This document shows, in pieces, positions 1 to 64,000 of a stretch of 64,000 nucleotides of DNA. Made by a program: the position numbers and the translations under genes. The notes under the pieces were generated by a model. It did no database searches and had not been told where the DNA came from. It saw only the letters and a program-made list of their open reading frames with translations. How positions within the stretch are numbered: position 1 is the first letter of the stretch; every line of letters begins with the position of its first letter. Source of the DNA: Isurus oxyrinchus (Eukaryota); assembly GCA_026770705.1 (NCBI GenBank), contig JANJGN010000008.1, positions 25,544,001 through 25,608,000 of the forward strand, given 5' to 3'.

Positions 1-3000
1 TTAGTTGCAGTCAGCTTCAGTCACATGACCATGACGCCCATTGTCCACACAGAATGGTTTAAAACTAGAAGTTACTGTTATACAATGAAGGATGGATCAA
101 GGAGGTCTGTTCACACCGAGTTATGGTATCTGCAGCTTTCTTTATTAAGTTTTGAACTCTAAGACATGATGTCTAGAAGTCTATTGATTTTGAGGTTTGG
201 GTAAATCATAAACAATAGCAGGGGTTTCACAGATGGGTACAAATCTGGGAAGATTTATTCAAGGCAGAGGCAGCAGGGGAGTAACAATTCTTGGTTATTC
301 AATCAGGAACTTTCCAGGGAATCGCGATTATCTGTGTGGAAATTGCAAAACTCACCCGACCATTGGTAACCTTCTTGGCCACCTTGTTAGTGTCTATGCT
401 TAAATAAAATAAGTTACAAAAAATGGTATACTGAATGCAATCCATGTATGAATAAGATGTACCTTCACGGGGCATGACAGTTGTGTAATGCAAAAAATTA
501 CAACATGTACACAGTTTGGTATGTGGGCTATTGTGGTACGCAGATGGTTATGGTATTGGGGTGTTGTGCATGGATGCCTATGTTACACAGGCAGTTATGT
601 GATTGATTTTAGTATACAAATGGTTTGGGATTGGGCGATATGTTGTGTGAATGGTTATAGTCATAGTTGTTATGGTCTAACAGGAAATGCAGTGTGTGTA
701 CATGGCAAAGCTCAGTATGTAGACGATTGAAAGGAGTAAGGGAGCCTGGAGGACAGGCATGTAGCACTTTATAAATTGCATTATGATATTGAAAACAGTG
801 AAGTGCAGTACATAAAAGCACAACGTTCAGGAAGACCTGATAAATTACAATATCTCCCAAAATTTTAGTCCCTAATCAGATCATTTTCCCAATCTATTAT
901 CAGCAATGGCAGTGGTAAAGATGAAAGGTGAAACATGTTCATATAAATTATTCATTCTTTGTCTATCCTTCATTACAAGTAATTATCATAATTTAATTAA
1001 TTGAGATATTTGTCATGTTCTTGAATTAAATGTTCAGTTGTCTTTGCATTATCCACGGTTGCATTTCAATAGCTGTGACTATATCAGCAGGATTTCTTCT
1101 GCGTGTTTTTATATGGCAGTGGATTACATTTTCATTTCAAAGACTTTAATTATTCTTCAGCTGCCCAGGGCAAATGACCTTACAGCTATGACTGAACCTA
1201 GATTGGAGAAAGGCACTAATTAATGCATCTCATGCCTAAACTCATGTTAAAATGATGAATCACTCCCTCTCCTGAGTAGTTTCTAAACTTACAGTCAAAT
1301 ATTACCACCATGGATGGTTGATTTGTGAAGTAGTTGGTTAATACTCTAAAAAAGTCTATTTTTGTTCCATTATTAGTTATCTGAAATGCCTGCATCTCTG
1401 CAGCTAACTAACATCTTCAGAAATCTCAAGCCTAATGAATTATCTCAAAGGTCTTGGGGCAGATCGGAGGAAGTGCTGGAGTGAAATGCCCATGAATTGT
1501 GATGTCATATTGAAGGGCCGCAGTATGTCAGAAAGCACTGCAGAATTTCTACTGGGCAAACTGAGCTAGGATGATTATTAATGGCTGCCTGAGTTTCACA
1601 GGTGAAGGAGTTGCTGTTCTGGAGGCATTTTAAAAGAGAAATGTGACATCTAGGGAAAATGACCATTTTTATTACAGCAGCCTTTTGAGGCTAACTGAAA
1701 GAATGCTCTTTGTATTCTTGATGAAAATTTATGATAGCCCCCAAGCTATTATTAACCACAGTTCCTGTATGAATATTTCAAATCAGTGCTCCAGCGTTTT
1801 AAAATAGATCCAGTGTGGCAGAATGTTTTCTTTTCCCAAAATGACAAATTCCATTTAACTCTGGGGAAAGGAATCCCAGAAAGAATCCAGGAGTCATAAC
1901 TGTGCTCACCTTGGGTTAAATTAGTCTAAATAAATGTCAACCTTATTTATCAGGGTGAACATCACCCCAGCAAAGAGTCATAAGGTTCTATGTAGTTATA
2001 TCAGCAAACAAAACTCCTCATACTTCTTTCCTCTTAAATTGCCTCTTCCTTTCTAAATCTAATGTTTTGTTCTGTTTCTTCCTGTTTCTTGCTCTCTTCC
2101 TTTTTATCACTTCCTTTCAAACATTCTTTCATTACTACCTTGTCTATCTGTCTTATTTTGCTATAAATCATATTTTTGTCCATTACCTTAAGCAGGCAAA
2201 GGTGAAACAGGACTAATTTCTATTCCTCTCTCCTCCCCAGCATGTTTATATTTAACATCAACTTCCTCACTTCACATAAACACATCCAACATGTGTTGCT
2301 CCACTAAGAACATTGTAAGGACAATTACTCTGTAATGACCTCTTACCATTGCAAGCACTATCATTATCCATAATCTGAAATACCATCAACAACATCTGCC
2401 AAATTGTTGCTCATTAGCAATATAACTACCCTCTGTTCTTGTACAAGCTATAAAATATTTGGGATAGATGTGATGAATCTCTGGCACAGGCACAAAAATT
2501 AACATCTCTGTAAACATTTTTCTTTTTGACGATTAGTTTATCATTAGTTTTCTCCTTGTTGAAGTGCCCTCATGCCCTGCCTCTTCCTCAATGGAAAAGG
2601 AAGACTGAAGAGTTGTTCTCAAGCCTTCGACAATGTCACTCTACAACTGACCATTAGGAAAGGTAAAAGAATGGCCAGTTGGCAGTTTTCATTTAGATTT
2701 TGTCTCTTCCTTTTGATAGACTTGACTGTACTTTTGTTTTATGCCTCTCCGATGTAGAATGTTTGAAATCAAAACTCATCAGTTGACGAATTGCAAGTAT
2801 AAACAAGCACCTTGTAACGAAGATCCAACACACTGACTCTCTGAGGGGTTCTGCTTTCTCTGAACTCTTATAATTTCTCCAACTATGTTTGAGAGAGATG
2901 ATACTGCTCTAAGCATCAGAGTAACTGGGACAGTTTAGGAACATTTTATACATTCTAAAATAAAACTATTTATTCATAAAATATGTTGCAAATAGGATTG

Positions 3001-4044
3001 AACTTAGGTTGCTGTGCAGGGCGGTGGAAATCTATTTCAGAGAAGGCATCCAATTACAGCAACTGTTAAGTTCATGTCAGTTGGAATTGATGAATATGAA
3101 CTGAAAGTTCAAAGCCATTGTACACTCTGTGGTATACAGGCTTCTGTAGTAGTGAATCAGGGCAAAAGTAGTCCTTAAATGAAGAGAATTGCTGATATCA
3201 GCAGGTGAATGCTTTTTGCCAAATTAATCTTTATGCTTACAGAACATAGCTGAGCCCTGGGATACTTGAGCCTACAAATTATTATTCCTGGTTATTATCA
3301 CCCAGAAGGAAAAAACAGTAAAAACTGGGAAATAAGAATACTGGTCCGAACTGGTCTTGTATACCTTAAGATGGAACATCAGTAAAAACTGGGAAATAAG
3401 AGTACTGGTTGGAATACTTTCCTTCTGGGCAAAGAAAGGTGTAACACATTCACATGACCTGCCTCTGTCTACTATTTTAATGGAGGCATTGATCCATTGA
3501 AAATATGCAAGTTTGTGGTGGAAGCATAAGTCTATTTTGCTTGCATAATTTTCCATTGTCCACTATTTTTAGAGGCATTAAACACGTTATATTTTCTCAT
3601 TGCATTCACAGCAGGAAAAAAACCAGCTTCCATAAGCCTACACGCATTTCTTGTACAAAACTCTCAACATTATGCATGTTATAAATGGGATGAAGTGCCA
3701 ATGTGCCTGGGGATTTTCCTGGTCTTCCCCAAGAAATTATCTTCAGTCTGCTGGTGGATAAAATAGCTTCTGCCTCAATCATTTACTCACAAAGGAATCA
3801 CTTCAGAGGTCACAGGACTCAAAGTCACATGACTGTGACAAGCCACAGTACACAACAAGCAACCATGCGCAAAACCATTTCTCCAAACATCCCCCTTTTC
3901 ATAAACAGAAAAAAAACCACCTTGCACGCACTATCAAGTTACCCATATACATGTTCAAATATAAAGTCATCACACACGAACAAAAAACTGTTCATTCCAG
4001 TCTGTCTCACTTTCGTCTGTCTCCACACACGCATTGCACACACA

Positions 4045-4768
4045 GGGAAGAATATTGCGCTCATCTGCTACCTGACCCAAACGAGCGTCAAATGATGCGC
4101 AATGACATCGGACGAGAGTCCAGACATCATCGCGCACTTGCGCAATGTTTCGGTTGGTGGGCGTATGCGGGAGTTGGCAGCATGCCCGCCGACAATTAAC
4201 AGGCTTATCAGGGCCATTAAAGTAATAATTAAATGTAAGATATTGCTTCCCGTCCAACCTTACAGTTGGCGGGCAGGCGAAAAGGCCAAGCGGCCTTTGA
4301 ATTTTTTAGGAAACCTCATCCGCAGGCCTGAGTAGAGCATTTGGCCCTTTGAGCCTGCACCGCCATTCAATAAGATCATGGCTGATCTGCTTGTGTTTCG
4401 ATTTCCACATTCCCACCTAACCCCGATAACCTTTGATTCCCTTGCCTAACAAGAAATTATCTACCTCTGCCTTAAAAATATTCAATGACCCCGTCCCCAC
4501 CACCTTCTGGGGCAGAGAATTCCGAAGTCACACAACCCTCTGCTCATGTGAAAGAGCCACATGAGGGGACATGTTTTTAACATAGCTTAAGTTTTTAGTT
4601 TTTAATTTTAAAACTCTTCAGCTTCCTGTGGCAGCTCACGATAGCTGATTGTTAATTGGCCAGCCAGCGTGAAATCACAGTCGGGGCCCAACTACAGGTG
4701 GTGGTCGGCTTCCGGACCGCTCCTGGGCCCGCTCATCAAGCACACCCAACCAGTGGAAAATGCTGGCC
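4045..4768. mobile_element. Harbinger-like MITE (subfamily A), interrupted by a CR1 3' fragment
   Basis: Degenerate TIRs GGGAAGAATATTGC / GGAAAATGCTGGCC. The interior matches the reverse complement of the copy at 13831-14502. Confidence 0.75.
4331..4542 (-). mobile_element. CR1 LINE 3'-end fragment
   Basis: Reverse complement of the CR1 3' end seen at 59960-60286 (CCGATAACCTTTGATTCCCTTGCC, TCTACCTCTGCCTTAAAAATATTCAATGACCCC). Confidence 0.8.
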
Positions 4769-5139
4769 ATAACCTTTAAGGTGTTCAGGTCCTCTATTGG
4801 GCATGCGTGTGGGTTTAGGTTGGTTGTTTGTCTGGCCAGGAACCTTCCCAGGCACATTTGTCACCTCATCCCATTTATAACATGCGTAATGTTGAGAGTT
4901 TTGTACAAGAAATGTGTGTCTGCTTTTGGAAGCTATTTTTTTCTCTCTCCTGTGAATGCAAAGAGGAAATATAACAGGTTTAATGCCTCTTAAAATCGTG
5001 GGCAATTGAAAATTATGCAAGCAAAATAGACTTATGCTTCCACCACAAACTTGTGTATTTTCAATGGATCAATGCCTCCATTAAAATAGTGGGGTGACTT
5101 TGCCTCTCCGGGGAATGTTGTTGCCATGGCAAGTGTTGC

Positions 5140-6260
5140 TGCATCTCTTCTACAGCTTGCGCCTTAGGATCAGGGAAAAAAACATTTCGCTGCCAGCGCA
5201 TACTTGACTTTGACCATCTTCAGTTGCAGTTTTTTCTTGTTCAGCTTCGAGTTTATTATCTGTTGAGCTCTTTCTAGCAGTCTCACTAGATTCTGATCAT
5301 GCAAGCCTCTGCAAGCCTTCTTCCAACATATCACCATATCCCTAGACTAGTAAATCATTCACAATCACTTCCATTCTTGGAAGATCACTGACTTGCTCAT
5401 GCTGTACACTGCGACTCTTCCAGAGCAGTGGAAATGCCAAATGGCATGCGCAACCATCTGTGCGTCCCAAATGGCATTCACAACATAGAATCTAAAAAAC
5501 TGCTGCTTTCATCCAACTTCACTTGCCAGTATCCATCCTTTGCATCCGGGGTGGTCAAGACCGTTGCCTTTGCAAGTTATGGAAAAATTTCTTCAGTGGT
5601 TGCTGTGGCGTATTAAGATCTCTGCAAAGCTTTATTGAGGTCCTTTGGATCCATGCACACTCTCAGCTTTCCAGTTTGTAATCACTGCTACCATGCTGCT
5701 TATCCAGACTGTAGGAGCTGTCACTTTCTTGGTCACTCCCATCTTTTCATGCTCCTTTCTCTTCTCTTTTAGACTGGACTGGAGGGTAGCTGGAACTCTC
5801 CTCAGAAGATGCCGAGTTGGCCTCACACTCTCATCAAGATGATATTCATCAGGAAGACATCCAAGACTTGTGAAAACATCTTTGTAATTTTTCACAATCT
5901 GTTCAGCAGTCAATAGCTTGGTGTCATGCAAAACACTACAAGTCTCTTCTAGTACATGGAGGGTTACCAGTCCAAGCTTTTGAATTGTCTCAGCTGAGAT
6001 GAGGGGATTTTGCTTACTATCTGGAACTGTAGATCTTCTTTCTTCCCATTGCATTGAGTTCTCAGCTTAGTTTTCCCCCTTGATGTGAGAATCATGTAGC
6101 CTCAACATTACCTGCGATGGCTTCATTTTCAGGTCACCATCTTGAGCATCTTCACATGGGTCTACAAAGCTCATAATGTTGCATGTAGCACTGGTGTCGA
6201 TCTGACACTTCACATTAACTTGATGCTTTCCTTCTGCAGTCATCATTCAAATAGTCACAA
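5140..6260 (-). pseudogene. Gypsy protease/RT remnant of element A
   Basis: Minus strand reads CQIDTSATCN (aspartic protease site, ~6180-6210), then YKDVFTSLGCLPDEYHL...TVWISSMVAV, and degenerate RT to ~5140. Confidence 0.75.
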
Positions 6261-6348
6261 GCTATTTTTCACCTTGACAGAGCCAACATGTTCTAGGATG
6301 TAGAGTAATTCAATCACAACCGTCTTTATCGGCTTGCTTTTCTACTTT

Positions 6349-7087
6349 CTAGCAAAACACTTGCGTGAAAATTGATTCAGGTTCTTGTAGTTGGAGCATT
6401 GCTTTTCCCATGCTGGACATGGTTCCTTTCTTTTGTGTGGTGTCCTCTACAATATTTACATCCAGTACTCTGGCTTTGATCTTTCTGCTGACGCTTCTGT
6501 AAACAGTTCTTCCTGAGCTGCCTCTCTGCATAGTGCAAAGCCTTATCAGTTCTCACAGCAATACTCTTCAGCTGATGATTAATCACTTCAGAGCTTCTGC
6601 ACATGTCAATAGCTTTCTTGAGAGTCAATGTCTCTTCCCTAAGCAGATGTGCTCTCATGGCAGGATATCTTGTTCCTAAGGCAATCCTATCTCTGATCAG
6701 ATCATCCTTCAGTTGCTCAAACTCGTAAGATTCAGCTAGATGTCTCACAGCACTCACATACTGATCAAATATTCTCTCCCTGTTCCTGAGCTCTGGTGTT
6801 GAACACATAATGTTCATAAATAAAATTAGTAGAGGGTTCAAAGTGGGTCTTCAAGACCTCCAAAATTTCACAAGACTGGCTTTCCTGCTCCTCAGCAAGG
6901 TCTAGAGTGCAATAAAGCTTGTAGCACTCTTTCCCAGCACTGATAACAGAATTGCTATTCTTATTTTTTCAGGTTGCTTGTCCAACTTTGTGGCAATTTT
7001 GTAGCTCTGCCATTGTGACTGGAAGAAATTCCAATTTATTCTCAAATCTGCCTTTATCTCCATAGATGCTGGAATATTCAAAGCCAT
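6349..7087 (-). pseudogene. Gypsy gag remnant (frameshifted) of element A
   Basis: MALNIPASME...NWNFFQSQWQSYKIATKLDKQPEKIRIAILLSVLG, then QLKDDLIRDRIALG...LTLKKAIDMCRSSE and a CKYC knuckle. These are typical Gypsy gag motifs. Confidence 0.8.
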
Positions 7088-7450
7088 ACTTACTCACCCA
7101 ATGGCCAATGTCCTGTAAAAAGTTACAGACTGAAATTTTAATTATTCCTGCTTTTTCTTACAATAGCTGGCTCTCTTCCAGATATCAAATCCATTCAATT
7201 TCAGCGGCATAATCCAGGCACTACATTCTATATGGTGGGTAAAATGGCTTCTGCCTCAATCCTTCACTCACAAAGGAATCATAGAGGTCACATAACTCTG
7301 AGGTCACATGACTATGGCAATCTGCTTAGACAACAGGCAACCATGCACAGATGCATTTCTCCAAACAGTAGACACAATGAAGGCTTCACCTGATGAGGGG
7401 TTTTGTTATTTACCTCATAAAGACTTCAAAAAACCTGAGGGAAAAGTTAA

Positions 7451-7672
7451 AAACAAAAAACTGCGGGTGCTGGAAATCCAAAACAAAAACAGAATTACCT
7501 GGAAAAACTCAGCAGGTCTGGCAGCATCGACGGAGAAGAAAAGAGTTGACGTTTCAAGTCCTCATGACCTCAGTTCTGTTGAAGGGTCATGAGGACTCGA
7601 AACGTCAACTCTTTTCTTCTCCGCTGATGCTGCCAGACCTGCTGAGTTTTTCCAGGTAATTCTGTTTTTGTT
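7451..7672. mobile_element. Palindromic Penelope-like terminal-repeat insertion (inverted pLTR dimer)
   Basis: Arms ~7482-7569 and ~7585-7672 are reverse complements. The sequence matches the terminus of the GIY-YIG element at 12268. Perfect 16-bp TSD CTGAGGGAAAAGTTAA at 7435-7450 and 7673-7688. Confidence 0.9.
7572..7610 (+). ncRNA. Putative minimal type I hammerhead ribozyme (variant core CUGUUGA)
   Basis: AGTT-CTGTTGA-A-GGGTC atgag GACTC-GAAA-CG-TC-AACT. Stem I is AGTT/AACT, stem II is GGGTC/GACTC, followed by GAAA and a UC cleavage site. It lies in a Penelope terminus, where such motifs are known. Confidence 0.6.
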
Positions 7673-8608
7673 CTGAGGGAAAAGTTAATCAATCTCAAAT
7701 GGGATCATTGTTTTTCAGGGATGGCTTAGTAGCTCTTTTGAGAACTGAAGATCGCACAGCAGCTTTATGTTGAAGCCTCTCTCAGGCTTCTTCCACTGTG
7801 TTGAAACAATATGAAACTACTCCAACATTCCAAGTATTCATTGGGATGATCATTACTGGTGTGCCTTTGCAGTGCACCAAATCCAAAAATGCTAATGACA
7901 CAATGCCTGCAAATTGGGAAGAGTCATGGTTGGTAGCTGCAGGTGGTCAGAAGTCCTGTCCATTCCTTTTCCACTGACAGAGCAGGGCCTGAAAATTGCT
8001 GACCCCTCTATGCCCTTTTCCGAATCTACAAACTGAGTTTTAGCGAATATAATGCGTGTGCTTTTGCTTAACTGAGCCCTTCTCATTAGGACAACGTAGA
8101 TAAAGATAAACTGACTAGAAACTACTGTCCAGATAGACTCATGGTTTTTTTTTTAACATGGAGGTTAATTTCTTTGATCAACAGCTATGTCAAAGTAGCC
8201 ATTTCTCGTAAATGTGCAAAATTTTATTAATAATTTTTACCATCCAGGTAGATATTCTATGAAGAGCAGCTCTTTATTTTTTGGGTAAAATTTCTTTTGA
8301 TGCAACTCTCGCCTATAAAGCAGTTGGTTAGAGTATCCAAAAGGCATCAGCAGTTTTATGCTCATTTTAACTTTCAAAGCCATAGTAGATTACTGATGCA
8401 ATTGCCTTGACTGTGTAATGAGCTCCTCAGGCAAACAGCTGATTGTCTTTCCTTGACAATAATAGTTAGCACCAGATTTGTGTGTCACTTCTCTCACCCA
8501 AATAAAGCAGTCCTTTTAAAATTATCTAACCAAAAGTTTTATGCCACAATATTTTACTCTAACCAAAGTTTCATATGAAATTTGACTGAGATATTATAAC
8601 TTGTGTCA

Positions 8609-9223
8609 AAGCAGAATTCTATTTTCATCACAAATCTGTGTACGCATCCCTGCCGATCAAAACAGAACCACATCCATTTACGCTTCAAGGAGCCTTAATT
8701 GGCTGGAGACGGGACACCATTCTTCACTCAGAAGGAAGTCCCACCTCAGAGAGCTGCTGGCCAATCTGATTGTCCCCAGATTCTAAATCCCAGAGTCCAG
8801 GACCAGGTAAGTGGTTGGGGTGGGGGATGGTTGTCTCATAGCAGAGAAGGGAATTGAGACCCGGGACGTGGGGAGAGGGGGGATAGAGGTCTTGAGTGAG
8901 AGGCTGGGAAGGGGATGGGGAGGGTCAACCAGAGGTGTTTGGGGGCACCCGATCTGGAAAGTGGACCCCTGAGGGTGGTGTTGCCTCACTTTCCACCTGA
9001 GACCCGAGCAAGGTGACTTGCCAAACCTCCCTCCTGCCCACTAAAGGGCCACAATTGGGGCAAGGATGGGTGGGTCACTCTGGGCTTCCCCCTCCCCCCC
9101 ATCAAATTGTGGACAAGTCAGGATGAGCAGGAGGGCAGTGGGAAGGCCACCTGGGAATTTTAAGGCCCCCTCCTCACCCCCCCGCCTGCAAACCTATTGG
9201 CGGGGGCCTATGAGATTCTGCCT
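8609..9223. mobile_element. Old degenerate Harbinger-like MITE
   Basis: GC-rich island bounded by AAGCAGAATTCT and GAGATTCTGCCT, which resemble the TIRs of the other MITEs. Confidence 0.4.
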
Positions 9224-12200
9224 ATTAATGCAAGCCGAGCAATTTATTTTACTTGTTAACACTTTTAAACCGCATGGTTCCATTGACTACTGAAAAAATT
9301 TGTTACCATCTGTAAGACATATCATCTGGATGATTTACATAATGCTACTACCAAAAGGATGCATATGCCCCTGAAATCATAACTAAGTGCTAAGTTCATT
9401 TAGGGTACAAATTACAGTCGGTGATATTAACAGAGGAACGCTTATCCCATTCATATGACATGTCTCTGTCTCCTATTTTTAATGAAGGCATTGACTTATA
9501 TAAAGTACACACAGTGGTGGAAAGTTTCATGTGTAAAGTATTCATTGGAGATGGTGCATGGCACCAAAATAAGTGACTTCAGGCGCATCAATTGCCTTGC
9601 TGTTAACAGCAGAGATAACCAAAAGCATAACTGCCAATATACTCAGTACAAAGGCTTTGGCACCAAAAAGGGAAACCCGAGTTAGCAAATTTAGAGCGAA
9701 CATGCAGACACCTGCTGTAAATATAGTTTCTGCAATATAAGCAAGGCAATTTCTAGAGCAGCTATATAGGAAGTAGCACTGGAGAACCGCCGGAGAAGCA
9801 GTCACTTTGTGCTGGCAGTTAATGAAGGAAATAGTATTGGAAAGTAAATGCACATGAAAGCCATATTTCAGACAGAAGGAACTTCGTGTATCAGCAGAAC
9901 AACTTATTTTTTTAAAAAAGACAGCACATTAGAGGCTCCAACAACAAATGCCTTTCACTAATGGGCATTGAAATGACTGAGTTAAATGGCCTATAAATTT
10001 AATAATGTTGCAAACAATTCCAATAATGCAGAAAGTGCTTTAATGACCTTAAAGCAATGGCATATTTTAAAGGTGTCCTTTGATTGGTGTCCCATTAACA
10101 AAGATTTAAGATAAAGAAATCATCACAGGCCATGTATTAGGGATCAATTCTGAAGTAGCATTGGCAAAGGTTTGCATGCCCTTTTGTCTAGAGAATGGTA
10201 TGTGGAATAGAGCAATGTAGAAAAGAAGGCAAGCAAGCAGAGAGTACTAAATAATAAATCCTCAATATCTCAGTTATCAAACTAACATAATGGTCTTCCT
10301 TATATGCAATGATTCTTAAAGGACACCAAAGAAATAATCCACCTGCAGAAGATGGAGGGCCCAGTTTCACATGCTCAAGAATGAGCACAAACTCTTCACA
10401 TTGTAGGAAGGTTTCCTTACCCTCATATTTTGCTCCACCAACCCTCGCCCCACACATATTTTAACATTTTCCATGAGTTGCAGTTTAAAATATTCAGCTA
10501 AATTCTGCAATGCTGTTGATCAGGAGATCAATAGACACAGTGGGAATTGCAGAACTAGCCGGGAGAACAAGCCCCTGTCTATAATTCTACTGGGTTGTAA
10601 TTCTGCAGTCTGCTGCATCTTGTGTGCTGGAGTCTTGTTGCCTCATTTAAGTCCACAAATTTAATGCATAATTATTTAAATAAACACATAGCAGAATTGC
10701 ATAGAATTTGCCCTGAAGTTTGTTCTATTTTGCTGATTCTTCCATAGTCTGTGAGCAAAGAATCTCTGTAGTTGGGCGGGGGGGGGTGGGGGGGTGTTCT
10801 TAAAATGACAGGTGCTTTCATGTTGTATTTTGCAATGTTTTCCTTGGGATTTTGGTACACTGTTGTTTTATTAAATACTTTTTCCTTCTGGAATGGTTAC
10901 TATTTAGTAATTATTTGTAGGGAAATACTTTGGTGGGATCATTATTTTTATTCATTCAGATAAGTTTATTTTTAAGTTTCTTAAATACAATATTTCATGG
11001 TTGAGACGCTGCAAAATGAAAGGACCAGACCATATTTTCAGAGTTTGGTGCATGTACCAGCCAGTGGCTGAAGACAACTGCCTCAACTAGCTTTAGGTCA
11101 GTCCATCATAGAACTTTGCAACAAGGACATTCTCAGACAATGTACAATATAGAGAGAATAATGCCAGTGGTTAACAAGGTCACCACTGCCTTCTAATGTT
11201 ATTGTTCTGGCTGATTACCAGCTAGCAATGCAACATGATAAAAGGCAGAAAGGGAACTGATGAGCCAATTAGTGATGCCAGCACTTTTATCTCCTTTCCT
11301 ACTGAAGAACATGACATGAATCCCATTATAAACAAATTAGTGCATTGTCCTGAAATATAGATGATCTCGCTAATTTGCTTACCACTGGTGGTACTCTCTT
11401 AATGTTGCAAACTGGGTGACGATGTCTTTGTTACAAAATTATACCAATGGACTGCATAAAGCAACTTGAAGGTCATTGATAGCGACTATATTTTCTATCT
11501 GAAGCTCACTCTAGATATCATAAGTGGCCATGTTTGTGTTTTAATTGTTTGGCATGTGAAGCACATTGAAGACTTGAATTGCAGAACCATAGAATATTAC
11601 AGCACAGAAGGCAGTCATTTAGCCTGTCATGCCTGTAATGGCAATTTGAAAGAAGGTCCAGTTTAGTGAATTCAGACTTTTGGTTATAAGTTATGTGTAC
11701 TGCTAAAGCGTGTGTTTTTTTATGAGGTGGAGTGAAATAGTTGTAAAGTAGTTGAGGCTTTGGCAAGGGTGGGTAGTTAAAGCAGAATACTTGACAGGCA
11801 TGCAATCATAGGTCATCTACTTGATGCATGATATTGTTGGGTAGTTTAATCTTGTCAATTTCATTAAAACAAACTAGAATCTCCTATATCTGTTCCTGAG
11901 TCCAGTAGGGACTGTATGCATTATCCTGGGTGCCAGGTCCTGTCAGGCATAATGCAATTTCATTTAATGATAAGGGTGGTCTGGACGGTCAAACAGGATA
12001 AAGCCTCCACAATTCTCCAAGAATTGCATTCTACCACAACGTTATTGGCCTTCACATGCCTGCTCCCCTATGATCATCAAGCCAGATTGCTAACTCTGGT
12101 TCAATAAGAAGTAAAGAACAAAATGTTTGGAGCAACACCAAGCATAACTGAGAATGAGGTGCCAACCCGGTGAAGCTACAACACAGGACCACATGAATGT

Positions 12201-12329
12201 TAAAACAGCAGAAGTATCACACTCTTGACAGAACTAAGTGATCCCAAATCCAACAGACCAGATTAAAAACAAAAACAGAATTACCTGGAAAAACTCAGCA
12301 GGTCTGGCAGCATCGGCGGAGAAGAAAAG

Positions 12330-12368
12330 AGTTGACGTTTCGAGTCTTCATGACCCTTCGACAGAACT
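12330..12368 (-). ncRNA. Putative minimal hammerhead ribozyme (variant core CUGUCGA)
   Basis: Minus strand reads AGTT-CTGTCGA-A-GGGTC atgaa GACTC-GAAA-CG-TC-AACT. Confidence 0.55.
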
Positions 12369-12761
12369 TGATTTCGAGTCCAGGAAAGAGTTGAAATATA
12401 AGCTGGTTTAAGGTGTGTGGGGGGGGGGGGGTGGGGGCGGAGAGAGAGAGAGAGAGACAGAGGTGCTTGTGTAGACAAACAAGCAGTGATAGAAGCAGAT
12501 CATCAAAAGATGTCAGTGACAATGGGACAAAAGAACACATAGGTGTTAAAGTTAAAGTTGGTGATATTATCTAAACGAATGTGCTAATTAAGAATGGATG
12601 GTAGGGCACTCAAGGTACAGCTCTAGTGGGGGTGGGGGGGAGCATAAAAGATTTTAAAATATTTAAAAATAAGTGGGAAAAGAAAAATCTGTAAAATTTA
12701 TAGGGAAAAAAAGGGGAAAAAAAGGGGGAAACAGAAAGGGGGTGGGGATGGGGGAGGGAGC

Positions 12762-13091
12762 TCACGACCTAAAGTTGTTGAATTCAATATTCAGACCGGA
12801 AGGCTGTAAGGTGCCTAGTCGGAAGATGAGGTGTTGTTCCTCCAGTTTGCGTTGGGCTTCACTGGAACAATGCAGTAAGCCAAGGACAGACATGTGGGCA
12901 AGAGAGCAGGGTGGAGTGTTAAAATGGCAAGCGACAGGGAGGTTTGGGTCATTCTTGCGGACAGACCGCAGGTGTTCTGCAAAGCGGTCGCCCAGTTTAC
13001 GTTTGGTCTCTCCAATGTAGAGGAGACCACATTGGGAGCAACGAATGCAGTAGACTAAGTTGGGGGAAATGCAAGTGAAATACTGCTTCAC
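12762..13091 (-). pseudogene. Penelope GIY-YIG endonuclease domain (C-terminal part of a truncated ORF)
   Basis: NLVYCIRCSQCGLLYIGETKRKLGDRFAEHLRSV...PVACHFN...EQHLIFRLGTLQPSGLN, the PLE GIY-YIG signature. Confidence 0.9.
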
Positions 13092-13376
13092 TTGAAAGGA
13101 GTGTTTGGGCCCTTGGACGGTGAGGAGAGAGGAAGTGAAGGGGCAGGTGTTACATCTTTTGCGTGGGCATGGGGTGGTGCCATAGGAGGGGGTTGAGGAG
13201 TAGGGGGTGATGGAGGAGTGGACCAGGGTGTCCCGGAGGGAGCGATCCCTACGGAATGCCGATAAGGGGGGTGAAGGGAAGATGTGTTTGGTGGTGGCAT
13301 CATGCTGGAGTTGGCGGAAATGGCGGAGGATGATCCTTTGAATGCGGAGGCTGGTGGGGTGATAAGACCAGATTAA

Positions 13377-13418
13377 AGCTCTGATGATGAAGAGTCATAT
13401 GGACTCGAAATGTCAACT
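13377..13418 (+). ncRNA. Putative hammerhead ribozyme motif (CUGAUGA core)
   Basis: AGCT-CTGATGA-TGAA-GAGTC atatg GACTC-GAAA-TG-TC-AACT. Canonical core, with extra bases before stem II. Confidence 0.5.
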
Positions 13419-13477
13419 GTGTTCCTCTCCGCAGATGCTGTCAGACCTGCTGAGTTTTTCCAGCTATTTTTGTTTTT
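13384..13477 (+). mobile_element. Short Penelope terminal-repeat insertion, opposite orientation to its neighbour
   Basis: Matches the PLE terminus (GACTCGAAATGTCAAC...CAGACCTGCTGAGTTTTTCCAG). Flanked by AGA(C/T)CAGATTAAAGCTCTG 19-bp duplications at 13365-13383 and 13478-13496. Confidence 0.8.
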
Positions 13478-13830
13478 AGATCAGATTAAAGCTCTGCAGT
13501 TCTGCTATATCCAGCCTCAAACAATGGTGGGCAACTAAGCAACTAATGGGAGGAGGAGGCCTTGTGAACGTTCCCATGTTCAATTATGGTAGAGCCCACA
13601 CGAGTGCCTAAGGGGCTGAAGTGTTCACAATCATTTTCAGGTAGGAATGTCGAGTGGATGATCCTACTCTGCCTCCTACTGAGGTCCCCAACATCACAGG
13701 TGCTAGCCTTCAGCCAGTTCAGTTCAATCCATTGGATATTAGTGATGAGTGCACTGAACACAACAAAAGCTATGAGTCCTGATAACATCCTGGCTGTAAT
13801 TGTGAAGATACATGTTCCAAACCGAATCAT

Positions 13831-14502
13831 GGGCAGAATTTTGCCCTTGTTGGGAGGGCACGGTGGGTGGGCCCAGGGGTGGTCGCGAAGCCAAACGCAG
13901 CCCACAATTGGGCCCCAACACGGATTTCACGCTAGCTGGCCAATTAGCGGCCAGCCAGCGTGAAATGTGCGCTGCAGCGCTGTCAGGATGGGGGTGGCAG
14001 GAGCGCGAGGGCTGATGTTCGGGTCTGGGCGCGGGTGGGTGCAGTAAAAGGTCCTTGAGGCACAGAACTGCCAAAGGGAGCTGAAGATTTTTATCATTAG
14101 AAATAAAGATATTTAAAATAATGCAAACATGTCCCCTCACGTGACTCCATCACATGAGCAGGGATACGTAAAATATGAGTGCAAGAAGTTTCTTTTTAAT
14201 AACTGGACGAAACTTTATCCCGCCTGTGGATGAGGTTCCGCCAATAACGCCAAAGCATCTTAGCCTTTTCGCCCGCCTGCCAACCAAACGGTTGGAAGGG
14301 CAGCGAAAAATTCCGAACAATTAGCTGATTAAGGGCCTTAATAGGCTACTTAATTGTTTGCTGGCGCACTGCCAACTCCCGCGCCCGCCTGCTGACCGAA
14401 ATATCGCGCGAGTGTGTGATGACGTCGGGATCACTCGTCCGATGTCATTGCACGTTGTTTTACGCACGTTTGGGCCCGCCCAGCGAGTGCAATATTCTGC
14501 CC
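13831..14502. mobile_element. Harbinger-like MITE (subfamily A)
   Basis: TIRs GGGCAGAATTTTGC / GCAATATTCTGCCC and a 3-bp TSD CAT. Confidence 0.9.
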
Positions 14503-15189
14503 CATACCTCTAGCCAAGATATTCCAGCACAGCTGCAACACTGACATCTATTTGACTCTGTGGAAAATTGCCCAGTGAGGTAGTCCACAAAAATTAGAAC
14601 AAAACCAATCTGATCAATAACCACCCTAATCAGTTTAATTTCAATCGTCCGTAAAGTGATGGAAGGAGTCATCAACAGTGCTTTCAAGGGGCACTTATAT
14701 ACCAATCACCCATTCATCTATGCTCAGATTGGGTGCTGCTAAGACCATTCCACTCCAGACCTCATTACAGCCGTGGTCCATACGTGAACACAATGGGTGA
14801 ATTCCAGAGGTGAGAAGAGTGTGACTGCCCTTGACATTGAGATAGCATTTGCATTAGTGTGGCACGAAAGAGCCTGAGTAAAACTGAAGTCAGTGGGGAG
14901 CAGGGTGGAACTCTACATGACTCTTGAACAAAGGAAGAGTTTTCTCTTGTTGAAGGCCAAACATCTCAACCTCAGAACATTGCTGCAGGAGTTCCTCAGA
15001 GCATCCAACCAGGCCCAATGATCCACTGTTGCTTCAGCAATGATGCTTTCGCAACATCAGAAGTCACTCATGATACAATAGAATAACTAGGTCTTTTTAC
15101 CAGTCAACAGAGTTAAGTTTGTTAACCCACATAGTATATTCATGCTTGGTATTATCACTACTGCAAGAATAACACTACATGTTTGTACA

Positions 15190-15530
15190 TTAAATGGCAT
15201 AGGTCGGTTGTGGGCCCATTCTGGTGTTGGAGCTAGAGCTGATTATTCAGATCTAAAGTTCTCAGACTTCCACAAATCTTTTTGGCATCTGCAAATTTGC
15301 AAACAGTTCTCCCTATGACTTTATCCAGAGCATTAATATAGATTGTGAAGAGCACTGTCCCTAATATCAATCTCTGCAGGAGTCTACTCATAACCTGTCT
15401 CCACATAGAACCACTACCATTAATAACAACCCACTGTTTTGGCAATGCAACCAATTCTTCGTGCAGGATGTCCCAGCCAATTCTGCAGGAGCCTAACTTA
15501 TAAAGTAACCTATTGTGTGGCAAGTTGTCA
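15190..15530 (-). mobile_element. Old CR1 LINE RT fragment
   Basis: PHNRLLYKL...LGTVLFTIYINALD...CKFADAKKI, degenerate CR1 RT motifs. Confidence 0.75.
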
Positions 15531-16572
15531 TGATCATGTTATTTAAAAAAATCCTAGCTGTATTTTTGTGATACAATTACAAGAGATTGGACTGTGGAAT
15601 AGAATCAGTAATCTCAAGTCCAATGGCTTTGTCCTATAATTAACCCAGGTGTGGTTAAACCTTTTAGTGCATTGGTGCTTCATAAAGCGACAAAGAAGGT
15701 TAAACTTTCCTGGCAGCTCCCAGTTTCTTCCCAGCTGTTCAGCCATTTCACCATATATTTGCCTGTGTTCATCAAGCCAAGAGGCTGCATGTTTGCATCT
15801 ATCGCAAGTTTCTTACTCGTCTCAAATAGGGATGGGTGGGCAGCATCACAATTAAGCTTTCTCAATGGAATTATTGACTTGTTCTTCAAGTGTAGGAGCC
15901 CATTTATCAGCCCACTGGTCAATTTTGTCTATAATCTGCCTCCAGTGATTCAGTCACTGCTTGTCTGGTTTTAATTAGTTTTAACATACTTCTGTGTTTT
16001 CTGTCCTTTTTTAGTTAAAATAGCATGAGTTGAGGTCATCAACTGGCTGTTAGTTTGGGCGAGGCGGTGCTGGAAAAAAGGCTGTGTAATGGAATTGAAT
16101 TAACACACAGTTAAAGTATTGTAGAGGAAGATTTCCAATGTAGAGTATGTACAATCAAATTAAAAATCCAATTTAATGCACTGATTTTTAAAGTCACACA
16201 GATCCCTTGCATTATTATATGCAGTGTTTGCAGTGTTATTGGTGTTCCATTATTAAAACATTGCTTTCTTGATGGAATTGTCTGGTCTGTTCTCCTACAG
16301 TTACCTAGACATTAACTGTGAAGTAACTGGCTTGATCTCAGCTGGACTATCAAGACAGTTGTGCCAGATTCTTCTCCACATGGACAGGTGGATAACTAGA
16401 GCTGTACCTACATAACTCTTGATGGTCAGATGCATGGCAATATTGCCAGGGGCACAGATGTTCATCTGTTGCCTGCTTTTTCATTGTGGTATGATATGCA
16501 GACAACTTGGATGTATCAACAGGATACATGGAAACAAAAAGTAATTATTTTAAAACTGAGTTGCAAAACATT

Positions 16573-17333
16573 GGACAGAATTTTGCCCTCGGTTGGCGGG
16601 CGGACCTCACCGGCTCGGCGGTGGGCGGGCAGCCAAACTCCGCTGCTGAAACGGGGCTGGCTGCCATTTTGAGTGGGTGAGCCAATTAAGGCCCGCCTAG
16701 CGGCCTGCCCGACAGGAAGTGCTATGAGCTTCCTGTGCGGGGTCAGGGGGGTTGGGGTGGTGGGGGGTGGGGGGGGGGGGGGGGGGGGGGGGGGGGTGGA
16801 GGGATTCCCCATCTGTCAAAGTGCGCTCTTTCGTGCATATGTGCGAAAAAGTATACATCTACCTGAGACTAAGTGCTGTCTCAGGGACATTACTGACAGT
16901 GTCAAAAACATTAAAAATAGAAAATTATAAAAATGATTAACACGTCCCCCTCATGTGACAATGTCACACGAGATGGGGCGTGTAATAAAAAGGACATAAA
17001 CTTTATTGAAGTTTTTAAAAAACAGACATGAAACCTCATCCCGCCAATGGATGAGGTTTCATGTATTATCAGAAGCCTGCTGGGGCTCCTGGCCTGCCCA
17101 CCAGCCTTAAGGTTGGACGGGGAGGGTCTTTAATTATCTTAATGACCCTGTCAATGGCCTCAATTGGCCATTGACAGGTCGGCAGGCAGACAGCTGATTT
17201 TGCTGTCCGCCCGCCTTCCTAAAAATTTATAGGGACCGGAATGACATCGGGGGTTCCTCCCGCATCATCCCGTGTCATTTTCCCATTGGCGAGCGGGCCC
17301 CGCCCCCAAACCGCCGACAGGAAAATTCTGGCC
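16573..17333. mobile_element. Harbinger-like MITE (subfamily B) with expanded poly-G
   Basis: TIRs GGACAGAATTTTGCC / GGAAAATTCTGGCC and TSD ATT. Internal hairpins are shared with the other B copies. Confidence 0.9.
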
Positions 17334-18386
17334 ATTATTTTATTTTGCTTTTAACACCATATATATTATTTCGGTATCCGATCAACTTTAAGGGATGCAA
17401 ATCTACTCATGGTAATTCAGCTCCTTTGTGTTATTGGGCTCAGTAACTCCTCGCATAGTCAATACATTATACTATTGATTGTATTTTTACTGGTATTAAT
17501 CCAATTTCCTCACGTTGTCAAACTCAGTAACTCCTCCCACCTATCATTCTACATTACTGATTGCAGTTTTACCAGTGTTAATCCAGCTCCTACTATCAGC
17601 CATTGTACTACTTCTCTGTTGTGCTTGTTTGAAGTTGTTCATTAACAATCCCACAACTGCTGTAAGGGGATTGCATTTATTCTCCTGAAATGCCTCTAAG
17701 CCAAGGGGAATAGAGGAGACAGTAATCATTCAGTAAACAATGATTCTTCAAATCTTAACGTGAATTAAAATCTATAATCCATAAGAGAATTGAAAGAAAC
17801 AATTACTTTATGATGTGAAGTACTTCACCTTCCCATAGGCATATTGCCCATTGATTTAGACAGATATTATGGCTTTATACAAGTAATGTTGTTTTTAAGC
17901 CAGGTAATATGTCTTACATTTATCTTCCTTTTGATTTAAATTCACTTAAATGCAGTGTTGCATCTGTGGCAGTGGGAATTAGATACTAACTTGCACATGT
18001 AGAAGTTTGGAGAGTACGTATTGAAACTATTTAAAATAAACCCCAGTCTGACAAGTTCTGATTGCTTATTATTTGACCCTGCTAAAAGGTCATTGTAGTA
18101 ACTAGATGTGTTGACCCTCCCTCACTCATCATGTGATGCAATTATGGGGGCTTCGACCAATAAGCTTTTTGGGAGGGTAATCCTGTGGGCGGGGCTTCTG
18201 ACAGACTGATCGCGTCTAGCGTGCAAGCTCCTCTACATGTCTCCTAAATAAAATTTAGCCTTTTCTTCACCAAACCTGCCGCTCCATCAAGTTGTTACAT
18301 TTGGCGACGAGGATAAAACCGAGCTCTGCGGCATACTTCACCCTGGTTGGTGTGAGTAAAACGAAGGTGAACAATACTTACCAGTC

Positions 18387-20898
18387 ATGCTACTGTTTGG
18401 AAGAATCAATTCATATGATGCTAACATTGAAGATTGGAGTCAGTATGTCGAGCCACTTGGGTTCTATTTCATTGTGAACAAGATTACTGCTGAAGAAAAA
18501 TGTAAAGCTATCCTGCTGAGTGCATGTGGAAGCAAAATGTATAATCTGATTCAAAACCTGACTACCCCGAACGCACCCAGTTCTAAGTCGTACAGGGAGT
18601 CACTGGAACTTTCCGCCCAAATCACCTGTGATTGTGCAGCGCTCCAAATTTAATTCGAGAGTTTGCGCCCTGGGAAAGTCCATCGCTACCTTTGTGGTGA
18701 ATCTGAAACAGTTAACTGAATACTGTGGGCAGAATTTTCCCACCGTTGGGGGCGAGTTGATGGGCTGGCACGTGCGGATGCACTTCCGATCAGAGGCGTG
18801 GCGCCATATTACGTGGGTGGGCCAATTAAGCGCTGTGCACTCCCTATGCAGGCGAGGGGGTAATCCTTAAAATCGAGAGTGTGGTCTTTCACGCATGCGC
18901 ACGAAAAAGCGCACTCATCTCCCTGAGGCTAAGTGCTGCCTCAGGGAGATCGGCTCTACTTGCAACAATATTAAAAGTAGAAAAAAAATTCCCTTACATG
19001 TCACCTCATGTGACAATGTCACATGAGTTGGGACATCTTCATAATTTCCATAACAACTTTATTAAAATTTTTAAAACGCTACTTGAAACCTCATCCCGCC
19101 GCTGGATGAGGTTTCATGTTTTTTCTATTTGCCACCGGGGCTCCTGGTCTGTCCACCAACTTTAAGGTTGGACGGGCAGGTCCTTTAATTGCTTAATTGA
19201 TCCTGTTAATGGTCTCAATTGGCCATTGACAGGTCAGTGCACGTGCAGCTAATTTTGCTGTGCCCCCACCTTCCTGAAAATTTAAATGGGGCACGGTGAT
19301 GTCTGGAGTTCCGCCCGACGTCATCCCGCATCATTTTATGCATCGGTGAGTGGGCCCTGCCCCCTGCTCGCCAATGGTAAAATCCTGCCCTGTGTGTTTG
19401 GGGATGCCTTGAATGATATGCTGCAGGACAGACTTGTGTGTGGAGTCAAGGACAATGCCCTGCAGCACTGCTTGCTAGCCAAATCCAACATTGAGTTCAA
19501 GCGCACCCTAGAACTTTCTCTATGGAAAGTGCCATGAAAGACTCGCAGGCTTTGCAGCATGTGGATAATGGTGTCGTACTTCATATTGTGCAGGAGCCTG
19601 CCGTTGAGCAAGCGTGAAAAACAGAACAGCAGATTTTAAACGCAATACTGTGCCCACTACACAAAGACTTAGGAAGCCTAATGGCAACTCACCAGCTAAG
19701 ATAAGCATTTGCTACAGAAATAGAGGAAATCACGGTGTAGCCGCTTGAGATTCAAAGAGTCAGAATGTAATTATTGCCACAGGAAAAGGACACCTGGTTA
19801 GGCAGTGAAGAACAAAGGATAGGCAACCAGAAAAACAACAAACAAATCTGATTGAGCTAACTGAGACAGCAGAGGCTGAGGCTGCTACTACTAATGTATA
19901 CTCTTTGTACCATATGATTGCTGTTAAACCTGAGGCCATTGCAGTGACACTGCAAGTGAATGGCAAGCAACTGCAGATGGAGGTGGATACCCGAGCTTCA
20001 ACTACTGTTGTTGGGGAGCACATGTTCAAGTACCTCAGTGAAGGGAGTCAGCCATTGACATTGGAGCAGACATCTGCCAAACTGCAAGTTTACACTGGGG
20101 AACCCCTCATGTCAAAGGCGTTGCTGCTGTCCCAGTCTGCTACAAACAACAGACAACTCAACTGTCTGGTAATCATAAAGGGGGAGGGCCCCAGCCTTTT
20201 GGTTGGAAATTGACTGCAGAAAATAAAATTTGACTGGACAGAAATATTCCATTTGAAGTCTGATGGAATCCCAGAACTCTTGAAGAAATATGACACTGTT
20301 CTTCAAGACTAATTGGGAAAACTGAAGGGCATGCAAGCTAAAATGCACATCGATCCTCAGGTAACACTATGTTTCTTCAAGGCCAGGCCACTAAAAAATA
20401 TGGAAGCAGAGTTGTGAAGCTTGGAAAACCTGGGAATAATTCAGCCTGGCCAGTTTTCTGAGTGGGCCACACCCATAGTCCATTCCAGTTGTCAAGTCAG
20501 ACCAGACCATATGTATATGCAGTGACTACAAACTGACAGTTAACAAAGCAGCAACGTTAGACAAATAACCCATTCCTGGAATCGATAATTTGTCCGCCAG
20601 GTTAGCAGGAGACAAGTCATATACAAAACTGGACATGAACCAATTAACAAATTAGAATTGGATAGCACGTCAGGAGAATATGTGACAATTAATACCCATG
20701 AAGGCCCCTACAAGTACACCCGGTTACTTTTTGGAGTTTCATCAGCATGTGCTATTTTTCAGCGAACCATGAAGAGTCTCCTTCAGGGACTTCCATGTGT
20801 GATCATGTACTTAGATGACGTTCTCATCACTGGACTGACCGAAGCTGAACATTTAGCCAACCTTGAAGATGTGCTGAGAAGATTTATGGAAGCAAGTG
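18387..20898 (+). pseudogene. Element B gag, protease and N-terminal RT (disrupted)
   Basis: MLLFGRINSYD...WSQYVE (gag), LQDRLVCG, MEVDTRAS (protease), YKYTRLLFGVSSACAIFQ...YLDDVLI (RT). Confidence 0.88.
18727..19390. mobile_element. Harbinger-like MITE (subfamily B) inside element B gag
   Basis: TIRs GGGCAGAATTTT / AAAATCCTGCCC and TSD TGT. Removing it restores the gag reading EYCVFGD. Confidence 0.92.
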
Positions 20899-20979
20899 TG
20901 CCATGAATGTATAATAATTCTCATAATATTATTGTGATTTATTGTAAATGGAGGTTAATAGTGGGGTTTCGATAATTTC

Positions 20980-20984
20980 TGTGT

Positions 20985-21018
<34 letters not shown>
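20980..21018 (+). repeat. (TG)n microsatellite in the 5' LTR of element D
   Basis: Visible TG run, much shorter in the 3' LTR (~26596-26606). Confidence 0.9.
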
Positions 21019-21021
<3 letters not shown>

Positions 21022-21230
21022 GCGGGGAGGGGGGGGATTAAATTAAATTGGAGACAACTGGTCTGGAAGCTTTTAATCATCAAAAAGAAGTTAGGTTTGA
21101 AATGCTAAACACATAAGCATGGCTGACGTTTTAGAACGTGAGGTGTAAGGAAAATTTTAATTTTTAGATAAACCAGTGTAGTTTGAATTTCAAAGAGATG
21201 GTAAGGTGTTATACCTAGCCAGAAGAAACT

Positions 21231-21910
21231 AAGCAGAATTTTGCCCTCGGATGGCGTGTGGGCCTCACCGGCTCGGCGGCGGGTGGCCAGCCGACCCCCG
21301 CCATTGAAACGGGGCCCGCCGTCATTTTAAGTGGGCGGGCATCCCTGACAGGAAGCGCTATGCCTTCCTGTTCTGGGGTGGGGGGGAGGGATTCCCCATT
21401 TGTCAAAGCTCATGTGCACGAAAGAGTGCACTTTTTCCTGAGGCAAAGTCCTGTCTCAGAGAGAATACTGACAGTGGAAAAAAACTTTAAAAATAGAAAC
21501 ATTAAAAAATTATTAACATGTCCCCCTCATGTGACAATGTCACACGAGATGGGACATGTTAATAAGGAACACATAAACTTTATTAATTTTTCACAAAATG
21601 GTCATGAAACTTCATCCCGCCAGTGGATGAAGTTTCGTGAATAATCAGAAGCCCGCTGGGGCTCCTGGTCTGCCCGCCAGCCTTAAGCTTGGATGGGCAG
21701 GGTCTTTAACGATCTTAATTAGCCTGTCAATGGCCTCAGTTGGCCATTGACAGGTCGGCGGGTGGACAGCTGATTTTGCTGTCTGCTCGCCTTCCTAAAA
21801 ATTTAAATGGACCTGGATGACGTCGGAGATTCCTCCCGATGTCATCCGGCATCATTTTCCGCTCAGCGACCCGGCCCCGCCCCCAAATCACCGAGGGGAA
21901 AATCCTGGCC
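21231..21910. mobile_element. Harbinger-like MITE (subfamily B) in the 5' LTR of element D
   Basis: TIRs AAGCAGAATTTTGCC / GGAAAATCCTGGCC. Absent from the 3' LTR at the equivalent site (~26828). Confidence 0.9.
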
Positions 21911-22644
21911 AGTGAGTTTATTTTTTTACCAAAGGAAACATGAGCAAATGAAAAGATTTATATTTTGAGAAAGGTAAAGTTCCAAAGACATAGTAGAACA
22001 ATGGAATTTGCATTAAAAGGGAAAAACCTGTATAAAGGTGTATGAGGCTATGTGTCAAGGAGGAAAAGGCATTATAAGATCTAACAAAAGTGTAAAAAGC
22101 TTCCAGCTTCTATGCATCAAGTTGCTGTCTACAGGAACCCAAGCTAAGAAAACTCACTTTGAATTCCCCTATCCAGGGTATTGTGTTGCTTTGCTAAGGC
22201 CTGTTTGAATCTATTTGTTTTTTACTGTTGACTTAACGGAGGTGTAACTGGGAGCCAGATTAATTAGGGGTTTTAGGAGATATTATTGTAGTAATTTGTC
22301 AACCTATGTATATACTTGAAATCTTTTCTTTTGTTAATAAATGCTTAATTTAGTTTTCTAAAAAAGTTCTGGAATCACAGTAGTCTTTTTACTTCTGAAT
22401 TCAGGGTACGCATCTCAAAATAAAATACAAATTGCAAAACTGTCGTGACTGCGTGATTGAGTTTCCCTCATGGATTTGATCCGCTTGGCACACATCATCT
22501 GCCATGTCATAACAAATTGGGGACACTTTGTGGGATATTTGAAATTCCTTGATTGGCCTGGAGTAGGTGAATCTTAAGGTTATGAATAAGAGAAGCACTT
22601 TAAATTCAAGAGTTTGCCTATTTTAAAGTGGTGAGGTTGCAAAA

Positions 22645-25600
22645 ATGGCTTTATCCATGGCTAAAACTTCTTTGGAACTTGAAAGCTATAACTCTGATTG
22701 GGTTACATAAAGTATCTAAGGATAAGTTAACAGAGTTGGCGGAAACGTTACAGTTGAGGTTACCTTTAGGGGCAAAGAACTAGAGGCAGCAGAAAAAGGG
22801 AAAAAGACGAATTATACCAAAAAGAAATGGAAATGCGAAAACTTAATCTCCAGAGGGAAAAGTTAGCAAGGGAAGAGAGAATAAAGGAAAGAGACAGAGA
22901 GAATAAAGGAAAGAGACAGAGTCCCAGCTTAAAAAGTTGGATTTTAAAAAGGAGATATCAGATGCTGAGGAATGTTCTAATGATGAAAAAAACCTTTAAT
23001 CTAAAACCTAGTGGGGAGATGTTTAAATTTGTTCAAGCTCTTCTGAAGTTTGAGGAAAGGGATGTGGAGGCATTTCTAATTTCATTTGAGAAGATAACTA
23101 AACAAATGAAATGGCCGGAGGAAAATTGGACATTATTGTTACAATCTAGGTTGGAGGGTAGAGCACGTGAGGTTTATGCTTCACTGTCAGAAGAAATGTC
23201 GGTGGACTATCATGTGGTAAAAATGGTTATTTTGAGTGCATATGAGTTGGTGCCTAAAGAATACAGGCAGAAATTTAGGAATATGAGAAAACAGCCTGGG
23301 CACTTATATTGAACTTGAGAAAGTAAATGAAAATTGACCGGTGGATACGGGTATTAAAGATAGAGACAACATATGCAACTCTCAGAGAAGTAATTCTTTT
23401 GGAATAATTTAAAGATTCAATTCTATCAGTAATGAGAACTCATGTGGAAGAACAGAGGGTTAAAATAGTAAGACAAGCAGCAGAGATAGCTGGTGGTTAT
23501 GAGTTAGTTCATAGATCTAAACAATTTTTCATCACCTTTTAAAATCAGAGAAGGATAAAAAGTGGGAAGGTGAAAGGAAGTTCGGTGGTCAGGAAAGAGA
23601 AGAAGTAGGTGGAAATTTCCAGGAAGTGTTTTTTCTCAGACTAAAAAGGAAGATGCTGAATGTAGAAGTGACACTTGAAAATGGAGACATTTTCATTGTA
23701 ATAAAGTTGGACACACAAAGTCAGTATGTTGAAAATTACAGGGAATATCTGTTAGGATTATTGGGATGCAGAAGAATTCTGGAAGTAAAAGTACTGTGGG
23801 TTCTGAAGTTCGGGCATAGGAAAAACCAATGGTTAGTGTACAGTTAAAATAGGAAGAATCAGTGATAGGTAAAGAAGTGGGAATGTGTTCACAATTTACT
23901 GAGGAGAGTTCTGAGGAGCAGGTTGCTGACGTGTTTAGAGGTTTTGTATGTGAAGGGGAAGTCTTTCCATGTGTACAGGGTGGAGTAGGTAAATATGTTA
24001 AAATTTTAAGAGACAAATGGGCTAGTGAATCCTTAATGTTATGGGATAGTTATATTTGCTCAGAAGGATATTGCAAAAACAGATGATAATAAGTGGGGTT
24101 CATGGAGATGCTAAACCTATTCCATTGTGGAAGGTAAATTTAAAGAGTGAGTGGAAAATATGTAAGGTGATTGTTGGAGTAGTGGAAAAAAATGCCCATT
24201 GCAAGAATTCAATTTATCTTAGGTAATGATATAGCTGGGTCACAGATGTGGGTGATGCCTATGGTAGTTGAGCAGCCCGTAGAAGTGTTTTCAACAGAAG
24301 TGTTACAGAAAGAGCATCCTGGATTGTTTCCAGATTGTGTGGTAGCAAGATCACAAGCTCATAGGTTGAAACAGGAAAGATAGGAAGTTAAAAGGCAGGG
24401 AGAAGGTGTGGAAGTTCAATTAACTGACACTGTTTTTGATAAGATTGTTCAGGAAGAAAAAATGGAGGGTACTGCAGCTGAGATATTTACATCAAGATAG
24501 TTGGTAGAGTTACAGAAAGTGCATATGCAAATATGACAGTGATATCATACAGCTTACTCATAAAAATAGGCAGAATCTATTCCAGAATGTTATAACCTTA
24601 AAGGTAATGTGTAAATGAGAAAGTGGTGGCTGTATCATGTTTCAGCTGATGAAAACTGGAGGGAAGTACATCAGATTGTTATACCATTTGGATATAGAAA
24701 TGAGATCCTAGGAATAGCTCATGAAATTCAATTAGGGGGACATTTAGGAATTAGAAAGACAGGCAAAAATATAAAAAATATTGTTGTTGGCCTGGATTGC
24801 ATAGGGATGTAGTCAAATTCTGTTGAACATGTCGCACCTGTCAGGTGATAGGGAAACCACAAGCAGTGATTAAGCCGGCACCTTTAATTCCAATTCCAGC
24901 ATTTGAAAAACCTTTTACTAGGGCCGTGATTGATTGTGTAGAACCTCTCCCTAAGACTAAAAGTGGAAATCAGTACTCACTGACAATACTAGATGTGTCT
25001 ATAAGGTTTCCTGAAGTGATATCTTCGAGAAATATTACAACAAAGAAAATTCTGGAAGAATTGACTAAATATTTTACAAGATTTGGTTTACCAAAAGAAA
25101 TACAATCAAATCAGGATTCAAATCTCATGTCACAGCTGTTTAAGGAAGTAGTGAACAGTTTGGGGATTAAAACGGTTTAAGTCAACAGCTTATCCTGAGT
25201 CACAAGGGGCTTTGGAACAATGACATCAAACTTTAAAAACTATGATGAGGGCATATCCCACAGGATTGGGATGGGGGAATTCCATTCTAGTTATTTGCTA
25301 TTAGGGATGTTCCTAATGCATCGACTGGTTTTAGTCCTTTTGAACTAGTCTATGGTCATGAGGTAAGGGGACCACTGAAAATGATTCATCAGAAATTGGT
25401 GGGTCAAAATTCAGAAAGTACTCTCCTGGATTATGTATCATACTTCAGAGAAAGGGTGGACAGAGCATGTGAGTTAGCTAGAGAACATTTAAAGATATCA
25501 CAGCAAGTGATGAAAGTAAAGGCAGACAGGGAAGCTACAGCCCATGGTTTTCTTTTGGGGGCAAAAGTGTTAATTTTGTTACCAGTACTAGGTGACTCAT

Positions 25601-26100
25601 TAAAGGCACTGTTTAGTGGGCCTCACAGGATTGAAAAGAACCTGAGTGAAGTAAATTATTTAATAAATACTCCAGAAAGAAGGAAGAGGCAGACAACATG
25701 CAGTGAAAACATGCTTTAAAAGTACTTTGACAGGGAAGAGAACCAAAAGGAGGTATTAGTGGTGGTAGATAAGGAAAAAAAGGTAGAAATGAAGGATTCT
25801 GCACTTAATTTTACTCTAATCAAATTGGATAATGAGGGGGGTACTTGAAAATTTACATGTGAATATTGAGTTACCTTCCAGACAAGTGTCAAATTGATTT
25901 GGAGAAGCTATTGCAGTCACACAAAGCTATTTGTGTGAATAATCTGGAGAGGACAAATTTAACTATACATGATGTGTGTATGGAAGTGTCATCTTTGCTA
26001 AGGCAACATCCTTATATATTAAATCTGGCAAAGTTATCACAAGCACAGAAAGAAATTGAATTCATGCTTCAAAATGACATCATTGAATCTAATTGCAGAT
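22645..26100 (+). pseudogene. Element D gag (SCAN-like capsid), protease, integrase and RT start
   Basis: FEERDVEAFLISFEK...WTLLLQSRLEGRAREVY (gag), ILRDKWAS (protease), AHEIQLGGHLG, PFTRAVIDCVEPLPKTKSGNQY (integrase), then RQHPY (RT start). The rest of RT and RNase H are absent. Confidence 0.88.
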
Positions 26101-26383
26101 GATGAGATTTCCTAAAAAAAATACCCAAAGGCCGCCTGGCCGATTCGCCCATCTGCTAACTATAAGGTTGGACGGCAGCGATAAAAGAGCTTTTATCTAA
26201 TTGATTAATGACCTTAATAGGACTCTTGATTTTTAGTGGGCACACTGCCATGCGTTCGCCCGCCGACCGAAATATCACACAGGTGCGCAATGACGTCGGG
26301 ACGCTTGCCCGACATCATCACCTGATTTTTTACATCTGATTGGGTCGGCTGTGTGCCCACACATGGCATGTAAAATCCCTTCC
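26100..26383. mobile_element. Partial MITE (subfamily A) at the RT/RNase H deletion of element D
   Basis: Matches the right half of 13831-14502 (GACCGAAATATC...TGACGTCGGGA). Only one TIR is present. Confidence 0.75.
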
Positions 26384-27420
26384 TCGGACACTGGGCCGGA
26401 AGGATTTGTACACATTTTGTTATGTCAATGCATGCACCTGGTAATGTAAGATGGGTTAAGAAAATGAAGGCGTCTTTTTAAATTATGACAGTTCATTTTC
26501 CCAGAAGGAGGATAGTGTCATGAAAATATAACAATTCTCATAATATTATTGTGATTTATTGTAAAGGTAGGTTAATAGTGGGTTTTAATAGCTTCTGTGT
26601 GTGTGTTGGGGGGGGGGGGCGCGGTGCGGATTTAATTGAATTGGAGAAAACTGGTCTGGAAGGTTTGAGTCATCAAAAAGAAGCTAGGTTTGAAATGTTA
26701 AATATGTAAATATGGCTGAAGTTTTAGAACGTGAGGTGTAAGGAAAATTTGCATTTTTAGATAAACTAGTATAGTTTGAGTTTCAGAGATGGTAAGATGT
26801 TACATCTAGCCAGAAGCTAAACCAAACAGTGTGTTTATATTTTCCCAAAGTTTACTGATAATAAGAGCACAATGGAAAGATTTATGTTATGAGCAAGATA
26901 AAGTTCTATATTGGAACAATGAAATTTGCATTAAAAGGGAAAAACATGCTTAAAGAGTCTGAGGCTATGTGTCAAGGAGGAGAAGGCATTCTGGGATCTA
27001 ACACAAGTGTGAAAAACCTCTGCCACTGTGCATCAAGTTGCTGTCTACAGGAACCAAAGCTGAGAAAACTCACTTTTAATTCTCCTGTCCAGGGTATTGT
27101 GTTGCTTTGCCTGGGCCTGTTTAAATCTATTTGTTTTTATTGTTTTCTTAATGGAGGTGTAATTGGGAGCCAGATTAATTAGGGATTTTAAGAGTTATTA
27201 TCATAGTAATTTGTAGGCCTATGGATATGCTTGAAATCTTTTCTTTTGTTAATAAATATTTAATTTAGTTTTCTAAAAATCTCTGAAGTCGCGGTCGTCT
27301 TATTATTTCTGCATTCAGGTTATGTATCTCAAAATAAAATACAAATTGCAAAACAGTTGTGATCAAGTTTCTCTTGTGGATTTGATCCACCTGGCACACA
27401 TCATCTGCCACGTCTTAACA

Positions 27421-29284
27421 AGGTGTGCATTTGAAGCAAGAAAAATGCACATTTCTAGCATCAGAGATAACCTACCTAGGTCACAGTGTGGACGCTATAG
27501 GGTTGCATCCTGCTGAAGACAAGGTCCCAGCAATTAAAGATGCACCATCACCCTCTAGTGTGACACAGCTTAAATCTTTGCTAGGTATGATAAATTACCA
27601 TAGCCGCTTTTCACCTAATCTATCTACTGTACTAGCACCACTAGATTTGTTGCTGAAGAAGAACCACTGCTGGTCATGGGGTTCACAGCAAGAAGACACC
27701 ATTGTAACAATAAATAAACTGCTTCATTCGTCATGCTTGTTGATACGTTATGACCCATCTAAAGAGCTGGTGTTGGTGTGTGATGCTTCTCCTTGTGGTG
27801 TAGGAGCTGTTCTGTCACATTAAATTGAGGACAGATCAGATAGATCCATTGGCTATGTTTCAAGAACACTCTCCCAAGCTGAAAAGGGCTACTCTCAGTT
27901 GGAAAAAAGGAGGATTGTCAATTGTCAAGAAGTCTCACCAATACCTACACGGGCAACATTTTACAATTGTGTCTGACCAAAAGCTGCTGACAGGTTTGTT
28001 CAGTGAAGGCAAACCTATTCTGCCTATAGATTCAGTGAGAATCCAACATCAAGCTTTGATGCTGTCAGCTTACGAGTACACATTCATGTACTGCCCTGGC
28101 TCACAAATGGCCAATGCAGAAGTACTTAGTTGTCTTCTGTTACTGGGTAGTCTTGTCAATACACCGGTTCCACAAGAGTTAGTGTTTTTGGTAAATTTTC
28201 TGGATTCATCATCTGTATGTGCCAAGCAGATCAAGAATTGGATGAATAGAAATCCAGTACTGTCAAAATTCAAAGACTTTGGGCAGAATTTTGTCGTTGG
28301 TGAGCAGGGGGCGGGGCCCACTCGCCGATGCGTAAAATGATGCAGGATGACGTCGGGCGGAACTCCCGACATCATCCCGCCCCATTTAAATTTTTAGGAA
28401 AGCGGGCCCGCAGCAAGATCAGCTGCGGACTCACCGACCTGTCAATGGCCTCAATTGGCCATTGTCAGGAACATTTAAGCAACTAAAGGGCCTGCCTGCC
28501 TACCTTAAGGTTGGCGGGCAGGCCAGGAGCCCCAGTGGCAAATAGAGAAAACATGAAACCTCATCCACTGGCGGGATGAGGTTTCATGCAGGGTGTTAAA
28601 AAGTATAATAAAGTTATTATGTAAGTTATGAACATGTCCCATCTCATGTGACATTGTCACGTATGGGGGACATGTTAGGGATTTTTTTTTCTCTATTTTT
28701 AATCTTTTTAAAAGTGTCAACAATCTCCCTGAGGCAGCACTTAGCCTCAGGGAGATGTGTGCACTCTCGCCTTTGGGGAATCCCCCCCCCCCCCGTGCCC
28801 ACACAGGAACCCCAAGCGCTTCCCACCGGACGTCACGCTGGATGGGCCTTAATTGGCCCACCCACGTAAAATGGCGGTGGGGCACCACTTCTCTGGCGGG
28901 GAACGGCTCCCCACCTGCCGGAGATTGGGTCAGGCCCACCCGCCCGGCAGGCAGAAAATTCTGCCCTTTGTTTTACAAGGATGGCCAAGAACGCTTGTGT
29001 CTGATGACTCGCGACTATTTTATACCAGAAACACTGAACTGAGTTGTCAAGATGGAATTTTGCTGCGGGGTTCAAGAGTCATGGTCCCATCACAGGGGAG
29101 AGAGTCACTCTTGGCAGAGCTCCACAGTGCACACCCAGGCATATTGAAGATGAAGATGCTGACACGTAGCTATGCCTTGTGGCCAGGAATAGACAGTGAC
29201 ATCAAGAGCATGGTTAAACACTGTTCCCTTTGCCAGCAACATCAGAAGCTACCTGTTTCAGCTCCACAGAGACTTGATTTGTAA
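27421..29284 (+). pseudogene. Element B C-terminal RT, RNase H and integrase zinc finger; integrase core deleted
   Basis: ITYLGHSV, LVCDASPCGVGAVLSH (RNase H) and LHSAHPGI...CSLCQQ (HHCC), followed directly by a terminal RLDL*. Confidence 0.85.
28281..28966. mobile_element. Harbinger-like MITE (subfamily B, reverse orientation) in element B pol
   Basis: TIRs GGGCAGAATTTT / AAAATTCTGCCC and TSD TTT. Confidence 0.92.
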
Positions 29285-32200
29285 TCACCAGAGACTGTAC
29301 AAATGTTTGCTGGTTTTCTGACCTTTTTTATTGTAAATGTAAGAACTTTAAAGGGGGAGGAGTGTAGTAACTAGATGTATTGTCTCCCCCCTCCTGTCAA
29401 TCACTCATTATGTGAGGTGGTTACGGGGCTTTGACCAATAAGCTTAATACGGGGCTTTTTCTTCACCAAACCTGCTGCTCCAACTTATTACAGTCATGCA
29501 TGGAATTGGCCCAGTTGTGATGATGTTTTAGCACTGTTGTAAGGAGATGGGCTCATGGGCAATTGAACATTGCAATATTTAAATGATCCCTAAGCTTTTT
29601 ATTAGAACTGCTGTTCTGTAAAATGCACAGCTTTCAAACTCACAGGATGATATACAATCACAAGTGTAAATTTATTGGAAAAATATATTATTGTTAGAGG
29701 AGAGAGGAATAGTACAGAATGAAATTCAGAACTGTCTACAGATGTATCTCTTTTCACCTCTTATCTATAGGGCCGCAAAAACTTTTGTAAATTGCTGAAA
29801 TATAACCAAACATAATGTCCCTTTCGTTCCCTTTTACTATTTATCAGCATGAATATGCACTAGATTTCAATTGAATATTAGGTTTCCGGTCAATAAGTTT
29901 ATAAATTTATTACATTAGTTTTATCCTCATCTGTTTTAATTAGGGAAAAGTATGTTAAAATATAGATTTTATTTACAGTTAGAACTCTTGTTCTCCTTAA
30001 GGGCCTGAGTTGTGTCAGTAACCATGAAAACAGAAAACAAGCATAAAAAAGCTTGTAATGAGGTTAAAAGGAAGCTAAGGAAGGCCCAAGGCCTTTGCTT
30101 GACCACAGAACTTGCTGTGCCTGTGGTTCGATGGATTTTACTGCAGAGTTGTTTTTTGTGATAGAGCCTAGGAGGTTTGAGTCACTTTCAGCATAGTAGG
30201 GCCAGGAAGGGCAACAGATGGGTGTAGATTTTTATGTGAGTAAAAGGAATGAGAAATGGACATTGCTATCTATCTTAAGGTAATACAAGGGTAATATAAT
30301 TTTAAATTTTTCTTTGTAAACTGTTGGCTTGAATACTGTAATGTATTAAGTGTTTCAATAAAATCATAACTGTCATCAATTTGGAGTCAGCTTCAAAATG
30401 TTGATCACAGTCCACAAGAGACTAAAGATTTCTCAAACTATTAGCACACTGTGCAATAAATTTTGGTTTAAATATATTTACTAAAAGGTTGAAGTTTTAA
30501 GATGAATTAATTACATATCTTTAGCATTACCACCCTAGCAAAATACCACCAATTAACCAATAATCAGATTAATAAACTCAGTAGTGATTTTATACTACTT
30601 TCTCATTGCAAACAAAATACGCTATTAAACAACATTTGAAATAATAATATCCCTGTCCTCAGGAAAAAAGCTTTGTTACAAATCTATTATATATACTCAT
30701 ATTATTATAGAAGTATTGGAATTTATCATCATTAACTGGGATACAGTTGCTGAGGAGTTTTAGAAATTGTGCTACAGTGACCAGAACATTGATAATGGCT
30801 GAAACATATTATTTGCTCTATTGAAAAAGACAGCAGCAATAATAGAAGTGTCAGCCACTGAATGGACTGGCACATCCACCTCACGTAGATGGAAACTACT
30901 TTAAGCACCATCGGGCATTTTTCTATGTTAAAGTTAAAATATAAAAGCAAGTTGTTTATTTTTTAATGAGCCAAATTATCACCTGCCCCAAGCCACCTTT
31001 GACATGCATATTCAAAAAGTGGGGATTGAGAGGATCAGGAATAACCCAGTATCAAAATGCTCCAAAAGTAAAATTATAAGACAAACATTCTTTCAAATCA
31101 TTGTCCTTTCTTGGATCAAGTAAAATTGGGGACAGAGTGGCAGAAGTAAACTCTGAGAGGTGCAATAAAAAGATAAAGGAAACAAGTTTGTATTCTTCTG
31201 CTGGTAGGAGTGAAGAGTAATAGGGGTCTGATGGATGTATTACATGGAGAATGTTGACCCCCTACAGGATATGCTTTCTAAATACATATCAAGGGGCACA
31301 AAGCCTCACCACCACACAGCAATTTATATCAGGAAAATTGTGGAGATAACCCCTGTAATTTTCTGATACAAGTTTCCAGTAGACAAGGTTCTGTGCCAGG
31401 ACCACCTGTACAGATGATCAGCCATTTGTGTCACAACTGTGGGAGGGTAGCTTGTAAAATCAGTTGTTGATGTCCTCCTCTTGAAAATTCTTTAACCAAG
31501 GTGTCATACTGCGGGCCATATCTGTTGACTGTGTCATACACTTCAGATGCCCCTGGACATGTTACAATTGCAGTTGTGGTCTTGCCTCCTGTTTCACCAA
31601 GGTGACAATTGACATCACCTTCTCTGAGGAAGCAACACTGATTTAGGATTCGGCTCAATCTTTCACATGGATATGAACATAGAATTGGTAGACTATTCCC
31701 TTAGAGGTTTAATTCAGTACAGAACTACTATTTTACAATAAATATTATGCTTGCTTGCCATGGTATAAATCTAATCATGGGCATTACTGGTCTAAATAAC
31801 ATGTAATTAATAATATAAAAAAAAACCTTAGCAGAATCTGTATTATATCAAATCTTGCTACCACATATTCAATCCAAAGATTGCATAGCAGGAATGTTAT
31901 GCCACTTTCATCTATGGACTCCTACTCTTTCCTCTTTATCATATAAAAATCAAAATTTTGTTTAACTACCTTTGTATTGAACATGTGGTAAAGACCTTTC
32001 TTCTTATTTCTGTTGCTAACTCATTTCTATACAATGCCACAAAGCAGGATCATTTAAGAAATAGTTATGGCCAGGGCCAGGGAGGGAAATCATGGGCCCT
32101 GGTGCTTTTCCTGTTTCTGGCTCCATTATCTCCATCTCTACCCCGCCCCCACAATGCCTTTAACCCTCCTCCTCAAATCCTTCGGGCCTAGATTTGGGAA

Positions 32201-32299
32201 CCATAGTAACATTGGGGTCGAACTGCTTCATATACATTTAGAAGAACTTATTGGGCTCTTTTACACTATGCATCTATTTAAAGCCCATTGAAAGTTATG

Positions 32300-33517
32300 G
32301 GGCGGAATTGCCCCAGATTTGTACTAAGCGCGGGAGCGGCCGGGTAAAACGACGTTTTATCCATCGGCCACTGTGGCAAGTTTTCACGCCATATCACCCC
32401 AAACTTACTTATGCATTCCTGGGAAACATGCCATTTCCATGGTGGGTGAGCTCAGATCGGCTTCGGCACTTCATCACGCCAGGCATCGCACCGAAAGTAC
32501 AGCCGCGCTCACTGCTGCCAGCCCAGGTCTGCAGCAAAGAAGACATGGCTCCAAAAGGCAAGAAGGCTGCAGCCGTCGAGCACCTTCTGAACGCCGTGGA
32601 CATACACTGTGATTTCCCTACCCCCGCACTGGTCGCAGGAGGGGCAGCTACATTCCACACTGGTTTGGTAGGCGATGGCAGTGGTGATCAGTGCCAATGC
32701 TGCATAAAAGAGGTTGGCTATTCAATGCAGATAGAGGATGAATGATCTCATTCCTGCAGCCTGGTATGGCAACCATTTCATCACTAAACTCACACACTCA
32801 AGCCCATTACACATTCACTGGCATCTCACTCACTGCCAGCTCAAGGAACATCACCACCCGGTCTCTCATACACACCCTCACATCTCCATCTGGCCTCATC
32901 TCCCCTGGAGGCTGCCTCCTCAGCCCTCACCATCTTGAGACCACTTGCACAGATCAACATGTGCCCCATACACACCCTGGGATACCCTCCTTCCTCAGTA
33001 CAGCTCCCGTCCTGAAGCCTCTTCCCTTGCCTGAAGCCACTTGTCCCCCTTCACCAAGCAAGCCCTAGCCCAACAGCCGTTGAAAAGGCACGCACATAGG
33101 GCTAGTCTGGTAGACAGAGGCCTGCCTGTGAGCCCTCTTAATAGCGATGTGATGCTGTTTGTGAAGCCTGGCGCTGATGACTGCGAGTGCTGACCGAAGC
33201 AAAGTAGACAAACAAATCTCAAAGTCCTGAGTGAAATGCAGCTCGCCAAGTGCATACCTTATATGTGAAACACATCGGCATGTTTTCCCACCGATGTGTG
33301 CGGACGAATCAGCAGTGGGGGCAGTGGATGAGTCCGGCGGTCTGGCTTTATAATGATACGCTGATGTATTATAATGGAACATGGCCCATCATTGGCGGGT
33401 GGAGCGGATATCGCAAACTGGTTTCATGACGTGAAACCGATTGTTAGCCTTCTCGCCATATTGTCCACTCATGCCACCAAACACTCCCAACGCCGGTGGA
33501 CACAGAAAATCCCAGCT
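32300..33517 (+). mobile_element. Non-autonomous Harbinger deletion derivative retaining the Myb/SANT exon
   Basis: Both ends match the reverse complement of the ends of 37677-40743. Flanked by (T)ATG on both sides. Encodes MAPKGKKAAA-VEHLLNAVD...ISANAA*KRLAIQCR*RMNDLI at 32545-32765. Confidence 0.8.
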
Positions 33518-34619
33518 ATGGTTTCAGTATGATACTTGGGGCCAGGATTGGTTTGGAGTTAGGTTAGGGTTAGCCTTAAAAAACATTATGGACTACCTTG
33601 TTATGGTTAGGTTTAGTGTTCGAATTGAAACCATTATTGACACATCATTGTCACTGGGCACTTCCTTTTATTCCCTCACACAGACTAGTCAGAAAGTAAC
33701 CTCATGAATTCAAGAAACTGCCTTCTTGCTCAATCCCAAGTTCCTCACTGCTTCCACATCTTTACACTTTTCACACAAAACAATAAACCGTCGGGGGCAT
33801 TAGGCTTGGGTATTTTGTCAGATGTACAGTAGATTCAGATGTTCCAATGGGTACATTCAGTTATCTGAATTTCTCTGAAACTCTTCTGGCAATAACCTGT
33901 CATCAGTCACTCTCTGCTTCCACCTGTCGAACCCCCTATGTTTTTCCATTAGGGTTAGGGTTGTGTTCCAGTGCTTCACCATTGCCCTGCTCCACCTTTT
34001 ACCATCAGATACTTCTAATTGAAAAGTGTTTAACCAGAACTGAGGAATGTGCGACTTTCCGCTACGGAGAGAGTGAAAGTGGCAGAAGGACAGGCTCGAG
34101 CGGAGAATCAAAAGCCAACTGTGAAAATGGGAGCAGACAAAGAGAGATGGAAAAAATATGAGGCTGTGATTGGAGGAACGGAAGGTGGGAATTATATCTG
34201 ACTCACTGTCAGATATCACAGTTTTGGCAGCCAAGGGTAGAAATTACCCAATTTGGCCATCGCCTGTCTTGCCCATGGGAGCTGGAGATTTGCCCCTGCC
34301 CCCAGCCCTGATCTACAGCTCTGTGACAGTCCATTAAAGGGGCTGATAATTGCAATGCTTGACTTGGAATGTGTGATAGCTCAGAGAAACAAATATCCTG
34401 CTTTACTGCAGATTGCACATCTCTCCCTTTCTCATTTACTTTTTCATTTTTAAGTTCAGTGAATAGATGCAATCAGTTTGTACTTTATGTTGCATGCTTT
34501 GCAAAAATTATTTCATTTAAAAATTTAAGCATAGCTGCACTAATCCAAATACATCTCAATCAACCCGCCTCACAAACAGAAAGAGGAGTAGTGCATATTC
34601 CACGATACAAATGTGAACA

Positions 34620-34861
34620 AATAGATAAAAACAAAAAACTGCAGATGCTGGAAATCCAAAACAAAAACAGAATTACCTGGAAAAACTCAGCAGGTCTGGC
34701 AACATCGGCGGAGAAGAAAAGAGTTGACTTTTCGAGTCCTCATGACCCTTCAATAGAACAGTTCTGTTGAAGGATCATGAGGACTCGAAACGTCAACTCT
34801 TTTCTTCTCCGCCGATGTTGCCAGACCTGCTGATTTTTTCCAGGTAATTCTGTTTTTGTTT
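34620..34861. mobile_element. Palindromic Penelope-like terminal-repeat insertion (inverted pLTR dimer)
   Basis: Arms ~34658-34759 and ~34761-34862 are reverse complements with essentially no spacer. Imperfect TSD TACAAATGTGAACA / TACGAATATGAACA. Confidence 0.9.
34722..34798. ncRNA. Back-to-back hammerhead-like motifs on both strands
   Basis: Plus strand 34760-34798: AGTT-CTGTTGA-A-GGATC atgag GACTC-GAAA-CG-TC-AACT. Minus strand 34722-34759: GTT-CTATTGA-A-GGGTC atgag GACTC-GAAA-AG-TC-AACT. Each carries point changes. Confidence 0.5.
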
Positions 34862-35429
34862 TACGAATATGAACACTAGGACCCCACAACTCACTTTGGC
34901 TGCTTGTGTTATAATTAAATCAGGCCAATGAAAAATTAACCTGGAGAAAGAATTAGCATAAAATTCATTTTGAAGGTGTTAGCTGCAGAAATCAGAAGTA
35001 AAACCCCTCTTTGCTGTCCATATAACCATAGGCCTGGGCCCTAACCCTCTTGACCTCTTCTCTAAAGCCTGAAGTCCTCCTGAATGGCTCTTTTGGACAT
35101 TGACCATCCTGAATAATGGGCTACTCAACCAATGAGCTCAGCACCCCCCTCCCCCCATCCCCCATCCCTCCCCAACCCCGCTTAGAGCCCAGAGCCCCAT
35201 TGATTAACATTCTCTGCACCCCCCTCTCCCAGGCTCAGGCTAAGTGTGCTGCCATTTTGCCTTTCATTGTTTTTTGGGGGTGGGAATCTCAGGGAAGTCA
35301 GTGCATTTTTACTGCAAGGCTCATGGCAGAGCACATTTTTTTATGTGACAAACTTCAGGATGTAGTTAAAGTTTTCTCTGAAATCCTACTGGATCCTTTT
35401 AATCAGGAAGATTAGAGCCTCTGACTTCT

Positions 35430-35795
35430 ACCCAGTAATACATTATTTTATGTCCAATTTGTCACAGCCCTTTGATTAGGTTATAGCTTGTAAATCACCC
35501 CCAGGAGCCCTATTTTATATATTATCCATTCTGAATCTTCTGTTTAATTGCAACTTGTATATCTCTCCCAGGTATCCATTATTTTGTATATACATACAAA
35601 TGATTTCAAATCCTCAATTAGATTGCAATCTATAACTCACTCCCAGGTCCCATTATTTAATACATAAATCAAATTAATTCCTTAGTTAGATTACACCTTG
35701 TGACTTTTCATAGGTATCCATTATTTGATACATAAATCAACTGATTCTTTCATTAAGATTACAGCCTTTAATTTATTGCTAGTATCCATTAGTCA
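35430..35795 (+). repeat. Degenerate ~68-75 bp tandem repeat, about 5-6 units
   Basis: A CCAGGTATCCATTATTT-like motif recurs at ~35434, 35503, 35570, 35645, 35712 and 35780, usually followed by an ATTAGATT(G/A)CA-like motif. Confidence 0.7.
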
Positions 35796-38539
35796 TTACA
35801 TGTGTTTCTGAAATGCCCTAACCTCTTCAATTTATTTCTTGAGTTTGGTTTTAAACACTTCAATGCTATTTTGATGAAGCTGTGCATTGCTTAAACAGCT
35901 GATCTGTGCCTTGCTGTCTTTATTCGACATCTTCACCTTTACTGTTAAATGTTTCTAACGTACCATCCACATTATTGTGACAGTTGGGAGCTGCAAAGCG
36001 AGAAAGAGGATTTATGTTTGATGGATGCTTTAAACCCAGTCTATTCCCAGCATCAGAACGGATTTTCTGTCTTTAATAATTATGTCCACGAGCACTAATT
36101 GAAGTAAAGCACAACACCTCTGGGGTGCACTTAAACACTGGAACTATTTTGTGAGGGGTAAATTTATCTACTTGATCAGGGGCTACTTCATTGTTCAACT
36201 GTTTTCATTTGCAGCATGTTGGGGAGTTTAGGGCCTTGACTTAATAGTGAACAGAAGGTGTGAAGCTCTGGCAGCGACTGAAGACTTTCAAGAGCTGCAC
36301 ACTGAAGCAGATATTAAAGAGTGAAAGCAATAAAAAGAGCTGGGCATGATCATTTTCTTCAATGAACTTTTCCATCAAGTTTCAGTGAAGATTGTTATCC
36401 CCCCCAGATTAAAAAAAAAATCACTTACTGGTCCTTTCTTTCCCTTTACAGGTGTGGAAACAATGTTCTGTGAATCACTGTTAGTGAGGCTTAATGCAAG
36501 ACTGATAACTTTCACATTTCTAACAAGCAATCAAAATTCACACTCGAATCAGGCTGTCAATTACTGGCAACTTGTGTTGGTGCTGAATGTGTCAGTAATC
36601 ATCAGCTCCAACACTGATTAAATGCCAAGCCTGAAGGGTAAGGGGTTTAATCAAATCACACAAACCCTTTTTTGCTTAGTGCCCTCAGGAGACCTAGTGA
36701 TTCTTGTTATTATCCTATAGGTTCTAAAATTAAAAAAAAAGTTTGTGATAATAGCAGCTCTGTCTATCTGCTGGTGTCCATATGGTGGAAGTATTATACT
36801 GGAATCCATTTAACCAGCCCCACTCTGAGCAGTCGCCCTTTGAAGGAGTGTATGAATTTCTGCGGTATTATTGCTTCTGGGGTTGCTATTGTCTCAATTT
36901 TTACACCAGTGATTTGCAAATAAAATAGAAAATAATTAAAAAGCAGTAAAATCCAGGTGCGATTCATGCTGCCTTCAAGAAGTACCCATTTTGTTTATTG
37001 GGAGGCATTCTGCTGAAAGCTTATAATCATGTCACAGGACATCAAAACAAAATTTTTGCAAACCAAAATTTACTGATTGACACCAGCACCACTGACCCCT
37101 CCACTATTCCCCAACCCCCCGCCCCACCCACCACCCCCTCCTCAACCCACATCCACCTTTTTAATTTGCTGAACAAAACGGTACAGATAAAAAATTCCAA
37201 GCAGGTAAAACTTAAACATGTATCTGCCCATCAGCGGAGTTAAGCAAGCGCTAATCAATCGGTCTCCAGCGTATCATTCGAACATTACAGGCACAGTATT
37301 TGGCCTTTAGAGGTTTTGTTTCACAAATAGAATTCCCATGTTCCCAGCAGCCCAGGACTTACTTGTTTCACTAGTTATTTGTTCATGTATATACTTAACT
37401 TTATAGCCACACTCCCATTCTCAGAGCATTAATTGTTTTGAATGTGAGTCTACTGTACTTTTCTACATCTCTATAAGGAAATAAAAGCCCACATCTCCTC
37501 TTGGTGAAATTCATTAATGTTGGAACTGCAGTATTCAGTTTTGACTGGCTAAGGAATTTTGCAGAGAGGTAGAGATATCTGAACAATAACTGTTAATTGG
37601 ATGAACTACTTACAGATGTACCAAACTACAGGCATTAATCAGTCTAAGCCATGGGCTTTCTCCTTCTAGGCTCTTAGGGCAGATTCGCCTGGTTCCGTTG
37701 GCGGTGGGTGTCATGGGGGGCATGAATGGACAGTATGGCGAGAAGGCCAAAAATTGGTTTTACACCATCGTGAAACCAGTTTGCAATTGTCCACTTCATG
37801 CATCAATTGCAGGCCGCGTTTCCTGCCACTGCACCTCAGGAATCTAATTTCAATACTTTAACAAATAATTATGAGCTAATCGCCCCAGAATCATACGCCC
37901 ATGTCAAATTTACTGTCCACGCCGGTGTGCCTTCAGAACAGCGTGCACCCTTGAGTTGAATGTCATGGGGTACTCAGAGGTGAGTGCACACGAGCACCAC
38001 CAGTCGGACATTAAGGAAGAGACACCGCGCATTCGGGGGCATGGCACATGCAAGTCACTTCTTCCCGGCTGGTTTTCAATGTGGTGCCAATGCAAGGGCT
38101 CCAGTGCAGGTGAGACTGGTGGATGGTGAATGACAGCACAGACTGAAGGAAGTACAGAAGCACATGTCAGGTTGCAATGGTAACAGTGGTGGTGATGGGG
38201 GTGGTGGTGGTGGGGGGGGGGGGTGGTTTGGTGGGGCGGGCAAGGGAGTGGGTGGTGAGGGAAGTGGGTGCACGAAAAATAACTCAAAAGTGAGCATTTA
38301 GCAGTAGCTATATTGACATGCTTAGAGTCAGGCCTCTGAATAGTTCCTGCCCACTAAAGCAACACAAAAGCATGAATGTACCACTAAATGCTCCAAAACT
38401 TTACACCCCTTGGGCACAGGCTGCAAATTAATATGCATTTTAGGGGAAACAGAACAATTGGACAACTGGGCAAGTTGTAGAATCCCCTTGCAAAGATGGC
38501 CATCGTGCAATCACTGGTGGAGGCACACAGACCCCCATG

Positions 38540-39663
38540 CATTGTCTTTATTAAGGTTTGGACCAGTATCCCTCAGCCTTGCAGTGTGGGTTAGGAGAAT
38601 GCCTGCATCTGAGCTGAGAGCACAGCATGCAGTTCATTGGGCAAAGCTGCTGCCAATCGGTCAAGTGGAGTGGGGCAGAGAGGGGTGGGACAGCCAAGGA
38701 GTGCACAACACACTGACCATCCAAGTGGCAGCCAGCACTCTCCTGCATGCATGAAGGGGCCTTCAGACATGGACGGCATCCACTGCCAGTGACCATGCAA
38801 GTGACAGTGGTGCTCAATTTTTACTCCACTGGCTCTTTCCAGGGCTCCACATCCCTGTGAGGGATCTTGCAAGCCTCCATGCACAAGCACATCCAGGAGG
38901 TCACACACGCCATCTTCGTGAAGGCACAGAACTTGGTGTATTTTGCCGGCTCCAAAAAGTCAGGAAGAAAGAGCGCTGGGATTTGCACAGATCTCAGGTT
39001 TCACACAGGTGCAGGGTGCCATTAACTGCATTCATGTGGCGCGTAGATCCCCATGGCAACAAGCAGTCAACTACATCAGCTGCAAGGATTTCCACCTGCT
39101 GAAAATTCAGCTGGTGTGCAACCACCACAAATGCGTCCTACAGGCCTGTTCATGATTCCCAGGGACCGTCCACAACTTCTACATCCTTAGCAGGTCTCAG
39201 ATCCCTTACATCTTCTCGTGTCCACAGAGGCTGCAGGGCTGGCTCCTCAGGGTCAAAGGCTACCCACAGAGGATGTGGCTGATGACGCCCATGTGGCAGT
39301 CTCAGGCTGCAGCAGAGTGATGGTATAAAGAGGCTCACGCTGTGACCCAGGCTTTGGTGGAGCAAACGATAGGCATCTTGAAAATGAGGTTCCGGTGCCT
39401 CAGCAGGTCCAGTGGAGCACTGTAATACAGTCGACCGTGATGTCGCGCATCATAGTAGCTTGTTGCATGCTACAAAACCTGGTGCTGCAATGGTGGGGGA
39501 GGACCTGGTTGAGGAGGAGATGATAGAGCTGAATGTCTCCTTTAATAAGGAAGACATCAAAGGGGATGACGGTGATGAGGCCATCCCACTAGCCAGACGA
39601 GGCAGGCACACTTGGGAGGTGATCAAGGCCACAAGGTTCCTAGATGTTGATGAGCTGCAGTGA
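38540..39663 (+). pseudogene. Harbinger DDE transposase (HARBI1-like), disrupted
   Basis: PLPVTMQVTVVLNFYSTGSFQ, GFTQVQGAINCIHV...CKDFHLLKIQLVCNH...FPGTVHN, GWLLRVKGYPQRMWLMTP, VEQTIGILKMRFRCL. Confidence 0.9.
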
Positions 39664-40229
39664 GGGCAGTCCTGACATCCTCCCGTTGCATCTATGAACG
39701 TTTGACTCCTGTGTGGCTGATGAGCACACATACTCTCAGTGCTCAGGCTCATGTCATGGAGGCCATTATTGTCGCTAGAGAGAGGGATTGTGTGTTGCAG
39801 GGTCCTCACATGGGTGTTCGCCATCGACCTTACCGTTGCCACAGGAACAGTCAACATCCTCTCCGGCCAGATCCAATGTGCAGCTCTCGAACGGAGTGAG
39901 GACCTTGATGTCCTGCACTCCACCTCTGGTCTGGGACTGATCCTGTTGATTGTGTGCGATCTTGTCCTGCATAAAGGCAGATGGAGAGAGTGTGAGTAAG
40001 GCACATTACCAGACCAAATTAGAAGGATGCCAGATGTGCACGTGTGCTGAGTGAAGCCTTGGATGGCATGAGGAGGTGATTTCCAGAGGTGATGAAGCCA
40101 GATTGAGATTTGAGGGTGTGTGTGAGAGAGTGAGAGGTGATGCCCCTTTAGCTGGCAGTGAGTGAGGTGCCAATGAATGTGTGATGGGCTTGTGAGTTGA
40201 AATTGAAATTGATGAGATGGTTGACTTAC

Positions 40230-40470
40230 CCTGGTGGCACAGATAAGAAAATTTGTCTGTTTTCTGCACTGGATGGCTGACCTCTTGTGTGCAGTTTGTT
40301 ACTGATCACCTCTGCCACTGCCCCCCAAGATGGAGTGGTGAGACAGATGGGCCTCCTATGGTTAGAGCAGGGGTATAGGATTTTAAGGTATGCCGTCATG
40401 GCATCCAGAAGCTGTCCCAGGCATGCGTCACTGAATCGGGGGCTACACTCTTCCTGGCTTTCAGAGTCAT
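40230..40470 (-). pseudogene. Harbinger Myb/SANT-like DNA-binding protein, first exon
   Basis: MTLKARKSVAP-FSDACLGQLLDA...WGAVAEVIS...KRSAIQCRKQ (frameshifted), followed by a GTAAGT donor at 40224-40229. Confidence 0.8.
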
Positions 40471-41474
40471 GACTTCAACAGAGCAGCCCTGGGCTGCAAG
40501 CATTGAGAATCATGCACGTGACTGCAGTTTAAATGTGGCGTCTGGCATGAGGAAGCGGAGAGGTAATGGCATGGCACGCCAATCGGAGGCCTGTTGCCAG
40601 TGATCCGGCGTGTTTTCCATGATGGCATAATTTATAAGGAAGGGGATGATATGGCACGAAAACCCACCATTGTGTCCAGTGGGTAAAATGTCTTTTCTCG
40701 CACCGGCTACTGCACTTAGTGCTATTCTGGGACAATGCTGCCCTTAGTCATGTGACTCTTACATCATCATGTGGGCGGGAATGTTTCTCCAGTCCCACAC
40801 ATCAAATCTTTCAGCCCTGAACGTGCCAATACTACATTTCCCCCAAGTCTGCATCCATATATATTTACATTTATATTTACATGCTACCCCTCTCCCCCAC
40901 AAGTCTCTGACTTCATAGATTTAAGCGGTGCTGAGGTTTCATGACCCTCCCTGATCTTTTCCTTGTGAGGTTTAGAAGATTGGTAGTCTCCCTTTGGAAT
41001 TCTTTGCTTTGACTTGGTTGGTCTTCTGTAAGAGTTGCAGTATTTGATGCATTTTCAGTTTGACTGTCAGTATCTGGTTGTCCCAGATGTATAATGGAAG
41101 GTTCTGTAACATGGATCTAGACTTGATCTTTTTCCTCCTCTCCTTGCTGTTGTACTCTCAATCCATTGTTTCTCTCTCATGGTCAGATTTTGTGGGTTTA
41201 TCTGTTTCCTTATGTTCACTATGTTCCCCATCATTGTTTGTTGAGTTGACCCTGGTTCCTTTGGATGGTTTCGTGAGCGGTTCTTTTTGTCTGGAGCAAT
41301 GACTCCTTGTAGCTTCTGGTTTGTAAAACCTTGGGGAATCCTGGATTACTGCCTCCAGAGCTAGTAGCTTAAGCAGGACAGGAAACTGTGAGGAAAGCAT
41401 TTGATCAACATCTTGCTGTCCCTCAAATTCCAGTAATCCCAATGTAGCAGGAAGGTCAGTATCCTTCCATGTGG

Positions 41475-42225
41475 AAGAGCTTGACACCATCCAGGACAAA
41501 GCAGCCCGCTTGATTTTTTAAAAATTCATTCATGGGATGTGGGCTTCACTGGCTAGCCTAGCATTTATTGCCCACCCCAATTGCCCTTGAGAAGGTGATG
41601 ATGAGCTGCCTTCTTGAACCGCTACAGTCCATGTGGTGTAGGTACACCCACAGTGCTGTTAGGAAATGAGTTGCAGGATTTTGACCCAGTGATAGTGAAG
41701 GAACGATGATATAGTTCCAAGTCAGGATGGTGACTGACTTGGAGGGGAACTTCCAGGTGGTGGTGTTCCCAAGTATCTGCTACCCTTGTCCTTATAAATG
41801 GTAGTGGTCATGGGTTTGGAAGGTGCTGTCGAAGGAGCCTTGGCACCCACCCACAAATATTCACTCCCTCCACCATCGACACACAGTGGCAGCAGTATGT
41901 ACCATCTACAAGATGCACTGCCGAACCTCACAAAGGCTCCTTAGGCAGCACCTTCCAAACCCATGACCACTACCATCTAGTAGGACAAAACACCACTATG
42001 TGGAAGTTCCCCTCTTAAGCCACTCACCATCCTGACTTGGAAATATATCATTGTTCCTTCACCGTCACTGGGTCAAAATCCTTGAACTTCCTCCCTAACA
42101 GCACTGTGGGTGTACCTATACCACAGGGGCTGCAGCGGTTCAAGAAAGCACCTTCTCAAGGGCAATTAGGGATGGGCAATAAAAGCTGGCAAAGCCACTG
42201 ATGCCCACATCCCATAAATGAATTC
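41475..42225. mobile_element. LINE (CR1/L2-group) 3' end with an inverted copy of the same family inserted inside it
   Basis: Plus copy at 41475-41515 and 41842-42225. Minus copy at ~41520-41841 is the reverse complement of ~41931-42224. Confidence 0.8.
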
Positions 42226-42378
42226 CAAAATAAAAGGTGAACATTGGCCGGTTCAGTTCTGTTTCTGGGCCTGGACTTGTTTGACTGACTGCTTGGATCC
42301 TGGACTACCACTTCTGGTGGATGGATATGCACTTATCAAGTGTTCACCACTGTCAGGTGAATGTGGAATTGTAACAGT

Positions 42379-42870
42379 AGCTGGAATTCTCCGTTCCCGT
42401 AGGCAGTGGGCATCATGGCAGATGGGTGGGGTGGGGGCAGAATTCAGCAGGAGGGGCAGAAATCGGTAGCGTGAAACCACAATTGGATCACCTGCTGGTA
42501 TCCGCCATGGCAGATCACAAATTGCGCTGGAGGCTGGTGTGAACCCGATTTGCATCCCACGAATAGGATGCAAAGTAAGGCCCGACCGGATCATTCCCCT
42601 CCCCAACGCCTGATACATCATTATGCTGGCAAAAAACACGCTGGCCCAGAACACGTCTGGACAAACGTGACACACAGAAGTCAGGTCTTAGATTTAGGGT
42701 CTTGCTCGGACCTCAGACATCCAAGGAAGAGAAGGTGCTGGAGCCCGGCAGCTACCGGAACCTCAAGGAACACGTGCATTGCATGCTGGGTGGATCCTCA
42801 TGCACATGGCTCTGCCGCAAAGCAGCTTTCAGAAGGTGGGAGGTCTCCAGGCAGCAGCTTCAACTTTGCT
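42379..42870. mobile_element. Truncated Harbinger-like non-autonomous fragment
   Basis: Begins AGCTGGAATTCTCC (TIR-like) and is GC-rich. No second TIR seen. Confidence 0.35.
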
Positions 42871-43041
42871 GAGGATTCAGACAATCAAAGTCATCAGAAG
42901 ATTTGGACAGTTTGAGGGGCCCTGGTTTGGCATAATCGATAAATGTCAGCTCCTTGACATCTTCTGCTGCTTTGATGAGGTTGAGGTCGACAGGTGCAGT
43001 TCAGCTCAGAAGAGAGAATTCCTGATTGCGAATAACACATA

Positions 43042-43753
43042 GGGCAGAATTTTGCCGTCAAAGAGGAGGGGGCGGGGCCCGCTCGCCGAAGTGTAAAATG
43101 ATGCGGGATGACATTGGGCGGAACCCCCGATGTCATCCCACCTCATTTAAATTTTCAGGAAGGCGGAGGTGCAGCAAAATCAGCTGTGCGCCCGCCGACC
43201 TGTCAATGGCCAACTGAGGCCATTGACAGGATCATTTAAACAATTAAAGGACCTGCCCGTCCAACCTTAAGATTGGCAGGCAGACCGGGAGCCCCGGCGG
43301 CAAATAGAGAATACATGAAACCTCATCCACCGGCGGGATGAGGTTCCATGCAGGGTTTTAAAACGTTTAATAAAGGTATAGTGTAAATTATGAACATGTC
43401 CCATCTCATGTGACATTGTCACATGTGGGGACATGTTAGGGATTTTTATTTTCTATTTTTAGTCTTTTTCAAAGTGGAAGTGATCTCCCTGAGGCTGCAC
43501 TTAGCCTCAGGGAGATGTGTGCCCTTTTGTACGCATGCGCAAAATAGCACACTCTCGCTTTTGGGGAATCCCCTCACCTGCACAGGGAGTGCAGAGCGCT
43601 TCCCACCGGACGTCACGCTGGGCGGACCTTAATTGGCCCACCCACGTAAAATGGCAGCAGGGCCTGCTTCTCCGGCAGGGATCAGCTCCCCGCACGCCGA
43701 AAATTGGGTTGGGCCCACGCGCCCGCCTGCCCGACAGCCAGAAAATTCTGCCC
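43042..43753. mobile_element. Harbinger-like MITE (subfamily B, reverse orientation)
   Basis: TIRs GGGCAGAATTTT / AAAATTCTGCCC and TSD ATA. Confidence 0.92.
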
Positions 43754-43805
43754 ATAATGTTTCCAGTATCAGTTTGCTCTTCCATTGACATAAATATCTG
43801 CAGTC

Positions 43806-44050
43806 CATAAGACCATAAGACATAGGAACAGAAATTAGGCCATTCGGCCCATCGTGTCTGCTCTGCCATTCAATCATGGCTGATAAGTTTCTCAACCCCA
43901 CTCTCCCACCTTCTCCCCATAACCTTTGATCCCCTTACTAATCAAGAACCTATCTATCTCGGTCTTAAATGCACTCAATGACCTGGCCCCCACAGCCTTC
44001 AGTGGCAATTAATTCCATAGATTCACCACTCTCTGGCTAAAGAAATTTCA
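43806..44050 (-). mobile_element. CR1 LINE 3'-end fragment
   Basis: CATAAGAC-type tandem tail followed by AGGCCATTCGGCCC...AACCTTTGATCCCC, the same type as 4331-4542. Confidence 0.8.
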
Positions 44051-44199
44051 GCCCAGAAAGTGTATCTTGGAACTTTGATCCCACCTAGGAAACATTGTTG
44101 TTCTTTTTGTTGAGTCTCCTCTATTCCATTGATGGCCTTGATTCTCTTGACAAGATTCTCTTATATTCTTCTTTGCATCTAGAGGTTTTAGTTCTGCTC

Positions 44200-45222
44200 A
44201 TCTATCCAAAGTGTCCCAGCCTTTTACAATGAAAGCATCCTGCAGTACTTGCAGGACACTGCTCATACCTGTCAGGCTTTTTGCAACAGCGCTGGCATCC
44301 TGGAGAAGAAGCACCCGCAAATGTGCCAACCGTTTCGAACGTCTCCAACAGGCCCATGTAGAGGCCAAGCACAAATCGCAGAAGGAGCATACCAAAATCC
44401 GAACACTCCACCCAACGGCCTCATCAAACATTGCTCCACCTGCAGCAGACTGTGCAGATCCAGTATGGGACTTTCTCGTCACCTTAGGACCCACAACCCT
44501 GGAGTGGAAGGAAGTCATCCTTGGTCCCAAGGACTGCCGAAAAGAGAGAGAAGAGGTTTACTGACTTCTTGAGCTTTGTTTCATAAGCCCTTTTTTGTCC
44601 AGGAGCGTCTTTGGCATTATTTTGTTTAATAAGCTGTACCATCATTGGGGATTTTCTGAACCATGGTTTGCGTCCTCCCCCCCCTCTTAGTATGGGTCTG
44701 TTTTTCTGATGGATCCCTGATTGTCTGACTGACTGTATCACCATCTCCAAAGTTAAGCCTGCTTTGGATTGCAGTAGGTTAGAAAGGCTGTGTTTGGTTA
44801 CGCTGACTACGAAACGGTCTCATATCAGCTCAAATTTAAGATGGCCATATTCACAACCTTCAGTAAAATGATACAGGTCATTGATAAAGGTATTGATGGG
44901 TTCACCAGGTTTCTGAACCTTTTGTTAAGATTAGCGCTTTCTAATATCTTGTTACCCTGTAAATTAAAATAATTATCAAAAGTTCCTAAGACCTCTATGA
45001 ATTTGTCTGAAGTTTCATTAATGCTTTACCTTGCTATCACATCATCAGCAACTGCATCAATAGAGTACAATAATGTATTGATTGGTTCAGCCTCTGACTA
45101 ATTATTTAATCCGAATGCAAATCTAAATCTTGAAAATCTCTTCCACCATTGCGCCCAATTCTGTGTCTGATCTGGTCTTTCCATGTGCCCAAATCAGTCT
45201 ACCAAGGTGACTTTAGAATCCA
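44200..45222 (-). pseudogene. Element C gag remnant
   Basis: QNWAQWWKRFSRFRFAFGLNN*SEAEPINTLLYSI, and the knuckle CPASTAGCFHCKRLGHF at 44202-44310. Interrupted by an RTE fragment. Confidence 0.8.
44300..44552 (+). mobile_element. RTE-type LINE 3'-end fragment
   Basis: C-terminal C2H2 motif CSTCSRLCRSSMGLSRHLRTH, then a short 3' UTR with a GA-rich tail. Confidence 0.7.
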
Positions 45223-48200
45223 TAGCTATTTTAAGCTCTTAGTCTTTTTAAACTTCTGTTGCAATAATGGGGTCTTCCCACGCTGATCACTGATACCCAC
45301 TGTAGCCTTTGGCCCTTTTTGGTAATTGTTCCTAAACCTTGTGACTTTTTAAAAGAATTGCTACAAGTGACTATTAATCTCTAGATTTTAAGAAGCTGAT
45401 TTATTTTCTCTCTCAAATGCTGCTATATGGCTGTCAGGTGTAATGGCACTGACTTCAGAACCGGCCTGTGGGATGTATCCATACACATGCTTGTTAAAAT
45501 AGAACTCTCTCAATGCTGCCTGCTTACTACACCATAAATTTGAAGCTCTTAATCCTTTTTCAAGGTTTGCACACCCTTCCTCGATCGGCGCCAGGTTCTT
45601 TGGTCTGGTTTCTTCATAGACCACATTCTATGGTGTAGCCCTTAATAAGCTAAACAGTTGATTTCTTCCCTGCCTCTCAGCCTCCACATCCTCTATGGAA
45701 CTCTTCTGGTGATTTTTCAGCTGTCTTACCCAAGTCTTCTGTTTTGGCATCTTTTTTTCAGATCAAACTTGCAAACTTTTTTTTTAACGTTGATTTTCTG
45801 AGATTTCGGGGTCCTTCTTTGCTGCCACCATCTTGCATGCTGGTTTTGACCACCTAAGGAAGGTTCCGGAGACATGGAGATATCTGAACAATTACTGTTT
45901 ACTGGATGAACATTACTTACAGATGTACAAGGCTGCAGTCTAAACCATGGGCTTTCTCCTTCTGCACTGTTGGTCATGTGACTCTCTCTTACATCATCAT
46001 GTGGTGGATACTGTTTCTTCAGTCCCACAAATTAACTCTTTCTGCCCTGAACACCACAATGTTACAGTAACTATTTCTCAAATCCATTGATTAGCATTTA
46101 TGCTGAATTGTTCATTTCCATCAATGGTACCTGTGTTTTTCAGCAGTTTAAGGATCTGGATTGTGTATATCCTCATTCTTTATGCCAGTGAGAAAAGATC
46201 CAATTCTATTTGGTCTGTCCTAACACCTTGGCATTTATAGTGTCAAGAGGCTTTGCCCCTTTATTTTTGAAAGTAAGATTTTTCAACTTTCAGCTGACTA
46301 GAAATTTTGCAATTCGAAATGAGACCGGAGAGACTCCTTAAAATTTCAATGCCAAAACTCAAAGTGGAGTAGAAAAACAAATGAGTCACCATCAAGGGAA
46401 TGCAAAGGATGAGACATTAAAATGCTAAGCGCTGGATATTGAAACAATGGCTGCCACAGACAGACCCCCCGAAAACCTGTGGGAAATACACAATGGGTGA
46501 CGTACAACAGGCCAAGCTGCCGCCACTACAGACAGATTGCAAGAATGGTTTCAACAGAGGAAACAGGCTGAAAGCTGGGCTTGCTCTCTTTCTCTCTCAG
46601 TTTTGGAAAACATGCATTGCCTGGTTCGGAAGGCAACTTTACTAGAAATCTACCAGCAAACTGAGATCTCGTAATAATTGCAACACCTTCTACATCTGAC
46701 CCATGCACAAAAGCAGCTAATCCAAATTGGCCGCAACATTCGAAAGTCTACGCTTCAAGGACAATCAAAGGGCATTTTATGTGTGCAGACCCGAATGACT
46801 GCATGAATGCTTGATGTCGCATTTTTATTATTTTTGGGGGGTTTAGTGGTTAATAAATTTGCTCTTTGTTTCACCCAAGAAAACCTTGCTTGATTGGCTG
46901 CTTATTGCTCACAGTTTAAATAGTTAAATACATTTGGATTCGGAAAAGGCACATCCTTGTGAAAAATAAACTTAAATCTTTGTTGTCACCGATCGAGGAG
47001 ATTGAACAGATGGGAGTCAGTTCAACCGTTCTCACCTGGTCATAATGAAAATGTGGGCTCATGTCTGCAATTTGTTCCCACAGACTGATAAATGAATTGG
47101 CGTGGGGAAAGTAAATTGTTCCTTCAAAGGCAGTTTTCTTGGGCCTGTCACGCTGAATTGTAAGAACGTCAATGTTTTCATAGAGCAAGATGAGATAACT
47201 GGTGAGATGTTAAGGGCATTGCCCTTGGAAGGATTGAAAGGTGTAGCTAGGCACTTAGAGGTGGAGTTCTGTCCAGAAGCCAGAAATGTTAAATTGGATG
47301 GTGAAACATCTAAAGGTTGAAATCAAGGACAAGAAAACAAGTAAATTAGTGGCAGAAAAATTAAGATTGCAGCAGAGGAAATTGGAACTGGAATTTTAGG
47401 AAAGGGAAAAAGAGAATGTGAGGCAGGAAGGGAAGGAGGAGAGAAAAATCCAGGAGAGAGAATTCCTGGAAAGAGAAATGGCGAGGGAGTTTAAATTTAA
47501 ACAGCTCAAGCTGAGAAGGGAGGATTCCACTGTGTCCATTGAAGGGACTCTTCACAGTCTTAAGGGCTGAGGTATTCCAGTTTGCACATATATACCCAAA
47601 GTTTGATGAAGAAGAAGTGGACAACTTCTTTATCTTGCTCAAAAGGGTAACACGGCAGGTAAAATGGCCAGTCCAACACTGATCCCTGCTATTGCAGAGC
47701 AAGCTGACAGGAAAAGCTGAAGAGGTTTACTCCCTCTCACCCGAAGAAAGTGAAACAAGCCATGAGGCAGCAAAAAGAGCTGTTTTTAAGTGCATGCCAG
47801 TTAGTGCAGGAAGTGTATCGTCAGAAATTCTGTACCTTCAGGAAAAGGCCTGACTAGATGTACTTGGAATTTGAATAGCGTAACAGCTTGCTTTTGACCG
47901 GTGAATATGGGCACTTAAAATTAAGGCCACCAATGAAAACCTTCGTGACATAATTCTCCTTGAGGAGTTCAAAACCTCCATACCCTTCCCGAAAAAAACA
48001 TACAAAGAGGAGCAGAGAGCAACAGGGGTCGGGCAGGCAGCAACTCTAGCTGATGAGTACAAACTTATCCACAAACCCTTATCTCAAACGAAACCCTTCC
48101 CTAATTACCCCCAACCAACTGAGAAAGATAGAAGGTAGGAGAGTGATAGGAAACTGAGCACCCCTGGGAGAGATGAGACAGCTAGAAACAAAAGGGACCA

Positions 48201-48541
48201 GTGTCAGGCCAGAAATGATGGTGCTGAGGAGAAGAGTGAGGCCAAGAATCCTCTATGTTTTAACTGCCACAAGGCAGGACACAACTGTGCTGATTGTTGG
48301 ATGTTATAGGAAAAACCTATGGGATTTATTGGAGCACACAAACCCCACACAGAAAATGGGAGTCAGACAGAGAGCATAGCAGATCAGGCAATGTCTTTGA
48401 CTACAGCAGCAAATCCCTGATGGTGCATTATTCTGAGTACAGGTGAGTTTGAAAAAATCCCTGAGGGTTACAAGGGTTTTGTACCAAAAGGAAGAATGAC
48501 CATGTTTCCCCAGAGCAAGGTGAGTGAGCCTATAGTGATAC

Positions 48542-49803
48542 AAAAATAAAAAATGCTGGAAAAAACTCAGCCGGTCTGACAGCATCTACGGAGAGAAAGA
48601 CAGAGTTAACGTTTCGAATCCGTATGATTTCTTCAGAGCTAAAGGAAGTTAGAAATGTGATGAAATATATACTGTTTAAGGGGGGGATGGAATGGGTGAA
48701 GCTGGGTAGAAGGCCAGTGATAGGTGAAGGCAAAGGAGAGATTGCAAAAGATGTCTTAATTAAAAGGTGAAAGGGTTGTTAGTAGTGGTGGTACTAGCTA
48801 AAGGAGGCACGATTGGTGACATTAGGTGTGGAAAGTAGAATGTGATAATGGCAGGACCAGGGTAAGCACCATGGAAAGCGACAGATGGTCCGAGTAGGGT
48901 TGGGGTAGGGGGAGGTGGTGGGAAAAAAGATCGAAAAGGCTAAAAGCTGGGGATAAAACGATGAATTAAAATAGAAATAAATTTTAAAAACTATAATAAT
49001 GAAAGTAAGTGGGGGGATAAATAAATAAATAATTTTACAAATGAATATAGAAAAAAGGGGGGGATCAAAAAGAGGTGGGGATGGAGGAGAGAGTTCATGG
49101 ACTGAAGTTGTTGAACTCAAATATTAAGTCCGGAAGGCTGTAAAGTGCCTAGTCGGAAGATGAGGTGCTGTTCCTCCAGTTTGCGTGAGCTTCACTGGAA
49201 CAATGCAGCAGGCCAAGGACAGACATGTGAGCATGAGAGCAGGATGAAGTGTTGAAATGGCAAGTGACAGGAAGTTCTGGGTCATGCTTGCGGACAGACC
49301 AAAGGTGTTCTGTAAAACAGTCACCCAGTCTGCGTTTGGTCTCTCCAATGTAGAGGCAACCGCAAGGGAGCAGCGAATGCAGTAGACCAAATTGAGGGAA
49401 GTGCAAGTGAAGCGCTGCTTCACTTGAAAGGAGTGTTTGGGCCCTTGGATGGTGAGGAGGGGGTAAGTAAAGGGGCAGGTGTTGCACCTTCTCCGATTGC
49501 ATGGGAAGGTACTGTGGGAGGGAGTTGAGGTGTTGGGGGTGATGGAGGAGTGGATCAGGGTGTCCTGGAGGAAACAGTCCTTATGGAATGCCGACAGTGG
49601 GGTTGAAGGGAAGATATGTTTGGTGGTGGCATCATGCTGGAGTTGGCAGAAATGGCGGAGGATGATCCTTTGAATGCAGAGGCTGGTGAGATGAAAAGTG
49701 AGGTCAAGGGGTTCCCTATTCTTGTTCTGGGAGGGAGAGGACGGTGTGAGGGCAGAGGCACAGTAGATGGGTCAGACACGGTTGAGGGCCCTGTCAACCA
49801 TCA
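48542..49803 (-). mobile_element. 5'-truncated Penelope-like element inserted in element E
   Basis: Frameshifted GIY-YIG (NLVYCIRCS / LYIGETKRRLGD) at 49124-49502 and a terminal repeat at 48542-48640. TSD ATAGTGATAC at 48532-48541 and 49804-49813. Confidence 0.9.
48604..48640 (-). ncRNA. Putative hammerhead ribozyme motif (canonical CUGAAGA core)
   Basis: Minus strand reads AGCT-CTGAAGA-AATC atacg GATTC-GAAA-CG-TT-AACT. Confidence 0.5.
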
Positions 49804-52800
49804 ATAGTGATACTAAGGGATACAGGGGCCAGCCAAGCTCTACTGCTAGTTAAAGGCATGACCTTTCCGCTGGAGAGTGCAGTACCTGCCAAGATGTTGG
49901 TAAAGGGGATTAAAGGAGGCTGCATGCCCATCACCTCATACCGGATGCACCTGGAATACACACTTGTGTCAGGACCGTTGACTGTGGGAGTTGTCCCCAG
50001 TTTGTCTGTGGACAGAATCGACATGCTCCTCAGCAATGACCTGGAGGAAGTGTTAGCAATCCCAGTAGTATCAGGGAAGCCGAGTGAGGTCAGGTAGACA
50101 GAACAGCTGCAGGTAAATGCGTCCAACATTTTCCCTGAAGGTATGGTAACCCAGTCTATGACCAAACGAACTCTGTCAGAGGAGGCTGAAGTGGCACTGC
50201 AGACAGATGAACCTATTTTCTGGTTATCTGAGACCTTTCTCGGAAGTCCAGAAGATGTTAAGGAGGTCAATAAGTAGGTCTTCCTCGGTTGTGGCTCAGG
50301 AATCTGACCTGTTGTCAAAAAAAGTTAGCTCAGACTGCCTAAACCAAAGCTGAGGCAGAGGCAATCACTGAGTGCTGCTACATTAAAAAGAAATGTTATA
50401 AGGAAATGGAGACCCTCCCTCACAGATCTGCAAAAAGGAGTGGACAGTGATCCACCAGGTAGTGGTGTTGCTGAGGTACCCTGGGGAAATATTACAGCTA
50501 GTACACAAAATCCTGATGGCTGGGCATGTTGGTATATGAAAAACCTAAGCCCACGTCAGCCAGCATTTTTATTGGCCACACCTCCACACGGATGTAATAA
50601 GGTTTTGCAGAACCTGTCACACCCGCCAGGTTGTGGGACAACCCCAAACTGCAATAAAACCGGCACCTATAACTCCTGTGCCGGCTTTTGGGGAACCGTT
50701 CAGCAAGGTGTTAGTAGACTGTGTGAGGCCCCTACCAAAAACATAAGGGTTTATCAGTAAATCCTTACCATCATGGATGTGGCTACCCGTTTCCCAGAGG
50801 CCAAAATAGTGCAGGGGGGATTAACACAATTCTTTACCCTGTATGGACTTCCCACCGGATCCAGTCAGATCAGGGTTCAAATTTCATGTCCTGAATATTC
50901 CAGGAAGTCGCTACCAGGGACTTCCACAATGAGTCCATTGGTTTTACTTTGTTTAAATTGGTTATGAACAACAAGTGAGAGGTCCTCTGAAGTTAATCAA
51001 GGAGAGATTTTTAGAAGAGAAGGAATTCTCCATGTTAGACAATGTCACCCTGTTCCGTGAGTGACTCATGAGAGCTTGTGATGTGGCTTGAGAACATGTA
51101 AAAATCTCCCAAACTGCTATGAAGAAACAGGCAGAAAAATATGCCAGGGCCCAAGCCTTTCAGCCCAGAAATTATGTGCTAGTGCTCCTGCCAATACCAG
51201 GTGAACTGTAAAAGCCCCAGCCAGTGACACATACAGAGTAGCAAAGAAGCTTTGGGAGGTAAACTATATAACTGACAACCCGGGCTGCAGGAAGAAGCAA
51301 AGGTTGTGTCATGTTAATATGAGAAAACAATATCACAGCCGAGAAGGGACAAGCAGGTAATGGTCTGTGCGATAACAACAGATGTGGAGGACGAGGGGAG
51401 CAGAGGGAATATATTGGAGGGAAATGTGGGTGAAGCCCACATTGAACCCCCTACAACACAAAAATTCTAGCAAATTTGGGCACCATATTCACCCGTCTAA
51501 ATACAGAACAGCAAGGAAACCTGACAAGGCTGCTCACTGCATTTAGAGACGAGCCAGACTGCACTAATTCAACTCTACATGATGTGGATGTGGGAGAGAC
51601 CACTCCCATAAGGCAACATCCCTACCATCTCGGTCCAGAAAAGCTTGCCCTGGTTCGGGAGGAAATTAGGTACACGCTGGAGCGCCAACTACTAGAGCCT
51701 AGCAGCAGTAGCTGGAGATCCCCAGCTGCACCCGTGCCCAAGTCAGACAGTTCCACAAGGCTCTGCATTGACTACTACAATGTTAATGCAATGACCAGTG
51801 CCGACTCCTGGCCAATACCCCACCTAGAAGACTGCATAGATAGGGCAGGTAATGCAGCCCACATTACAAAGATAGATTTACTCAAGGGATACTGGCAGGT
51901 ACCCTTGACCGCTTGTGTGAAGGACACCTGCAGCCTCGAGACACCAGATGGATTATACCAATGTCGAGTCGGGCCATTTGGACCCTGCCACCTTTCAAAT
52001 GCTAATGAACCAGGTATGACAGGCTTACTCAATTGTGTAGTGTACCTAGACGACATCCTAGTGTACAGTGACACCTGGGAAACTCAATTAGAACAAGTGG
52101 AAGCCCTCTACCAGAAATGACAGTCATTGACCAAGCGTTCAATCTCATAAAGGGTGAATTTACTAAGACTTAGGATAAATGGTGGGTCAAAGGCAAGTAC
52201 TGGCCAGAGCTGCAAAGGTACAAGCAATAGCACTGTTCCCCATTCCCACAGCAAATCGGGGAAATCATGAGATTTATAGAGATGTGTTGGTTCGACGCCA
52301 AGTTCGTCCCAAACTGTAGCTATCCTGCTCTGAGACCTACTACAGAAAAAAGAAAAAGTAGTATGGACCGAGAAATGCCAGACAGCTTTCAAGGAGCTGG
52401 AAGCTGTCTTAATAAACACACCAGCGCTAACAGCTCCAGACTTTAACCAGGCATTTAAAGTAGCCATCGATGCTAGTGGCCTCGGGGTAGAGGCTGTCCG
52501 TCTGCAGGAGGACGAATCAGGAATAGAGACACCAATGGGTTACTTCTCCAAAAAACTGTACAAACATCAGAAATAGCATTCCACTGTAGAAAAAGAAACC
52601 CTAGGTTTATTACTGGCTCTCAAGCGCTTTGAGATATATGTCTGAAATGGGTATAGAGAGAGGGACCACAGTCCACACCAACCACAACCCTTTAACCTTT
52701 GTAGAGAAATTCAAAACCCAGAAATCAAGGTTATTCCATTGAAGTTTGTTTCTCCAGCCATATCATCTAAAAATAGCCCACGTTTCAGAGAAATCCAATG

Positions 52801-53719
52801 TGATTGTGGATACCCTGTCCAGAACTTAAAGAGACCCAATTAGAACTGCTGGTATAATCCAGAACAAGGCTAAGAGAGTGAATGGGAGTGAACGCATTTT
52901 TTTTTGTTTTGTATTGTTTTAGACCTTGTATCGAAATGAGAGTGAATCTCATTCCATTTCTTGTGATAGGGGTGAGTCATGAGTCTATGCCCCTTTACTT
53001 TTGTAAATATGACTTTTCAATTTTTAATTGGCTGCATTTTGAAATGAGACAGGATAAACTACTTAAAAATTCAAGGCCACCTTCCAAGTTGAAGGTGAAA
53101 AACAAACAAATCATCTTCAGGGGATGCGAAGGAAGAGACATTAAAATGCTGAGCGCTGGACATTGAAACAATGGCTGCCATAGACAGACTCCCCCCCCCC
53201 ACTGAAAACCCATGGGAAATACACAAGGGGTGAAGTATAACAGGCCAGACTGCAGCCACTGCAGAGAGATTGCAAGAATGTTTTCAGCAGAGGAAACAGG
53301 CTGAAAGCTGGACTCTCTCTCTCTCTCTCTCCCTCTCTCTCTCACTGTCCCTCTCTCTGCTTTGAAGCAAGTTTATTGCTTGGTATGGAAGTCAACTTTA
53401 CTGGAGGTCTACCAGCGAACTGACATCTCATAATCATTGCAACATAGTTAAGTACATTTAAATTTGGAAAATGCATATCCTCGTATAAATGTGACCAACT
53501 GAGGATGTTGAATAGAGGAGAGCCAGTTCAATCCTTCTCACCTGCTTGTAACAATAGTTAGAAAATAATCTCGAAAACTCTTCTTTATAACCTCTCTAAC
53601 TGAATATAAAGTTTTAAAACTAAGATGTCAGATATTATTCATGTTATTTTCTTACCAGCAAGCTATGAATGATAATTTTCCCAGTTCTTTGTCTGCTTTT
53701 TCACTCTTTGCTAAGGTGT

Positions 53720-55210
53720 ACTGTTCCATGGGTTCTGGAAACTCTCTAATTTCCTCCCAGTAATGACTATTCTATCTGTGTGTGCCCAACGAGTGTTAGG
53801 AAGCTATTAAAATGTGATGCACCTCAGCTGTCCTGAATATATCCTCAGCCTATATCCTTCACTCAAACACTTTCTGGCAGTGTCACTAGATAGCAGTTAA
53901 GTGTGAGACTTCTTCCGTTCCCATGACATTGAGGGCAATTATAGCCATCATCGTGGCTGTCAGCAGCATGCTCAACACAAAAAATGATCAACCTGTGAAG
54001 TTCCTGGTCTGTATGTTTTCAAGCTATGCCACACTGTACACTTACCTAATAAGCCATTGGAGTTGTCAGTTATAAAGGATTAAATTAAACCGCATTCACT
54101 TATAATCAGATTTCCTCAAAATCATTCTGGCACTTGATTAACTTTGTTAATAACAGCTTCAGTGAATTATTGCTCGTCACACCCAATCTTTTTTCCTTTT
54201 CCACTTTTGCCGGTGGGCACACATTTATTTTGTCAATCAGCTTAGCCAATTAAGGAACACTCGCGCTTCTGGGTAAGAAACCTGTGGAGTCTAGCCCAAT
54301 TCTGCAACCTGAGCAGTTAAACTTGTTGAGGCTCCAGTAGAGTACTGAGGGAGTGTTTTTTTCTCGGACATGGCATGCCTCAGATGAAATGTTAAACTTA
54401 TGTCCAAACTGGTTGTTTCTAAGAAGAGCTACAAGTTCTCCTGGTTTCCTAGCCAACCTTTGTTTAGGCAACTACCGCCAACCAAAATGGTTTAACCAGT
54501 CTTTTGCCTTATTCCTGTATATGAGATCTTGAATTGTGAGCAGAATTAGCAAATTCGCCTACATAACAACTGTATCCATAAATGAAAGCAATTCATTGCT
54601 TCAAAGTATTTCATTGTATGAGATGTGTTTAGATATTCCTGAGAGTTGTGATATAAAGTTATATAAACTTTCCTTCTGTTTGTTTCTTTGCATTTTTCAA
54701 TATCAGATTCCACTCATCTCTTCCATTTGCCTAGATCCTGTGAATAAAACAAAACCCCAGTCACCTTTATTAAAATTCATTCTTGAGATGTGAACAGTGG
54801 CAACAGTTATTGTTTTTTTTTCTTATGGGGGTTGTGATTGACCTTCTTCTCAAGTTTCTTGCTAGGTCACATCGAAGACCAGTTAACAATCAACTATGTT
54901 GATGTTGCACCGGAGTCACGTACAAGCCAGGCTGGGTAAGGGGAGCAGGTTTCCTTTCCTACAAAGCATTAGTGAAGCAGTCAGGTTTTTGCACTTCTAT
55001 GGTTTTACTGTTATCAGCATTTAATTTCCAGATTTATTTTAAACTGAATTCATAGGATTCATGTAATGCAGCACAGAAATAGGCCATTTGAACCAACCGG
55101 TGCCACTCAAGCCTCCTCCTGTCTTTCTGCATCTAAATCTATTCCTTTCTTTCTCATTTCCTCATTTCAATTCAAACTCACAGCCATGGTGGAATTTAAA
55201 TTCATGGGGT
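53720..55210. mobile_element. Cluster of old SINE/LINE-tail remnants
   Basis: Degenerate SINE-like segments at ~53720-54062, ~54330-54680 and ~54810-55205, recognised only by resemblance. Families are not securely assignable. Confidence 0.35.
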
Positions 55211-57094
55211 GCAAAATTCAGGTCTGTAGCATTGATGCAGACGATGCTGCAGAAGCTGACTGCCACCTCCACCAGCTTCCTCCCCCAGCCCTGTCCCATC
55301 CACAGTGGTGTGTATGGTGCCGGTGGCCACTTCTGGCCCAGTCTGCATAGTGCACAGTCTTGAGAAGGGATCTTGCATGGGCATTGCCCACGTGCACCGG
55401 AAACTTCTGAACAGGTCCTTTCATAACATCCTGTCCAAACAAGCCCAGTCTGTCCAACCTTTCCTCATAAGACAATCCACTCATTCCAGGTATCAATCCT
55501 ATAAACTTCCTTGGGACAGCTTTAATGCATTTACATCCTTCCTTAAATAAGGAGACTAAAACTACACACAGTGTTTGAGATGTGGTCTCACCAATGCCCT
55601 GTATAACTGAAGCATAACATCTTTACTTTTATGTTCAATTCCTCTCCTAGTAAAGGATAGCATTCCATTAGACTTCTTAATTACTTGCTGTACCAGCATA
55701 CTAACGTTTTGTGACTCATATACTAGAACAGCTAGATCACCCTACACCACAGAATTATGCAGCCATTCTCCATTTAATTAATACTGTGCTTTTGTGTTCT
55801 TCCTGGAAAAGTGAACAACTTCACATTTTCCTACATTAAATATCATTTGCCAGATCTTTGCCCACTGACTCAACCTGTCTATATCCATCTGCAACCTCCT
55901 CATGTCCTCCTCACAACACACTTTCCTCCCTATCTTGGTGTCATCTACAAATTTAGCTACCATGCCTTCACTCCCCTCATCTAAGTCATTGATGTAATTT
56001 GTAAAAAGTTGGGCCCCAGCACAGACTCGTGTAGGAACCCACTTGTCACATCCTGCCAATCTGAAAAAGACCCATTTATGCATGCTCCGTACTTTATGCC
56101 AGCCAGCCAATCTTCCATCCATGCTAACATGCTATACCATGTGCTTTTATTTTCCATGATCACCTTTGATGTGGCACCTTATCAAATGCCTTCTGGAAAT
56201 CCAAGTACAATATGTCTACAAGCTCTCCTTTATCCACTGCGCATGTTACTCCTTCAAAAAACTCCAATAAATTGGTTAAACATGACTTTCCTTTCACAGA
56301 ATCATGCTGACTATTCCAGATTGCCTTGAGCTCTTCTAAGTGCCCAGCTATAACCTCCTTAATGATCGATTCTAACAACTTCCCCATGACAGACGTCAAG
56401 CTAACTGGCCTATAGTTTCCTGTTTTCTGCCTCCCTCTCTTCTTGAATAGAGGGGTGATATTATATTTGCCACTTTCCAGTCTGATGGAACTTTTCCAGA
56501 ATCTAGTTAATTTTGGAACATTAACACCAGCACATTGACCACCTCATTAACCACCTCTTTTAAGACCCTAGGATGTAGTAGATCGGAACCTGGAGATTTG
56601 CCAGCCTCCAGCTCTATCAATTTGCTCAGTACCATTTCCCAAGTGATTTCAAGTTCACCAATTTCCTCTCTCCTTTCATCTCCTGATTTGCAGCTAATGA
56701 TGGAATGCTCTTTGTATCCTCCATAGTGAACACAGAAACAAAATATTCATTCATTTCTTCCACCATTTCCTTATTATCTACTATTAACTCCCCACTGTCA
56801 TCTCTATAGGGCCAACACTCATTTTATTTACTTTTTTTCTTTTTAAATACCTGTAGAAACCCTTGCAATCCATTTTTTACATTTCTAGCTAGCTAGCGTC
56901 CTCTCATACTCTAATTTCTTTCTCCTAGTTAACCTTTTAGTCATTCTCTGCCATTCTTTATATTCTAACCAATTATCTAGTTTGCCACTCATCTTTGAGG
57001 AATTGTATGCTTTTTCCTTAAGTTTGATGCTTTCCTTAACTTCCTTAGGTAACCACAGATGGTCGGTCCTCCCCTTAGAATTTTTCTTTGGCTA

Positions 57095-57640
57095 GAGTCT
57101 GGAGTTCTGATCACCATGTTATAGGAAGGATGTGATTGCACTGGAGAGGGTGCAAAGAATATTTAGCAGGATGCTACCTGTACTGGTGGGTCTGAGCTAA
57201 GAGGCAAGATTGGATAGGCGGGGGTTGCTTTCCTTGGAGCAGCGAAGATTGAGAGGGGACCTGATAGAAATGTATAACATTATGAGGGATCTAGATAGGG
57301 TGGATAGAAAGGCACTTTTTTCCATTAGTAGAGGGGTTAATAACCAGGGGACACAGATTTAACGTAAGAGGTAGAAGGCTAAGAGGGTAGTTGAGAAATA
57401 TTTTCACCCACAGGGTGGTGAGAGTCTGGTATTCTCTGCCTGAAAGGGCGATTGAGTCAGAAACTCTCATAACATTTAAGAAGTATTTAGTTATTCACTT
57501 GCATTGCCATAGCCTCCAGGGCTATGGGCAAGTGCTGGAAAATGGGATTAGTGTAGTCAGATCTTTGTTGAGTGGCGTGGACACAATGGGCCTAATGGCC
57601 TCCTTCTGTGCTGTAAATGTCTATGAGTCCATGGATCTAT
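57095..57640 (+). mobile_element. CR1 3' fragment inserted antisense into the large CR1
   Basis: Reads YRKDVIALERVQ..., LRGDLIEMY, FTHRVVRVWYSLP, then a 3' tail of CTATG-type repeats. Confidence 0.85.
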
Positions 57641-58587
57641 AACAGGAATGTACTTACTTTGAAATATCCCCCTAAATGTCTGCCACTGCTTCTCTACTGA
57701 TCTATCCTTTAGCCTGGTTTCCCAATTCAATTCAGCTAGCTTAGCTTTCATCCCTGTATAGTTTCCCTTAATTAAGATTATGATACTAATCTTAGACCCA
57801 CTCTTCTCCCTTTCAAACTGAATGTAAAATTCAATCATATTGTGGTCACTGCTACTTAGGGGTGCCTTTACTCTGAGGTCATTAATTAATCCTGTCACAT
57901 TACACTATACCAAATTTAATATAACCTGCTCTCTGGTTGGTTTCAGAACATGCTGCTCTAAGAAACTATCTCAAAAGCATTTTAGGAACTCCTCATCCAG
58001 GCTACTACTGCCAATCTGACTTTTCCAGTTTATATTAAAATTACCCATGATTATTGCCACCACTTTATCACAAGCATGCAATATTTTCTCTTGAATACTT
58101 TGTCCTACACTGTGGCTACTGTTTGGGGACCTGGAGACCACTCCCACTAATGACTTTTTTCCCTACCATTCCTCATCTCCACCCAAACCCATTCTATATC
58201 CTGATCTCCCAAAACAAGGTCATCTCTAACTATTGCGCCAATACCCTCTTTGATTAACAGTGCCACCCCTCCACCTTTACCTAGCTTCCTATTCTCCTTG
58301 AATGTCATGTACCCCTCAATATTAAGGACCCAATCTTTGTCGTCCTGCAGCCATGTCTCTGCAATGCTATCAGATCATATTTATTTACATCAAAGTGGTC
58401 CATCAATTCATTTACTTTGTTATGAATACTACTCGCATTCGGATAGCGAGCTTTCAGTTTTGCCTTTTTGTTGTCTTTGTACCATCTAGTCTTGATTGTT
58501 GATGTATTCTTAGGTTTTTTTCTCTCTGTCCTTTCCAGCCATTCTCTGACCCTCATTTCTCATATTACTGTTTTGCTCTCCTGTCTT

Positions 58588-58690
58588 CACAGAATCACAG
58601 AATTTTAATGACACAGAAGGAGGTCATTCAGCCCATTATGTCAGTACTGGCTCTCCAAATATTATGACCAAGTGCCATTTCCCTGTCTTT
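58588..58690 (-). mobile_element. Short CR1 3' tail insertion
   Basis: CACAGAATCACAGAAT tail plus GAAGGAGGTCATTCAGCCC. Confidence 0.6.
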
Positions 58691-59959
58691 CTTCTTTTCC
58701 TGACCCTATGCCTTGAATTGCTGCCTCTACCCAAGTTTTATCCCTTACTGCTCTTGTTTAGTTTAAAGCCCTCTCTACTTCCTTTGTTATGCAATTTGCA
58801 AAGACATTCGTCCCAGCATAGTTCAAGTGTAAACCGTCCCATCGGTACAGCCCCCACATTCCCCATTACTGGTGCTAGTGCCCCACAATCTGGAACCCAC
58901 TTCTCCCACACCAGTCTTTAATCCACACATTCATTTGCCCTATCTAATTTGCACGTGGCTCAGGTAATAATCCAGAGATTATTACCTTTGAGGTTCTGCT
59001 TCTTAATTTTGTACCTAGCTCCTCAAACTGACTTTGCAGAACCTCTTTCCCGGTTCTACTTTTGTCATTGATACCTACATGGACCACAGCAAATTCCTCT
59101 CCAGCACTGAACCCTGGCATCAGGCAGGCAACATAGCTGCCTGTGCTCTCACTCTTTGCTGCAGAGAACAGTGTCAATCCCTCTCACTATGCCATCTCTT
59201 ACTGCCACTACATTCCTTTTTGCTCCCCCCAATTGAATGGCTTCCTGTACCACAGTGCCATGGCCAGCCAATTCATCCACCTTGCAGACCTCGCTTTCAT
59301 CCACACAGGTTGTGAGCACCTCAAACCTGTTTGCCAATTGCAAAGTCTGAGGCTCCTCACTACTGTCTGCTCAGTCCCATTACCTGCCTCACTGACAGTC
59401 ACATCCTCCTGTCCCTCACTGCTGACCAAAACAGATGACTCTCTTCTAAGAGGTGTGACTGTCTTCTGGAACAAGTATCCAAGTATTTCTCCCCCCCACC
59501 CCCTTATGTTGTGCAATGTCCGCATTTTGGTTTTCAGATCAATAATTCTGAACTGAATTCCTCAAGCTGCTTGCACTTTCTGCAGATGTGATTGTCATGG
59601 ATCGCCTTGGTGTCCAAAAGCTCCCACATCCCACAGCTGCAACATGATACCCGTCCTACCATTCTAACTTATTATTTAATTAATTTACTTTAATTACTTC
59701 CTTCCTGTGTATGCTACAATTTACTGTGTTTATTGAATGCTAGTACCACTGACTACAAAGGTATGTGTTTTAGATGTTTATTTCAATTACTTAATTTTTA
59801 TTCTTTTTTATCTTTATTGTTTTACTTTTATTCTAAAGTTTTCACATTTTGGTTTATTATTTTAAAGTTTTAGTTCTTTTTATTTATAGATCTACTTGAA
59901 CTCGCCTGTCCTAAGCTGGTTTCTCACACACTGTCCCTTCGACTGAGCACTTACTGGCC

Positions 59960-60286
59960 AATCCAGGACTAGGGGGGCACTGTTCAAATTAGGGGTCTCC
60001 CTTTTAGGACAGAGATGAGGAGATTTTTTTTCTCTCAGAGGGTTGTGCGACTTTGAAACTCTCTGCATCAGAAGGAGGCAGTGGCGGGGTCATTGAATAT
60101 TTTTAAAGTAGAGGTAGATAGATTCTTGTTGGGCAAGGGAATCAAAGGTTATCGCGTTTAGATGGGAATGTGGAAATCGAAACACAAGATGATAAGACAT
60201 GATCTTATTGGATGGCAGAGCAGGCTTGAAAGGCTGAATAACAAACTCCTGTTCCTATTTCTTATGTTCTTATGTTTTTATGTTCT
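59960..60286 (+). mobile_element. CR1 LINE 3'-end fragment
   Basis: FFSQRVVRL coding end and (TTCTTATG)n tail. Confidence 0.85.
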
Positions 60287-60399
60287 GATGTGATCCCCAA
60301 ATGCCAAATTTGGACTAGGCAGGTTCATTGGATGAATTTGCATGTCACTCACCAAAAATCAAACATTTAACTGCAAGAGGAGCCCATATTAATATTACT

Positions 60400-62200
60400 T
60401 AAAGGGTCCGGCACCCAAATTATAGCTGATGTAATTTTTAATAATTGCTGCTATCACAAACTGGAGGTAATCTGGAATATTTCTGGAAATGTGATGGTGA
60501 GTTCCTGGATTTGGCAGAGGGTGTTACTGCAAACTTAGAGGTTCGGGGGCTGCAGTTGCAGTGCCTCTGGCTCTGCAGTACGACAGGGAGATAAAGAAGT
60601 GACTGCAGAGAAGACAAGATCTACACAATGCCCTTGGTCAATTTGGATCTGGACTCCTCCGTGGTCCTTGACAGTGGCAGGAGACTATGTGGCAGACCAG
60701 TCAATGCACCCAGCATCTCAGTGTGCATGCCTATCAATGCTCACCTGTGCGATGCCCAATTGAGGTCCTTACCTGCAGTCCCTTGTAGCAGAACATGTCT
60801 GCAGCTTTGGCCTCCAGTGATCTGACAAACAATCCATCCTTTACCCTCAGCCTGACTGCAGGCCACTTGTAGCCATTGACTCACCATGGGCTGATTCCAA
60901 GTCTATACTACATCTAAAGTATGTACAGTGCCAGGAGCTGAGCTTGTCAAATCAAGTAACAGGGTCTCTTCATAAGTGCTGCACTGTTACTCTCTCATCT
61001 CTTCCTAGGGCTGTTGTGGCTGGGGAGGTGGTAGTTTTTGGGTGTCTGAGAACAGAACGTTAGAAAGATGAAGTTTAGGGTGAAGGAAGAGGGTTGGGGT
61101 GTGAAGCAAGGGGTACATAGTGACATCAACAGCAGCTTGCTTATCATGCCAGATAGCAGGATGAGAGCTAGCTGGGAATTGAGAAAGGGCAAAAGGAAGA
61201 AACATATCATCATCCTGAAAGTTTTAGTGATGCCAATGTCACAGGCTCTGTTGAACCTGGCCCCCTGATTCAGCAAACTATCTCCTCCATAGAACACAGG
61301 AGATACAGGTTTCCTTGACCCCTGCTAGCTCTACTCTGCTCCCTTCTATTGTGTGCCCAAGAAAGAGGGAAGAATGTCCATGATTGTGCAGCATTGTGTT
61401 TGGATAATGTTTCTGCTGTAGGTGAATAGCTAGAGATATGTGGAGGCAGCGAGCAGCAGGTAGGTGTGTGAGAGTGAAGTGGATGCCATGTGTGAGTCCT
61501 GAGTGCTAGGGATTGAATTTGGCTAAGGGATGAGATTGTAGTGCATTGAGCAGCTTGAAAGGCTGGTGGAGAAATGACTAGGAGATTTCATATGAATATG
61601 TATTCACTGACCTTGACTACCTGCGTGAGATCATTAGACTTCTTGTGGCACTGCTGCCTGGTCCTCAAGTCCAGACTCCAGAAATTGATCTCCCTGACTA
61701 CCTGTTCCCAATATCTTCTGAGAATGGTCCTTGAGGACCTGTGGGGCCCCTCTATTCACCTGACATCTCTCTTTGAATTTGGCTAAGGGATGAGATTGTA
61801 GTGCATTGAGCAGCTTGAAAGGCTGGTGGAGAAATGACTAGGAGATTTCATATGAATATGTATTCACTGACCTTGACTACCTGCGTGAGATCATTAGACT
61901 TCTTGTGGCACTGCTGCCTGGTCCTCAAGTCCAGACTCCAGAAATTGATCTCCCTGACTACCTGTTCCCAATATCTTCTGAGAATGGTCCTTGAGGACCT
62001 GTGGGGCCCCTCTATTCACCTGACATCTCTCTTTATGTTCATCTCGGCTACCAAGGCATCCAATGCTGCATCCATGACCCTGGAACACTCTCTCTGCCTT
62101 TGTTCTGATACAATGTATATGTACCTTTCAGGGATCATATTTTTAACTCTGTCAATCACTACTACCAAGGCAGGAAGTGATAAAGTAGTCCTATGACTTG
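60400..62200 (-). mobile_element. Old Harbinger remnant with Myb/SANT exon
   Basis: Minus strand 61870-62095 reads MDAALDALVAEM...YWEQVVREIN...RTRQQCHKKSNDLTQVVK, then a GTCAG donor. Boundaries are uncertain. Confidence 0.6.
61513..62034 (+). repeat. Apparently exact 260-bp tandem duplication
   Basis: 61513-61774 equals 61773-62034. The ORF track shows identical peptides starting at 61574 and 61834. Confidence 0.95.
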
Positions 62201-62342
62201 TTACTCAGTTTATAAGCAGCATGGTCCAGGTCAGATGTACAATCCGTAGCCCCCCAGTTAACACTGTATGTATATTGTCTTATCCCGAAATAAAGAACCC
62301 ACATTATTGTTTTGCCAATTCTTGTCACCTGGTTGATACTGA

Positions 62343-64000
62343 TGTAGTAACTTTAGCTTTAAGAAGTGTAGCAACTGTAGCTTTAAGACTTATTGCACTG
62401 TGTAGTATCACGTGGCAGAATGAACGAATTAGCCCGAAGCGCACGGAACCTTAGGGGTGGAGTTTGTGTCTAGTTGTGGATCTTGACAGAAGCATGTAAC
62501 TGCTGCTGAAGACCTGTAAATAAATTTCACTGTTTCTTATGAGAAATCTGTCTGAAAAATCATGTCCATAACAACTGTCGACGAGGATGGGATTGGTTCT
62601 GGCGTTGGCCCTCGTCCATTGAATGTGAGTATCTTGTTTTAAACAGAAGAAAGGGAGAATATACTCACCAGGTATGCCACTTTTTAGCAGGATCGACCCC
62701 TTCGACTCATCCACAGAGGATTGGAGTCAATATATAGAATGCCTCAGTTTCATTTTCCAAGCAAATGAAATAACGGCGGTGGAACAAAGGAAGTAAATTC
62801 TCCTAAGTATCTGTGGGAGTAAAACTTATAATTTAATCTGTAGTTTGATGGCCCTGAACAGTCCCGATTTAAAGACCTTCGGTGAATTGGTAGACCTTGT
62901 AAAGGGTCATTTACAACCCAAACCCTCTGTAATCATGTAGAGGCCCAAATTTAATTAGAGAGTAAGAGCCCCAGGGGTGACCATAGCAACATATGTAGCA
63001 AAGTTGAAACAGCTAACTGAGCATTGTGACTTCAGGGAGACCCTAAACAATATGTTAAGAGATATTTTGGTCTGTGGTGTGCACGCTGAAGCCATTCAAT
63101 GATGGATATTAACTGAAGTAAATGTTGATTTTAAAAGAGCATTGGAAATAGCGCTTGCTATGGAAAGTGCTGAAAAGGGATTCGCAGACCTTACAGGGTG
63201 TACAAAATTGAGCCTTTTTCCAGTTGGGGCAGGAACATACTGTCTGGCGTGCCACAAAAACCAGGGAGTCAGCCGTGAAGCGGGAGACAGTCCCTGCTAC
63301 CTGAAAAATTTAAAAATATACAGGAGACAGCTTAGCAGCAAATCTGAAAATGAATTGTTACCAATGTGAAGTAACCATATCCCTGAAACTTGCTATTTTA
63401 AAGAGGTGGAGTGCCGTTATTGTCATAAAAGAGGACACATACTGAAGCAATGTAAAGCAAGTTTGCAACAGACTCCCAGACAGCAAACTAAACTAATCAA
63501 AGCACATAATGTGGCAAAACCAGAAACCACTAATTCCAATGTTTATTCCCTATTTAACATGAGAGTAGGGAAAACAGAGCCAATCATTGTTACTCTGCAG
63601 GTCAATGAAAACTTTTGATTATGGAAATGGATACCAATGCATCAGCCCCTGTAGTGGGGGAGCAAACATTCAAATATTTAACCAAGGGTGCTCAACAATT
63701 GAATATGGCGCAGACTTCAGCCAAATTGAAAGCCTACACTGGTGAAGCCATACAAGTGAAGTGTATTACCACTGTACCTGTTTATTACAAATACCAGACA
63801 GCACAGCTCCCTGTGATTGTAGTGGAAGGTGAAGGACCAAGCCTTCTGGGTTGTAATTGGTTGAGAGAAATTGTTCTTGATTGGCCAGTGAGATTTCAAA
63901 TGGAAGCCAGAAGAGTTCCTGAGTTGGAAAAGGAACGAGGCAAGGTACTTCAGAAAGAGCCTGGAGAGTCAAAGGACCTTAACAGGATCTGAAAGGAGTG
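62343..64000 (+). mobile_element. Ty3/Gypsy element F (5' LTR, gag, protease), running off the window; same lineage as B
   Basis: LTR at 62343-62573 (TGTAGTAAC...AATAAA...TAACA), PBS TGTCGACGAGGA. Gag MPLFSRIDPFDSSTEDWSQYIE at 62674, CRYCHKRGH knuckle, MEMDTNAS protease. Confidence 0.88.

Follow-up and report, generated by a model that had tools for sequence, protein, structure and literature searches.

Can a hammerhead ribozyme exchange the adenine at position 6 of its catalytic core for uracil and still be carried forward by a multiplying retrotransposon? The question is raised by position 7572 of the window (the whole stretch of 64,000 nucleotides of Isurus oxyrinchus DNA analysed here), one of five loci at which an earlier note had recognised hammerhead-like motifs, three of them with T in place of A6. 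We answer it below from the anatomy of the motifs, their genome-wide copies, the ends of the insertions and the changes that the motif underwent after U6.

Hammerhead motifs of a Penelope-like element

The motifs are minimal type I hammerheads (HHRs) residing in the pseudo-LTR (pLTR) of a Penelope-like element (PLE) that encodes a reverse transcriptase (RT) and a GIY-YIG endonuclease (Table 1). On the plus strand, the 7572-7610 motif comprises stem I (AGTT), the core CTGTTGA (T at 7579), an extra A and stem II (GGGTC/GACTC), followed in that order by GAAA, CG, TC and AACT, with the cut predicted between 7606 and 7607. It thus possesses the hallmarks of minimal PLE hammerheads, namely stems I and II, the extra 9.1 base, the G10.1-C11.1 pair, a palindromic 15.2-16.2 and an NUH site, and departs from the canonical core C3U4G5A6N7G8A9 by its U6.

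Table 1. Coordinates and strands of the Penelope-derived features of the window
Position	Strand	Feature	Remarks
7442..7569	-	Inverted partner arm of the 7572 copy, 5'-truncated within the hammerhead core	
7572..7610	+	Minimal type I hammerhead, U6 U7 core	Arm starts at the first base of stem I
7611..7675	+	Penelope tail 3' of the 7572 hammerhead	3' ends grouped at +95-99 and +121-124 from C3
12266..12329	-	Tail of the 12.3-kb copy	
12330..12368	-	Hammerhead with U6 C7 core CTGTCGA (youngest subfamily)	
12369..12761	-	pLTR 5' of the 12.3-kb hammerhead	
12394..12400	-	TATA-like block about 30 nt 5' of stem I	Putative promoter element
12762..13394	-	ORF end with GIY-YIG endonuclease, 5'-truncated	Pfam PF01541, E=1e-4, 22.9 bits (cut-off 22.6)
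13377..13483	+	Older A6 hammerhead and tail, damaged (3-nt duplication, CpG decay)	
34620..34759	-	Inverted partner arm of the 34760 copy	Core with U6 and private G5>A
34760..34862	+	U6 U7 hammerhead and tail	Private stem II mismatch at 34774
48536..48640	-	Oldest-type A6 hammerhead and tail, GTT site, 2-nt loss in stem II	
49050..49771	-	Decayed ORF 3' end of the older A6 copy	85.7% identity to 12716-13366

The T claimed at position 6 is present at 7572, 12330 and 34760 (cores CTGTTGA, CTGTCGA and CTGTTGA, respectively). The accompanying statement that these loci keep stems I and II, GAAA and the TC site applies to 7572; at 34760-34798 (+), stem II has a private G>A that the note does not mention. 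Canonical cores had been assigned to 13377 and 48604; both do have A6, and both are damaged older copies, the 3-nt duplication of the former being placed after the core and stem I of the latter (48640 to 48604, minus strand) containing a C.A mismatch. As to the proposed ACGT palindrome, 15.2-16.2 is indeed palindromic, 13377 being an exception in that it carries ATGT. Two further arms came to light beyond these five loci, both on the minus strand, at 34759 to 34722 (core CTATTGA) and at 7569 to 7442. In the fold-back insertions at 7442-7675 and 34620-34862, the arms join at or near the start of stem I.

A descriptor of the U6 hammerhead matched three times in the window versus twice in total over 100 shuffles, and the reversed-pattern controls gave 0 matches in the whole genome. 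The covariance-model search, suggested in the earlier note as a check, returned no hammerhead family among its 11 Rfam matches at E<=1; the miRNA matches in the window lie below the gathering score and are spurious, because the fold-back insertions are inverted repeats.

The host element is best seen at 12266-13394, where the GIY-YIG ORF end, the pLTR, the hammerhead (near the 3' end of the pLTR) and the tail follow one another on the minus strand. Intact ORFs of 925-926 aa with RT and GIY-YIG have U6 in both flanking repeats. In the 926-aa ORF at locus L043, RVT_1 is matched at E=7e-8 and GIY-YIG at E=9e-4, the latter under the Pfam cut-off that the window fragment exceeds. The tandem unit is 3.35 kb long, and over this length adjoining units have 1 mismatch. 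As in PLEs with an endonuclease (EN+), a single ORF combines RT with a C-terminal GIY-YIG, the pLTRs form tandems or partial tandems, truncated copies are inverted (34 of 60 short arms) and an optional tail is present; the 3' ends form two clusters about 26 nt apart. The protein also has a Cys linker (C-x4-C-x2-C) 5' of GIY-YIG, a Cys-rich RT-EN linker being a feature of the Neptune/Nematis type (Craig et al. 2021, PMC8557442). Scanning the intact unit for a second hammerhead revealed none. At L043:6144-6231, an 88-nt stretch may be a 5' UTR intron recalling that of D. virilis Penelope, with a donor-like CAG/GTAAT in the tail and an acceptor-like AG directly before the first ATG; no spliced joint for it is listed in the assembled contigs.

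Apart from this element, the window contains a dispersed repeat family (16561-17346, 18828-19399, 21233-21924, 28273-28978 and 43031-43753; about 550-730 bp, copies 72-83% identical), a perfect 261-bp tandem duplication at 61513-62034 (100% identity; either recent or an artefact of assembly), and decayed ORF fragments at 22770-25719, 27419-29284, 51446-52120 and 55778-57904, which resemble Gypsy-type gag/pol and CR1-type LINE RT.

U6 as the master state of the lineage

Using exact patterns in which the flanks of the young family were fixed and positions 6-7 left free, we found 76,286 matches in the genome (about 5.0 Gb), counted as motif arms rather than insertions, and 132 when A6 was required. 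Among the first 100 matches listed, 98 were U6, 2 were C6 and 0 were A6 (80 UC, 17 UU, 1 UG and 2 CU at positions 6-7). With the older flanks, U6 occurred in 7,826 of 15,174 matches, and the U6 matches listed were UU in 100 out of 100. The higher copy counts of U6 are due in part to its younger age. Young-flank A6 copies sit on varied backgrounds, and six of the 12 A6 loci examined have a second arm, which carries U6 in all six; these A6 copies are sporadic reversions. Together, these data show that U6 is the master state of the expanding lineage, and with the intact tandem ORFs they bear out the suggestion that the variant belonged to an actively transposing lineage. Descriptor searches that require CUGANGA would miss this family, which among the hammerhead-like ones observed in the genome is the largest.

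A hidden lineage of A6 revertants was considered and rejected: the CUGAGGA copies (9 of the 100 A6 matches listed, all 9 examined, in 8 regions) lie on differing backgrounds or at inversion junctions. The recurrence of this core on different backgrounds (L396-L403) was perhaps templated by a nearby inverted CTCA, and makes no lineage. In the assembled RNA contigs of runs labelled organisms A-D, T>A at position 6 is not listed at the 10% threshold, a weak hint that U6 is shared; another contig listing is devoid of even the common C>T adjoining position 6 and gives no reading on T>A.

The order of events was approached by clustering 173 long copies into 13 groups and building a tree from 11 consensuses (130 copies). 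The A6 subfamilies are the oldest (4.8-5.8% non-CpG divergence from their own consensus), and the U6 subfamilies of at least five copies range from 4.1 down to 1.5%, the latter being the value of the youngest group; one U6 group of 2 copies stands at 6.3%, with a large error. U6 is first seen on an otherwise unaltered motif, and changes in stem II (A-U to G.U), loop II, H17 and N7 (both U to C) come later. The subfamily consensuses, whose construction the earlier note had recommended, form one ladder from A6 to U6 with the U6 consensuses nested after A6, and this ladder shows U6 to have arisen once from older A6 subfamilies and then to have persisted. For the older subfamilies, CpG decay was dismissed as the source of the U/C at position 7: U7 is the master state of the older U6 subfamilies (100 of 100 listed), and C7 is later than U7.

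Two side observations concern the same copies. An A6 side subfamily (L246-L275, most of these 30 loci having one spacer and A6 in common) appears to have acquired its GUC site separately from the U6 lineage. The youngest subfamilies have a spacer 5' of stem I (window 12369-12393, minus strand; L043:6036-6059) that has come step by step to resemble the 3' half of the hammerhead, with two 3'-half blocks in swapped order, CAACTCTTT and then GGACTCGAAA, which could be a stem II decoy, an alternative substrate strand or a relic of template switching.

Insertion ends and the RNA template

The 5' ends were mapped on 100 arms picked on their tail alone, the arms of one inversion not being independent. 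Forty ends lie well into the pLTR, 4 at -29..-12 from C3, 34 at -11..0 from C3 (among them 2 long copies whose spacer differs), 13 within the motif, 1 at the predicted cut and 8 downstream; the cut site is spanned by 91 of the 100 arms. Genome-wide junction patterns (three mismatches required upstream; about 94,000 exact tails) yielded 66 raw starts at the base before the cut, 231 at the cut and 108 at the base after. Inspection of 30 loci per class left 18, 9 and 12 clean junctions, respectively, so that the corrected numbers are about 40, 69 and 43, which are not separable at such a sample size and neither establish nor refute a small excess at the cut. The apparent peak at the cut site was rejected, the raw excess being mostly microhomology and deletion. 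None of 31 A6-era arms has a clean start at the cut, and U6 is therefore not the cause of the uncut templates. We conclude that the insertions derive from uncut RNA; cleavage seems to have no influence on the insertion templates.

Upstream of stem I, the block at 12394-12400 is TATA-like, as judged from the TATA and initiator consensuses. Over nine subfamilies, this block varies in 1 of 14 columns versus 23 of 24 in the spacer, and because it is kept while the spacer turns over, we infer that transcription would start at stem I. A splice acceptor at the start of stem I was also considered; a single loose junction-like match among all loci was unconvincing.

Position 6 and self-cleavage

Published data on other ribozymes bear on the cost of U6. 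In a type III hammerhead scanned pairwise, the mutants of the CUGA region all had low activity and were unrescued, except for the C3-G8 swap (PMC9901934). A natural A6C variant retains low activity (PMC3088659), and in a second ribozyme A6C cleaved at 3.55e-6 versus 0.3 per min at 0.3 mM Mg2+ and was rescued by Mn2+ (PMC7151607). The portions of the literature surveyed contained no measured rate for A6U. By analogy, U6 likely slows the self-cleavage of the hammerhead. Minimal PLE hammerheads are weak already, even as dimers (PMC4209133); dimeric folding has been proposed in print for such motifs. As for the anole element, its RNA inserts normally in vitro when the HHR is dead, the HHR cleaves with protein only and no RNA-seq ends map to its site (PMC11167929).

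In silico, A6 and U6 consensuses show no trend: in both, the hammerhead shape is 2.8-6.0 kcal/mol less stable than the MFE structure. Restoring A6 in the youngest consensus allows a 5-bp helix to form that joins the core to the cut site; U6 breaks this helix. A stabilisation by U6/C7 of an inactive hairpin, via 6:13 and 7:12 pairs, was rejected (pair probability about 0).

One could imagine that U6 is fully compensated, by dimer formation together with the element protein or by another cation, leaving a ribozyme equal to its A6 ancestor. This idea agrees with the Mn2+ rescue of A6C (PMC7151607), the protein-assisted anole HHR (PMC11167929) and the helix broken by U6, but we regard it as unlikely: second-site rescue of CUGA mutants did not occur in the type III pairwise scan (PMC9901934), the ends of the insertions are not clearly in excess at the cut, and A6 occupies 44 of the 44 PLE-HHR supplement rows compared (PMC4209133).

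Constraint on the motif after U6

We then compared nine U6 consensuses (149 copies; groups of fewer than 5 excluded). After U6, four of the seven free hammerhead positions changed (N7, H17 U>C and two sites in loop II), as compared with 1 of 31 constrained positions (A-U to G.U; Fisher p=0.002) and 29 of 39 flanking columns (p=6e-10), which argues that the fold is not decaying, the signal coming from five variable columns of a single lineage whose consensuses were obtained by clustering. G5, G8, G12 and A13-A15.1 are unchanged in every consensus, and the catalytic and pairing positions are fixed through the later subfamilies. Judged from these consensuses, hammerhead-shaped constraint continued after U6, in the pattern expected of a maintained hammerhead. 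Stem covariation across copies, to which the earlier note had looked, is absent in the strict sense: the subfamily consensuses have no compensatory double changes in the stems, only one-sided changes that preserve pairing. Looking for more distant families yielded 3 matches, all decayed.

That the hammerhead has been useless since U6 and has simply had too little time to decay is very unlikely, and we disfavour it. The missing covariation and the few changes inside the motif (5 columns in total) are in keeping with such a relic, but the same interval changed the flanks at 29 columns and the constrained hammerhead positions at one.

A weightier possibility, which we nevertheless rather doubt, is that U6 killed catalysis and that the hammerhead sequence was retained for a non-catalytic task at the RNA 5' end, as a promoter or start-site element or as a structure for RT binding or pausing. 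The Penelope tail, which is not a ribozyme, varies in 1 of 32 columns and is as conserved as the hammerhead, so that the constraint may be that of an overlapping promoter or of protein binding. A dead core would further suit the loss of orders of magnitude in Mg2+ upon position-6 changes (PMC7151607, PMC9901934), the uncut insertion templates, the location of the motif where transcription is inferred to begin (in D. virilis, the promoter is internal; PMC2377424) and the proliferation of Naiad PLEs without a canonical HHR (PMC8557442). It is at odds with the nature of the altered positions, which are precisely those that hammerheads leave free (N7, loop II, H17; p=0.002), with the U to C change of H17 having come after U6, and with the constancy of the G and A residues listed above.

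Proposed role of a slowed ribozyme

With evenly balanced confidence, we propose that a Penelope-like master lineage fixed U6 once and multiplied from uncut RNA, its ribozyme being slowed and the fold still selected for residual or assisted cleavage. First, as the copies and the tree show, U6 became the master state from A6 ancestors. Second, transcription would start at about the first base of stem I, under the TATA-like block; the RNA would therefore have the hammerhead at its 5' end and lose about 35 nt on cutting. Third, judging from the insertion ends and from the mechanism of the anole element, copying would begin at two tail sites and run back through the intact hammerhead, most often stopping at the start of stem I. 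Fourth, fast cleavage would destroy uncut templates, and a slower core would therefore cost little or even help. Fifth, the catalytic and pairing positions were held fixed in the later subfamilies. Sixth, this constraint may reflect residual catalysis, the rest of the fold likely being under selection because slow or protein-assisted cutting keeps some role.

The earlier note had reasoned that the variant is either tolerated or that cleavage is dispensable. This either/or is better taken as both together, given the apparently uncut insertion templates and the hammerhead-shaped constraint after U6: the best reading is that a weakened ribozyme would not be needed for making insertions, yet its fold would still be under selection. 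More tentatively, and with some doubt, the lineage may have come to brake its own ribozyme, U6 turning the hammerhead at the RNA 5' end into an off-by-default switch (gated by the element's protein or by a cation) or into a purely structural start-site module, thereby letting more uncut RNA act as template and driving the expansion. If true, selection on a retroelement would have tuned down or repurposed a ribozyme active site, with the ancestral states preserved in the genome. The function of PLE hammerheads is an open question (PMC8557442, PMC11167929). This genome keeps A6 and U6 subfamilies in an ordered series, differing at a handful of positions, a natural experiment, so that a few short RNAs can test whether successful elements require cleavage, bear its loss or profit from its slowing.

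Comparison with known systems

The literature surveyed reports neither a natural A6U hammerhead nor the present Penelope family; the PLE hammerhead variants of Lunse et al. 2017 may include such a case. The closest relatives are the minimal type I hammerheads of metazoan PLE pLTRs (Cervera & de la Pena 2014, PMC4209133), which share the pLTR location, the 4-bp stem I, the extra base between 9 and 10.1, G10.1-C11.1, the palindromic 15.2-16.2, the lack of stem III, the U-rich 5' flank and the occurrence mostly as solo or inverted copies. The difference lies in the U at position 6, the consensus given there being CUGANGAH, with A6 in all the supplement rows compared; the core variant described in that article is U3-A8.

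Poseidon of Anolis carolinensis (PAc; Frangieh et al. 2024, PMC11167929) similarly has tandem RT and GIY-YIG units, two clustered 3' ends that define a tail, templates that are predominantly unprocessed RNA and no ends at the HHR site; the two 3'-end clusters found here recall the pair of sites at which RT starts in the anole element. The differences are that the consulted part of that article mentions no position-6 change for PAc, that the ORF starts within stem II in PAc and about 170 nt downstream here, and that the present element has a Cys linker of the Neptune/Nematis type. With the EN+ PLEs of that type (Craig et al. 2021, PMC8557442), it shares the C-terminal GIY-YIG, the Cys-rich RT-EN linker, partial tandems, inverted 5'-truncated copies and the tail, a likeness of clade by features rather than phylogeny, and it differs by its non-canonical core.

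Finally, the A6C hammerhead of phage Bcep176 (PMC3088659, PMC7151607) likewise has a natural pyrimidine at position 6 in an otherwise intact core. It is a single phage case with C, for which low activity in Mg2+ and good activity in Mn2+ were measured, whereas the present variant, known from sequence alone, is a U fixed in a very large eukaryotic retroelement lineage.

Follow-up and report, generated by a model that had tools for sequence, protein, structure and literature searches.

A palindromic insertion of a Penelope-like retrotransposon end in a shark genome, with a favoured fold point at the start of a hammerhead-like motif

Introduction

What determines the point at which the two halves of a palindromic retrotransposon insertion meet? 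The question is raised by a short insertion at positions 34606-34879 of a 64,000-nucleotide stretch of shark DNA, the whole of which is referred to here as the window. In this insertion two copies of one repeat stand head to head, and the point where they meet coincides closely with the 5' boundary of a hammerhead-like motif.

Inverted truncated copies, a tail of 30-40 bp on one side and target duplications are standard for the Penelope-like class in the available parts of the literature (PMC8557442, PMC8969392, PMC3846280), and the origin of the inverted repeats is described there as still open (PMC8557442, PMC11167929). The combination of an inverted pseudo-LTR, a one-sided tail and a target duplication is an already published Penelope-like architecture. 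What this locus adds is a fold point that is favoured, that is offset from the cut site and that has a promoter-like context.

Four of the 24 listed sequencing runs, from organism A and a relative, organism B, were mapped as contigs and raw reads on positions 34200-35130. Organism B differed from organism A at 12 of 664 aligned bases (four records).

Results

Anatomy of the insertion

The insertion was described in an earlier note as two arms of about 100 bp, of Penelope origin, meeting at AGAAC-A-GTTCT, and both parts of this description were borne out. The left arm (34658-34759) and the right arm (34761-34862) are 102 nt each and 96% complementary, with mismatches at four positions, and the single nucleotide between them, A34760, is the centre of the sequence AGAAC-A-GTTCT at the fold. 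The same repeat, 95% identical, terminates the element at 12266-13364, where it follows a GIY-YIG region and a 3' UTR. The left arm carries a tail of 31-35 nt (34623-34627 to 34657) that is not present on the right arm.

The flanking target duplication is imperfect. The flanks have TACAAATGTGAACA and TACGAATATGAACA in common, with identity at 12 of 14 positions (p 0.002 against 19,942 random flank pairs), and a gapped extension lengthens the duplication to about 19 bp. The two copies differ at 2/14 positions, for which p is 0.10 at the 3.9% of the arms, or at 4/19 positions (p 0.006); if the longer reading is right, the latter hints at homogenisation of the arms. An inverted pseudo-LTR, a tail in the 30-40-bp range at one end and a target duplication are thus all present, as in Penelope-like insertions, and by identity and architecture this is almost certainly a short insertion of the end of a Penelope-like retrotransposon. 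The locus is a decayed insertion with no sign of a host function. The features are collected in Table 1.

Table 1. Positions of the parts of the insertion and of related copies in the window.
Feature	Position	Strand	Description
Left target-site duplication copy	34606..34624	+	14 bp secure, up to 19 bp gapped; 12/14 against 34862-34875
Element tail, 31-35 nt	34623..34657	-	left arm only; the outer reverse-transcription start would lie at the tail end; family read ends
Inverted pseudo-LTR arm	34658..34759	-	damaged hammerhead (G5 changed to A and 15.2 C changed to A); first helix I base missing
Direct pseudo-LTR arm without tail	34760..34862	+	begins exactly with helix I
Minimal type I hammerhead-like motif	34760..34798	+	helix I 34760-63 with 34795-98; core CUGUUGA 34764-70 (U at position 6); bulged A; helix II 34772-76 with 34782-86 (one mismatch); GAAA; palindromic ACGU; predicted cut 34794/34795
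Right target-site duplication copy	34862..34879	+	34839-34933 identical in organism B
Sister palindromic insertion	7435..7688	.	perfect 16-bp duplication 7435-50 and 7673-88; tail on left arm
5'-truncated parent-type element	12266..13364	-	GIY-YIG region, 3' UTR and same pseudo-LTR without tail; 10-13-bp duplication; TATA-like box 12400-12393
Solo pseudo-LTR, older subfamily	13377..13477	+	19-bp duplication; start within about 5 nt of helix I start
Older truncated element of the same kind	48540..49771	-	TATATATT at 48671-48664; pyrimidine tract ending TAG just before helix I

Related copies and other repeats in the window

The sister insertion has its junction at 7570. The tail arm there is 12 nt shorter at the fold and the opposite arm begins with TCAG, so that the junction is unlike that at 34760, as had been noted. 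The arms at 7570 have no private change in common.

The parent-type element encodes a GIY-YIG domain, PF01541 being matched in the 12765-13364 copy with an E value of 9.2e-5 and 23.1 bits against the Pfam cut-off of 22.6. The Pfam profile search gave no PF01541 match in the older frameshifted copy. The best named homologues of the 12266-13364 element are shark and ray proteins with 54-66% identity (27 matches from 380 candidates). The copies in the window are truncated before the reverse transcriptase, and PF00078 was found in 3 of the 27 longer homologues. A C-x4-C-x2-C motif lies upstream of the GIY-YIG match in the frame 12762-13394. A Cys-rich motif between the reverse transcriptase and the endonuclease is characteristic of Neptune and Nematis in the available part of PMC8557442, and the linker points to a parent element of putative Neptune/Nematis type.

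In the region 12256-13496 insertions are nested at one target: the older solo pseudo-LTR has a 19-bp duplication whose left copy is interrupted by the young truncated element, so that three target copies result. The target there agrees with the older ribozyme motif over the initial 7 bases of the latter. Two further pairs of inverted repeats are unrelated to the Penelope repeat. One pair, of about 230 bp (3471-3701 and 4858-5090, 89-91%, 1.15 kb apart), possibly represents the terminal repeats of a DNA transposon; the other consists of 142-nt arms (41599-41740 and 42017-42158, 86%) 276 nt apart. Broken frames that by eye resemble fragments of LTR retrotransposons and LINEs are located at 5632-6850, 19809-20213, 22770-25719, 27419-29284, 51446-52120, 56160-56543 and 63609-63992.

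The hammerhead-like motif and the cut site

The motif in each arm has the minimal type I layout, with helix I, a bulge, helix II with a G-C closing pair, GAAA, ACGU and UH. Helix I is AGUU/AACU and helix II has 5 bp. Hammerhead pairing is complete in the copies at 7572 and 12368, and there is one mismatch in each arm of the 34606 insert; in the right arm it falls in helix II, while the left arm has lost G5 and C15.2. The core departs from the consensus C3 U4 G5 A6 N7 G8 A9, with U6 in the four young arms that reach it and G5 changed to A in the left arm. The canonical A6 is found in both older copies, in contrast to U6 in the young family of about 60,000 arms. The core consensus and the low activity of an A6C variant are given in the available part of PMC3088659. 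Both ribozyme copies of the 34606 insert are, to judge from their sequence, probably dead.

A search of Rfam with the 34606 insert gave no hammerhead match at E up to 1; the ribozyme assignment therefore rests on anatomy. The insert did match Rfam miRNA hairpins, but below the gathering scores, and these matches reflect nothing more than its hairpin shape. When folded as a single strand, the motif did no better than shuffled sequences (z -0.7 to 1.0). On the anatomical evidence, the hammerhead-like motif described in the earlier note as starting on each strand from the centre is present, although both copies are damaged. The fold had also been placed exactly at the 5' boundary of the ribozyme. 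This is true of the right arm, where A34760 is the first base of helix I, but the left arm is one base short. The fold lies 34 nt upstream of the predicted cut site at 34794/34795.

Two side observations concern related motifs. At 12368-12395 (minus strand) the young family has a degenerate ribozyme 3' half just upstream of helix I (GGACTCGAAA and then TC), with a would-be cut one base before the fold point; the pairing looks too weak to make an active ribozyme, and the older copy is without this half. In a shark gene model (protein P0004), the last 25 residues appear to be a read-through from the 3' UTR of a related element into the ribozyme motif, which follows a Ser/Leu/Pro run. Judged from the protein only, this run would be consistent with another family having a pyrimidine tract ahead of helix I.

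Abundance of the repeat and of its centre in the reads

The depth of the family at arm position 58 was 66,567 reads in run X23 against a mean flank depth of 1.1, which corresponds to roughly 60,000 arm copies. The family has 3' ends at 34623/34625 and, one tail-length away, at 34658. Across the centre, the depth was 891 at 34760 and 951 at 34758 in X23, and 655 and 715, respectively, in X22. We read the depth at the centre, about 890 and 655 reads in two species, as reads with an identical centre in register, since a read that does no more than stop at the boundary is counted as a loose end. Such loose ends numbered 21,651 and 12,562, the value for X23 being 21,651 against about 900 in-register reads. 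The in-register centre makes up 4-5% of the boundary reads and about 800 or more copies (891 reads over a flank depth of 1.1), figures in which joints and in-register depth are counted differently and the reads are not assignable to loci or masters.

Other joints, as judged from 15 of 499 that were listed on an unstated ranking basis, had 0-23 raw reads each. The best joint among these 15 runs from 34706 to 34760 and accounts for 23 of the 42 listed-joint reads in X23 (21 starts) and 7 of 17 in X22. Rare joints among the same 15 of 499 start at 34795, the base after the predicted cut, with 0-1 raw reads each; junctions at this base may record cleaved RNA templates. A mirror-symmetric joint, 34725 to 34795, was present in one X1 contig and one X22 read. 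The centre also has a variant, T at 34758, at about 15-17% in both species, well above background. T at the centre (12-14% of reads) was considered as a sign of a second polarity and proved uninformative, mapping ties alone predicting about 18%.

The recurrent centre is a hot spot or an amplified master and not a unique junction. From the difference between the two junctions, the earlier note had favoured formation of the 34606 insertion independently of that at 7570. It is indeed a separate insertion, but the same centre occurs in the roughly 890 and 655 reads mentioned above, so that its junction may also be a copied one.

A 95-nt record of organism B (record 15 of run X13) equals 34839-34933 without a difference; 24 nt of it lie inside the arm, below the 31-nt bridging rule. 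Since organism B holds the right junction, it offers no empty site, and the 34606 insertion probably predates the split of A and B. No insert-skipping joint, which would mark an empty site, was seen among the 15 of 499 joints listed, and none of the listed records of the four runs spans the whole insert or the left junction. Collections of viral and prokaryotic sequences gave 0 matches, and the nine loci of a metagenome scan were chance matches, all only to a 20-22-nt pattern.

The variant shared by the two arms

Both arms have T at arm position 58 (34702 and 34818), where the three other arms of the same subfamily in the window have C. Non-consensus letters at the variant site amount to 2.2% and 1.4% in X23 and to 2.7% and 1.8% in X22. 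Each arm has three rare changes, of which one is shared, and the chance that independent arms share at least one is about 0.09 with upper-bound frequencies. The shared variant had been taken to suggest that both arms came from one template or were homogenised. The variant is shared and rare (at most 1.4-2.7% of family reads), but with a chance of about 9% such an origin is weakly supported. The sharing is only weakly informative, since it is equally what a single RNA, a pair of RNAs from one donor or conversion at a later time would lead one to expect. The change at position 58 is synonymous in the ATG-started frame of the repeat. In the young repeat, a splice-donor-like CAG/GTAATT at 34838-34847 closes a short frame, MLPDLLSFSR; it does not occur in the older subfamily.

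Discussion

A proposed mechanism: double priming with run-off at helix I

The fold point likely marks the start of the element RNA and not the position of the ribozyme cut. The best explanation of the insertion is that both target ends primed cDNA at two start sites, that the cDNAs ran off the 5' end of the RNA, and that they were joined head to head. Taken as a whole, this mechanism has about an even chance of being correct. A staggered cut of the target, 14-19 bp apart as the duplication suggests, would be followed by priming from one 3' end at the outer start (the end of the tail, 133-137 nt from the fold) and from the other at the inner one, 102 nt from the fold. Both of these family ends are seen in the reads. 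Both cDNAs would halt at the 5' end of the RNA, which would coincide with the start of helix I and be determined by a promoter within the 3' UTR, the TATA-like box of which begins 31-32 nt before that base. The cDNA ends would then be joined head to head with the loss of one base.

In vitro, according to the available part of PMC11167929, an anole element cuts and extends both target strands, and internal starts at two sites define the tail. The same source reports that the template is RNA that has not been cleaved and that insertion in vitro does not depend on ribozyme cleavage, and it predicts a dimer. Internal pseudo-LTR promoters are likewise described in the accessible parts of the literature (PMC2377424, PMC3846280). 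In the window, four of five short arms have their ends no more than about 5 nt from where helix I starts, with a nominal p of about 0.002 that is optimistic because the arms of one insert are not independent and the end at 13377 is blurred by identity with the target. Compared with the consensus, the TATA-like box lies at -31 in the older copy (7/8) and at -32 in the young copy (6/8). Before AG sites of the window, a match of at least 7/8 is found at about 2%, one of at least 6/8 at 12-13%, and an exact TATAW in the slot at about 1%. The start of the 7570 arm is a 7/7 match to the initiator consensus.

Several observations weigh against parts of this mechanism. Most boundary reads run on into upstream element sequence, as the excess of loose ends in X23 (21,651 against about 900) indicates. 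The young box has just 6/8, a level seen at 12-13% of AG sites, and the two boxes are homologous and not independent. Two clean run-offs are expected to give a palindrome with zero spacer; no such insertion was found among those listed at 3%, and the constant loss of one base is therefore unexplained by run-off. The start site of D. virilis is placed about 120 nt farther upstream, and what maps to helix I there is the end of an intron, as far as the available parts of the sources go (PMC4209133, PMC2377424, PMC3846280).

Other explanations of the fold

The possibility was considered that a single cDNA or antisense template copies itself at the boundary by self-priming fold-back and is captured by the second target end at the inner start motif. 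An antisense template with fold-back is a published reading of head-to-head palindromic junctions (available part of PMC3846280), it is compatible with a fixed RNA 5' end, and both arms do share a base that is rare in the family reads (at most about 2%) as well as a minority U at core position 7. However, a loop of one base cannot prime, and a read-through template (TCAAGTT) has no microhomology at the 34760 junction. Moreover, sharing of this kind is expected by chance in about 9% of cases, no private change is common to the two arms at 7570, and strong asymmetry is seen in many of the joints. Fold-back is accordingly doubtful, though it deserves to be kept in view. The abundance of one centre, with about 800 or more copies, would be accounted for if the centre had been made once or a few times and then mobilised as a palindromic non-autonomous mini-element. 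The unremarkable asymmetric junction from 34706 to 34760, with 23 reads (21 starts) in X23 and 7 in X22, is in favour of such copying as well. We consider it unlikely, given that the centre variant T at 34758 stands at about 15-17% in both species, that 499 joints exist, and that one cDNA of a hairpin RNA does not easily yield precise start-site ends on both sides.

The boundary could also be a 3' splice site, or a processing or stall point at helix I, and not a transcription start. An intron of D. virilis ends at the 5' end of helix I (available part of PMC4209133), the older copy combines TAG with a pyrimidine tract (80% of 25 nt being pyrimidines), and in one contig a pyrimidine run and TAG precede the arm. 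The young copy, on the other hand, offers a weak AAG, and 42% of the 12 nt leading up to it are pyrimidines; the arms keep the AG or its G, with at most two extra bases, and no upstream exon is visible in them. The upstream hairpins are weak (-2.3 and 0 kcal/mol), and this group of explanations is distinctly improbable. Setting of the fold by self-cleavage of the ribozyme is hardly tenable. A few joints do start at 34795, including the mirror image 34725 to 34795, but the boundary of the ribozyme is not the cut site: the fold is 34 nt upstream of the cut with the whole motif in both arms, so that self-cleavage did not set it, and at 34760 this candidate was rejected by position. In addition, the family has U6, and cleavage is dispensable in vitro in the available part of PMC11167929. 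Finally, no listed record spans the insert and the left junction is absent from any single record, as might be the case for a fold-back artefact of assembly or library. The arms nevertheless differ at four positions, the tail is one-sided, the flanks are not inverted and there is a target duplication. Furthermore, the second species has the right junction without a difference, and all four runs contain the centre. An artefact is very unlikely, its probability being close to nil.

Comparison with known systems

In L1 twin priming, both target strands prime cDNA and an inversion within the target duplication is produced. The L1 cDNAs cover different parts of the RNA, whereas both shark arms cover the same 102 nt.

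The insert resembles canonical endonuclease-bearing Penelope-like insertions, as described in the available parts of PMC3846280, PMC8557442 and PMC2377424, in its head-to-head pseudo-LTR, a tail of the 31-bp class on one repeat, the duplication and the palindromic junction. Unlike these, it is reduced to its two ends, which span about 240 bp and contain no ORF, and the family as a whole shows a strong preference for one junction; target duplications are 10-19 bp in the shark compared with 8-10 in the canonical case. With Poseidon of Anolis carolinensis (PMC11167929, available part) it would share an uncleaved RNA template and two starts that are separated by the length of the tail and lie downstream of the ribozyme by roughly 100-140 nt. 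The shark parent differs from Poseidon in its Cys-rich linker, of the Neptune/Nematis type, and in U-rich start motifs on the sense strand. The inverted arms are not accounted for in the part of PMC11167929 that was available.

The motif is similar to the minimal type I hammerheads of metazoan Penelope-like elements (PMC4209133, available part), which have a 4-bp helix I, a bulge before helix II, a G10.1-C11.1 pair and a palindromic 15.2-16.2; pairs of minimal hammerheads on opposite strands, 100-700 bp apart, were noted in that source in 2014. The shark motifs differ in having U6 in the core and in abutting each other. Non-LTR retrozymes (bioRxiv 10.64898/2026.07.22.740005, available part) are, like the insert, short non-coding pseudo-LTR derivatives with type I hammerheads, but they form head-to-tail tandem arrays, whereas the shark arms are head to head. 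The literature searched, mostly open-access papers, yielded no earlier description of a fixed fold point or of palindromic stumps in sharks.

Implications for the family

With about 60,000 arms and a favoured fold point, the family is one in which double priming with run-off, self-priming and a copied master are separable from assembly and RNA 5'-end data. We tentatively propose a more general reading, which we regard as possible rather than probable: the inverted pseudo-LTR may be a strong-stop product, made by a dimeric enzyme that primes both target strands at the two tail-defining starts, with run-off at the capped 5' end of an RNA that begins exactly with helix I. Shark loci in the hundreds to thousands would then record that start to the base. 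If true, the strong-stop model would cover the inverted repeat, the tail and the target duplication by one mechanism and would give a genomic read-out.
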